Assembly (NCBI GenBank): GCA_047495785.1
Contig: JBLDXI010000011.1
Coordinates: 806,001-870,000, forward strand
Reading direction: 5' to 3'
Origin: Lepidodermella squamata
Lineage: Eukaryota > Animalia > Gastrotricha
DNA: 64,000 nucleotides
In this document: positions 1 through 64,000 of the stretch, piece by piece
Layout of the letters: every line of letters starts with the position of its first letter
Numbering within the stretch: position 1 is the stretch's first letter
Translations under genes and position numbers: made by a program
Notes under the pieces: generated by a model
What the model saw: only the letters and a program-made list of their open reading frames with translations
What the model was told of the DNA's origin: nothing
Database searches by the model: none

Positions 1-11
1 CGTCTAAGAAA

Positions 12-122
12 ATGGAAGAAGAGGAAGAGGCGTCAGATAACAGCGAGCCCGAGCCTGAAATGGAGGAAGATGACGAGGATGGGTACCAAGTGGATGAAGA
101 CGAGGTCATTCTCATCGAATGA
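12..122 (+). CDS. Acidic ORF fragment (MEEEEEASDNSEPEPE...), possibly the first exon of pPolB or the end of an upstream gene
   Basis: Open E/D-rich frame at the window edge. A GG|gtacc donor would splice in frame to the acceptor at 262. Confidence 0.35.
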   Translation: MEEEEEASDNSEPEPEMEEDDEDGYQVDEDEVILIE

Positions 123-262
123 CGTCACATCAGCAATAAGACTACAATAACTATAATATTTAATATTGAAAGATCAAGTTTTTTCCCCCTATATAGTTTT
201 TTCTTGCTCTCTCAATATACAAGTCTAATAATAATAAATTTTATTCTCAATTTTTTTCTTAG

Positions 263-3200
263 GAGAATTGATCCCTCTCCGCTTTACTTTTCAATTGTTC
301 GGGCTAATCAACGCGTCCTTGCTCCGAAATTTCAAATATATGGTCAAATTTTTGAGCTACACTTCCTTAATCACCTGCTCGACGAAAATTTCCAAGACCC
401 GCCTCAGCTAGGTGCTGGTCGGCCTGGTAGTTGGCGAAATCGAGCAACCCCAGAAAATGCCGATGATGAATTTCCGGAGCCAAACAACTCGTCTACCCTC
501 CTGCATACATTCACAATTCCAAGCGCGAAGCGCGGTGAGATCGAATCTGAAGACGTAGAACAGCGATTTCGCCGCGTAGTTATCATGCTAATTGATATAG
601 CCGACAAGCTTCGACTCCAAATTAATCAACACGTATCTATCAATCCTAAGAAGGAGCGCATCTTTGTCAAACTACGAATTGAACACCCTCAACTCCACAG
701 GTTCTCTTTTCTAGCTTGTCTTCCAATTGATTACTAGCTTTCTATTTAAGAGCGATCTGCCTGCCGTTTCACCCGATCCAAAAGTTGACAGATGAGCGGA
801 TCTACTCATTTATCGAGCGAATTCTTAATAGTCAAGAAAATCTCCTCCTAGAGGGTCACTGGTTCATCGAAGCTGTAGTATGTCGAGTCCCAACAACCAG
901 CGCCGAAAACGACAGTAGCGACGGCTCAAACCCTACCAAGAGCATAAAAGTTTCAGGGAAACGCCGTCGAGATGTGACCAAGCGACCAACCGTTCCTGAA
1001 ATTATCGACAAACACCTCAGTAACTTTCGCTCAGTCATTCAGATTAACAATACGGAAGACCACCGCTGTCTACCTCGTGCACTGATGCTCGGTGCTGCTA
1101 GATTGCTCTATATGGCAAACAAGGCTGATCGCCAGCTTAAAAAATACTACGACCAAATCAGAGATCCCAGGCAATCATTACAAAGCCAAGCCGCAATACA
1201 GCTTCTACTAACGGCAAAGTTACCTGTAAACCAAGCTGGATACAATTTAGGCAGCGACCTGACCAGCCTTCGTCAAGCCTTGGAACTTTTACACAATCGC
1301 GATTTTAAAGTCATAGTTTACAGCAGCTCCGTTCAAAGAGTTACGACCACCGACCCAGCATCTTCACCAAATGACCCGACTCCACGGGAAAGTATCTATC
1401 TGCTAGTGACAGGCGATAATCATATTCATCTCCTAAGCAACCTCGCTTCAATCATTGGGACTCGGTTTTTCTGTCAAAGCTGCTATCAAGGGCTGAGTCG
1501 GCGAGATCAGGCACATGCTTGTGAATTCGCTTGTGATAAGTGTCTCCAACCTGATGCGAACTGCAGTCGCCTCCCCCAACAATGGCGACGATGCTCCGAA
1601 TGCCATCGAAACTACTACAACCCAACGTGCTACAATAATCACAAGGTCAATCACCGATGTCAGCCCAAGCAACGCTGTGTCAACTGCTCACGGCTATTCA
1701 TCGATCTGACCAAACACAAAAACTGCAAAGGTCGGCGATGTAGAATCTGTCACTCTATCCTAGCCACTGCTCAGAACCTCCCAGTCGGTCAATCTCTCCC
1801 AAGGCATCAATGCTATATGCAAGTTGCGCCACTCGTAGATCGCACTTCATATAAAAATATCATTGTTTTCGACTTTGAAACTCGAGTTGAAGAAGCAAGC
1901 TGTCGGCTAATTCCTAACCTCTGTGTTGCCTTCAAATGCTGTCCCGGATGTATGAATGAAGAACCAATAATCCAATCGGAAAACTGTACGACGTCCTGTG
2001 GCGAGCACGTTTTTTCTGGTGACGATTCGGCTGCCCAATTTCTCGATTTTCTGCTCTCTCCGGAAAACGCCCATTCAGTAGCCATCGCCCACTTCACAGC
2101 ACGGTATAAATCACGTAACATTTGCTTTTTAATTTTCATTTTTTTCCTCAATTCAGCTTCGACTCGTGGTTCCTTCTAACAGAGCTTCAAACTCGAGTCA
2201 ATGTGAAATTTCAAATTGTTGAGCGCAATGGGAAACTCATACAAATTTCAATTGGTCGCCGTATAAAAATCATCGATAGCTGGATGTTTCTCTTTGCCCC
2301 ACTGCGAAATCTACCGGCTATGTTTTCACTCTCGGTTAAAAAGACCTTTTTTCCTCGAAAAATGAATCAGCCGCAATAGTAAATTCATTAATTTTTTCTT
2401 AACGAAAAAATACAATATATTTTTTTAGCTACAACTATATCGGACCTTACCCACCGCCACATGCATATGGCTATGAAACCATGTCGACAGCGGAATATGG
2501 CGAACTGATGTCGTTTTTAGCTGAAAAACAACAAAATGGAGAGTCTTTCGACTTTCACAAATCATTCATCGACTACTGCCGGCAAGATGTCAATGTTTTA
2601 CTACAATCATGCCTCCGATTCCGCCGTCTGATAATCGACTATTGCAGCACAGACCCCTTCTTCGCCGTTAGCACACTAGCCTCGTTAAGTAATGCCCTAC
2701 AATTTTTCCATTTGATAATTGCCTGTCGATAATACCACCATCATCTCAGGTCATTTAATTTTTCGCAAGCTATTCCTCAAACCCGAGCTGATAGCCCTTC
2801 ATCCACCCAGCGGATTTTCTGCAAACGATTCTACCAGTAGAGGGGCTATAATTTACCTCGAGTATCTCAAGCGCTTCCAACCGGAGCACTATGCCTTATT
2901 ACGACACGGGCACAATGGACGAGAAGAGCGTATTGTTGTTATCAAGTCAGGCCGGCGAACAGTCTTACATCTCGACGGGTATATATTACTTTACTTAATG
3001 TGATATTAATTTTATCTCCCTGCGGAACGCGACGACGCTAATGTGAGGCAACAGCTCTAACAAAGCTCGTTAATTTTCAATTACAGTCTTCTCCATCTCT
3101 ACCGTCTAGTTATGTCCCGGCTCATCTTCACCCCACAACCCACGAGGCTGTGGATGCGCTTGCAATTGACTATCATGGTTGCTACATCCACGGTATTCTT

Positions 3201-5122
3201 TGATCTCTCGAATTCCTTATTATTATTATTATCTTCGTCGCTAAGGTTGTCCGAAATGCTTCAACTCTCACGACTTCAATCGACGCCTCGGCAAGTTTTT
3301 CGGAGAACTTCACGATGAGGTGTCAGAAAGGCAACAGCTACTGCGCGATATCAACGTTCGGTACGAATTTATCTACGAATGCGAATTCAGAGCAATGATC
3401 GAAGCCGATGAACGAATCCGGGAATTTGTTGCCGACTTCGGCAATCTTCCTCCCCCCATCAGACCTCGCGATTCTCTATTCGGCGGCCGATGCGAGCCAT
3501 TTAAACTACGCGTTAAATGCAACACAAGTGAGGAAACCATTCAATCTGCTGACTTTATAAGGTAGGTAACATTTACTTCGCTTTGAATTGGTTTTTTCCA
3601 CTATTAACTATTTGTTACCTAGTCTCTACCCGGCGTGTATGGTTGATCACGTTTATCCCGTCGGTTTCCCCTGCGAGCGGACTCTTCGTCAACGACTTAA
3701 TCATGACATGCTTCTCAAACGCTTCTTCAATACAGACGGGTTTGATAGGGAATGTCTCGGGCTCGTTGCCGGTCTCTTTCTCCCGCCCCGCAACCTCCTC
3801 ATCCCGATACTGCCCATGCGCAATTCACACGGCAAGCTGTGTTTCTCACTTTGCTATGCATGCAGCAACGAGGCGTCGCGCTTCAAGAGACTAAATCGAT
3901 ACCACATCAACACGGAATGTAAACACTCAGATGATATGCGAGCCTTCCGCGGAACGTACACGACCATTGAGTTGAACGAAGCACTACAACACAACTACAA
4001 AATTGTTGAATTGCATGAAATCTACGATTATCCTGAACGACGCAGTGACATTTTCAACGGGTAAACAATATATAAAAAAACCCCTGCAAAAATGGCTCTA
4101 ATTACTATTCCTTTTTTTAAAGTTTTATTCGACATTTTCTTAAACTCAAAGCAGAAGCATCCGGCTATCCGCCTTCAGCCAACACTGAGGAGAAAAAGAC
4201 ACATTTTATCGCTGAATATTTTCGCCGAGAAAAAATTCATTTGGACCCGGAAAAATTGAAAGCGAAAAACCCCGGCCTTCGAATGGTGAGCAAGCTGCTT
4301 TTGAACTCATTCTTTGGGCGATGGGCGCTGAAAATCGAAATACCGCGCAAAACGTACGTCTCTTCACAAAAAGAACTAGCTGAAATTCTGCTCTGCTCCA
4401 CGAATACGGTTCGCGAAATCAATCCCGTCGGCTACAATGTTACGAACCCTCTCAAAATGCAAGTTGCCTACACCTGGGTGAATGACGAAGAAGCACCGAG
4501 TGCCAACGTTTGCCTACCTATTGCGGCCTTTGTGACTAGCCACGCCCGAATCAAGCTGTTTCGTGAGTTGTTCAAGGTGCAAAATCTCGCCTGCTACACG
4601 GACACCGACTCGATTTTCTGGATTCAACCACGTAATCAACCGCTGTTGCTGGATATTGGTGATTTTCTAGGCGATTTGTCCAACCAATTGGATCCAGATG
4701 AGCACATTATAGAATTTACATGCCTTGGCGCAAAAAGCTACTGCTACCTCACATCTAAACTTCGCGTCGAAATCAAGGTCAAAGGAATACGCCAGAGTTT
4801 TTTAACCCAAAGCACACTCAATTTCGAGTCCTTGTCTCGTCTTTTACTCTCGGCTCTCCAACAGCAATCGCTCGAGTCGTCGGATGGTGTTGAGAACGAC
4901 AGTGATGACGATGATGATGAACCTCGCCTCGGGATTGAACAAGGCGATGTTATTCAACATAAGCAGATTCCACTCGCTCACCTCACCTGCTCGGAAGAAC
5001 GTTTCCAAAAATTTATTCGACTCACTTGTTTTGAAAAGCGTTCTCTTATTTTAACTGAGCAAAAAACATCGACGATAAATTCATCTGTCATTAGCACTTT
5101 ACCTTATGGGTATCACCAATAA
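263..5122 (+). CDS. Protein-primed family B DNA polymerase (pPolB) with OTU-like, Cys-rich and Vsr-like domains; 8 introns; start uncertain
   Basis: GT-AG introns 701-750, 2104-2156, 2379-2428, 2689-2749, 2979-3109, 3193-3245, 3562-3622, 4061-4122 restore VFDFET (ExoI), HFTARFD (ExoII), YCRQDV (ExoIII), DFISLYP, KLLLNSFFG, YTDTDS, KSY and a terminal LPYGY. Confidence 0.93.
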
Positions 5123-5165
5123 AAAACAGGCACAATTAACCAAATTTTTCTTTATTGTTCTTTAG

Positions 5166-5879
5166 TCTTCTAATCTTAAATTATTTTTTCGTTGTCATCA
5201 TGTCTTCCATCGCCGGCGCCGCCGCTTCTGCTTCTGCTGCTATCATGTTGTTCGCGCCAGACCTGTTTGGAGCGAACTCACAGGTCTTTGCCGTCTGGCT
5301 GGCCGTTGGTATCCGGGCGTTTCTCGAGGCCGCACTATTCGACTTCGCGGCGGTGGCGCAGGCGGTGCTACTGCGGCATGTGTCTGCTGCTGGCCGGGCC
5401 TAGTACAATGCCAGTGCCTGCCACCACCACCTTTGCCCGTTGCCGTCGTCCCACAGTCGTCCGCTTCATCCGTCCACCACCAACAACAACAACAACAACA
5501 ACAACAACGCAACCAGCGTGCAGAAGATGAATATAACAGCAACACTGAAAACTTACGCCCGGTCGCGGTGATCCAGCCTATGATTTACAGCAGCAACAAC
5601 AGCATGGACACCTTCACCACCAGCTCGAACTTCCCCGCCTCCCCGGGCCCCGCCGCCGCCGCCTCCGAGCTCGTACCTGGCGCGTACGCGCCAGGTGCGA
5701 GCTCCTCCGTCGCCGCCCCAGGCTCTTCGAACAACTACTACTGGTGGCGAGCTGACAACGATTTGAGCATTAGTAGCGGCAGTAGCTCGACAATGACGAC
5801 CAGCAGCAGTACTAGCAATTTGGCGTCACCGCCGTCGCTCGCTGACGACAATGATCTCGACGATGAAAATATGTTCTGA
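5166..5879 (+). CDS. Cryptic Cys/Arg-rich then Gln/Ser-rich ORF of unknown function (start unclear)
   Basis: Frame open from a tttag acceptor at 5165 to a stop at 5879; poly-Q tract; no homology recognised. Confidence 0.35.
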   Translation, partial: SSNLKLFFRCHHVFHRRRRRFCFCCYHVVRARPVWSELTGLCRLAGRWYPGVSRGRTIRLRGGGAGGATAACVCCWPGLVQCQCLPPPPLPVAVVPQSSASSVHHQQQQQQQQQRNQRAEDEYNSNTENLRPVAVIQPMIYSSNNSMDTFTTSSNFPASPGPAAAASELVPGAYAPGASSSVAAPGSSNNYYWWRADNDLSISSGSSSTMTTSSSTSNLASPPSLADDNDLDDENMF

Positions 5880-6025
5880 TAACAAGACACGTCACATCTA
5901 AGACAATGGCACATGAGAATATCAACTAGTAGTGGTGGCTGTAGGAACAAAAGAACACATTATCTGATGCCTCTTTATTATTTATGTGCTTTGCATAAAC
6001 TTAAAAATTAATATAATGAAATAAA

Positions 6026-7036
6026 TTACGAGAACAATTTCCAAAAGTTGTCTTTTTGAAGATTGCTTGCACCAGCGCCATCTTGTTGCGGTTGTTCTGG
6101 CTGTTCTTCTTCTTCTTGAGGCAGGTGTTGGTAGGCAGGGGGTGATGTAGGACCAGCAGGCGCGCCTTTTTTCTTTGTCGGACGTGGTTGTTGTTGCTGT
6201 TTCGGCTTTTGACTCTTGGAGATTGTTGCAGTTTTTGCTTCGTTGCTCTTCTTATTATTCTTCTTGGGCTTGGTGGGTTCAGCGGCAGCAGCAGCGTCAG
6301 GCTGATGATAATGAGAACGAGTTTTCATTGGCGAGACGATAATATTTGGCGGTGCTTGTTGCGAGCCCAACAATGAGCCACCTACAGTGCTGCTTGGACC
6401 AGTATTATCGGGTTTTGTAAACTGTTGGATGAGTTCGAGTGGCTCGATTTTAACCAGTGGGCTTTTGGGTGTTGAAAACAGGCGTTTCACTCGCAATTTG
6501 TTGTTGTTATTATCGTAGTCGTAGTCTGTATCATCCGTGTCATTCGTGTTCTGTTCCTCCTCCTCCTCCTCCTCCTGGGAAATTTGTTGTTGTTGATGTT
6601 CTCGTTTCACAACGGCGAATTGATGTAAAAGCCGCGAAAGTAGAGTCTTTAAATCACGTTCGACGGCTGCATTAGGCTCCGGCTTTACTGTTGGTGCTGA
6701 CGTTACAGTAAGTGGAGTAGTACTGGTTTTCTCGCTGGGATATCGCTTGGAAAAGTCTTCGTTCTCAGAAAAAATGGCACGTCTTTTCCGAATAAATTTA
6801 TTCAGTCCATCGTGAAAACTAGCCATGAGCGCTGCTTTTTCGCTGCTTGTTTTCGCTTGAGATGCAGCTTCTAGTAATGCGTCGAGGTTTGAATTGATAA
6901 CAGCCATATGGCTAAGCTGCGGCTGATTGTGTTTTTCGCGAAGTTGTGACGGCGTAGTAGCAGTAGTAGTGGTAGTAGTAGCCGGTACTATAGCCATTCT
7001 TTTAGCCGGATTAGTTCTTGTTGTTGTAGGTCTCAT
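6026..7036 (-). CDS. Polinton accessory/structural protein, low complexity, 336 aa
   Basis: Long ORF at the same cassette position as 46301-47257 in element 2; ends with QDGAG...FWKLFS. Confidence 0.7.
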   Translation of the reverse strand: MRPTTTRTNPAKRMAIVPATTTTTTATTPSQLREKHNQPQLSHMAVINSNLDALLEAASQAKTSSEKAALMASFHDGLNKFIRKRRAIFSENEDFSKRYPSEKTSTTPLTVTSAPTVKPEPNAAVERDLKTLLSRLLHQFAVVKREHQQQQISQEEEEEEEQNTNDTDDTDYDYDNNNNKLRVKRLFSTPKSPLVKIEPLELIQQFTKPDNTGPSSTVGGSLLGSQQAPPNIIVSPMKTRSHYHQPDAAAAAEPTKPKKNNKKSNEAKTATISKSQKPKQQQQPRPTKKKGAPAGPTSPPAYQHLPQEEEEQPEQPQQDGAGASNLQKDNFWKLFS

Positions 7037-7381
7037 TTACAGCTTGATATTCAAATTCTCGGTAGCCGCCTTTAACGCTTTGGGGAGAAGCTTAGTGAAA
7101 AATCTGCCGTTTGGTATTTCTCGCAAGTATTCGAGGAACACGCGGCGATTAAATTCAACCGTATTCGTTCCACTTGACTTCAATTTCTCGAGAATGCGAC
7201 GTGAAGGTACGTTTAGAGTCTTGCTACGGTAAACCAAGTGTCTGGCACAGTGAACAAGGCAGTTGATGATCGCCGAAGAGGCAATTGCTATTAGTTGAGC
7301 ACGATGTTGCCGTGTCTTCGCCTTGATAATGAAAGCAAGGTTAAGGAGAAGTCGTTTGCGTTTAACTTTAGTCTTTTGCAT
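7037..7381 (-). CDS. Small basic conserved Polinton protein
   Basis: Similar to element 2 45925-46308 (RAQLIAIA..INCLVHCARHLV vs RRRLLGLA..VVLLTEICLNLL); same position. Confidence 0.75.
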   Translation of the reverse strand: MQKTKVKRKRLLLNLAFIIKAKTRQHRAQLIAIASSAIINCLVHCARHLVYRSKTLNVPSRRILEKLKSSGTNTVEFNRRVFLEYLREIPNGRFFTKLLPKALKAATENLNIKL

Positions 7382-7430
7382 TAACAAAAGAAACTAGAAA
7401 AAAGTGCAAAAACTGATAATTAGCCTTTTT

Positions 7431-7640
7431 TTAATTATTTTCTATGCTATATGCAAAACCCGGGTTCAAACCAAAGCCTGGCTGAGCTCGGATTCGCATA
7501 ACAGCAGGCGTGTCATGATTCAAGTCGAGAAGTAATTAATTATTTTCTATGCTATATGCAAAACCCGGGTTCAAACCAAAGCCTGGCTGAGCTCGGATTC
7601 GCATAACAGCAGGCGTGTCATGATTCAAGTCGAGAAGTAA
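7431..7640. repeat. Perfect 105-bp tandem duplication of the ATPase 3' end
   Basis: 7431-7535 is identical to 7536-7640. Confidence 0.95.
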
Positions 7641-8310
7641 ATATTTTCCATCGACATCGACATCTGTGGAGTTTGTGGCGTTTTCATAGCACTTGAGAAC
7701 TTGTCGCCAATTTGTTGGAAAAATTTGTTGAAGAAATCTGCGTAGTTGACCGGCGTCGGTACGTGTTGCGAAACAGAAAATGTAATGGGCGTTATTTCGA
7801 AGCTGTACGCTGCAGGATCCGCGAGGGAATAGAGTTTGGGAAACTAGAAAGACGGTGCAGGACTTGTGATGTACTCCCATTACAAACAGCCGAAGAACCT
7901 CTGCCGAATCATTGCAATCCGAGTAGAGATCGTCAAAAACAATTACCGAGTTTTGTGCTGAATCGATGTTATCAACGCTAAACGTTTCGATTCCTTGTAT
8001 GAATTCAATATCAATGCCTCGAAGGCATTTCGTAGCTGAAGCTAGACGATCGTATAACGGCTGCCAAATTCCGTAATAGAAAAATATACGAGTCGGGTAA
8101 GGATAGATTGAAAAGGGATCAGCCGCGATTATCCGATAAAGCAGCGTTGATTTGCCACATCCTGAAGGTCTGGGAATATTTCCAGTGTAAGCGAAGAGAG
8201 AAGGAAGTTGAATAAAAAAGACCGAACCCGAAAATTATACTAGCTGAAGGGTGTATAATAGGCAGCGCTGATGGAGGCGGTGGTGATAATAAGCTATAGT
8301 ATGTTGCCAT
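7536..8310 (-). CDS. A32/FtsK-like genome packaging ATPase, 1 intron
   Basis: Intron 8170-8227 restores Walker A GPSGCGKST; Walker B VIVFDD; HH..VFLVSQ and RNNAHY motifs. Confidence 0.92.
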
Positions 8311-8833
8311 CTCTAGGTAAAATAGGCTGAATGCAGGTCTGAAGCCTTTTATAGGCTTTGAATATTCTACGTGCGCTTTTGTAAACTAGCAAGTCGTTAC
8401 TATGTAAGTTACTCGCTGAAAATGAGGCGAGAAAACGCGATGGACTAAGACCTTTGCTACGATGTCTGATAAAAAGAATACAATATAAAGCGCAAACTTT
8501 ATTCCGCGAATGTTGTAAACTACGAAAGGTAACATTAGAAAAAGGAATTCCTTTGGCATTCAGCTTTAGAAAATTATCTATATAGCAGCTATAGTAGGAA
8601 GGCTCTTGCCCGAGTGAGTCAAAAAATTCAGTGCTGCTTTTTGACAGAAAAATAGACACCCAGTGACGACCAGGCCGATGAGATTCATCCGTATTAACAA
8701 TTATGCCTAAGGGGCGCTTAAGATCTGGAACGAGACCTATTTCAACGAGGCCATCGCAAGGCACAACCAGAGTTCGAGCCTGTGATAAAAACTTGTCATG
8801 TGATACAAATTGATTGATCTGCTCGGTATTCAT
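8294..8833 (-). CDS. Adenain-like (C5) cysteine maturation protease
   Basis: VNTD..PGRHW, FFDSLG, LQH...CALYC (His/Asp/Gln/Cys catalytic motifs). Confidence 0.93.
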   Translation of the reverse strand: MNTEQINQFVSHDKFLSQARTLVVPCDGLVEIGLVPDLKRPLGIIVNTDESHRPGRHWVSIFLSKSSTEFFDSLGQEPSYYSCYIDNFLKLNAKGIPFSNVTFRSLQHSRNKVCALYCILFIRHRSKGLSPSRFLASFSASNLHSNDLLVYKSARRIFKAYKRLQTCIQPILPRDGNIL

Positions 8834-10292
8834 GATTCGTAGAGAACTTCTCGCGCTTTTGTAATCTGAAGGGGAGTCGAGTTTTTTATAGAAACAATAA
8901 ACGATCCATCGGAAAAAAGCAGACCTCGATTACAGCATCTCTTTCAGCTAGTAGTAATAGGTGAAGAACAGATGTAGTGGCTGAGTTAAAGCTGAGCTCG
9001 ACTCTTAGGGTGCCGGAGCGACGAATGCTCGTGCCACTTATATTACCATCTCTCGATAGATCAAAGCAAAGAATGCAAAATCCATTCTTGAACTTTTTAG
9101 GCGTAAAGTTTCGGCATCGAGTAGGTTTGTTAGGCGATAGTGCAAGAAGGGTTTCGCGATATGCCTTCATGTAGGTCCCGTCAGTGAACGAAAATTCGAG
9201 GGGCGTCTGATAGATCTTTTCCGAGTCGACGAACATTGTTACACGACTGAGGCCATGGTCTATGAAGTCGAACGGATTCGTTTCGCCATTCAGTTGTGAA
9301 TCCTAATAATAATAATAATTACTATTTTTGATAAATAGCAAAGTATTACCTTTATGAGCACAAGAAAAAGTTTGGTTGGCATGGAACCGATTATGCAGTT
9401 ATGCAGTGTGTGCGTCTGGATAGAGTTCGGAATGTGATAGATGCTTGCCGAAAGCTTAGTCACGTTGTACCGGGCATTTTCGCGCTCTAGTGCTCTTGTC
9501 GTAGCCAACATGAGCTCAGGGGAAATGTGTACTAGACGTGTAATCAGCTTCGCTTCGCGAATTTCGATATGATGAGGATCCGCTCGATGTTCGGTAGTAT
9601 CCGTACCAACTGTTACAGTGTAGTTAGGAGGACCAATTAAGCAAAAATCATCGGAGTTGCGAATTAATTTGACTCTGATCTCAGTCAGGGGCAATAGCAG
9701 GCGAGTTTGAAAGCAAATCTCGGTGTTGAGGCGAGCAACAGTAGTAACCCATTTGCTTCCCTGTACGAGATCGAGTCGATTTTTCCAGCCGATATTCTCA
9801 TCGTTGAACTGATCCATTTTACCTGGAGTATCTTCGAAGAAGCCTTCGAGAGAAAGCGCGCCTTCCTTGTCGCCATCGTCATATGAGAGACAGTTGGTGA
9901 TGTAGCTAAAAGAAAATCATTGCTGAGTTAATTTTTTCTGCCGTTTTTTATTATTACCTCCGGTAGGCATAAAGTGGCGATTGGTCTGAAACTAGTGTAC
10001 CGTTAAGGTAGATTTCAACACAGCGAATCATCGAGTGGTGAATGTTGGCAATTGGAGCCCATTGAATATTTGTGCGATTGGTTGGGTTGGTAGATTCACG
10101 CACAACTCGCCAGGTAAGACTAAGGTAGGTCCGAGCCATATCAACAAATGCCGTAACAGGCGGAATGACGAAATCGATAACATGACTTTGATTAGTTAGA
10201 CTGGTACTGGAAAATATTTCAACTCTTTGCTGTGATTCGATAGCATTGGAGTTTGGCAGCTGTGAAAATAGATCTAAGTCTTCGCTGATCAT
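8830..10292 (-). CDS. Major capsid protein (double jelly-roll), 3 introns
   Basis: EDLDLF, IDFVIP..FVDMARTYL, FQTRLL, NPFDF, FDLS motifs. Introns near 9907-9957, 9305-9348 and 8866-8923; the spliced stop TGA overlaps the protease ATG. Confidence 0.88.
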
Positions 10293-10303
10293 GTTCAGTG
10301 TAG

Positions 10304-10807
10304 TTAGAAAAGTAATGGAGAAGACGGCTGTTTTTTTCGCCTCTTATGCTGTTGTTGAGCGGGTTTGCGTTTACCGTCGCTCTTAACCGTGCGTGTTCTC
10401 TTCTTGCCACTACCTCGTTGTTGAATTTCTTGCTCGGCACGAGAAACGACGTCGCGAGTTAAATTTAGTAAACCTTTGGCTCCGTGATTTTTGAAAATTT
10501 GAGCAGGTGTTAAGGAACTGCTGTTTGTGGTATCTTTATTTGCCAAATCGTTGTAAATCTCTGAGCCGGTTTGTAGCACGTTCTTGAAGATTAGCGGTCC
10601 GACGATGGGTAAAACACGACGAAACCAAGAAGAAATTATACCACCAATTCCACTTCCTCTTTGTCTTACAGGAAATTGGATAAGTTGGCCTTTGAAGTAG
10701 TTTGAAAGCTGGTCTGCACCGGAGCCACTTTGATTTTTATGTTGGCGGAGAAGGATTTTTTCGTAAAAATCAACAGTAGACGGTGAGTGAACTATGCCTG
10801 AAGTCAT
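10304..10807 (-). CDS. Putative core/DNA-condensing protein with QxGxG motifs and basic tail
   Basis: QSGSG, QRGSGIGG, QRGSG; K/R-rich C-terminus; lies between minor and major capsid genes. Confidence 0.8.
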   Translation of the reverse strand: MTSGIVHSPSTVDFYEKILLRQHKNQSGSGADQLSNYFKGQLIQFPVRQRGSGIGGIISSWFRRVLPIVGPLIFKNVLQTGSEIYNDLANKDTTNSSSLTPAQIFKNHGAKGLLNLTRDVVSRAEQEIQQRGSGKKRTRTVKSDGKRKPAQQQHKRRKKQPSSPLLF

Positions 10808-10858
10808 AATAAAAGACTAAATTGTAAAAAAACCCGCGTGCCTTTTATATTGTTTTAT

Positions 10859-12052
10859 TCAAGCCCAAATTTTACGGCGAATATGTAAAAACAGAACAAC
10901 TTTGCTGGAAGCCTCGAAGGAAATGAGTCCGCCGGTGTCACGCCTGATAGTGGTGCGAATCGTTCGGATGTCCTTAGAGGCGAGCGGGACGAAAATGGGC
11001 GGAGTGAAATGTGCTGTGAAATGAGTTTCCAGTTCGTCACTCGATTGGCTTGGAGAGTACGGAACAATTCGTAGGAGATTAGAAATAACATTACCAACAA
11101 CGATATTAGAGACGATATCGCAGTAGCACCATAAATTGGTCATTCCGTAGTTTAACATAGGCTGAAAATCAGCTGTAATTTTATGGAACTCTGCTATATA
11201 AATCGAGGAGGCTTGAGGGCTTTCTCTTGTCGGGAGTTCTGGAAGGAACGACTCTTCGAAGTAGAGCTGAAAGGGCTCCGAGATTCCAGATAAAATAGCG
11301 TCGTCGAAATCGGGAAGCTTCCCGAGTAGATATCCATGTGCATAATTATTTGACGAGGACTTGATGCGACTGACGAAGGTTCGGTCGAGCGCTGTTTTAT
11401 TATATTTCCAGGCGAATGCCAAACCGAACGCTTTAGGAATCATGTTGATAAGCAGTGATGAATCCATGGAGATGGGTAAGCTGGGATAGAGCGCTAGGCC
11501 ATCTGATTCAATTTGAAAGCCCAGTACATTAGCTAGAACCTTCGGCAGGAAGAAAGCAAGCGGCCATTGTAACTCAATGGTAACGCGAGCCGGTGAATGT
11601 TCGGTTGTAGTTAATGTAATAAGCGATTGAAATTTCTTTGGAATGCAATGATAAATATGCTGAATCAGGTCCTTTGAGCCGGAATAATATCGCATACCAG
11701 TCTCGCATTCGATTAATAAAGGTTCAACATCACTTGTTGGATCGCTAATGTTTAGCAGAAGAGCGTTTTCAAAACAGTCCGGGTTGGCGGCCAGTAGGTG
11801 GGCTGGAATCGAAGGTGATCTTTTAAAACAGCTGAGCCATGTTAAGTCAAGGACAAAAAATGAATGTGAGGCTAGACCGAGCCACTTCCGAGGTGCTGTT
11901 ATCTCGAGAAGAGCAACTTCGTAGTTTCGACTATCATCTAAGCTAATGGGGTTAGGTAGTTGAACGGTGAAATCTGCCGGTTGATTGGCAGTAAATAAAT
12001 CGCAGCTTGCTGTACTCGGTAGGTAGAGGAAAAAGTCTGAGTTGTTGCTCAT
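10859..12052 (-). CDS. Minor capsid (penton-like) protein
   Basis: FFLYLPS..N..ADFTVQLPNPISL..YEVALLEI N-terminus and LWCYCDIV..VGN..NLLRIVP C-terminus. Confidence 0.87.
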   Translation of the reverse strand: MSNNSDFFLYLPSTASCDLFTANQPADFTVQLPNPISLDDSRNYEVALLEITAPRKWLGLASHSFFVLDLTWLSCFKRSPSIPAHLLAANPDCFENALLLNISDPTSDVEPLLIECETGMRYYSGSKDLIQHIYHCIPKKFQSLITLTTTEHSPARVTIELQWPLAFFLPKVLANVLGFQIESDGLALYPSLPISMDSSLLINMIPKAFGLAFAWKYNKTALDRTFVSRIKSSSNNYAHGYLLGKLPDFDDAILSGISEPFQLYFEESFLPELPTRESPQASSIYIAEFHKITADFQPMLNYGMTNLWCYCDIVSNIVVGNVISNLLRIVPYSPSQSSDELETHFTAHFTPPIFVPLASKDIRTIRTTIRRDTGGLISFEASSKVVLFLHIRRKIWA

Positions 12053-12267
12053 TCGATGGTACTATTGTTTACCTTGTTGAGTGACAGAACTCCGACGACA
12101 AGCTCCGTAAGGTAAATTAGCAGTAGGAGAAGGAGTACAACGGCAAAGAAGGCGACTCCGAGGGTATTCGTGAAGACAGACAGAACAGAAATCCGGGCTG
12201 GATGACGAAGAAGCGAGAACGTTGCTGGCTGTTCGTCAGAATCTGCCGTTGTAGTATTAGATTGCAT
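12049..12267 (-). CDS. Small single-pass membrane protein
   Basis: Hydrophobic helix LGVAFFAVVLLLLLLIYL; positional counterpart at 40137-40409. Confidence 0.65.
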   Translation of the reverse strand: MQSNTTTADSDEQPATFSLLRHPARISVLSVFTNTLGVAFFAVVLLLLLLIYLTELVVGVLSLNKVNNSTIE

Positions 12268-12282
12268 ACTGCTATTTCATTT

Positions 12283-13446
12283 TCAGGAGTCGAACTTTGC
12301 CAGTCCTCTTATATTATCGAGCGGTTCCCATGTAGAATCATCTATAGGCCACCCTAACCATTTAACCAAAACTTCGGGGCTTTTGTCAGGTAGGTGACGC
12401 TGATTAAGGGTTCGTTCGACGAGGAATTCTTTCGGAAGATTAATACGCTGTAGTTCATGTGAATAAAATCGACCGAGAATGGGTTGTTTCTGCCAAGTTT
12501 CAATTCGATATACATCTGGAATTGAGGTAGTGTCAACATGACTGACTCGAAAATATTCTTCAGTCCAGCGAAAATCTCTTTCTCGGGCAAATATTCCTCT
12601 ATGACATGTAATACGAACGATGTCCCCTACGTTGAATTTTGGTTTGTAGCGCGTTTCCAGTTTAGCGTATAAATCATCAAAATGAGCTTTGAAGACATTT
12701 TGGAACACCTTGAAGTGGAGCGGGCTCTCCTTTGGAGCGTTCCAAACCTCACTAGGGCTGTATTTGATGCTTTTGTGAATCGAATTGTTGTAGGAACTGA
12801 TAAAATCTTGAAGGTTATGAATGAAACGCCGTGTGTTGTTAGCAATTTGGTAACGCGAGATTTTAATCCTCAGGAGTCGGTTGAAGGACTCGATGGACGT
12901 GGCTTTTAGTGAGGACTTCGTTGAATAGTGGTGGATTTTATAGCGCTTAGTTAGTTTAGCAAATTCAGAGTTCCAAAATTCTTTGCCATCGTCAGTGTTT
13001 AGGGCGTCTGGTGGCTTGTTGGGAGCTGTTATTGACTGTAGGATGCGCTTGAATGCACTGGAAACTACGCTGCCTTCCTTGGATGTGACTGCCTCAGCGA
13101 AGCAGTATCTTGAAAAAAGGTCCTTGACCGTTAAAATGTAGCACATATTGTCATTGAAACTGGCATCTCGTCTGATATCGACAAGGTCGGCGGCGAAGCA
13201 TTCGCTTTTGGAGTAAACTTGGACTTTGAAATAAACACGGCGATTGATAGTCGAGGGTTGTTTGTATAACGACCAAGCTCGTTGATCGGCTAGCCATTGG
13301 CGAACTTGAGAGAGGGATAGTTTAGGTTGAGCTGGTTCGACTTTTAATTGACGATGTAGAGCTTGAACGCCACGAAAGGACGCTGGATTGGTCGGTTTGT
13401 AATAGATAGTAGACAGAGCTTTGTGAATCTCATCTACAGTAGGCAT
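12283..13446 (-). CDS. Retroviral-like (rve) DDE integrase with C-terminal chromodomain
   Basis: YYKPTNPASFRG, ADLVD, TDDGKEF, IESFNR; chromodomain VLVKWLGWPIDDSTWEP; intronless. Confidence 0.95.
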   Translation of the reverse strand: MPTVDEIHKALSTIYYKPTNPASFRGVQALHRQLKVEPAQPKLSLSQVRQWLADQRAWSLYKQPSTINRRVYFKVQVYSKSECFAADLVDIRRDASFNDNMCYILTVKDLFSRYCFAEAVTSKEGSVVSSAFKRILQSITAPNKPPDALNTDDGKEFWNSEFAKLTKRYKIHHYSTKSSLKATSIESFNRLLRIKISRYQIANNTRRFIHNLQDFISSYNNSIHKSIKYSPSEVWNAPKESPLHFKVFQNVFKAHFDDLYAKLETRYKPKFNVGDIVRITCHRGIFARERDFRWTEEYFRVSHVDTTSIPDVYRIETWQKQPILGRFYSHELQRINLPKEFLVERTLNQRHLPDKSPEVLVKWLGWPIDDSTWEPLDNIRGLAKFDS

Positions 13447-13774
13447 TTTAATTCATCTGAGAAATACAGGTCTTTTATAGTATCATGGTGTACGCTTAAA
13501 CAGCACGTAATTCGTGTACCCGCTGTAGTGTGCCCCTATCCTCCTCACGTTATTTCTCCGCTTTATCAACTGGAAAGATGCAAAACCAAAGTGGAGGAAC
13601 GCCAGGAGGAACAAACCGCCAAAAACTAGGAAGATATTCCATCGATCAGATGTTCGATAGTTGATAGTTCGATCATATTTACAGGGAAAAATTACACCAT
13701 TAAATTAAGATGGCTAGATCTATCGATTACTCAACAAGATATTTGAGCTGGGTACCTTCTCTCCCTCCATTATA

Positions 13775-13972
13775 CCGTATTACCGCGCTTTGAGTGTCAT
13801 GCCACTATAAAGTGAAACATGGTTTTTGACCCTTTTTCAATTTCCTCGATTGTAGTGTCACCTAATGTTTTGCATTGAAATTTAATTTGGCATGCCACTA
13901 TAAACGGGGGATAGTGACATGCCACTGTAAAACGAGCTATGGTGGCATGACACTCCAAGCGCGGTAATACGG
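13775..13972. mobile_element. MITE (Tc1/mariner/pogo type)
   Basis: ~30-bp TIR CCGTATTACCGCGCTT.GAGTGTCATGCCAC flanked by TA on both sides. Confidence 0.85.
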
Positions 13973-16011
13973 TACAAAATCGCCGACTGCACAGCCTCGA
14001 CCGACCGCGTAATGCTACTGAGTCGAATGGACAGCCGGCCGCCAAAAATGCCTCCACTGGCCGCACCCCTCGACCGAGTTTGCGCATCAATGTGGAAAGT
14101 AGTTCAACTTCGAAAAAGCGGTCTCAAGGTTTCCTATTCCAGATTTGCTGACAGAGGGCATCCTAACCTTGAATCACCTCGATAAATGAGCCTATATCGC
14201 CAGAGTGCGGTATGAAAAAACGCAACCTCGAATTGAACGAAGTGAAGCAGGATATGAACGGGTTGTAGAAGTTTTACGTTTCCCCGATTTGACATTTTTT
14301 CCACTTAATCCGCTCCAATAAAAATGAAAAAGAATTAAGAAATCCTGGTAAATTCTGGGAATTAAGGTAATAAGCGTTGCTGTTTGCTTGTATACGCTGG
14401 TGTTTTATATAAAACCGTACGCGCGTATTGGGGCATTCGCGCGCATAATAGCATAAATGTTAGTGCGCGCAATATAATACAATAAAATGTATGGTCAATC
14501 AAAAGCAGTTATTATGCCGCAATGCCGACTTGTATTCTGAGGCTTTTCTGCAGAAAAAAGTCAATTTTTATATCGTCCTATATAGAATTGCGCTCGTAGA
14601 AGAGTTCAGCGGAACTTGGTTCGACAACGTCACTTCTCTATGGCAATGTTTGAGCAGTGACACTTCAGCAACTGCCACTATAGCAGTTGTGTTATTCAGC
14701 AATACAACTATAGAGCCCACGTCATTTCAGTTGATGTCTTTAAAGCTAACGATATCTGCGTAGTGCGACATTTCAACTACGACATTCGCGCTGACGACAA
14801 TCGAGCTGACTATAAATTTATTATTAATTTAAGTGTTGACTCTTGGCTAAACGAGCGGAGCGAGCAAGCCCAGCTCCACCTCTATAGCTCATTGAAGGTC
14901 CATTGTATTTGAATAATAATAAAAATAATTAACATACATTTAGCTGAGTTGTCGAGTGGCTAAGTTGTCGCTTCGCTCATCTCAGTTCGCGCGAATATCT
15001 TAGATCTTAGAGCCTTTAATTCGACGATTGTGGAAAACTTCTACTGCCCAAATATATTATTGCAAATCTTTTGCGGAAGTGGCAGTTGCTGAAGTGTCGC
15101 CTGCTCAATCGGCAACGCTGGGGTGAAGTCGTTGAACTACGTTCTACTGAACTTTCCCACAACCTATGTTTCGATGGGACGAATTTGAGATCGGCGCTTC
15201 CCCGGACGCTCTCATGCCTCTATGAGCTTAGGGCAATCACGTTCATACGTTCAAACTACGCTCAAAACATTTTTTTATTTCTTTATCAGTGCGTAGTTTA
15301 CAAACAGCACGTGTCGTTTCATTGACATTTTCTTTTCCAAAATCATGAAACAATGTGATAAAGAAATGACGTTTTATTTTATAAAATGAAATGGAAAAAA
15401 TCGAATAAAGAAATGCTATTTATTTCAATTTAAAAATTTAAAATGATAAAGAGATGCCAGTGTTTAATTTTAATTTCAAAATAAAAAATGGCTTGTAATA
15501 AAGAAACGCACCCAATGTGCAACGTCGTTGGCGGTAAAATTGACAATTAAATTAAACAAGCCTAGAGGTTCCTTCTGCCGCGCCGCCAACGATATGTTTA
15601 TGCTCTGATGTTAGCCGCCGGCCGGCGGAGGGCCTGTATAAATAAAACTAATCCTAAGAATTCGTCAGTTTAGCGCTTTTTAAAATTTCAGAATTCAGAA
15701 AGTGCATGTTTCGGGATGACCTGTTGCCTCTGTTTTGTTTCCTTAATCATAGTTTTGCGTTTTGCTGGTTAACAAACAATGGTTGCCCCGATTGTTCCGC
15801 TCTATTAAAGCATGATCTTTCATCGAAGGAACAATGGAATAAAAAATAAAAAATGTCATCATTAAAACATACAAAAAACCCCAGTTCAAAAAATATAACG
15901 TCAAAATGCCATTTATATATCAAAGCAAACATTATTGTTGATAATAATGTGCTTTGTTTCGCTCTGCTCGTCAACACCGCTAAACATATTTTTATATGTT
16001 AGCGTGCATTA

Positions 16012-17054
16012 CCGTAAATTGGGGCAAAATGGCCGCGGGAAAAAAATGACCCCCTGTTTTTTTCGCATTTTTACACGTTTCAGAGGGTCCTGATTCCGAT
16101 TTTATAGGAAGCTCATTTTGCCCCAGGTTTGGGGCAAATTGGACAGGTGTTTTGGGGCTAATTGGCCACCCTTATCCTTATAATGGGTTTTTAATATTTG
16201 ATGATTGTGAGGGTTGAATGGTCGAGTGGTTGTGATGCGTCATCAGAACTTGAGTGATCTGATGAGCGACGGTTCGAATCCTCATAAAGTAGCATTTTTT
16301 TTGCTACGCATTTAATTTTTAATTTTTTGGTTTCAATTGTCCATTTTACTAATAGTTTTTAATTAGTTTCTCCGTTTTTTCTGATAGTTTTACTGCTGAG
16401 CAACTTTTAAACGCCTCCCAAACAAAAGAAATGCCCGGGATACGTGGTGTTAGTAGAATAATTAAAATGGAAAATTAACAGAAAAAATTAAAAAATTAAA
16501 TGCGTAGCAAAAAAATGCTACTTTATGAGGATTCGAACCGTCGCTCATCAGATCACTCGCAAGCTCTGATGACGCATCACAACCACTCGACCATTCAACC
16601 CTCACAATCATCAAATATTAAAAACCCATTATAAGGATAAGGGTGGCCAATTAGCCCCCATCATTGAGTTTTCCATGGGGTAATTTGGCCACAATCACCT
16701 AGCCATACCTGTGCATCGCCTGGGGTCGCGGTTTTTTTTGCTGTCATCTACGACGAAAATGGTCGAAGGAAAAAATTTCATCTGAACATCAAACCTCGTG
16801 ATTGGCTCCAGGTAATTCAATTTAGAGGAGTCGTTTTTACCTCCCCAAACTCACCTTTAAACAACAACATGCTGTGACCTCATTCCGGGACATACCTGGC
16901 TGAAAATTTACAGGCTTGTAAAAGGCTTGTTGATAATCGTCCCCGTAAATTTTTGTGAAGTTTTATCTTGTAGTTTTTGAGCTATCGATAAAAATGTGAA
17001 AACCTCAATTTTTGGCCAATTAGCCCCAAAGGTTCATTTTGCCCCAAATGACGG
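16012..17054. mobile_element. Non-autonomous pogo-like DNA transposon with a large internal palindrome
   Basis: TA|CCGTAAATTGGGGCAAAATG ... CATTTTGCCCCAAATGACGG|TA; internal inverted arms ~16153-16328 and ~16482-16659. Confidence 0.8.
16208..16284 (+). ncRNA. tRNA-like Pol III unit (inverted copy at 16526-16604)
   Basis: A box TGGTCGAGTGG, B box GGTTCGAATCC, terminal TGAGG/CCTCA stem, downstream T-run; no canonical anticodon arm. Confidence 0.5.
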
Positions 17055-18225
17055 TATATGCTCTTTCCGTTCCATGTTCCATATTGCTTCACCAATGTAA
17101 AAGTTATACATGACCTGTAAAAGCTGAAACTGTTTCTGTCCATCACTGGAAAATGGGTGCAAACTGTACTGGCTGTTTAAAAGTTGGTTATGACATGAAA
17201 TGATGACATCATGGTTGATGATGTCTGCTGCTACCTATTCATGTCTCGAAGAAAATTGCAAAACACGCGGGATTTCCTGCGCAGTGGGTTAAAATAATAA
17301 TTTTCCTAAAAAATAATTTCCTAAAAATTTATCATCTCCCAAACTGCCAGGAATATCTAAAAACAAATTGGATATTCAGAATCAGTTACCGAAAACTACG
17401 GCTTCCAAAGCATTCTTGCTTCTTCCTAGCCGAAAATGTCCTAAATTCGCCGAAATTTCCTGCGCAGCCACTGCGGCATTTCTGCATGTTTTGCAGCCCT
17501 GGAAAATTGTTCAGTCTGAACGAGATAATTCAGGCTTCAGGCCAGTCACTGTTTCAACGGTTGAGGGCAGATGGATGTGTAATATATCATCGACATGAAC
17601 TTTTTTCCACTCCCATAAGCAATTGCCTCGTCCGTTTGAGTCAATTTTGTGATAATAATGTGAGACTTTGGACAGGTGTTGCCATACTAACTTGTGAGCA
17701 GGAGTGACTTCCTTCTGCCATACCTGCTGAGTTAGATCTCATCCTCTGATCTCTGATTAGATGAGCACTCTTCAAGAAGGCCCATGTCATGAAATATGCT
17801 TAATTAGCATTGTTAATCATTGTTTTCTTGTAGAATAGAGTGTACATTTCTTACTTAACATGTCTTTTTGGGGGTCACCGTGGTTTTTCATGTCTTATGG
17901 CTTATGCTACGCATCTCAGATATGAAAAAAACTCATACAAATATAACACTTTATCCGGATCGTATCGTAAAATATGCCTTCTTAATGGCCGAATTATAAA
18001 CTCATACAACCTTCTTGATTTTTTAATTCCAAATTATTATCGATGGCCTAGAAACTGCATATTTTTGTTTTGCATCGTGAAAACTGACATTGAGCTATTT
18101 ATTGTAAACTCGTAAGTAGTTTTCTTCGGCGACTCACCCCGAGCTTGACAACGCAAACCTCGTCCGATTAGGTGCTACCTAACAGGAGATATCGATGCGC
18201 GAAAATTTGTCTATTTTTCACGTTA

Positions 18226-18702
18226 GCAAAACTTTGTTTCGCTATATCTCCAAAGTTGGTCAGGGTTTTGGCTGAGCTTCACAGAAATGAAAGTTTGGGA
18301 TGTGCTCTATCAGATGGTGTAAGCCTTGCGAATGGCTTTTGGGTATAACTCGAGTAATTACAGCTCGAATAGGCATACTCGACCTATAAAACCATCACTT
18401 CTGAAGGTCCCATGACAATTTGGATTGTACCATCGTGTTCAGCTTCGTCGAATTCCTAAGTGATTCATGTTTCAAATAAATATTCGTGAAAACATGGGAG
18501 AAATTAGAAAATTAAAATAATTAGTGTTTAGCGACGCAAAACAAATTAAGCGTTAATTTGTTTTTCCACGCTTCTTACGACTGTGCGTCAACTGCTCGCA
18601 TTCGCAAGGCTTATCTGATAGAGCACATCCCAAACTTTCATTTCTGTGAAGCTCAGCCAAAACCGTGACCCACTTTGGAGATATAGCGAAACAAAGTTTT
18701 GC
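18226..18702. repeat. ~105-bp inverted repeat pair (foldback/MITE-like)
   Basis: GCAAAACTTTGTTTCGCTATATCTCCAAAG... at 18226-18334 mirrored at ~18600-18702. Confidence 0.75.
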
Positions 18703-18734
18703 AATTTACGCGAAAAAACTAGGTTTTGTTAATA

Positions 18735-21335
18735 CCAGGGAAGCTGATTTGAGCATGCGGTTTTTTGCGGTCTGTTGTTTCTGGGACGATGATAGTATTT
18801 TATAGTATGACTTCGTGCTTGGCAGGCAAACGGTCACGGATTTCTTAATTGAAGCCGAGAGCGTGTGGTTGGCGCGCAAGGTCCCGCCTATGGCGTGGGT
18901 AAATGCGCTTAGGTTGGCGCTTGCTGGCCAGCTCATGCTGGACATGGACCGCATAATGGTTGACGTCGACCCTCGTACTGCGTCGTAAGAGACGGTCAAA
19001 AGAGCGCTGATCAAGGCGGTCGACAAGCCACCCACGAAGGAAGAACAATTTCCCTGGTTTTAGCGTTTTTTTGTCATTTTCCTGTGGTAGCTAAATTGGA
19101 CCATATTCTTAGCAGGGAGTGATGTTAGTACCGCCCCGTTAACCGAGATTTTTACTTTGGACCGGACAGAAACGTCTCTCAAATGAGATCCACATGAATT
19201 TTGACATTTTTAGGGGACTGCACCAAATTTGCAAAGCTGGAAGCTTCTGGTTTTGCAACTGTTGATCTTTGTGGAAATCGGCGTCATGAATGAATAGCTG
19301 ACCACCACTTGACTAAATCTGACCCCTCTGACAAGGCAAATTATTGCCAAAAGTCACATCCGATGCAAAATAGCATTTTTCAAAAATTAACTTTTTCACC
19401 AAAAATCAAAAGAAGCATTTTCGTCACCAATTTCTCAAATTTTATCGCAATTGGACGAGAATTTTAGGAAAGTTTACAACAGACAAGATCTATCGAAAGA
19501 AGCCTATATAGGCTCAATGGGATGATGACCTGGAACTTTCAGCTGAAATCAACATACATTTTTGCAGCCATTTTTAAGCCATATGAATATGCAAATGAAA
19601 TAGGCGGTTTAGATCCATCTCACTTTCTGGGGTGGTTTTTTGCTTTTTTTTGTTGTCTAAACATCATTTCTCATTTTTAAGTCACAGTTTTCTCAACTAA
19701 CCGACATTCGGGGCAAACGCGAACGCCCATCCTCCGGCGGCTTTAGCTGGTGAAAAACCGAAAGTTCAAGCGGACTTCAAGCTTGAGGAACGCAAGGTGA
19801 AGGCCATCGACATACCGTCGTCGGCACCTGCTGAGGATGTAGCCAAGTATTTTGAGGAGAATTATGGCGCAGTGTACGTTGTTAAGCTGAAGCAGGGTAG
19901 GCCCGGCTACAGCACGTATTTGATCGAATTCAAGTCAAAGGACGAAACAGACGTTCATTTGAGCAAAGGTTATATCGGCTTCTTTGCATTGACGAGCAGA
20001 GTGATGCAAGTCAGAGACTATAGCCCGCATGTGAAAATTTGCCAGCGGTGCCAGGGTAGTGGCCACTCCTGGACGTCATGTAGCCAGACGATAACTTGCC
20101 CCGATTGCAGCACTGAGCACTTCAGGGGCGACGAAGCTTGCCCGGTGGTAATCGCGAAAAAGGCTTGCGTTGAGTAAGGCCTGACGGATGAAGCGGCGAA
20201 GGTTAAAATATGTGAAGCGATGCGGTGTCGCAACTGCACGCAGAAACACACCACCAACTACAGGGTGTTTCATAAAAAACCGTACGAGATGAGCCTTATA
20301 TTAGCACGCATAGATAATATAGGAAAAGTACTGCCGTTATCGATTTTTCATGCGCCATGTTATTTTTGCTGTTTCGCGGGGAGAAAAAAACGGCAAGAAT
20401 GCGGCATTTCTACGGTGAAAACGTGGTATCTTACGGTGTGTTTACGGTGAATTCACGGATAACATGCGGTCAATTTCTGTGATATTTAGCCTAAATTATC
20501 CTCGAGGATAAAGATTAACATTGCCGTCAAAATTATTGCCGCGCATTCCTCCTTTTAGCTTTGGAGTGGGTTTAAGTGTGCAATTTCCTCCATATCTGGC
20601 AGTTTAAAGGTAAACTGCGAGCAGATCAACAGTGAAACGAGGGTGAAAAGTTCTGCAAATTTGAGCAACTGTTCCAATAGGAAATTGAATAAGTTTCACT
20701 AGCTTCGCCGGACTTGGCCGGTCAGTTCGGTGTACCCGATGTGGGCGGGTGCTACGGCAGTGACCATAACCTGGTTGCGGTCGATTTCGAACTTCCCAAG
20801 GTGAGGTTCGACTATAATAAGATGAACGAAGGATTCTATCACTCAGGCGGTCGTTAAAGACAAGCTGCTGAAGATTCCGTTGCCTGCAAGAGCGAGTGTA
20901 GAGGAGGTACGAAGGTTCGATGGCGAAATCACTAAGGCCATGCAGGAGGCACGAGATAGATCAGTACCAACGGTGTTAGCAAAACAGCTGAAAAAGTACA
21001 GGTCGACACCGCAGATGGCTGCGTTGATCGAGCGTCGACACATTGCGTTGCGACAGTACCGTTCTACGGGAAACCCTGTGTTTCAGGCCAGGGCGGACGC
21101 GTTCTATGCTCATTTCAATGAGTTAGCAGCCTTAGCTAAAGAGCGCAAGCACACGCGTAACCTTCAGCGGATGGAAAAGCGTAGAAGGGTAGATTCGGGG
21201 GCGTTCTTCCGGGCTTTTCGTGAGATCACAGCTGAGAGTGGGTCGGCACCAGTACCAGCGGTCCGCACCCTGACCAACGAGGCAGGTGAGCTGGTTGTCG
21301 GTGACGCGGCCAGAGCTCACACAATTGCCGGTTGA
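18735..21335 (+). pseudogene. Fragmented non-LTR retrotransposon (ORF1 zinc knuckles plus start of ORF2)
   Basis: CQRCQGSGHSWTSC, CPDCSTEH...C and CRNCTQKH knuckles; DHNLV endonuclease end and pre-RT helical region; stops and insertions at ~19050-19690 and ~20260-20700. Confidence 0.7.
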
Positions 21336-22308
21336 AATGAAGCGTATCCGACTTATACCAACGTGAATGCAACCTAAAACAATCGGATATTTCGTCTTAC
21401 TTTGAGCATCATCTTCCCTCATCTTAATTTTCCTACTCAAATGAAATACATCCAAATCTCAAAATTTGCATTTGTAGTTTTAACCATCGCAATAAACTAG
21501 TACGGTCTTCCTTTCCGATCGGAATGACAACGAAATCGCCAACTTTGGGCTCTTCCCGCATCTTCAACTTCGCTTCCCAGATTTCTCGTTCGGTCATGCG
21601 ATTTTCAAGGTAGTTCTTGAAATAAGGAGCGTGGAAGCGAATGCTCGATAGGGTGTTCCCAAGGCGGTCGGTTTTGAATCGAAGAGGAAACGCAATGAAG
21701 CTACCAGCCACCACTTCTTCGTCGCTGACCACGAAGGCTATCAACACCTCGATCACTTGGAAAACTCCTTCGTCGGCTTGGAGCTTCGATTTCCACATCT
21801 CCAGTCGTTCAAGATGAAAATTTCGCTTGGCGATGGCAAGAGCTTCAGGTGGTGTACGAGTGTACAGAGTAACAAGATCTTCGTCAACTTCGTTGTCAAC
21901 GTCGTCCTGGAAAACTGTTTCGAGCAAGCAATCAAATTCGTCGAACTCTTCTTGTACTTCTTCGACAGGAGGTTCATCGATATCCTCGTTTTCATCCAAG
22001 CTTTTCAGCGAGGGTCCATCTTCTTCATCAAGATCTTCCAGCTCGGGGTAGTTCGGGGCCCTGCCGAAAAACATCTTGTAAGGACTGGTCTTCAGAACAC
22101 GAGTCCACTGCTTGTTCCAGCGATAAACGACGCCCGGTAGAAGATCGACCCCCTTGCCGAGATCTCCTTCTCGGAACATTGTACAGGGTGTTTCAGAACT
22201 CGCGCCTCGCGCACTATATGAATAGCATGCGGCAAATGCGCGCGCATTGTTATGTGCATACACTATTATACGCGTATACTATTTTACCTATAAATGTACC
22301 ACACACTA

Positions 22309-22595
22309 CAGGGTGACTTTTTTATAGTGGAAATAATCTTTGTTAGCATTAATCGGGACTAGTACTGTCTAGTTTGCGAGTACTTGCACTGCACTAAAGT
22401 CGATTTCTCCAAACTCTTCAAACTCTATCTGATAATTATCGCGTAATACCAGGCCATTCATAAAATTTTATTGCTAGCACGAGTTCGTTAAGTTTGGAGA
22501 AATCGACATGCAAGTACTCGCCATACAAAGATGATTCAGTACTAGACGCAATTATTGCTAACATGGATTATTGCCACTATAAAAAAGTCACCCTG
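22309..22595. mobile_element. Nested MITE
   Basis: TA|CAGGGTGACTTTTTTATAGTGG ... CCACTATAAAAAAGTCACCCTG|TA. Confidence 0.88.
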
Positions 22596-23249
22596 TACTG
22601 TAGTCAGCGTATAAAATATGCGTAATACATAAATGTACAGCATACATAATAGCACTGCCGTAGTTATTTTCTGGTGGAAACCTTCGAGCCTCGATAAATT
22701 TGAGCCGAGTTTCATTGAATATCTTATTTATTTCGAGGATGACGTCATGTTTTCTGAAACATGCTGATTGATTGGACTCTGAAGCGAGAGGTTTCAAAAC
22801 AATTTCTCAAATTCCGTGGCTGGATATTTCAGAAATTGATGATTTCTGAGAAAATTCTGATTTTACTTGATGCTGAATTTGTCGAAAAATCGTTGGTTAA
22901 TTAGTCTCCTGCCTTGGCATCAAAATTTCTTTCACGTTGCATTAATTCAAGGCCCCGACTGCACATGTTGATAAAAAATGACGTTGATCTAAACCACTGG
23001 CGAATGCTATACATCAAGCGAAGAAAGAAAATGAAGGTTTGCAGTTCATTACGTGGACTTAATGTAGCAATCTGATTTCGTGGATAACTAATCGAAATTT
23101 CCTCGAAATTACAATCAAGAAATCAGGAGCAAAATTTTGAAGGATAAAAAGCGAACAATTCATGGCTAGATTTTATACAATCTTCGAAAAACCCAAGAAA
23201 AGGTGAGAAATTGGCATTTTCCAGCCTTCAGGCTGCCGCATCTCCAAAA

Positions 23250-23785
23250 ATCCGTGGATGCGAATTCCATATTTTCACATCACTAAACAGCCAGAGATGT
23301 GCTTAACAAGGCTGGTTGGTCGCGCCGAAAGTCTATCCACGGACATCGCAAAGAGACGCATGTCAAACGACGCGAAAACCGTCATAGAGAGGCCGTTTTT
23401 CGCTACAACCGGGTCAACTTTACAACCCTCCCTCTTGATTACCTGTGGATGGATTTTTGATTTCTTGACATCGTTGGATAGCCCAAGATGAGCTCTACAA
23501 GGCTGGTTGGTCGCGCCGAAAGTCTATCCACGGACATCGCAAGGAGACGCATGTCAAACGACGCGAAAACCGTCGTAGAGAGGCCGTTTTTCGCTACAAC
23601 CGGGTCAACTTCGGGACGCTCCCTCTAAGAATTCCGTGGATGGATTTTCGATTTCTTGACATCGTTAGAAAGCCCAAGAGCTGGTCTACCAGGCTGGTTT
23701 GTCGCGCCGAAAGTCTATCCACAGGGTTCGTAAGGAATCGCATGTCAAATGTCACAAAAATCGTCGTAGTTGGGCCGTTTAAGTT
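23250..23785. repeat. ~190-bp tandem repeat, about 3 diverged copies
   Basis: Recurrent AGGCTGGTT.GTCGCGCCGAAAGTCTATCCAC core at ~23310, ~23500 and ~23690. Confidence 0.8.
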
Positions 23786-25769
23786 AACGTCAATGTTTTT
23801 GCGTCCATTCTTATGCAAGTGGTAAACGACATTTTCCCGTGGAAGCGACTGAGCTTTTGCTTTCAAATTTTAGCTCACAGAAATTTTTAAACTCAATCAG
23901 AGTGTTGCAACATTACCTTTACTCACGACTTTTTTCACTTCCTCTCAATTTTTACTGCTCTTTTCAAGAGTGAATGAACGTGAAATCAAATTCATGGAAT
24001 AAAACAACAGCAACGGCGTAAAAATCACATTGTCTGGAATAATTTTCATCATATTTGTATTGCAAACTCGAAATTTATTCATAGCCGCATTAAGAACCTG
24101 TCCTTTTGGAGGTTTCTTCATTGAGAAATCGGCAAATTTCCAGATATTTTGCAAGAACAAGTCTTATTTCCTAGCGATATCCCCATTACTGCAGCAGCGT
24201 AACGGTATATACGAGTTCGATTTGCGCATGTTATAATGCGCGCATACCGCTTGCACGCCATATGGGACGTATAACGCCAACTACATAGCATATACGCATT
24301 ACACGCATTACCGTTTGCGCTAGCCGCGCCTTATACTATGCAAAAATATAAACATATGTGCGCGGAATGTATGCGCAGCGCGCGCACGTTTACTCTGGAT
24401 ACCAAGGCAACCATTTGCCGCAGGTTATTTTAGTGCGCAAGTTCTGAAACACCCTGTAGCACCAAGCTTTGCTTCGAGAGTTCCGTTGCCTCTTTCCACC
24501 TTTCCGTTCTATTTAATTGTAAAATTTAAGTTTAGAATAATTTTATTTGAAAACAACCTGCTTGGTGGGGAGCTCGAGCTCTTGTTTTCACAATCTTACA
24601 TCCATACGCCAGGAGGACTTCTTCGGTATCAGAACCAACGAATTCTTTTCCCCTGTCATGAACGACAATCCGCGGCCCACCGTAGGTATCGAAGCACTTG
24701 CGCAAAGCAACTGCAAAGTTCTTCATTTCTTTGCTGACCAGTGGCGTTGCCCCGGACAAGCAAGATGTATGATCCTTGCAGTGAAGTATCCATATCTCAT
24801 GAGGAAATTGTTGTTCAATGTGCTGATCAGCTCCTTCTTGGCATTGACATCGACTTCCATAGCGTTAACTGATGCGACAAGAGCAGCGTGTTCGCTTGAC
24901 ATGTCCGGCTTGCTCGACATATCGATTAGGTCGATGTGTAGTTGCGACCAGATACCATCGGCATAAATCGGCTTACCTCCCGGGGCCTTGGGAATTCGCT
25001 TACCACGGAGGCATTGCTCGCAGTTTTCAAGAACAGTTTTGATAGGGTCGACAGGAACAACGTAGTACCGCTACTTGAGCATCTTCTCGATTGCCACTCG
25101 TCCGCAGCATTCGTTCTCGAGGTGAATCTTCTCCGCCAGAATTGGTAGCTTTTCCCAGGTTAGAACATGGTTATTCGGGATTTCGCCTTCACCATCTCTG
25201 CTTTGGTAATACAGCTTGCCATCGCGCGTCGTGAAGGTTCGAATGATCTTGTGTTTCTTATCGACGGTGATGCCATCGACTTTGATTTGTGAAAAACATT
25301 TTACCCATAGCTCTTTCTCCTCCTTGTTTTGGGGAATTAGAGCCGGGGGCATTTCAAATATCAAAGAAGAAAAAAATTAAGAATAATGATAAATGATTGC
25401 AATGACGACCTCTTGAGGCGTGAAAGCATATGGCGAAAGAAGCACATGGCGAAAGGAGCACGTGCTGGCCTATTTTTTCTCTTTATTTGATATTAACCTA
25501 GATATTGCTGCTTAACCTAGTTTTTCCTTGTTATTGTCGATTGAACTAGTTTTTTCTGTTAGAATAAACTAGTTCAATCGACAATATCAGGAAAAACCAG
25601 TTCAATCAGCAATTGTCGATTGAACTAGTTCAATTGTCGATTGGACTGATTGCTCTTTAAACTACGACATATGCAAGAGCACTCAAAAGCTGCTTTAACC
25701 ATCGGGTAAGTAAAACAAGTGGCCAGGGTCGAGTTATCACTCCAATCAAGCATTGTGGGTAAGTTGAAC

Positions 25770-26050
25770 CTTGGCGCGCAAGCTGATTGGTCAATTTATC
25801 GTTGCTAATGACTCCGGAATGAAACATTTCCGTCGCGCGATCCACTAATAAATTATTTTATATTTATGAACAAAATGACCTTGCCACACCCTCTGCCCGG
25901 TTTCCATTGACCACGAGCGTAAACTCCATATTAATCGTGGTAAATTGCTGCGGCAAAAAACACTTGTTGCAAAAAAAGTTATGGATCGCACGACAGAATG
26001 TTTCATCCGGGAGTCATAGCAACGATCGATTGACTAATCAGCGTGCGCAA
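25770..26050. repeat. Degenerate inverted repeat (old MITE)
   Basis: GCGCGCAAGCTGATTGGTCAA...GATCCA imperfectly mirrored by TGGATC...TTGACTAATCAGCGTGCGC. Confidence 0.5.
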
Positions 26051-26897
26051 TGGATTGGACTTTTAAGTGGTCACACAATGAAGGATCTCATATCCATGAG
26101 GTGACATTCTAGCACAAGAAATGCTCGTCGAGTGGTGAACACAACCTCATGCAGTCTATACGATTTAAGTAATTCGGTGGTGAAACGGTCGCCTACCTTA
26201 TAACGTTTGGCGCAGATTTAAGTATTTGCAGGCACTCAATTTCCCGAGTGGCAGACTCGAGTTTGTAGAGGATCGTAATATCTATCATTTTCACTGCGAA
26301 CATTCCATTCAGGGGAATGTTTCGCTGTAAATTGTCAGTGCCGAAAGAACCTGAGCCACTAGCTCGAATGTAAGAATAAAAAATAATTCAAGAGTTGAAT
26401 AAAAATTATAATCGGAAATGCCGGTGCCTAAATTTGTAATTATCCGGCTTTGACTAAGGTACCGTTTGGCCCCAACTCGCTGGCTACGCCACTACCAACT
26501 CGCGCAGTAGTTCAAACATTAACATTCGGTAAAAATAAGATTCCCTTTTGGGATTCCTAGAATTTTCGATTCTATCTTTCTTGTCATAGAACGCGTGCAT
26601 AACTCTTATTTACATCTCCAATTCACTTGGAACACGTGCCATAATTTGTGCGCATGAATTCCCATTGACATTTCTGATTCCTGATATTCATCAACACATA
26701 GCAAAAGGAAACCTGTATACAACCCAGGTTAGTCTTTACTATATCTGTCAATTCACAGATTTCAAACCCTATTCGGCAACATCAATAATGACAAAAATGG
26801 CGAGATGTAGTTACCGCTCGGTAACAAATACGTTAAAGTGTTAGCTTCTGCTTCTCAGGAATGTCTTAGCTGGACGGTAAAAAGTTGAACTGATGAG

Positions 26898-27254
26898 TTG
26901 TCAAATGTTATTACTCGATCTGAAATCCAACAGCATGCTGATGATATTACCACTTATTTTGCAAGCCAGATCATCAATGAGCTTAAATCTGTCGTACAAC
27001 GTGAAATGAATAGGGTTTGTCATTGGCTTCAATGCAACTCGCTAGCTGTGAACGGGAAAAACATCGCAATTTATACCGCTCAACACATCGCTAAACCCAC
27101 CGCGTTTAATTTCTCGATTACAATCAACGGCACTGTTGTTCCGTCCACCGAAATCATGTCGACTCTCGGCTTCACCATCGACAATAAACTTACGCTCAAA
27201 CAACCTATCAAAGGCGCGGAAAGGCCTGTTCGCGCTAAACAAGCAGTAAAATAG
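26898..27254 (+). pseudogene. Degenerate LINE reverse-transcriptase fragment (one per array unit)
   Basis: HADD (YADD-like), 'VCHWLQCNSLAVN..K', 'LGFTIDNKLT' match the C-terminal non-LTR RT; no ATG. Confidence 0.75.
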
Positions 27255-27802
27255 CTATTTTGATGGCTAGCGGCCTGATCTTCAGCCATGTCAGTTACTG
27301 ACTCAATGACCCGACTTTAGGACAGGCAACACGGACAACGTTGCATCGGCTCCGATCAACTCAAGATCGCTCCGAGACTATGAAGTTTGAACTGTGCTGC
27401 AGTTATGTGTTTTCTTTCAATTTTCAACTACGTCGGGGTGCCCTCTCTTGGTTGTTGTAGCTCCTAAACAAATGAAAAAAATATCAGATAGTCCCTTATG
27501 CCATGACGGCTACGTAATATGGACTTTTCTTTTCAAGGATTTTGAACAAGAGAAGTAACGAACGTCCAAAAGACGTTTTCCATTCAGTTGAATGCAACGT
27601 CTTCAAAGTAATGTTAGAGTTAAGTGGGTTAGACTCTACTTGACAAGGTGGTCAAGTATGTCCGATCATAGGAGAAGCCTTGCTCGATTGGTGAAACCTT
27701 ATCGGACAGCGTATAGATTCGAGGTCTGCGGCGACTGGAGAATTCAAAAAAAGGCCGGCATTCGAGATTTATCTTATTAGTTCCCATTTTTTTTATCTCA
27801 AC

Positions 27803-28681
27803 ATGGCCGTTCTCTTTGCGTTGCTTGCCGCCGCCGCCCTGTTTACCAGTTGTTTAGGCTGTCCAGCATCAACAACTACAACGCCTTGTCCGACTACTGC
27901 ATCCGGATCAACAACATGCTCTTCTGGTAGCACTTGTGTTTCGTCAAGCAATGTTTGCAGTGACACCACAAAAACATGCCAGACATCGGTAAATTCCCAC
28001 CCGCTGTAATAATAAAACAAGCCACAACTTCTCATGCAGGGCTCATTCCAACTCTGCACTGGTACATCCACTGGTGGCTCTGGTATCAGTGGAGTAGCCC
28101 TCAAGGTGTGCATTTCAACCGCTGTTGCTTGCACAAGCGCCTTCGGTAGCGGCATTACTGTATGTTTCTAAATAAATGCCAATTCAATTGTCTTATTCAA
28201 CTTGATGTAGCAACAAACCACAACCCCAAATGCCTACGACACGTTCTCTGCATGCTGCAATGCTGCTTCCAGCAATACAGCAGCGAACCTGAAATACGAA
28301 TACATCCCGGCTCTAGGAACCGGAAATCCAGCGTTAATATGCTACGTCATGACGTCTGACACGCTGCCATACAAAATCGCCACTCCAGCGTCGCCGGCTA
28401 ACACGAAAAAAGGTTACTGCACTCGCTTCCCATACACATCTTCCGGCACGGACGCACTTGCCTCGAGCGCTGATTTGGTTTGTTAACGCGAAATTGTAAC
28501 GTGCTTGTATAAATGGGACTTTTTTCAGAAACTCGCTTCCTCCCCGTTCGCTTACGCCAGTTTTACCTTGTGTTGCACCAGCGTGTTTGGTGGCACCCCG
28601 GCAGGTACCAACGCATGGGGCCCGGCTGTTTCTGCCTATGGTCTTAGCTTTGAATCATGTGCCACAACATCACCGACATAA
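27803..28681 (+). CDS. Secreted Cys/Thr/Ser-rich protein, 241 aa, 4 exons (copy 1)
   Basis: Signal peptide MAVLFALLAAAALFTSCLG; exons 27803-27988, 28040-28159, 28211-28477, 28529-28681 joined by GT-AG introns give a stop-free frame. Confidence 0.88.
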
Positions 28682-29036
28682 AAATGGCGACAGCTCAAAC
28701 ACCCTTGTTTTGCTGGCTTTGAACAACCTGCAAGAAGAACTGTTAATTTTGTTCATAATTCCTTGGCAAAAAAAAACAGTAAGTCTGAGCCAACAAAATG
28801 AGAGTTTATTGCTTGATCGTTGCAATGGTTTTCTACATCTGATTACTGTTTCCATTCACGTTGATGGCATTCAAGAGTTGAATAAAAATTATAATCGGAA
28901 AATATATGATTCTTTGTACACAAAGATATTCTGCCGGTGCCTAAATTTGTAATTATCCGGCTTTGACTAAGGTACCGTTTGGCCCCAACTCGCTGGCTAC
29001 GCCACTACCAACTCGCGCAGTAGTTCAAACATTAAC

Positions 29037-29110
29037 AGTAGTAAGGGGGGGGTCTCCAGCAACGGTCAAAAATTCAAATATTTTCCCACGGTCGGAGAAA
29101 TGAATCATAA
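29037..29110 (+). repeat. Left TIR of element 2
   Basis: Exact reverse complement of 47781-47854. Confidence 0.97.
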
Positions 29111-29628
29111 GAATAAATATGGAAAATGATGGAAAAATAAATGTCAAGGTCATGTGTAAAGTTTTGGCGCCAAAAATTTGAAATAAATGTCAAGGTCGTT
29201 TTCCCACGGTCACGTGACAGCGGCAGGACCGATCATTATTGATTGATTATCGATTATCGATTTTCGGTACTTATCGATTATTGGAAATCACGCTGATTGG
29301 AAATAATGAAATTCTATAGGTCGTTTGATGCGATTTTCCCACGGTCAGGATCGATGCTCGCAAAATGGAAACTTCCGAAAAGTCAAAATAAAGTAAACAA
29401 ATACCACGATTCAGTAGGAAAAAAAAAATAAAATAAAATCCCAAAAATAAATGTCAATTTCGCTGGCTGCGTTGTCTATCGTAACCATCAAATCGATTTT
29501 TTGATTAATAAATAAATTACATACACACCTTGCATTGAAATTTTATTGCGCAATTAAAACACTCACTCACTCACTCACTCCTTGCGCCTCACAAATCACT
29601 CCTTGCGAATTGTGTGAAAATCATCGCA

Positions 29629-29925
29629 TTAATCTAACATGGGGGCATTTAAAATGCTTCGAATCAGCCGAACACGCTCAATCACTTGCACCAGCATTAG
29701 TAAGCCTTCCGCAGTTTCGCGTTGTAAAATCATCAACGAGTCGACTTTACGCTCGAGCTGATCAATTCGGAATCCAATATTGTCAATGGCAAGTGATAAA
29801 TCGCGCAGTTGATTCCGCTGCTGCTGCTGTTGAGGATGGACAGTTACAACCGCAGGAGATGGCTGTTGTTGTTGTTGCTGCTGTTGTCCTTGAGGGCTTC
29901 GAAAACCACTGGCTCGAGAATCCAT
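29629..29925 (-). CDS. Gln-rich coiled-coil accessory protein
   Basis: ATG-initiated 98-aa ORF with poly-Q and heptad-like LSLAIDNIGFRIDQLERKVDSL. Confidence 0.55.
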   Translation of the reverse strand: MDSRASGFRSPQGQQQQQQQQPSPAVVTVHPQQQQQRNQLRDLSLAIDNIGFRIDQLERKVDSLMILQRETAEGLLMLVQVIERVRLIRSILNAPMLD

Positions 29926-30343
29926 CGATACTAATAATGATGATGATGATGATGATCGTGCTGAATGCTCGCAAAGTAGTAGTAGTACTAGTACAGTATC
30001 AAGAGGTTGGTAATAAATTGCGAAAATTTGCAGGAGTAATATAGGTATTGCAACTGCAAAGTGTTGTTAGTGCATGAAGTTACTTAGATGGCGCGAAAGC
30101 ACACCAATAATTTGTAATGCTCCTGCTGCTGTCAAAGTTCCATTATACACTGGCGTTAATGCACTATAAGCGCGGGTAGAGAGGAGCGGCACGTCAACAC
30201 ACGTCACCGCTCATCAAAACGATCACCGCTCACCAAACCCTGGGAATAAAAAAAAACCGCCAGGTTTCGCGCGCTTTACTTTCGTGACATGTAATATATG
30301 CGATTCTTGTTATAATATTGCGAATTGCTAATAATTCGAAGAA

Positions 30344-31135
30344 ATGGAGGAAATTTTCAAACACCCTTGGAATTTTCACCATATTATTGACAACATTTTA
30401 TCGTGTATTCATAATGATCATGAGCTCGGCCATTTGTGCACAGCTTATTTCGAAACCGGGAGGTATGTAGTTAAATATCACCTGGAGAAGCGAATAGAGT
30501 GGTACCTAAGGCCTAACGATAACCGCTTTACGGCTATAACGAGTCGGATTGTTTTCGCGAATAGACCCACAGGTGATAGCCTCACACCATATTGGGTCGA
30601 ATATGCAGCTTTTAAATTCGGCGCGACGAAAAGTCTCTTCGAAATTCTTCAAAATTATCACGTGACAGATTACATCGTCTCCTTATTCATGCGTCAGTTA
30701 TTATTAAATAAATGAAAAATTAATAAAATTATTATTATTATTATCATTATTTCAGACCACGAACCGGATATGAAGTGTGCCCTTGAACCATTCTGGTCTA
30801 TCTACATGCGAGAAAACGATCGAGCGTCGCTCTTGCTAGTGGCAGCGGCTAATCCAAACCTGACAAGCCGCTCGCTATCTCGAATGGTAGAAGCCGGGGC
30901 TGAAATCAATTTCGTGTCGCCGAGATGGCTACTTTCACCGCTATTAGAAGCCGCAGCCACTGGCTCAACCAGTTCGGTTTTGTACCTGGTCAACATGCGT
31001 GCAAACGTATATCACGCCGATTTGCATGGTCAACGCCCCATCGACCGTGTTCATACGTGCGAGTGGGAGAAATATCGCATTTTGCGTCAGGCTGAATCGA
31101 CCAAGACAACATCAAAAATAAAAAGATGGCGCTGA
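30344..31135 (+). CDS. F-box-like plus ankyrin-repeat protein, 1 intron
   Basis: Intron 30693-30755 joins two ORFs in frame; N-terminal FHHIIDNILSCI..LGHLC; ankyrin motifs VEAGAEIN, SPLLEAA..G, ANVYHADLHGQRPID. Confidence 0.72.
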
Positions 31136-31288
31136 TGCGGCGGCGGCGGCCGGTATAATTCCAGATGATGATGATGATGAAGCAGAATAATAACGGTGGT
31201 CAAGACTTGAAATTTTTTTCAGAATAAAAGGCGCGCGCGCCACCCAGTTTTAATTTTTTTCCTATTCATTTTGCAATGTTCTCAAATA

Positions 31289-31852
31289 ATGTTTGATATC
31301 GACGTTTTTATCAGAAATACTGTTGCTACTTTTAACCTGGGCGGTGTTGAACTCGAGCTGCGTAAAATAATCACGTATTTCAGAATGGCAGAAATATCAC
31401 CGAGATTCAGGAATGCCGTTATCATCAAGGAAAAATACTATTCCGCCTTGATTTTCAAAACAGGCAACATTGTTGTTATAGCCAAGAAACCAGAATTGGC
31501 TCTGAAATGCGGGCGGCGGTTAGCGAGAAAACTTCAGCTGCAGAGCAACAATAACTCGATCAAATTTCAAAACTTTCGAATTCGTAATTGTACCGTTACT
31601 GGTCAACTACCAACGACTATTAGCTTCAATACAACTCTCCTGAATGAATTATCTTCAATTAGCACTCGAGTAAAGCTCGACTTGACGCGGTTTCCTGCTT
31701 TGCGAATCGAAAATATTATGGACCAGAAAGTTAGTATTAATTTGTTTTCATCAGGTCGATTTTGTATTACAGGGATAACCGATCCCAAATCTGAAATGCA
31801 AAATATGGCTGTGGAAAAATTTCTTGTTATCGCTTTGGCGAATTCAAAATAA
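31289..31852 (+). CDS. TATA-binding protein (TBP)-like, 187 aa, intronless
   Basis: Two TBP repeats: IRNTVATFNL / PRF / ALIFKTGNIVV / RRLARKLQ, then KFQNFRIRN / RFPAL / LFSSGRFCITG. Confidence 0.9.
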   Translation: MFDIDVFIRNTVATFNLGGVELELRKIITYFRMAEISPRFRNAVIIKEKYYSALIFKTGNIVVIAKKPELALKCGRRLARKLQLQSNNNSIKFQNFRIRNCTVTGQLPTTISFNTTLLNELSSISTRVKLDLTRFPALRIENIMDQKVSINLFSSGRFCITGITDPKSEMQNMAVEKFLVIALANSK

Positions 31853-32113
31853 AATTTCAATTTTTTTGTGTTAAAACAAATCCACCTTAATTTTTTTATT
31901 TTTACTTCGTACTCACTCTATATATTATAATCGCGCACAGCCAATAGCATGCGAGGTGGGTGGAGCTTGTGGACACCACGCACTCACAATTATTTTGGCA
32001 ATCATAACTAGTAGTAGTAGTAGTAGTAGGTAGTAGCCAGAACAACCATAAAACATGAATTGAATAGACCTTAATGTATGAATGACAATCTCAATAAATA
32101 TAATATAAATAGC

Positions 32114-32147
<34 letters not shown>

Positions 32148-32448
32148 CAACACGAGTAATGAAGACTTATACCTCCCTAAATTATGGTTCCAAAATCACT
32201 GTCCTGCCATCCTGCCTGTTGCGGAAAGTGGATTTCGACATTTATATGCAGCAACCTGAAATAATGCTAGCCAAAAGTCACCATTTTACCTAACTACCTG
32301 TCAGCCAAAGTGGAGTTTGACATATATAATTATTGATGCGGACCCGTCATCAATCGTATAATAAACTTGGGTGCAGGAAATATTATCGGACTGAGGTTAC
32401 ACATTATAGTTTTCACATTTATAGAATAATTCTATAGAATAACTTGTT

Positions 32449-32976
32449 ATGGATCAGCAATATAACCCTATTGCTACCTACAACGAACTGTGTGCTGCTG
32501 CTCGCGATGCACAGCGTTTAATAAATATGCTGCAAGCCTTTAAGCAAGTAATGTCCAGAGAGGTGGACATAGTAAAACGGGACCTCAAGTATCTTGAGGA
32601 ACATAGGTAAGCTTTTGACGAATTTTCTGTCGGCTAATCTAATTTATTACGCGTTAGAATGATGATACCCCACACAATGAGTCCCGCCATCGAGGTACTA
32701 CTCGGCCAACAGGTCATACTGGTTGAGATGAATGAACGAAGCTGCGCCCTGAAATGGTTGCTCAACGATATGATTAGCCAGGTAGAGCCAGCTGCCCGGA
32801 CACAGCACGCAGCAGCCCAGCAGGCAGCAGCAGCAGTAGCTCAGCAACAAGCAGCAGCCCAACAGGTAGCAGCGCAGCAACAGGTAGCAGCGCAGCAAGC
32901 AGCCCAACAGGCAGCAACAGCGCGAGCCGTTCTGGACGAGGTCTTGGCCGAAGCCTTGGACGAAAATCAAGAATAG
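32449..32976 (+). CDS. Coiled-coil, Ala/Gln-rich accessory protein, 1 intron
   Basis: MDQQYNPI... exon spliced (AG|gtaagc...ttag|A) in frame to the 32659 ORF. Confidence 0.65.
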
Positions 32977-33372
32977 TCGCAGCAGAAGCAGTCAGAAGCA
33001 GTCAATGTGGAAAAAGAGGAGATACGTCGCCCCACGCCTTGGTGAATATTCATATCACGGTAACAAAATATATGCTTAATTTACTTACACTAATAGCTCC
33101 ACCTGAAAGCTGTCACTTCACTCGGTTCGAAGTTTTTTGTAAATATAGCATACAAAATATGCAATATATTTATTACATTATCTCTATCTCACTCTATCTC
33201 TATCTCTATCTATCGAGGACACACACACACCCACACTGTAATAATGAATTCGACTTCGAATTTTTTGTATATAGCGATTGTTATTATTATTATTATTACT
33301 ATATGCATGCTGGCATGTAAATAGATGTCTCTCTCTCTCTTTCTTTGAAAAATTTTTAAACATAGCGCTTGC

Positions 33373-33416
<44 letters not shown>

Positions 33417-33851
33417 TCGAAAAATTGTAATAATAAGAATCATGTAGAATTTCGCGCTTTAACCTGGTCGAACACTTGAAGTTCCATTTTTTTAAATAAA
33501 ATAAATCATGACTTTTATACTCCCATCTTTGAGTTCATTTTGAGAATGGAATGCAGATTTTTTTTCAGTGCGCGTGTTCATTGAATAATAAAATTGGACT
33601 CACGGCTCGTGGATATGATTGGTGTGCGAGGGGTGCTAACCAACCAATGAGCGCAGAGATGTATAGCATTACTAGTATAGTTTCTTTTGCAGTAGTAGTC
33701 GTACACTACTTCTTAACCGGTAGTTTTCCTACACACTTAAATAGTAACAATTTCCGCGCCAAAACAGCAGCAGCAGCACCGAGTGAGTATTTAAAAATGC
33801 AGGCCTCTCATAAAGAATAATTTACCCAATTTCATCGATATAATTCTAGTT

Positions 33852-36800
33852 ATGTTGACTGACCTCGGCTATCACTGTTATTCTTACCTATTCGGAATTG
33901 AGGTCCATAAGTATTCCATCACGGACTTGGATGCCTTACAATCTGGATTGGGATGGGAAACCGAAGACGATGACGATGAAGGTGGCCATCAAATCGTCGC
34001 ACTTCTGACCAAGATTCAGCTCAGTTTTGAGTCTGTAGCTCAGCAAATTAAGGCAACTTTTCCAGATCGGTAATTTCCATTTATTTCCATGAAAATTTAT
34101 TGCAATCTGTTAATAATAATATTATTAATTTGAAGAGATCACGTTCGAGTTGAATGCCACCACGAAGCCCTGCACACCCCATTCTTAACCTCTTATATTG
34201 AAGTAAAGGAATTATCCGGAGCTCTGATTCTAAACCAGGCCAACTCGGTTTTACAATCTAGGCTGTGCGCAACAATGGAAGGGGGTAATTAATTAATTTA
34301 AAAAAATCAGAAAATTCAAATAAAATAATTATTACTATTTTTAATATTAAAAAGGTTGGACGTTTTCTGTCTTCAGAATCAAGACTAGTGCATTGGAAGA
34401 AGACGAACTAGCCCTAGGGGCTGGTCAGCCGAAGAAAAAGCGACGTTTAGAGCAGACATTGGTCGATTTTATACTGTCTCACAGATCGGTTCTGTTCATA
34501 GACAATGACGATCGCTTGTGCCTATTCAGAGCCATTGTTCACGCTCTAGCTTACCGTGATTTTAATGAGCCGAGGGCTGGTCATGAACGTCACGGAAATT
34601 TCGAACTATTGCGTCCCTATTATTCGAAAGATCGCGATGCATTAACACCATTGGCAATCCAAGAGCGAGCAGTAGCATTCGAATACGAAGGGCAATTGGC
34701 TAAGCAGCTGATGGAGACTGCTGGTATTGATGGAAATAAAGATCGCTATGGCATCGCGGATTTTAAAAAAGCTGTTGAAACAATAGGGCTACCGTATCGT
34801 GGTAAATTCTGGTACCTGAATACTATTTCGACCCTAATTCAAGAATTTAATTTTCTCAGGGATTATTTACAACTTCAAAACGAAACAGGTTGTCGCAATT
34901 CATCCTCCGGCAACTGTTGAAATAGCTGACGAGCGAAAAATTTACATTGGTTTTATCAGTAGTCAAACTATTGCTTCACATGTCGAAGGAGGCGTAGGGT
35001 CGTTCGAAAGTGTCGGACACTACGTCGGCCTAACTGGTATTTCTAACATATCAGGCGGAAAAATCATGTGCCCATACTGCTTCATGCTCCATAAGAAAAA
35101 TTCCGTAGCGCATAAATGCAGTCGAAAGTGCAATAGGTGCCAAACCGTTGGGGCAGATTGTAAAAGCAGTCGAGAGCGGGACATAATATGTCGTGGCTCT
35201 TGCGGACTATATTACCATGGAAAGCAGTGCTATGAAGCTCATGTCAAGGTGAACCCAACTACTGGAAAATCAATCTGCGATTCTTTCTTCATGTGCAGCA
35301 AATGTGGAAGAACGTTGCCGGCGAAAGCTCGAAAAAAGCACAAATGTACGTGGTTGCGCAATTCGAAGCATGCTCAGTGAAATTTAATCTTTTAGGTGAA
35401 ATTCGAAACTGCCGTGTCTGTAAAGGTGATTTGCCTCCACGCGACGAGTCTGCACCGCACGAGTGCGTTATTCAACCTGGTAGGATTGGGAAAGTAAAGC
35501 CGAGGTTGCTTGCGTTGTTTGATTTCGAGACAATTCGAGGCAACGATGGCACCCTGATACCTGTAGTTGTTTGTCTCAATTTCTTTTGCGAATCTTGCAA
35601 ATTCCTACCGAGCTCTGACAAATGTCCCGCAAATTGTACTAATGATGATCCACGCACTCACTCATTTGTCTCTGACGGAAGTGACAATTCTTGCGTTAAC
35701 AAGCTAATGCGGTACATTCTTCAGGAGCAGTTCAGAGGTCTCTTCCTGTTGTCTCACAATGGAGCTCGGTAATTTTAATTTCGAAAAACACTTTAGTTTT
35801 GAGATTTATTTCCCTACTATTACTATAACAAGCTTCGATCACATGTTCATCATGGCTTGGCTGCAGAGACATGAATACCAATTTGAAACTATCCACCACA
35901 ACAATAGTGTCATGGAGATCAAAGTTGAAGGCAGCATTGTATTTCGCGACTTTTACTTGCTAACAATGACGAGTTTGGCAGCGCTTTTCAAAGCATTTGA
36001 CCTACAAAATGAAGACATTACTGGGAAGCAATTTTTTCCCTACAACCTGTTGACGCCCGAAAACTGGTTGAAAGACGTAATCAACGCCCCAACACTGAAT
36101 GACTATGACACGTCAAAAATGTCATCTGCGAAAATCGATGAATTGAAACTACATATCGCACGGAATTCTTCATCTAATTTCAGCCTGAAATCGGAAACTG
36201 TTGCGTACTGTCATAGCGATGTCGTATTGCTACAGCAATGTGTAGTCAAATTCCGTGAGCTGATCCGTGAAATAACAACCATACCGGGGTCTTGTGACGA
36301 CGGTATCGACCCTATCGCAGGTAAACCTAATAAAAAGTCCCTTTTGAATGAACCTCCACCTTAAAAATTTCTGCTTTTGAAGAGTCGCGAACTCTTGCTT
36401 CACTATCAAATTTGATTTGGAGAACTCTTTATCTGGATAAAAATCTGCCTATACACCTGGTACCAAATACAGGTTATTCCGCGGGGTACATTTTTATTAT
36501 TTTTACTTTTGATGAACATGATGGGAATTCTGTAAACCTCTCAGACCGAATTATTCCCGCGAATCGGTGATTTGGTTCGAATTTTTATCACAAAAAAGTA
36601 ACAAGCGGATTCTGCATGCTGGAAATTCGAATGGCGAGGTCACCATCAAGTTGCCAGAAACTTCAAAATTCTATCGATTCAAACCAGACGGGGTTGTTCT
36701 GGATGAAAATGGTCACATTCGCGAAGTATTTCAATATCATGGTGATCATTGGCACGGTTGTTTGCGATGCTATCCTGACTGCACGAATAAGCTACACCCG

Positions 36801-38942
36801 GTCCGGAATGTCACCTTTGGTGAGTTGTATCGTGAGACACTGGCGAAAGATCAGGCGGTAATTGACGCCGGCTATCAGCTAACTGTCACATGGGGATGCG
36901 AAGCCAAGCGAATCATGGCTGAAGACACTGTTTTAGCAGGCGAAATCGAGCGAACACTCACTATTGTTGACAGAGCTATGCCACGGCAATTTTACACAGG
37001 TGGACGCACCGAGGTATAATAATAATAATAACTTTTATGCAAGACCACCAAGTAACAGTCATAATGACTGTTCACAGGTTTTCAGGCTACATTACGAGAC
37101 ATTACCAGGGGAGAAGATAAGGTATTTGGATGTGAATAGTCTGTACCCGGCTGTGCTGAGCTCGAAGCTTGGATCGGTGCAAGACGGATACGAGGAAGTA
37201 TTTTTTCCTTACGGCAAGCCATGCCCGAAGGTTTTGGCAATGCGAAACAATGACATTGATCTGCGAGCACACTTCTTTTCGAAAGAAGATCCAAGCTTTG
37301 GACTTACTAGTTGCCTCGTACGAATCAAGCGTGATGTCTACCTGCCAATTCTAGGGTATAGAACGTCCAGAGGCTGCCTGAAATTCGGATCTTGCCGTTC
37401 ATGTATGGAACTGGGAGCTCAAGTCGCATGTGTACACAATGACGAAGAACGATGCTTTCATGCTTACGTGACAACTTCAGAATTGAGGCTCGCGCTCGAT
37501 TATGGTCAATGCGAAATCGTCCGCTTCTATGGTACTAAATTTTCCTAATTTAATTGTATCTTCCCTATGATATATCGTGGGCATCTCTTCATAGAGACAT
37601 ACCACTACCCGAAGAAATCCAACATGATATTTCGTTCGTTCATTTACGCTGGGCTAAAAGTGAGTAATCAGTAGCTTATTTAACCTTTTGTTTGAACTAC
37701 CTGTTCACTCTAAAGATCAAGCTCGAATCCAGCGGCTATGATGGGCCTGACATTGATGACTACATTGAGACTTGCTCAAAACTGTACGGGTTTAAGATGG
37801 ATAAAGACAAGCTGAAGAACCCCAATTCAGCACTGAGATCCCTTGGGAAATTGCTGTTAAACACTGGTTGGAATTGTTTAGTTGGCTAATAATTCTGATA
37901 ACCTTCCATCTCTCTCTCTTTTTATTTTAGCTTATGGAAAACTGGGTCTTAGACCTGATGGAATTCAAGTTTCATATGTCGACACACCATCAGAGTTGTT
38001 GAGACTACTTCGAAGACCTGGCATGAAAATTCATGACATTGCCGTATTGCCTCCGAGTGAAGACTTCGAAGATGATGGTGATGGGATGCTAACCAAAGAA
38101 CGGTTACGCATCACTCATTCAACTGAATTGGAAGAGTTCCAACCCTCGTTACCTGTGTCTAACATTGTTCTAGCAGCCATGGTTACTTCTGCTGCTAGAA
38201 TTTACCTCTTCAAACAGCTCCATCGGCTCCAGGCAACCTTGTTGTATACTGATACTGGTGAGAATTCCGAAACAAAGTGCCCTAAATTCAACCATGAGTC
38301 GATCTTTCATTCATGTTTTAGACTCTTGCATTTACGTGGAAAAGCCGGGATCAGCCGTGCCACTGCACACAGGCGACTGTCTGGGTAAATATATTGAACC
38401 GTTCAGAATAAAAATGAAAAAAAATCGGAATGAATATTCTTAAACTATTATAGGTAACTGGAAAGATGAGATCGGATCGGGAGATTACATCACAAAGTAA
38501 GGAATGAATATAACGAATTCAAAATCCAAGGTTAAATGTACCTTTATCAGATTTATTGGTTTGGCACCGAAGACGTATCTGATACAACAATCTAACGGAG
38601 TAAGCTCTCCTGAACTTCTGACTAAACGAACAATTCTTAATCTAATTATTGTACTAGCAAACTACAATTCGAATGAAAGGCTTCCAGCTGAAACCTGCCC
38701 TCGAGAGGCAAGTCAACTACGACAGTTTCATGCGACTTCTTCACTCTATCAATGCTGACAAGAACGCAGACGAGGCTTGTTTGAAGTTGGAACAGCAGGT
38801 TTGGCGCCGATTTCAGTGCCATCCCTATGCAAAGGTTGCAATTCAAGATGTGATAAAAACACTCCGATTCAAGTTTATGAAACGCTTCATTTCAGATTAT
38901 GAAACATTCGAAACTGTACCCTTTGGTTATATTAAGGGCTAA
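33852..38942 (+). CDS. pPolB with OTU-like, Cys-rich and Vsr-like domains; 15 introns
   Basis: Splicing restores LFDFET, HNGARFD, YCHSDV, DVNSLYP, KLLLNTAYGK, YTDTDS, APKTY and a terminal VPFGY, with no stops or frameshifts found. Confidence 0.93.
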
Positions 38943-38958
38943 CGGACTGAATTGTGAG

Positions 38959-40121
38959 CATGGCGATGTACAATAATAATAATAATATCGCCATGCTTTC
39001 TGACGAGGACTATGTAACTCTTGATGAGCTTTTACATCCATTATATTATACTGCTAACTTGCCCAGTTCATTTCGATCTATTAAAATTCTGTACGAAGCT
39101 GCAAAGGCCAGGTATCCAAATAATCGGGTCATTACCTATAAAACAGTTCGAGAATGGCTATCGGCTCAACCGGCTTATAGCCTTTTCCGGCAAGCTTCTA
39201 CGCGCAATCGTAAGCTTTATAGGCGAGTTGCGGTACATGCTAAGGGTTCCACCTTTGCTGGGGACCTAATGGAAATTACGAAGGAATATCAATTTTTCAA
39301 CGCGAGAAAGAAGTATGTCCTATGCATAAAGGACCTTTTTACCCGCAAAACTTGGTTGAGGGTGTTGAAAAATAAAACAGCTGCTATAGTGCTTGGTGCG
39401 ATTAAAGGTATCATGTCCGAAATCGACTTGATCCCTAATCAGGTAATTACTGACAAAGGTAAGAGAAAACATCTGTCTGCCGCAGTGTCTTAATCTCCAT
39501 TTAAAATCTCTGATCTAATTAGGATCCGAGTTTCGCGATAAGAAAGTTCAAAAGTACTTTTCTGATCTCGGCGCCAGGTTTTACCTCACTAATTCTCCCA
39601 AGAAGGTGGGTGCAATCGAGACATTTATCAAGAACCTTCGAATGCGATTGGTTCGATATATGATGGCTAATAACACTAAAAATTTCATCGATAAACTTGA
39701 CGACATTTTGGATGCAATCAATAGCTGCCCAAATTCAACAACCGGCTTTAGCCCTGATGAGTTATGGAACCTTAACCCTGAATTGAATGTGGCGCTTTCG
39801 CAACCCGGTTTCATGACTGTTTATGAGGATCACCCAGACAATTTAGTCGCTCATCGAAACGCTTTCAAGACGATTCGCCAAATACGAGTGAAATTCAATT
39901 TGGGAGATCGCGTTCGGATCTTGCAACAGCGGAAAATTTTCAAAAACCGAATTAAACACCCGATTTTTAGCGACAGAATCTACCATGTGACTGAAATTCT
40001 TCCTCAAAATGATCACTCGACGGTGGCTTACCGCGTATCATCTGACCCCAACGATAAATCCGGGCAACTGAAGCGTGTTTTCTACACGCATGAGCTCCAG
40101 AAGTTATATAAAGAGAAGTGA
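38959..40121 (+). CDS. rve integrase, 1 intron, no chromodomain
   Basis: YYTANLPSSFRS, GDLME; intron 39459-39523 restores TDKGSEF; AIETFIK; ends at YTHELQKLYKEK. Confidence 0.92.
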
Positions 40122-40136
40122 TTTCGCACGCACCTT

Positions 40137-40409
40137 ATGGTAATGTCATCCATTTCAAATCCCGAACTTGCGTCAACTGATCGTCGATCTCAGCAACTTC
40201 GACCTTTTCTCCTTGCAACGAGAACCGCAACTGCTTTTCAACCACCGAGTTTATCAAGCGTACCTAGATCCTCTTCATCATTAGCATCGCGATCAAAGCA
40301 AGTACTCGCCCTGGCTCTTACTCTGGTTTTACTGCTTTTGACCTTGGTTGTCCACCATCTACTATATCCAACCGTACCTACTCTACCTAATAATGCTGTC
40401 AGTCAATAG
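40137..40409 (+). CDS. Small single-pass membrane protein
   Basis: VLALALTLVLLLLTLVVHHLL helix; overlaps the minor capsid start, as in element 1. Confidence 0.65.
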   Translation: MVMSSISNPELASTDRRSQQLRPFLLATRTATAFQPPSLSSVPRSSSSLASRSKQVLALALTLVLLLLTLVVHHLLYPTVPTLPNNAVSQ

Positions 40410-41578
40410 CTACTACGGCAAGGACTTGATTCTAGTTCTACCATCTCATGCGTCATCAGATTTGTATCCTCAAAATACTGCTGCAGAGTTCAAAGTCAAG
40501 CTTCCACATATTATTGGTAAGTTGAATAAACTCGTATCGTGTTGCATCTTGTTACGCCTTCCGATAATAGATTTAGGGAGCGTTGGCTCTCATGAAGCTG
40601 CCCTCCTCGAGGTTTGCACTCCATCGCAGGTTGTTTCGCTGAAAAAGTCCACTTTTTTCGTTTTCAAAACCTCTTGGTTGGACCGTGGCACTCTTGAGGA
40701 ATCACCTTACAACAACCCTTTGGAGTTTGCCGAGTGCCATGTGGGTGGTCGCATCTACGAGACAATGACAGATTACATCAATGACTTGCTCTCTGCTATG
40801 CCTGAATGGGCTGAAATCAACATGGCCTATGAGGAAGGCAAAGATCGCATTCGCTTTGACCTAAAACCCGGCTTCGGGTTGTACCTTCCCGAATTTGCGG
40901 GGCAGATTCTTGGTTTTGGAAAGGCTGTCGTTTTAATTAACGTCCCTCCAGATGAAGAGTCTAGTGGGGATGAAGATTGGCAGCAGAGACATGAACGGGA
41001 ATATTTGAGCCTCTTCAGTCATTTATTGCGATTTATACTGGCCGGAAAAGATGGCAAAAAGTTGGTAATGGCAAATGGGAAAAAACCTACATATCAGACC
41101 GACGAAGATGGTAAATTAACCCTGAATCTTTATCAGAGGAGTTTGGCAGATGAGGTCTCATTGGCCGCTGAGGTTGCTTATCGATCCACGCGCAAAGATC
41201 AGCCGCTCTACTCTGAATTCATTCCGCAAATTCATTTCCACACTCCGCTGATTTATTGCTACACGGACCTCATTGAGCCGGTTATTTGCGGTGATAAAAG
41301 TGTCCCTTTGCTGCGAGTTTTTCCCGCGTCTTCTGGCGCATCCAACAAGCAAAAGTACAACCTGATCAGTTTTGCTGGCTCAACACCGTACTATCACCCA
41401 ATCAAGTCGCAATTTTTGGACACCCTGAGCTTCATGATGTGCCTCGATTCAGGTATCTGTGATTTTCTTCTTCATCGTCAGCTGTGATTTTTACGAATTG
41501 ATGATTTTAGGAGAGAAATTAGTATTTAAACAAGGGAAAAGTATGCTGACAATCCACATACGTCCCATTCGCCATTAA
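40393..41578 (+). CDS. Minor capsid protein, 2 introns
   Basis: LVLPSHAS..YPQNTAAEFKVKLP, IYCYTDLIEP..GDK..PLLRVFP; last exon GEKLVF...LTIHIRP. Confidence 0.87.
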
Positions 41579-41580
41579 AA

Positions 41581-42103
41581 ATGCGACAACCTATTAGCTC
41601 CGATTCATACCTGCACTGGTTTCAGCAACAACAGACTGGTCGTGGGATTTCTTCTTCAATCCAACCATTCACTGGACCCTCTATTGTTTTGATGCCACAA
41701 GTCGGTAATGGCTTGGGTAAGAACGGCGATTAGTTTTCATCAACATTCTTAGGAATTTCTCGTGTGTTGTTTTTTTTCTTTTCAAAAAAAAATATTAGGT
41801 ACTTGGCTCCGAGGTTGGGTACGAAATAGCCTGATTCCATTTCTACCCAGGCTCTTAAACACTGCTGCTACAGCGGCATCCAACATAGCTTCAGATATCT
41901 CCACGCGTCAACAGAGTGGCGCAGATCTCAATGTAGCTGAGGTTTTAAAAAACCGAGGATTGGAAGGTCTCAAGTCTGTTGGCAAAGAAGCTGTTAATCA
42001 TTTAGCTTCTCAGTATGGATCTGGAAAGCGCAAACGCAAAGGGAAACCAAAAAAGCGTGCAGTTTTGTTCAAGCAGCCAAAATCGGATCGCATTTTGTTC
42101 TAA
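41581..42103 (+). CDS. Putative core protein with QxGxG motifs, 1 intron
   Basis: QTGRG, QVGNGLG, QYGSG and a basic tail; homologous to 10304-10807. Confidence 0.8.
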
Positions 42104-42179
42104 TTAAGTGTGTGTATATAAAGGATCTTCAGAAATTGAATAAATTGTAATCGCCCAAGTGCTTTACGTTTTTACAATC

Positions 42180-43528
42180 ATGTCTGACCATGCTATTAGA
42201 GCCGAATTAGCTGTTTTTGCCTCACCTGCATTCACAAATGAAATCACAGGAACGCACGTAACTGAATGCTTTCCAACAACATCGATAAGTGGAGCCCAGC
42301 AGATAACATTTGTTATCCCTGCTTCTGAAGCCTTCACGGACCTCAGTCACACCTATTTATCAATCAAGGCTACGCTAACACCGACGAATGATGACATCAC
42401 AACAGAGACATTTTGCTGCGCGGGCGTAAATAACCTGTTGAACTCCTTATTCGAGGACTGTCACATTTATCTCAACGAATGCTTAATCACGCAGAATTCT
42501 TCGCTCCATAGCTACCAGGCATATATGGAAAACTTCTTATCGGCAACACAAGATATCCAGTCAACAAAGCTCACCAACGTTGGTTGGTACCCTGATACCC
42601 CCGGGTTGTTCAACAATCTGAAGGAAAATGCAGGGTTCAAATCTCGTCGTGCGCTGGTGAAGAATTTCGAACAAAAACCCGTCATCTCTTTGCTGGGGAA
42701 AATTTCGACCGATTTCTTCAATCAGGAACGATATTTGATCCCACAAACAAGCGTGCGAATTAAGCTGACTCTACACAAGCCAGAGTTTTTCCTTATGTCT
42801 GATAATCTGGCAAATTACGAGTTCAAACTTCTGGAGGCGGTCTTGCTAGTAAAACGAGTTGAGGTTGTTCCCGAGGTCACCATTGCACTTGAAAAGGCGC
42901 TATTGGAAGCACCGGCTCGTTACAGTTTCACTCATACGGTGACTAAACCATTCAATTTGCCTACCAATATGACGGCCATTTTCCTCAACAACGTTGTATT
43001 AGGAGTGATTCCCGAAAAGATTGTATTAGGTAAAAAGAAAAAACCCATTTTTTTCAGACCATTCTAATATAACTTGTTTTACCATTGCAAGCCATGGTCG
43101 AGGATGAAGGTATTCAGGGTTCAGCTGCCACCAACCCTTTCAGGTTTCAACATTTCGGTCTTCAGAATATAACAATTACCATCGATGGAAAGGCTGTTGG
43201 TGGCACACCTCTTGCAATGGATTTCGAAGCTAACGATTGTGCCCGAGTTTACCAACTCATGCAAGATACCATATTTCCGACTTCGAATTCAAAGTGTGTC
43301 AACATAAGTCGGGATGATTTCGTCAAAGGTGGTGGCTTTGTCATGGCATTCGACTTGAGTCAGGATTCGGATCCTAATGGACGTTTGACGCAGACAGGAC
43401 AGATGGCGATCAACCTTCTCTTCAGCAAGAAACTGACTTCTCCAACGACTTTGATTGCCGTAATGTATTATAAAAACAAGACGCTAGAAATTCAGGCCAA
43501 CAGAACAGTCCTACATAATTTCTTCTAA
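42180..43528 (+). CDS. Major capsid protein, 1 intron
   Basis: ITFVIP..FTDLSHTYL, FNQERYLIP, NPFRFQHF, FDLSQD; intron ~43031-43090. Confidence 0.9.
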
Positions 43529-43534
43529 GAAAAC

Positions 43535-44026
43535 ATGAACACCCTGGAACTGAATGCTTTGCTCCATTCCGACCCTATTATCAATCAAGGTGTTTACGCT
43601 ACAATTCCGTGCGATATGCTTCATTATTACGAAAACTATGATATGCATACTAAGCCTCTTTACCTAATCGTGAATGCCTCTCCAAGCTCGACAGCAGGCA
43701 CTCATTGGATAGCCATACATGTAACGGAAACATCAATTACCTTCATGGACTCTTATGGTCAGGATTCGGGATCTTGGTCGGTTCGTCTGGACCATTTCAT
43801 CGGTAACATGGCGAATTGTGGCAGGAAGCTCGTATCATTCAATCACCGCGGCCTTCAACCGTTTGACAGTGCCTACTGTGGTTTGTATTGCCTGGTATTC
43901 CTACATCAGTCAGCTCGCGGTGTTTCCCTACCTAATATTCTTTCGTTAATCACTAATCATGGCTGGAATACGAGAGCCGAAAATGACGCTTTTGTTGCAC
44001 GCTTTGTTAAGGACAACTTTGCATAG
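43535..44026 (+). CDS. Adenain-like cysteine protease
   Basis: GTHWIA, FMDSYG, LQ....YCGLYC. Confidence 0.93.
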   Translation: MNTLELNALLHSDPIINQGVYATIPCDMLHYYENYDMHTKPLYLIVNASPSSTAGTHWIAIHVTETSITFMDSYGQDSGSWSVRLDHFIGNMANCGRKLVSFNHRGLQPFDSAYCGLYCLVFLHQSARGVSLPNILSLITNHGWNTRAENDAFVARFVKDNFA

Positions 44027-44097
44027 TATATAAAAAGAGCTGCTTGTAAATGTTACCTACCATACATAATATTAATAAATCCATAACGGAAGATTAT

Positions 44098-44899
44098 ATG
44101 ACGATGACTTCGTTTACCACAGCTTTCCAGGCACCTTGTACTATAATCATTTCTGGCCCTAGTCAGGGTGGAAAATCAACACTAATCAAAGATATTTTGC
44201 TGTACCCTGGCTCATTCGATAGACCTATCGATAGGGTAGTTTGGTTTCGAGGTATTGCTCAACCAGGTCATGTCGAACTCAGTCAACAAGTTCGGGCAGT
44301 GCGTGGAATTCCGATCGAATATCGGGATGACATAACAACCTTTCACGAGGCTGATTACCTGGGACCTGGGCATAAGCTGCTGGTATTCGATGATAATTAC
44401 TGCGATGCCAAGGATATGAAGCAAGTTGCAGAACTGTTTTACCGCGGTTCGCATCACAGCCAAATTTCAGTAATAATGGCGCAAAATAATTTATTTCCTC
44501 GGTTTGTTTACTGCTGTATGAATAATATATTATAACCATGATTTTTAGAGGAAAGTTTTCCCGAGATGTCACCTTGAATGCGAGATACATTATTGTTTTT
44601 CGCTCACCTTGTGACATGACTCAGTTCGGACACCTGGCTCGTCGAATTTTACCCAAAGACTGGAGATTCTTGCAAGGTTAACAATTTAAATTTCATTTGA
44701 ATATTACCGCTTCACATCATTAAAATATATAGAGAGCTTTGACATTGCTACGAGCGCGCCTTTTGGTTATCTTTTAATAGATAACACATCATCTTGCCCG
44801 CCGTTACTCCGTTTTCGAAACTTTATCGGATCTCGAACTGGCAACGTTTTTGTAAAGGTGGAAGACGTTCCCAGCTTGAACCTACCACTGACTATATAA
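44098..44899 (+). CDS. Packaging ATPase, 2 introns
   Basis: GPSQGGKST, LLVFDD, SHH..ISVIMAQN, LNARYI, PFGYLLID. Confidence 0.92.
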
Positions 44900-45087
44900 A
44901 AAGGACTCTGTGTTACAGTAGGAATAAACACATCAAACTCTTGATTATGTTCGGTTTATTGTGTTACTACTACTACGAATACTACTACTACTACAGTATA
45001 TGTTAAGCATACGTAGATTAAGTAAGCGATTATATATATTGTCCAGTGTCAGTTTAGTCCATTGAGCCGAGAACGAATTCTCTCTCT

Positions 45088-45741
45088 CTACTCGTTCAGG
45101 TTCGAGAGCATGTAGTAGATCATGTGCTGCAGTTCCATGAAGACTGCATCTGAGGCACAAAAACCATCTTGCGAGAATTCCTGCGAATTTTCTTGTCCAA
45201 TGATGTTATTACCCGCAGCAGGCAGGAAAAGGCGGACATCGACATATGTGCGGGGTGACCCGTTCGGACGAAATACCTTGGCGTGAAACATTCCTCCGAT
45301 GTGATGTTTCGGTCCATTGCACATCATCTTCCCTCTCGGTAGTTTCAGCTCCTGCTTGATCTTGTCAACCCATGAGCCTTCGATCTGCATGCTTTCATAA
45401 ATCATTCGCAGCTCTCGAGCTGAGAGATACAAACCCTTGCGTGTATAGTAGAGTTTGTTCACTTCGATTGCATGACCAATGAAAAACTCAAGATCTGGAA
45501 CGTGATCATCATGATTTCGACGCAAGATCATGAAGGTGGGCTCTTTACAGCTTGTTATCGACTGCCTGGCCAAGGTGTAGTGTACTCGCTGAAATCGACT
45601 GAGGTCATTCCAACCAGGAATCAAACCGCTTCGATTTGAGCCGGCAGCAGCAGCAGCAGCATGACCACGTGGAGGTAGCAATGGACCATCGATTGTTGGC
45701 GATGACGGGGTATCCATGGTGGTGGTGGTGGTAGTTTCCAT
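45088..45741 (-). CDS. PC4-like ssDNA-binding/coactivator-fold protein (two degenerate repeats)
   Basis: YTRKGLYLSAREL and HIGG..HAKV..YVDVRLF resemble PC4 motifs (VDIR..; RKGISL..EQW). Confidence 0.6.
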   Translation of the reverse strand: METTTTTTMDTPSSPTIDGPLLPPRGHAAAAAAGSNRSGLIPGWNDLSRFQRVHYTLARQSITSCKEPTFMILRRNHDDHVPDLEFFIGHAIEVNKLYYTRKGLYLSARELRMIYESMQIEGSWVDKIKQELKLPRGKMMCNGPKHHIGGMFHAKVFRPNGSPRTYVDVRLFLPAAGNNIIGQENSQEFSQDGFCASDAVFMELQHMIYYMLSNLNE

Positions 45742-45924
45742 CGAATAAAAGAAGTTATCTCAGGATATATACTACCAAAATGTAAAGCAAGCGTTAGTTA
45801 TGACTATTTCCACCCTTCTCCGCAGGCAACCTTTTATACAGGTCGGACCGTTAGTTGTCATATAGGTATTGTTTGATTAAGTATATTAACCGTTTCTAGT
45901 GACAGTTTGTTAATTAATAATATT

Positions 45925-46308
45925 ATGGCGCCAAAGGCGCAAACGTCAAAGCGGCAACGAACTCTTGACTTCCTACGGCTGCTTACCCAGGCACCACCTA
46001 GCCAGCGGCGACGGTTGCTCGGGTTGGCGCCAACTCGTATAGTTGTTCTGCTAACCGAAATCTGTCTAAATTTGCTACGTCATAACCTGTCAGCGGACTC
46101 GAAGACAGTTAAGAAGCTACGTACATATAAAGCAACTATCGAGCGCATTTCCAAGTTTAAATCACCAGACATCAACCGCCAATTGCTAGTTCAAAACGGC
46201 AGTGGTGCTTTCATTCCCCTACTTATTTCAGCTGCTAGTAGCGTTCTACCTTCAGTTATTGACGGTATTTTGGCACTTCGTAAAAGCAGCACTAATCGTG
46301 ATGTCTGA
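45925..46308 (+). CDS. Small basic conserved Polinton protein with QNGSG motif
   Basis: LTEICLNLL, RQLLVQNGSGAFIPLLI; counterpart of 7037-7381. Confidence 0.8.
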   Translation: MAPKAQTSKRQRTLDFLRLLTQAPPSQRRRLLGLAPTRIVVLLTEICLNLLRHNLSADSKTVKKLRTYKATIERISKFKSPDINRQLLVQNGSGAFIPLLISAASSVLPSVIDGILALRKSSTNRDV

Positions 46309-47257
46309 GAAGCATAGTCGCAAGTTGGTCCTCATGCAAGACTTGGCGGCAGATGGTAATGGAAATGTGACGACGACGACGACGCCAGTTACTACGCGCG
46401 CAGAAGGTGTTTGTGATAAAGATGCACTACAACGAAGAGCAATGACGAGGCAGCGTTTGTTTGATGGGCCCGCCTATTCCAAGGTGGAAGATTTGGAAAA
46501 TCAAATGACTGATATACTACAGCAACCAAATGTTAACTCGCAGAGTGCACGAGAGTACAACTACCTGTTCGGGGAACTTGAACGGCTCAAGCAAAACTTT
46601 CGACTGTTCCAAAATACCAGAGTTAACAACCAGAGTGATCAAGCACCTACGAAAGAGTCACCTCGACCTCCTGCTCCCACACCTGTTACTGGCACTACGC
46701 CTACCGCGGCGGCTGCTGCTGCTGCTTCTGATCCGGTAGCCGGTGGTAGTGATACTGCTGTAGCAGGCACGGTTACTAATGGGGACGCTACAACAAATTA
46801 CCTCAATGCTCGCTTTGGTAGTTTAAAGTCTGATCAACTTGAAAAAGCATCCTCTATTTTGAATCATCTGCGTTCGAATTTGTCACCTGATGCTACCTTC
46901 ACATTGGATGGATCATCGTCCTCCTCAACAATCACTTTTATTCGGGATGACAGTTCCTTGGCTGAGATCCCGGTCGATACTCTGGTTGAAGTCTTAACAA
47001 AAGCTCCAAGCAAATTATCAGTCTCCGCAAAGCAGCTGTTTCAACCAGTTGCGGAACTCTTGTCAAAGACCTCTGCACCCATGCATCTATTCGCAAAGTC
47101 GAGCATTGGTAAATCGGTCACGGCGATGACTAATGCTCGCTATCAAAATCCGACGCGTCCGCCGCGCCAACGGTCTATGTCGTCGTCATCGTTCCTTCGA
47201 GACATTGTTACACCTGATATTGCAACCATGTTTCCGTGGGAACACGTGGGAACATGA
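46301..47257 (+). CDS. Polinton accessory/structural protein
   Basis: MSEKHSRKLVLM..., LENQMTDILQ coiled coil; positional counterpart of 6026-7036. Confidence 0.72.
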   Translation: MSEKHSRKLVLMQDLAADGNGNVTTTTTPVTTRAEGVCDKDALQRRAMTRQRLFDGPAYSKVEDLENQMTDILQQPNVNSQSAREYNYLFGELERLKQNFRLFQNTRVNNQSDQAPTKESPRPPAPTPVTGTTPTAAAAAAASDPVAGGSDTAVAGTVTNGDATTNYLNARFGSLKSDQLEKASSILNHLRSNLSPDATFTLDGSSSSSTITFIRDDSSLAEIPVDTLVEVLTKAPSKLSVSAKQLFQPVAELLSKTSAPMHLFAKSSIGKSVTAMTNARYQNPTRPPRQRSMSSSSFLRDIVTPDIATMFPWEHVGT

Positions 47258-47471
47258 TAAAAGATTGTGGTTGCTGCTGCTACTACTACTACTACTACTA
47301 TTACTACTACTATCGTAATAAAATTTGCAATAAAACACGACCTGCAGGAGTGTCTCAATCGTTCATTCTCTCATTCATTCATTCATTCATTCATTCATTC
47401 ATTCATTCATACAACTGCATTTACCAAACCTGCCGCAGTCACATGACCGTGGGAACATTTTTCAACAAACA

Positions 47472-47775
47472 ACCTTGATATTTATTATTCAATTTTCATT
47501 TTCGCGCCAAAAATTACAAACGACCTTGACATTTATTTTCAAATTTTCATTTTCGCGCCAAAAATTACAAACGACCTTGACATTTATTTTCAAATTTTCA
47601 TTTTCGCGCCAAAAATTACAAACGACCTTGACATTTATTTTCACATTTTCGCGCCAAAACTTTCTCAAACGACCTTGACATTTATTTTCACATTTTCGCG
47701 CCAAAACTTTCTCAAACGACCTTGACATTTATTTTCACATTTTCGCGCCAAAACTTTCTCAAACGACCTTGACAT
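47472..47775. repeat. Subterminal tandem repeat, 6 units of 45-51 bp
   Basis: Repeated ACCTTGACATTTATTTTCA...TTTTCGCGCCAAAA; inverted relatives at 29135-29200. Confidence 0.93.
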
Positions 47776-47780
47776 AATCA

Positions 47781-47854
47781 TTATGATTCATTTCTCCGAC
47801 CGTGGGAAAATATTTGAATTTTTGACCGTTGCTGGAGACCCCCCCCTTACTACT
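47781..47854 (-). repeat. Right TIR of element 2
   Basis: Exact reverse complement of 29037-29110. Confidence 0.97.
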
Positions 47855-49139
47855 ATTAACATTCGGTAAAAATAAGATTCCCTTTTGGGATTCCTAGAAT
47901 TTTCGATTCTATCTTTCTTGTCATAGAACGCGTGCATAACTCTTATTTACATCTCCAATTCACTTGGAACACGTGCCATAATTTGTGCGCATGAATTCCC
48001 ATTGACATTTCTGATTCCTGATATTCATCAACACATAGCAAAAGGAAACCTGTATACAACCCAGGTTAGTCTTTACTATATCTGTCAATTCACAGATTTC
48101 AAACCCTATTCGGCAACATCAATAATGACAAAAATGGCGAGATGTAGTTACCGCTCGGTAACAAATACGTTAAAGTGTTAGCTTCTGCTTCTCAGGAATG
48201 TCTTAGCTGGACGGTAAAAAGTTGAACTGATGAGTTGTCAAATGTTATTACTCGATCTGAAATCCAACAGCATGCTGATGATATTACCACTTATTTTGCA
48301 AGCCAGATCATCAATGAGCTTAAATCTGTCGTACAACGTGAAATGAATAGGGTTTGTCATTGGCTTCAATGCAACTCGCTAGCTGTGAACGGGAAAAACA
48401 TCGCAATTTATACCGCTCAACACATCGCTAAACCCACCGCGTTTAATTTCTCGATTACAATCAACGGCACTGTTGTTCCGTCCACCGAAATCATGTCGAC
48501 TCTCGGCTTCACCATCGACAATAAACTTACGCTCAAACAACCTATCAAAGGCGCGGAAAGGCCTGTTCGCGCTAAACAAGCAGTAAAATAGCTATTTTGA
48601 TGGCTAGCGGCCTGATCTTCAGCCATGTCAGTTACTGACTCAATGACCCGACTTTAGGACAGGCAACACGGACAACGTTGCATCGGCTCCGATCAACTCA
48701 AGATCGCTCCGAGACTATGAAGTTTGAACTGTGCTGCAGTTATGTGTTTTCTTTCAATTTTCAACTACGTCGGGGTGCCCTCTCTTGGTTGTTGTAGCTC
48801 CTAAACAAATGAAAAAAATATCAGATAGTCCCTTATGCCATGACGGCTACGTAATATGGACTTTTCTTTTCAAGGATTTTGAACAAGAGAAGTAACGAAC
48901 GTCCAAAAGACGTTTTCCATTCAGTTGAATGCAACGTCTTCAAAGTAATGTTAGAGTTAAGTGGGTTAGACTCTACTTGACAAGGTGGTCAAGTATGTCC
49001 GATCATAGGAGAAGCCTTGCTCGATTGGTGAAACCTTATCGGACAGCGTATAGATTCGAGGTCTGCGGCGACTGGAGAATTCAAAAAAAGGCCGGCATTC
49101 GAGATTTATCTTATTAGTTCCCATTTTTTTTATCTCAAC

Positions 49140-50018
49140 ATGGCCGTTCTCTTTGCGTTGCTTGCCGCCGCCGCCCTGTTTACCAGTTGTTTAGGCTGTC
49201 CAGCATCAACAACTACAACGCCTTGTCCGACTACTGCATCCGGATCAACAACATGCTCTTCTGGTAGCACTTGTGTTTCGTCAAGCAATGTTTGCAGTGA
49301 CACCACAAAAACATGCCAGACATCGGTAAATTCCCACCCGCTGTAATAATAAAACAAGCCACAACTTCTCATGCAGGGCTCATTCCAACTCTGCACTGGT
49401 ACATCCACTGGTGGCTCTGGTATCAGTGGAGTAGCCCTCAAGGTGTGCATTTCAACCGCTGTTGCTTGCACAAGCGCCTTCGGTAGCGGCATTACTGTAT
49501 GTTTCTAAATAAATGCCAATTCAATTGTCTTATTCAACTTGATGTAGCAACAAACCACAACCCCAAATGCCTACGACACGTTCTCTGCATGCTGCAATGC
49601 TGCTTCCAGCAATACAGCAGCGAACCTGAAATACGAATACATCCCGGCTCTAGGAACCGGAAATCCAGCGTTAATATGCTACGTCATGACGTCTGACACG
49701 CTGCCATACAAAATCGCCACTCCAGCGTCGCCGGCTAACACGAAAAAAGGTTACTGCACTCGCTTCCCATACACATCTTTCGGCACGGACGCACTTGCCT
49801 CGAGCGCTGATTTGGTTTGTTAACGCGAAATTGTAACGTGCTTGTATAAATGGGACTTTTTTCAGAAACTCGCTTCCTCCCCGTTCGCTTACGCCAGTTT
49901 TACCTTGTGTTGCACCAGCGTGTTTGGTGGCACCCCGGCAGGTACCAACGCATGGGGCCCGGCTGTTTCTGCCTATGGTCTTAGCTTTGAATCATGTGCC
50001 ACAACATCACCGACATAA
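49140..50018 (+). CDS. Secreted Cys/Thr/Ser-rich protein, copy 2
   Basis: Same structure as copy 1; one TCC>TTC (Ser>Phe) change near 49780. Confidence 0.87.
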
Positions 50019-50022
50019 AAAT

Positions 50023-52646
50023 CGTTCTTGTTGCGACGTAAGGGACCGCCAGTGCTAGCGTATATTTCTATATATAATTATACTGCCATATGGCGGTTGT
50101 TTACGACTGCGGCTAATAGGATGTAGGATGCCCTATTTCTACTTTAATAGCTTCGGAGATATTGCAATAAGATGTTAATGAATCATTACCAACTAGTTTT
50201 GAAATTACCCATTCTAAATAGAAAGTTAATCTGATTTCTACGAAAAATTATAAATGATATTCATGAACACTTAATTTTGTTGAAAGTAGATCTCGTCCCT
50301 GGAGGTTAGCGGATAATCTTTGAAGTGTCGCAATTAGGAAACAAGCGATATTTAAAGTTTTCTGAAAGTGTATCACTTTTAACCGAAGTAACAATTTTCA
50401 AGAAAAGATGACGGCGATACTCCATTGGGTATCTAGCTAACTATGTAACTAACGATTACTAAATTAACAAGCCACAGAAATGGGAGCGTAAGCGTTTTCT
50501 TCCCTTTCAAAACGAAGAATGTCTACATCTATTGGAGACTAATTAAGCTCCTTAAGTGTTACATTTTAAACCCCAGAGCAGATCAGATTTGTCTCTAAAA
50601 AGCTGCGCTTGCCAAGCAGAACAAATCGCTCCAGTTGCTTCAGAGATCTACCCGTAACTCATCTTGAAGTACGCGCCACTTTTTTGCCTTCACTTACTCT
50701 GAAACTCTGAGAATTATTTTGCATTCTCGCCAATAGATCGGTTTGAAGTGCCGTAAGCATTCCTGATAGCCCTAATTACAGATAAGATTCCAGCCAAAAT
50801 GACCAAGTGGATGCGCTTTGTAAATTATACTTCTGCATGATTGTTTTCTTTGATAACTATTAGTCCGTGGAATTTTGCTCTTGACGTAGTATTTCATTAG
50901 GAGTTTGCCATCCCGATACCCATCCCAAATGCCCAAACTTGAATGGTGGGTCAGGTTTTGTCGTATACGAATCAAGCCAATCGAGTTACATATCAAGCAT
51001 TACTCGAATTACTGCGAAATTAGTCAACCCAGTGGTTCTCAAACTATTTTCGCTCCCCCTCAGCTGGTGGGGCCGGTGCCCCCCCTGCCCCCCCCCCCCC
51101 CCCCCCCCCCTCAGTTACGCCCCTGCCGCGCGCCTCTATTCTCTCGATAATTGAAGTTTTCGAGTGCACTTTTAAGCGGATTGGTTATTAAATTAGGGTT
51201 TTGAGCAGTGGTTCTTGACTGAATTATTACGCGACCCCTGATTGGTCATTCAACTGAAGACGCGACCGACCACTCTCAAAAAGTCAAAACGTGAAAGAAA
51301 TTTTATGTAATATTTTAGCCAATTAATATTTGGCCTCCAAACTCCAAACCCGTGAATTAATTAACGTTTGCGAGCAAAGCGAGCTTTAGCTGACGAAATC
51401 TTTTTTCTTTCTGAAAATAGGCTAAAAATGCGTTAAAAGTGGGCTTTGAGTGTTTCTCGTCACGACTCTCGCGACCCCAAAACCTTCCGCAACCCTTTTC
51501 AAAATTGCCCGCGACCTTTCAAGTTTCAAGAATGACTGGTTCTGCTCGGGAGTGAAAATGCCATGCGTTGCGTTGGCCATAATTTAATGTAATTATGTGA
51601 ATAAAGCGAGAACATATTTCGGCTTCGAAAAAACCAAAATGTCAGTTGCATATAATATTGAATATGATATGCAACTGACGTCCAAAAAACAGCTTGAAGA
51701 AATTATGAACCATGGAATCGCTCAATGAAGGATTTCATATTCCTGATTTCATCCTACCTAGAAGCTAATATCGAACAAGAGGCGGTGGTTACTATTTATT
51801 GCTAAAATGTCAAATATCATAATATAAATTGTCGAATTGGAATCAAGATATTAAAACACAATGCAAGAGATAGGCGGACCTCTTCCGGCCGCATGCGGTC
51901 GGAAAAACGGGGTTTGAGAACCACTGCGTCAAGCGACTCCGCTTGTAGTTCAGTTTGGTGCAACAGCTAAACGGCTCATGTTTATCAGAAGTTGAACAGA
52001 AAAATATTCGATCGCTTTTTCATGTAACAAAATTTAAGAAGGATATCAAAATATCTGCGAATGTAGAAGGAACCAAAAAACCGATATTATCAGGCACCCC
52101 TCTGACCAATCACGGTATGACTAACCCCTATTTTTGCCTGCGTGCTGTCTGCGTGCTGTCCACGTGAACCGAGGCTTGCGGCCGTAAACTTTCTCTTCTG
52201 AGAACATTCTGTTTCGAACCCAGGACCTCTGTGCAACCAGTGTTTCAACAAATGGTTATAGCCATGATTCAACTAGACTATACAGAGGTACAGAAAAGTA
52301 TACTTGAGAATGAGCTGTTTTACCCTATGAGTTTACCCTATGGATATTGAGAAAAATCGATAGAATTATCCTAGACTACGCTTCAAGGGAACGAAGGTGA
52401 AATAAGGAAGAATAGGATAATTTGGTGGATCTTAAGAATTTAGCCATGATATGACGGAGAAATTTTCTGAAGCGTTTGTGCGTAGTACGCATTCTGGTAG
52501 GCGTTGCAACCGCACGGTATCGGATGCGCCGCAATAATGATGCTATTACCGACGAATACAAAGTAGCTTATACCAGTACCAAGTATTTTATTACCAACAG
52601 CATGAAAGTACTGCCAAATGAGGTCTCTTACGTCGCAACACGAACG
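50023..52646. mobile_element. Non-autonomous TIR transposon with 4-bp TSD AAAT (Sola1-like target)
   Basis: 25-bp TIR CGTTC.TGTTGCGACGTAAG.GACC; AAAT at 50019-50022 and 52647-52650; empty site in the other units. Confidence 0.9.
51030..51926. mobile_element. Nested hAT-like MITE
   Basis: CAGTGGTTCTCAAAC ... GTTTGAGAACCACTG; degenerate 8-bp TSD AGTCAACC/CGTCAAGC. Confidence 0.75.
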
Positions 52647-54281
52647 AAATGGCGACAGCTCAAACACCCTTGTTTTGCTGGCTTTGAACAACCTGCAAGA
52701 AGAACTGTTAATTTTGTTCATAATTCCTTGGCAAAAAAAAAACAGTAAGTCTGAGCCAACAAAATGAGAGTTTATTGCTTGATCGTTGCAATGGTTTTCT
52801 ACATCTGATTACTGTTTCCATTCACGTTGATGGCATTCAAGAGTTGAATAAAAATTATAATCGGAAAATATATGATTCTTTGTACACAAAGATATTCTGC
52901 CGGTGCCTAAATTTGTAATTATCCGGCTTTGACTAAGGTACCGTTTGGCCCCAACTCGCTGGCTACGCCACTACCAACTCGCGCAGTAGTTCAAACATTA
53001 ACATTCGGTAAAAATAAGATTCCCTTTTGGGATTCCTAGAATTTTCGATTCTATCTTTCTTGTCATAGAACGCGTGCATAACTCTTATTTACATCTCCAA
53101 TTCACTTGGAACACGTGCCATAATTTGTGCGCATGAATTCCCATTGACATTTCTGATTCCTGATATTCATCAACACATAGCAAAAGGAAACCTGTATACA
53201 ACCCAGGTTAGTCTTTACTATATCTGTCAATTCACAGATTTCAAACCCTATTCGGCAACATCAATAATGACAAAAATGGCGAGATGTAGTTACCGCTCGG
53301 TAACAAATACGTTAAAGTGTTAGCTTCTGCTTCTCAGGAATGTCTTAGCTGGACGGTAAAAAGTTGAACTGATGAGTTGTCAAATGTTATTACTCGATCT
53401 GAAATCCAACAGCATGCTGATGATATTACCACTTATTTTGCAAGCCAGATCATCAATGAGCTTAAATCTGTCGTACAACGTGAAATGAATAGGGTTTGTC
53501 ATTGGCTTCAATGCAACTCGCTAGCTGTGAACGCGAAAAACATCGCAATTTATACCGCTCAACACATCGCTAAACCCACCGCGTTTAATTTCTCGATTAC
53601 AATCAACGGCACTGTTGTTCCGTCCACCGAAATCATGTCGACTCTCGGCTTCACCATCGACAATAAACTTACGCTCAAACAACCTATCAAAGGCGCGGAA
53701 AGGCCTGTTCGCGCTAAACAAGCAGTAAAATAGCTATTTTGATGGCTAGCGGCCTGATCTTCAGCCATGTCAGTTACTGACTCAATGACCCGACTTTAGG
53801 ACAGGCAACACGGACAACGTTGCATCGGCTCCGATCAACTCAAGATCGCTCCGAGACTATGAAGTTTGAACTGTGCTGCAGTTATGTGTTTTCTTTCAAT
53901 TTTCAACTACGTCGGGGTGCCCTCTCTTGGTTGTTGTAGCTCCTAAACAAATGAAAAAAATATCAGATAGTCCCTTATGCCATGACGGCTACGTAATATG
54001 GACTTTTCTTTTCAAGGATTTTGAACAAGAGAAGTAACGAACGTCCAAAAGACGTTTTCCATTCAGTTGAATGCAACGTCTTCAAAGTAATGTTAGAGTT
54101 AAGTGGGTTAGACTCTACTTGACAAGGTGGTCAAGTATGTCCGATCATAGGAGAAGCCTTGCTCGATTGGTGAAACCTTATCGGACAGCGTATAGATTCG
54201 AGGTCTGCGGCGACTGGAGAATTCAAAAAAAGGCCGGCATTCGAGATTTATCTTATTAGTTCCCATTTTTTTTATCTCAAC

Positions 54282-55160
54282 ATGGCCGTTCTCTTTGCGT
54301 TGCTTGCCGCCGCCGCCCTGTTTACCAGTTGTTTAGGCTGTCCAGCATCAACAACTACAACGCCTTGTCCGACTACTGCATCCGGATCAACAACATGCTC
54401 TTCTGGTAGCACTTGTGTTTCGTCAAGCAATGTTTGCAGTGACACCACAAAAACATGCCAGACATCGGTAAATTCCCACCCGCTGTAATAATAAAACAAG
54501 CCACAACTTCTCATGCAGGGCTCATTCCAACTCTGCACTGGTACATCCACTGGTGGCTCTGGTATCAGTGGAGTAGCCCTCAAGGTGTGCATTTCAACCG
54601 CTGTTGCTTGCACAAGCGCCTTCGGTAGCGGCATTACTGTATGTTTCTAAATAAATGCCAATTCAATTGTCTTATTCAACTTGATGTAGCAACAAACCAC
54701 AACCCCAAATGCCTACGACACGTTCTCTGCATGCTGCAATGCTGCTTCCAGCAATACAGCAGCGAACCTTAAATACGAATACATCCCGGCTCTAGGAACC
54801 GGAAATCCAGCGTTAATATGCTACGTCATGACGTCTGACACGCTGCCATACAAAATCGCCACTCCAGCGTCGCCGGCTAACACGAAAAAAGGTTACTGCA
54901 CTCGCTTCCCATACACATCTTCCGGCACGGACGCACTTGCCTCGAGCGCTGATTTGGTTTGTTAACGCGAAATTGTAACGTGCTTGTATAAATGGGACTT
55001 TTTTCAGAAACTCGCTTCCTCCCCGTTCGCTTACGCCAGTTTTACCTTGTGTTGCACCAGCGTGTTTGGTGGCACCCCGGCAGGTACCAACGCATGGGGC
55101 CCGGCTGTTTCTGCCTATGGTCTTAGCTTTGAATCATGTGCCACAACATCACCGACATAA
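54282..55160 (+). CDS. Secreted Cys/Thr/Ser-rich protein, copy 3
   Basis: Same structure; synonymous CTG>CTT at ~54770. Confidence 0.87.
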
Positions 55161-56795
55161 AAATGGCGACAGCTCAAACACCCTTGTTTTGCTGGCTTTG
55201 AACAACCTGCAAGAAGAACTGTTAATTTTGTTCATAATTCCTTGGCAAAAAAAAAACAGTAAGTCTGAGCCAACAAAATGAGAGTTTATTGCTTGATCGT
55301 TGCAATGGTTTTCTACATCTGATTACTGTTTCCATTCACGTTGATGGCATTCAAGAGTTGAATAAAAATTATAATCGGAAAATATATGATTCTTTGTACA
55401 CAAAGATATTCTGCCGGTGCCTAAATTTGTAATTATCCGGCTTTGACTAAGGTACCGTTTGGCCCCAACTCGCTGGCTACGCCACTACCAACTCGCGCAG
55501 TAGTTCAAACATTAACATTCGGTAAAAATAAGATTCCCTTTTGGGATTCCTAGAATTTTCGATTCTATCTTTCTTGTCATAGAACGCGTGCATAACTCTT
55601 ATTTACATCTCCAATTCACTTGGAACACGTGCCATAATTTGTGCGCATGAATTCCCATTGACATTTCTGATTCCTGATATTCATCAACACATAGCAAAAG
55701 GAAACCTGTATACAACCCAGGTTAGTCTTTACTATATCTGTCAATTCACAGATTTCAAACCCTATTCGGCAACATCAATAATGACAAAAATGGCGAGATG
55801 TAGTTACCGCTCGGTAACAAATACGTTAAAGTGTTAGCTTCTGCTTCTCAGGAATGTCTTAGCTGGACGGTAAAAAGTTGAACTGATGAGTTGTCAAATG
55901 TTATTACTCGATCTGAAATCCAACAGCATGCTGATGATATTACCACTTATTTTGCAAGCCAGATCATCAATGAGCTTAAATCTGTCGTACAACGTGAAAT
56001 GAATAGGGTTTGTCATTGGCTTCAATGCAACTCGCTAGCTGTGAACGCGAAAAACATCGCAATTTATACCGCTCAACACATCGCTAAACCCACCGCGTTT
56101 AATTTCTCGATTACAATCAACGGCACTGTTGTTCCGTCCACCGAAATCATGTCGACTCTCGGCTTCACCATCGACAATAAACTTACGCTCAAACAACCTA
56201 TCAAAGGCGCGGAAAGGCCTGTTCGCGCTAAACAAGCAGTAAAATAGCTATTTTGATGGCTAGCGGCCTGATCTTCAGCCATGTCAGTTACTGACTCAAT
56301 GACCCGACTTTAGGACAGGCAACACGGACAACGTTGCATCGGCTCCGATCAACTCAAGATCGCTCCGAGACTATGAAGTTTGAACTGTGCTGCAGTTATG
56401 TGTTTTCTTTCAATTTTCAACTACGTCGGGGTGCCCTCTCTTGGTTGTTGTAGCTCCTAAACAAATGAAAAAAATATCAGATAGTCCCTTATGCCATGAC
56501 GGCTACGTAATATGGACTTTTCTTTTCAAGGATTTTGAACAAGAGAAGTAACGAACGTCCAAAAGACGTTTTCCATTCAGTTGAATGCAACGTCTTCAAA
56601 GTAATGTTAGAGTTAAGTGGGTTAGACTCTACTTGACAAGGTGGTCAAGTATGTCCGATCATAGGAGAAGCCTTGCTCGATTGGTGAAACCTTATCGGAC
56701 AGCGTATAGATTCGAGGTCTGCGGCGACTGGAGAATTCAAAAAAAGGCCGGCATTCGAGATTTATCTTATTAGTTCCCATTTTTTTTATCTCAAC

Positions 56796-57674
56796 ATGGC
56801 CGTTCTCTTTGCGTTGCTTGCCGCCGCCGCCCTGTTTACCAGTTGTTTAGGCTGTCCAGCATCAACAACTACAACGCCTTGTCCGACTACTGCATCCGGA
56901 TCAACAACATGCTCTTCTGGTAGCACTTGTGTTTCGTCAAGCAATGTTTGCAGTGACACCACAAAAACATGCCAGACATCGGTAAATTCCCACCCGCTGT
57001 AATAATAAAACAAGCCACAACTTCTCATGCAGGGCTCATTCCAACTCTGCACTGGTACATCCACTGGTGGCTCTGGTATCAGTGGAGTAGCCCTCAAGGT
57101 GTGCATTTCAACCGCTGTTGCTTGCACAAGCGCCTTCGGTAGCGGCATTACTGTATGTTTCTAAATAAATGCCAATTCAATTGTCTTATTCAACTTGATG
57201 TAGCAACAAACCACAACCCCAAATGCCTACGACACGTTCTCTGCATGCTGCAATGCTGCTTCCAGCAATACAGCAGCGAACCTGAAATACGAATACATCC
57301 CGGCTCTAGGAACCGGAAATCCAGCGTTAATATGCTACGTCATGACGTCTGACACGCTGCCATACAAAATCGCCACTCCAGCGTCGCCGGCTAACACGAA
57401 AAAAGGTTACTGCACTCGCTTCCCATACACATCTTCCGGCACGGACGCACTTGCCTCGAGCGCTGATTTGGTTTGTTAACGCGAAATTGTAACGTGCTTG
57501 TATAAATGGGACTTTTTTCAGAAACTCGCTTCCTCCCCGTTCGCTTACGCCAGTTTTACCTTGTGTTGCACCAGCGTGTTTGGTGGCACCCCGGCAGGTA
57601 CCAACGCATGGGGCCCGGCTGTTTCTGCCTATGGTCTTAGCTTTGAATCATGTGCCACAACATCACCGACATAA
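56796..57674 (+). CDS. Secreted Cys/Thr/Ser-rich protein, copy 4
   Basis: Same structure as copy 1. Confidence 0.87.
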
Positions 57675-59309
57675 AAATGGCGACAGCTCAAACACCCTTG
57701 TTTTGCTGGCTTTGAACAACCTGCAAGAAGAACTGTTAATTTTGTTCATAATTCCTTGGCAAAAAAAAAACAGTAAGTCTGAGCCAACAAAATGAGAGTT
57801 TATTGCTTGATCGTTGCAATGGTTTTCTACATCTGATTACTGTTTCCATTCACGTTGATGGCATTCAAGAGTTGAATAAAAATTATAATCGGAAAATATA
57901 TGATTCTTTGTACACAAAGATATTCTGCCGGTGCCTAAATTTGTAATTATCCGGCTTTGACTAAGGTACCGTTTGGCCCCAACTCGCTGGCTACGCCACT
58001 ACCAACTCGCGCAGTAGTTCAAACATTAACATTCGGTAAAAATAAGATTCCCTTTTGGGATTCCTAGAATTTTCGATTCTATCTTTCTTGTCATAGAACG
58101 CGTGCATAACTCTTATTTACATCTCCAATTCACTTGGAACACGTGCCATAATTTGTGCGCATGAATTCCCATTGACATTTCTGATTCCTGATATTCATCA
58201 ACACATAGCAAAAGGAAACCTGTATACAACCCAGGTTAGTCTTTACTATATCTGTCAATTCACAGATTTCAAACCCTATTCGGCAACATCAATAATGACA
58301 AAAATGGCGAGATGTAGTTACCGCTCGGTAACAAATACGTTAAAGTGTTAGCTTCTGCTTCTCAGGAATGTCTTAGCTGGACGGTAAAAAGTTGAACTGA
58401 TGAGTTGTCAAATGTTATTACTCGATCTGAAATCCAACAGCATGCTGATGATATTACCACTTATTTTGCAAGCCAGATCATCAATGAGCTTAAATCTGTC
58501 GTACAACGTGAAATGAATAGGGTTTGTCATTGGCTTCAATGCAACTCGCTAGCTGTGAACGGGAAAAACATCGCAATTTATACCGCTCAACACATCGCTA
58601 AACCCACCGCGTTTAATTTCTCGATTACAATCAACGGCACTGTTGTTCCGTCCACCGAAATCATGTCGACTCTCGGCTTCACCATCGACAATAAACTTAC
58701 GCTCAAACAACCTATCAAAGGCGCGGAAAGGCCTGTTCGCGCTAAACAAGCAGTAAAATAGCTATTTTGATGGCTAGCGGCCTGATCTTCAGCCATGTCA
58801 GTTACTGACTCAATGACCCGACTTTAGGACAGGCAACACGGACAACGTTGCATCGGCTCCGATCAACTCAAGATCGCTCCGAGACTATGAAGTTTGAACT
58901 GTGCTGCAGTTATGTGTTTTCTTTCAATTTTCAACTACGTCGGGGTGCCCTCTCTTGGTTGTTGTAGCTCCTAAACAAATGAAAAAAATATCAGATAGTC
59001 CCTTATGCCATGACGGCTACGTAATATGGACTTTTCTTTTCAAGGATTTTGAACAAGAGAAGTAACGAACGTCCAAAAGACGTTTTCCATTCAGTTGAAT
59101 GCAACGTCTTCAAAGTAATGTTAGAGTTAAGTGGGTTAGACTCTACTTGACAAGGTGGTCAAGTATGTCCGATCATAGGAGAAGCCTTGCTCGATTGGTG
59201 AAACCTTATCGGACAGCGTATAGATTCGAGGTCTGCGGCGACTGGAGAATTCAAAAAAAGGCCGGCATTCGAGATTTATCTTATTAGTTCCCATTTTTTT
59301 TATCTCAAC

Positions 59310-60188
59310 ATGGCCGTTCTCTTTGCGTTGCTTGCCGCCGCCGCCCTGTTTACCAGTTGTTTAGGCTGTCCAGCATCAACAACTACAACGCCTTGTCCGA
59401 CTACTGCATCCGGATCAACAACATGCTCTTCTGGTAGCACTTGTGTTTCGTCAAGCAATGTTTGCAGTGACACCACAAAAACATGCCAGACATCGGTAAA
59501 TTCCCACCCGCTGTAATAATAAAACAAGCCACAACTTCTCATGCAGGGCTCATTCCAACTCTGCACTGGTACATCCACTGGTGGCTCTGGTATCAGTGGA
59601 GTAGCCCTCAAGGTGTGCATTTCAACCGCTGTTGCTTGCACAAGCGCCTTCGGTAGCGGCATTACTGTATGTTTCTAAATAAATGCCAATTCAATTGTCT
59701 TATTCAACTTGATGTAGCAACAAACCACAACCCCAAATGCCTACGACACGTTCTCTGCATGCTGCAATGCTGCTTCCAGCAATACAGCAGCGAACCTGAA
59801 ATACGAATACATCCCGGCTCTAGGAACCGGAAATCCAGCGTTAATATGCTACGTCATGACGTCTGACACGCTGCCATACAAAATCGCCACTCCAGCGTCG
59901 CCGGCTAACACGAAAAAAGGTTACTGCACTCGCTTCCCATACACATCTTCCGGCACGGACGCACTTGCCTCGAGCGCTGATTTGGTTTGTTAACGCGAAA
60001 TTGTAACGTGCTTGTATAAATGGGACTTTTTTCAGAAACTCGCTTCCTCCCCGTTCGCTTACGCCAGTTTTACCTTGTGTTGCACCAGCGTGTTTGGTGG
60101 CACCCCGGCAGGTACCAACGCATGGGGCCCGGCTGTTTCTGCCTATGGTCTTAGCTTTGAATCATGTGCCACAACATCACCGACATAA
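59310..60188 (+). CDS. Secreted Cys/Thr/Ser-rich protein, copy 5
   Basis: Same structure as copy 1. Confidence 0.87.
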
Positions 60189-61822
60189 AAATGGCGACAG
60201 CTCAAACACCCTTGTTTTGCTGGCTTTGAACAACCTGCAAGAAGAACTGTTAATTTTGTTCATAATTCCTTGGCAAAAAAAAACAGTAAGTCTGAGCCAA
60301 CAAAATGAGAGTTTATTGCTTGATCGTTGCAATGGTTTTCTACATCTGATTACTGTTTCCATTCACGTTGATGGCATTCAAGAGTTGAATAAAAATTATA
60401 ATCGGAAAATATATGATTCTTTGTACACAAAGATATTCTGCCGGTGCCTAAATTTGTAATTATCCGGCTTTGACTAAGGTACCGTTTGGCCCCAACTCGC
60501 TGGCTACGCCACTACCAACTCGCGCAGTAGTTCAAACATTAACATTCGGTAAAAATAAGATTCCCTTTTGGGATTCCTAGAATTTTCGATTCTATCTTTC
60601 TTGTCATAGAACGCGTGCATAACTCTTATTTACATCTCCAATTCACTTGGAACACGTGCCATAATTTGTGCGCATGAATTCCCATTGACATTTCTGATTC
60701 CTGATATTCATCAACACATAGCAAAAGGAAACCTGTATACAACCCAGGTTAGTCTTTACTATATCTGTCAATTCACAGATTTCAAACCCTATTCGGCAAC
60801 ATCAATAATGACAAAAATGGCGAGATGTAGTTACCGCTCGGTAACAAATACGTTAAAGTGTTAGCTTCTGCTTCTCAGGAATGTCTTAGCTGGACGGTAA
60901 AAAGTTGAACTGATGAGTTGTCAAATGTTATTACTCGATCTGAAATCCAACAGCATGCTGATGATATTACCACTTATTTTGCAAGCCAGATCATCAATGA
61001 GCTTAAATCTGTCGTACAACGTGAAATGAATAGGGTTTGTCATTGGCTTCAATGCAACTCGCTAGCTGTGAACGGGAAAAACATCGCAATTTATACCGCT
61101 CAACACATCGCTAAACCCACCGCGTTTAATTTCTCGATTACAATCAACGGCACTGTTGTTCCGTCCACCGAAATCATGTCGACTCTCGGCTTCACCATCG
61201 ACAATAAACTTACGCTCAAACAACCTATCAAAGGCGCGGAAAGGCCTGTTCGCGCTAAACAAGCAGTAAAATAGCTATTTTGATGGCTAGCGGCCTGATC
61301 TTCAGCCATGTCAGTTACTGACTCAATGACCCGACTTTAGGACAGGCAACACGGACAACGTTGCATCGGCTCCGATCAACTCAAGATCGCTCCGAGACTA
61401 TGAAGTTTGAACTGTGCTGCAGTTATGTGTTTTCTTTCAATTTTCAACTACGTCGGGGTGCCCTCTCTTGGTTGTTGTAGCTCCTAAACAAATGAAAAAA
61501 ATATCAGATAGTCCCTTATGCCATGACGGCTACGTAATATGGACTTTTCTTTTCAAGGATTTTGAACAAGAGAAGTAACGAACGTCCAAAAGACGTTTTT
61601 CATTCAGTTGAATGCAACGTCTTCAAAGTAATGTTAGAGTTAAGTGGGTTAGACTCTACTTGACAAGGTGGTCAAGTATGTCCGATCATAGGAGAAGCCT
61701 TGCTCGATTGGTGAAACCTTATCGGACAGCGTATAGATTCGAGGTCTGCGGCGACTGGAGAATTCAAAAAAAGGCCGGCATTCGAGATTTATCTTATTAG
61801 TTCCCATTTTTTTTATCTCAAC

Positions 61823-62701
61823 ATGGCCGTTCTCTTTGCGTTGCTTGCCGCCGCCGCCCTGTTTACCAGTTGTTTAGGCTGTCCAGCATCAACAACTACA
61901 ACGCCTTGTCCGACTACTGCATCCGGATCAACAACATGCTCTTCTGGTAGCACTTGTGTTTCGTCAAGCAATGTTTGCAGTGACACCACAAAAACATGCC
62001 AGACATCGGTAAATTCCCACCCGCTGTAATAATAAAACAAGCCACAACTTCTCATGCAGGGCTCATTCCAACTCTGCACTGGTACATCCACTGGTGGCTC
62101 TGGTATCAGTGGAGTAGCCCTCAAGGTGTGCATTTCAACCGCTGTTGCTTGCACAAGCGCCTTCGGTAGCGGCATTACTGTATGTTTCTAAATAAATGCC
62201 AATTCAATTGTCTTATTCAACTTGATGTAGCAACAAACCACAACCCCAAATGCCTACGACACGTTCTCTGCATGCTGCAATGCTGCTTCCAGCAATACAG
62301 CAGCGAACCTGAAATACGAATACATCCCGGCTCTAGGAACCGGAAATCCAGCGTTAATATGCTACGTCATGACGTCTGACACGCTGCCATACAAAATCGC
62401 CACTCCAGCGTCGCCGGCTAACACGAAAAAAGGTTACTGCACTCGCTTCCCATACACATCTTCCGGCACGGACGCACTTGCCTCGAGCGCTGATTTGGTT
62501 TGTTAACGCGAAATTGTAACGTGCTTGTATAAATGGGACTTTTTTCAGAAACTCGCTTCCTCCCCGTTCGCTTACGCCAGTTTTACCTTGTGTTGCACCA
62601 GCGTGTTTGGTGGCACCCCGGCAGGTACCAACGCATGGGGCCCGGCTGTTTCTGCCTATGGTCTTAGCTTTGAATCATGTGCCACAACATCACCGACATA
62701 A
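61823..62701 (+). CDS. Secreted Cys/Thr/Ser-rich protein, copy 6
   Basis: Same structure as copy 1. Confidence 0.87.
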
Positions 62702-64000
62702 AAATGGCGACAGCTCAAACACCCTTGTTTTGCTGGCTTTGAACAACCTGCAAGAAGAACTGTTAATTTTGTTCATAATTCCTTGGCAAAAAAAAAACAG
62801 TAAGTCTGAGCCAACAAAATGAGAGTTTATTGCTTGATCGTTGCAATGGTTTTCTACATCTGATTACTGTTTCCATTCACGTTGATGGCATTCAAGAGTT
62901 GAATAAAAATTATAATCGGAAAATATATGATTCTTTGTACACAAAGATATTCTGCCGGTGCCTAAATTTGTAATTATCCGGCTTTGACTAAGGTACCGTT
63001 TGGCCCCAACTCGCTGGCTACGCCACTACCAACTCGCGCAGTAGTTCAAACATTAACATTCGGTAAAAATAAGATTCCCTTTTGGGATTCCTAGAATTTT
63101 CGATTCTATCTTTCTTGTCATAGAACGCGTGCATAACTCTTATTTACATCTCCAATTCACTTGGAACACGTGCCATAATTTGTGCGCATGAATTCCCATT
63201 GACATTTCTGATTCCTGATATTCATCAACACATAGCAAAAGGAAACCTGTATACAACCCAGGTTAGTCTTTACTATATCTGTCAATTCACAGATTTCAAA
63301 CCCTATTCGGCAACATCAATAATGACAAAAATGGCGAGATGTAGTTACCGCTCGGTAACAAATACGTTAAAGTGTTAGCTTCTGCTTCTCAGGAATGTCT
63401 TAGCTGGACGGTAAAAAGTTGAACTGATGAGTTGTCAAATGTTATTACTCGATCTGAAATCCAACAGCATGCTGATGATATTACCACTTATTTTGCAAGC
63501 CAGATCATCAATGAGCTTAAATCTGTCGTACAACGTGAAATGAATAGGGTTTGTCATTGGCTTCAATGCAACTCGCTAGCTGTGAACGGGAAAAACATCG
63601 CAATTTATACCGCTCAACACATCGCTAAACCCACCGCGTTTAATTTCTCGATTACAATCAACGGCACTGTTGTTCCGTCCACCGAAATCATGTCGACTCT
63701 CGGCTTCACCATCGACAATAAACTTACGCTCAAACAACCTATCAAAGGCGCGGAAAGGCCTGTTCGCGCTAAACAAGCAGTAAAATAGCTATTTTGATGG
63801 CTAGCGGCCTGATCTTCAGCCATGTCAGTTACTGACTCAATGACCCGACTTTAGGACAGGCAACACGGACAACGTTGCATCGGCTCCGATCAACTCAAGA
63901 TCGCTCCGAGACTATGAAGTTTGAACTGTGCTGCAGTTATGTGTTTTCTTTCAATTTTCAACTACGTCGGGGTGCCCTCTCTTGGTTGTTGTAGCTCCTA

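Follow-up and report, generated by a model that had tools for sequence, protein, structure and literature searches.

A complete Polinton/Maverick element within the 64,000-nucleotide stretch of Lepidodermella squamata DNA analysed here (the window) carries a gene for a TATA-binding protein (TBP). Judged from its sequence, this element TBP is real, probably functional and divergent, and it resides in a Polinton that bears introns and looks young. A TBP-labelled gene in a Polinton-like element is already in print, as a label in a figure legend; the divergent copy with the residue pattern described below is new.

The TBP gene and the element that carries it

The gene at 31289-31852 (+) is one uninterrupted, intronless open reading frame (ORF) of 187 amino acids with a pI of 10.15, and the TBP-like protein it encodes consists of a two-repeat core without an N-terminal extension. 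Such a core had been proposed in the sequence-only reading of this DNA and is borne out by Pfam, which matches TBP (PF00352) in two stretches of the ORF at E 5.2e-16 (58.7 bits, cut-off 22.9), and by yeast TBP, which matches residues 8-165 at E 1.5e-9 (phmmer). The assignment of the ORF to the TBP fold is secure from these matches alone. An AlphaFold2 model made with a 78-row alignment (77 TBP matches plus the query) spans residues 1-187 as TBP and is confident over the full length (pLDDT 94.4, pTM 0.86). Foldseek aligns the model to TBP structures at E 4e-14, with TM-scores of 0.79-0.85 among the top rows, and VIA-align superposes it on TBP with Z 19.2 and an rmsd of 2.0 Å over 176 residues, the best non-TBP row having Z 9.1, so that the expected fold is found by structure as well. 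The single-sequence model is poor (pLDDT 36.8), and the good model therefore leans on the TBP rows of its alignment; what it appears to add is that the whole saddle accommodates this sequence, though in an alignment-dependent way. A profile search in six frames found no second TBP in the 64-kb window.

The carrier occupies 29037-47854 (18,818 bp), and the gene lies inside its terminal inverted repeats (TIRs), as had been claimed. The coordinates of the element's features are collected in Table 1. We take an AGT-starting terminus, as seen here, to be the Polinton/Maverick terminal consensus. The element interrupts one copy of a tandem repeat whose unit measures 2,514 bp, and six other tandem units in the window carry the 6-mer of the target-site duplication (TSD) once, which makes them empty sites. 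In sequencing run X1, a contig joins 29030 to 47855, again an empty site. Because the 74-bp TIRs are perfect, the TSD has 6 bp and the empty site is present in six tandem units and in run X1, the Polinton looks young and recently inserted. Between run X1 and the window there are 20 full-depth differences in the element and 0 in the TBP gene, where about 0.6 would be expected, so the comparison is uninformative for the gene. Contig depth in run X1 is about 340-420 for the element, 145-165 for a second Polinton of the window and 67-105 for the lowest long flank contigs; several copies of the element are only suggested by these values, as depth is no copy number.

Table 1. Features of the Polinton and of its immediate ends (positions are those of the window).
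Feature	Position	Strand	Remarks
Left TIR	29037-29110	+	74 bp, perfect, starts AGTAGT; one 6-bp TSD copy just before it, at 29031-29036
Gln-rich coiled-coil-like ORF	29629-29925	-	left arm; no Pfam match above cut-off
Ankyrin-repeat gene	30344-31135	+	immediately precedes the TBP gene; probably two exons with a candidate intron at 30693-30755
Gln/Ala-rich ORF	32449-32976	+	left arm; possibly two exons
TATWTWAA box TATTTAAA	33788-33795	+	64 nt before the inferred pPolB start
Protein-primed DNA polymerase B (pPolB)	33852-38942	+	many frames split by candidate short introns; start codon inferred
TATWTWAA box TATATTAA	38928-38935	+	32 nt before the integrase ATG
Retroviral-type integrase	38960-40121	+	candidate intron 39459-39522
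TATWTWAA box TATATAAA	40105-40112	+	32 nt before ORF 40137, head of the minor-capsid block
Morphogenesis block	40137-44895	+	small hydrophobic ORF, putative minor capsid, PZ-like, putative major capsid, protease, P-loop packaging ATPase
TATWTWAA box TATTTAAA	41523-41530	+	58 nt before the PZ-like ATG at 41581
TATWTWAA box TATATAAA	42115-42122	+	65 nt before the putative major capsid ATG
Putative major capsid (MCP)	within 40137-44895	+	candidate intron from 43030
Adenain-type protease	43535-44026	+	Peptidase_C5 (PF00770), 1.2e-4, 22.2 bits (cut-off 21.3)
TATWTWAA box TATATAAA	44027-44034	+	23 nt before the first ATPase ATG
Right-end ORF	45088-45741	-	217 aa; PC4/Whirly-like by eye, a lead only
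TATWTWAA box TATATTAA	45882-45889	+	43 nt before ORF 45925
Right-end ORF	45925-46308	+	TATWTWAA box 43 nt upstream
Right-end ORF	46301-47257	+	no TATWTWAA box upstream
Right TIR	47781-47854	-	74 bp, perfect; second 6-bp TSD copy just after it, at 47855-47860

The TBP gene sits in the left arm, between the TIR and pPolB, beside the ankyrin gene and two Gln-rich ORFs, and its GC content (0.38) and GC3 (0.39) are at the low end among element genes. The ankyrin call rests on PDB matches to E 2e-6, Pfam staying below its cut-off; an F-box at the N-terminus of the same ORF was seen by eye only and was dropped, as Pfam lends it no support. Pieces of pPolB match PF03175 at 3.4e-17 and 4.8e-4. The integrase matches rve at E 1.2e-3, below the cut-off, and by blastp matches the integrase of the second Polinton (itself rve at 1.4e-11) at 3.7e-26 and 6.9e-21. 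The labels capsid, PZ-like and ATPase are our assumption from the usual Polinton gene order and from motifs; the capsid candidates have no Pfam match, and the ATPase has weak AAA matches. The core genes are common to the second Polinton at 22-36% protein identity. For the minus-strand right-end ORF, a PC4 fold was considered and set aside: atlas scores are 0.80-0.84 and Whirly makes up 12% of one cluster, with no Pfam or PDB match. No TFIIB or RNA polymerase was matched by Pfam among the ORF pieces scanned, a search that intron-split or very divergent genes could escape.

The sequence-only reading had set the intronless TBP gene against intron-bearing core genes. The TBP gene is indeed a single ORF, and where pPolB, integrase, MCP and ATPase are interrupted, a short AT-rich GT..AG stretch can in most cases span the gap; two such stretches are 39459-39522 and 44502-44548, at both of which the gene of the second Polinton runs without a break; a GT..AG candidate is lacking at 1 of the 20 junctions tested. 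The contrast does not extend to the protease and two right-end ORFs, which are likewise single ORFs, and the intronless state of the TBP gene therefore says little. The PZ-like gene is also split by a short GT..AG stretch. For the MCP break and for several of the pPolB breaks, the positions in the two Polintons roughly coincide, at about 22-36% protein identity, and this agreement suggests old shared introns.

The second Polinton, which is partial and of another family, lies at 1-13,500, with pPolB on the plus strand and the other core genes on the minus strand. Its integrase is intronless and has a chromodomain (Pfam 1e-9). Inspection by eye near 13,500 revealed no end of the AGTAGT type, and a profile search found no TBP in the part inside the window, the left part lying beyond it. 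The tandem array extends over 26400-29036 and 47855-64000 in at least seven near-identical units of 2,514 bp, and it seems to contain a spliced host gene whose product is a secreted Cys/Thr-rich protein, with frames at 27695-28009 and 28211-28486. Decayed host repeats were noted by eye at 19701-21335 and 24532-25376, with a gag-knuckle/LINE-like stretch and an integrase-like stretch on the minus strand. Rfam has no match across the window.

Residue pattern, selection and descent of the element TBP

Residues of the element TBP were counted, column by column, against its 77 aligned homologues. Both asparagines expected on the DNA face are present in register, namely N10 (N in 72/77 homologues) and N100 (74/77). 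The claim of four intercalating phenylalanines is only three-quarters shown: F56 (75/77), F135 (74/77) and F153 (75/77) are in register, whereas the first Phe column holds R41 (F in 71/77) and F40, the Phe of 'PRF', stands one place earlier, where none of the 77 has Phe. This shift is the same in three alignments (the 77-homologue set, phmmer and L-INS-i). As is usual for the TBP family, Phe occupies L5.1 in each lobe (F56 and F153) and the two central Asn are present. Along with N10 and F56, the DNA face keeps V12 (65), T14 (61), L54 (66), V62 (63) and K67 (52); further residues kept besides N100, F135 and F153 are P136 (70), directly after the third Phe, K147 (55), T161 (66) and G162 (77). 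The N-lobe Thr-Gly pair is lost, with I64 for T (60/77) and A65 for G (76/77), and the DNA face of the C-lobe has become more polar through T102 for V (64/77), S149 for V (51), N151 for L (56) and C159 for V (56). Position 164 is Thr where 61/77 homologues have Lys. The net charge equals that of a plant TBP core (28 K+R, 14 D+E).

The basic patch of the N-lobe is largely kept (R32, E35, R76, R77 and R80), with M33 and Q85 changed; the matching to the five published patch positions presumes the usual yeast numbering. This patch is the contact for TFIIA, TAF1, Mot1 and Brf and is generally not conserved in viral TBPs (PMC7221094, in excerpt). In the C-lobe, the TFIIB stirrup reads L130-D131-L132-T133-R134 against Y-E-P-E-L. 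The replacement of the acidic stirrup noted from the sequence is thus correct in that the stirrup is changed and the second TFIIB-contacting Glu has become T133 (E in 68/77), and overstated in that D131, in the column of the first (E in 61 and D in 11 of 77), is still acidic. The two stirrup Glu of canonical eukaryotic TBP (C.L3.2 and C.L3.4) are in any case both absent. These two residues are tied to TFIIB contact, and reversing either of them in human TBP lowers transcription (PMC7221094, in excerpt).

The element TBP keeps 20 of the 35 most conserved TBP columns, the fewest of the 78 aligned rows, and differs in the other 15. Its identity to the family falls from 57% to 36% and 18% by column class, a gradient that uniform decay would give likewise and that is therefore non-discriminating. 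To estimate what drift would produce, ten near-consensus TBPs were evolved neutrally in 3000 simulations to 36% identity with the family majority residue (about 0.42 substitutions per site). No stop arose in 52/3000 runs, at least as many hydrophobic columns (36/42) were retained in 99/3000, and substitutions were as conservative in 108/3000. At least five indels lie in the core, all of them frame-preserving, and both core ends are complete. Owing to the simulations, the in-frame indels and the complete ends, long purifying selection on the gene is moderately favoured, each test by itself reaching only about 2-4%.

Relatives of the gene were sought in several ways. A word-indexed protein search limited to near lengths passed 0 of 76 candidates as close TBP relatives and returned no relatives for the protease or an MCP piece. 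Scans of viral and metagenome contigs gave no match to the TBP locus, nor to two short divergent TBPs and the integrase. A search of representative sequences with the element TBP gave 200 matches at E<=0.001, and among the 150 of these 200 that were listed, the genuine TBP matches are 23-44% identical over the matched stretch. The top match listed (P0002), together with P0006, P0063 and P0123, proved to be repeat artefacts and not TBP relatives, and two others (P0003 and P0004) are duplicated TBP-type cores.

A phylogeny was computed with FastTree for 133 of 147 TBP cores, mostly unlabelled rows, after the four artefacts and rows with fewer than 140 model positions had been dropped, and was rooted at the midpoint. 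The element TBP forms the longest terminal branch among the 133 cores and has no resolved sister (support 0.515), and for these reasons the tree says nothing on the donor. In structural alignments, identity is 25-28% to eukaryotic TBPs, 19-23% to archaeal TBPs and 8-19% to viral TBP-like models (BFVD), which favours a eukaryotic cellular source; such an ancestry is plausible. Of the atlas clusters nearest to the element TBP, the first two are 50-59% viral and the third is mostly eukaryotic, with Nematoda the commonest. The earlier suggestion of a captured basal transcription factor accordingly holds as far as a TBP-fold gene in a Polinton and a plausible eukaryotic descent are concerned, while a recent capture from the host is unsupported, given the long branch and the lack of a resolved sister.

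A TATA-like box upstream of core genes

Seven of the 15 element ORFs have the motif TATWTWAA upstream, on the sense strand and at a distance of 23-65 nt (110-nt upstream windows); it reads TATATAAA three times and TATTTAAA and TATATTAA twice each. It is absent before the four left-arm ORFs, including the TBP gene, and before the minor capsid, the protease, 45741(-) and 46301; upstream of the protease and 45741(-) there is TATAAAA instead. No site lies in the TIRs or the subterminal repeats. The motif was found and tested on the same data, with several start codons inferred: in none of 60 dinucleotide shuffles did the best motif of this class cover 7 windows (maximum 6), and TATWTWAA itself reached at most 4 windows in 2000 shuffles. 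An equally good motif, TATAWWAA, covers 7/15 windows, one left-arm ORF included. In the upstream windows of the PZ-like and Gln/Ala-rich ORFs the ATG was off by 2 and 4 nt, which leaves the box matches unaffected. Where the box stands 23-32 nt before an ATG, the transcript would have hardly any leader, or none, unless translation began at a later Met.

The TATATAAA boxes fit what we take to be the canonical TATA consensus, and host TBP could therefore read these three. The second Polinton has plain TATAAAA before four genes, so the complete element is not alone in having TATA boxes ahead of its core genes.

Some further motifs were noticed along the element. A TATATAAAAAG box stands right at the ATPase stop and is followed by AATAAA (44893-44930) but by no long ORF; a short or antisense RNA running towards ORF 45088-45741(-) could start from it. 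Upstream of both the ankyrin and the TBP genes (30245-30275 and 31223-31240), GAATAAAA is followed by a GCGCGC run, possibly a second promoter class for left-arm genes, although the AATAAA at 31223 might rather serve the ankyrin gene as its poly(A) signal. The TIRs and the 47-51-bp subterminal repeats (29083-29342 and 47236-47808) carry motifs resembling sites of host factors. We regard TTCCCAC as CSL/Su(H)/LAG-1-like, TTTGGCGC/TTTCGCGC as E2F-like and TCAAGGTC as NR5A/FTZ-F1-like. TTCCCAC occurs 7 times in the element against 1.9 expected, and TCAAGGTC once per repeat; the shuffle test overstates the significance of such sites because repeats inflate motif counts. Such metazoan-type sites, together with the short introns, are in keeping with an animal host. 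It may be speculated that the ankyrin gene (30344-31135), together with the CSL-like terminal sites, could mimic a Notch- or IkB-type regulator.

Possible roles, known counterparts and significance

From its sequence and by analogy, we propose that the element TBP is an early factor for the promoters of the element's core genes that works with host RNA polymerase II (Pol II), a reading to which we give an even chance. The protein, made early from the left arm, would act as the element's own promoter-recognition factor, bind the TATWTWAA boxes before the polymerase, integrase, capsid and packaging genes, and help to load host Pol II there. Because it retains both Asn, three in-register Phe, the Pro that follows the third Phe and a net basic charge, it would be expected to bind and bend AT-rich DNA. 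Its specificity would probably differ from that of host TBP, as T102, S149, N151 and C159 make the C-lobe DNA face polar and Thr-Gly is lost (I64, A65), and it could admit the non-canonical TATTTAAA and TATATTAA. With R32, E35, R76, R77 and R80 kept, it may still meet host N-lobe partners such as TFIIA, and TFIIB would be bound weakly or otherwise (D131 kept; T133 and R134 changed). As no RNA polymerase or TFIIB turned up among the ORF pieces scanned and the candidate introns of the core genes are of spliceosomal type, host Pol II would transcribe the element in the nucleus. What the element would gain is a two-step cascade in which it has promoter factor of its own while it is being amplified. 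The fold and residue pattern, the moderate signs of selection, the enrichment of the box, the plain TATAAAA in its place in the second Polinton, the youth of the element and the herpesvirus precedent described below speak for this role, and the shared upstream box lends indirect support to the earlier suggestion that the protein would drive element promoters. Several observations count against this promoter-factor role: the three TATATAAA boxes are readable by host TBP and TATAWWAA scores equally; the TFIIB stirrup is degraded and neither a TFIIB nor a domain that binds Pol II was found, which leaves no explanation of how the polymerase would be reached; the first Phe is off register and 15/35 of the most conserved columns differ; and no homologue in a related element turned up in the collections searched.

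The same protein might act by interference, in line with the earlier suggestion that it competes with host TBP. As a decoy or dominant negative, it would sit on TATA-like DNA or sequester Mot1/BTAF1, the TAF1 N-terminal domain, TFIIA and Brf without recruiting TFIIB, and host genes would be repressed or host TBP freed for the element's boxes. We consider this unlikely, although the N-lobe patch is largely kept (R32, R76, R77, R80), unlike in viral TBPs generally (PMC7221094, in excerpt), the second TFIIB-contacting Glu is lost, and the left-arm setting with an ankyrin gene and Gln-rich ORFs resembles host-modulating cargo. The retained Asn/Phe/Pro DNA face would be superfluous in a pure protein sponge, the first acidic stirrup residue persists as Asp, and the non-canonical box variants are easier to explain by a dedicated reader. 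That the gene is a mere passenger, a captured retrocopy of cellular TBP now drifting while host TBP alone reads the element's boxes, seems to us quite improbable. Its frame has stayed open across about 0.42 simulated neutral substitutions per site (no stop in 52/3000), the indels are in frame, the core ends are complete and the model is confident throughout; a drifting copy would nevertheless be consistent with its having turned up in no related element in the collections searched, with its being the most diverged of 78 rows at conserved columns (20/35), with graded identity (57%/36%/18%) also expected from uniform decay, and with its low GC (0.38) and GC3 (0.39). Least probable, and in our view very improbable, is a DNA job outside transcription, in which the protein would bend AT-rich termini or an origin in protein-primed replication, excision or packaging. 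A TBP lobe is reused as a nucleic-acid-binding module in RNase H3 (PMC7221094, in excerpt), the TFIIB surface is degraded, and the box at 44893 has no long ORF behind it; against this, TATWTWAA is absent from the TIRs and subterminal repeats, the sites precede genes on the sense strand, and the N-lobe cofactor patch is kept.

Several known systems invite comparison. Cellular TBP (yeast 1tbp/1ytb, human 1cdw, Arabidopsis 1qn5) is like the element TBP in its saddle (Z 19), both Asn, three Phe, the Pro, a basic pI and much of the N-lobe patch, whereas the element TBP has 25-28% identity to it, a shifted first Phe, no Thr-Gly, a polar C-lobe face and LDLTR for YEPEL, and is encoded by a mobile element. 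TRF2/TBPL1 is likewise a divergent TBP paralogue, thought to read other promoter sequences. Nucleocytoviricota mostly encode their own RNA polymerase. TBPs of large DNA viruses are well known, and the TBP-like proteins of Nucleocytoviricota are, like the one described here, virus-borne and divergent, with two lobes and a variable TFIIB stirrup; these viruses mostly have their own TFIIB and have lost the N-lobe patch (PMC7221094, in excerpt), whereas the element TBP keeps most of it and is 8-19% identical to BFVD models. TBPL1 has Trp at N.L5.1 (PMC7221094, in excerpt), where the element TBP has Phe (F56), F135 being kept as well, and the TRF2/TBPL1 feature is thus absent at this position.

The herpesvirus vTBP (KSHV ORF24) has a polar DNA face and no acidic TFIIB residues, and reads TATTWAA late promoters with host Pol II (PMC12529657, in excerpt). 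The element TBP resembles the beta/gamma-herpesvirus vTBPs in its more polar DNA face and eroded TFIIB acids, and two of the seven element boxes are TATTTAAA. KSHV ORF24, in contrast, is large and built of several domains, assembles with Pol II in advance and works among six viral activators (PMC12529657, in excerpt), while the element TBP is a bare 187-aa core for which no such partners were found, and it is closer to cellular TBP than ORF24 is. Membership in the herpesvirus vTBP family (ORF24/BcRF1/UL87) is ruled out, as the core lacks extra Pol II- or DNA-binding domains.

The printed precedent is that of Starrett et al. (2021), who label a TBP in a MELD virus with an adintovirus-like PolB in the legend of their Fig. 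5, with no analysis in the parts of the paper available (PMC8502044; preprint 10.1101/697771). That element is also a midsize linear dsDNA element of Polinton/adintovirus type with a TBP-like gene, the likeness resting on the legend label; the label stands in a section on non-animal datasets, whereas the carrier described here is integrated, bears introns and has an animal host. A search for TBP in one supplement file of that study gave no match. Animal Polintons/Mavericks share with the element TIRs, a 6-bp TSD, pPolB, integrase, ATPase, protease and capsid-type genes, and cargo near the left TIR. The nematode Mavericks of Widen et al. have a cargo region beside the left TIR, with protease or kinase cargo, and intronless core genes (10.1101/2022.07.12.499685, in excerpt), unlike the present element with its intron-like breaks in core genes and TBP in the cargo. 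'TATA' has 0 occurrences in the available text of that preprint, as have 'TBP' and 'TATA' in that of Jeong et al. (10.1101/2023.08.22.554363). Within the literature searched, which took in few subscription papers, no analysis of a Polinton TBP was found, and the legends of Starrett et al. are the only mention; PMC12220804 yielded nothing on the subject. The value of the finding is tempered by this precedent and by the absence of found relatives.

How integrated Polintons/Mavericks turn on their capsid and replication genes, and whether particles form, is a long-standing question. The formation of virions by Mavericks is presented as a hypothesis by Widen et al. (10.1101/2022.07.12.499685, in excerpt). 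A small, soluble-looking TBP with a candidate cognate box offers a direct assay that takes one protein and a few short probes. Its kept cofactor patch and eroded TFIIB stirrup are unlike both cellular and giant-virus TBPs, and because of this pattern the protein bears on how far a TBP can change and yet work with host Pol II. Tentatively, and with more doubt than confidence, we suggest that some animal Polintons run a minimal viral late-transcription switch, in which a 187-residue TBP of altered specificity and TATWTWAA would act with host Pol II and without a viral TFIIB, and CSL-, E2F- and NR5A-like terminal sites would time the cascade. If this is true, no smaller counterpart of the herpesvirus late pre-initiation complex would be known, and the switch would also be the trigger still missing from the account of Polinton virion production.
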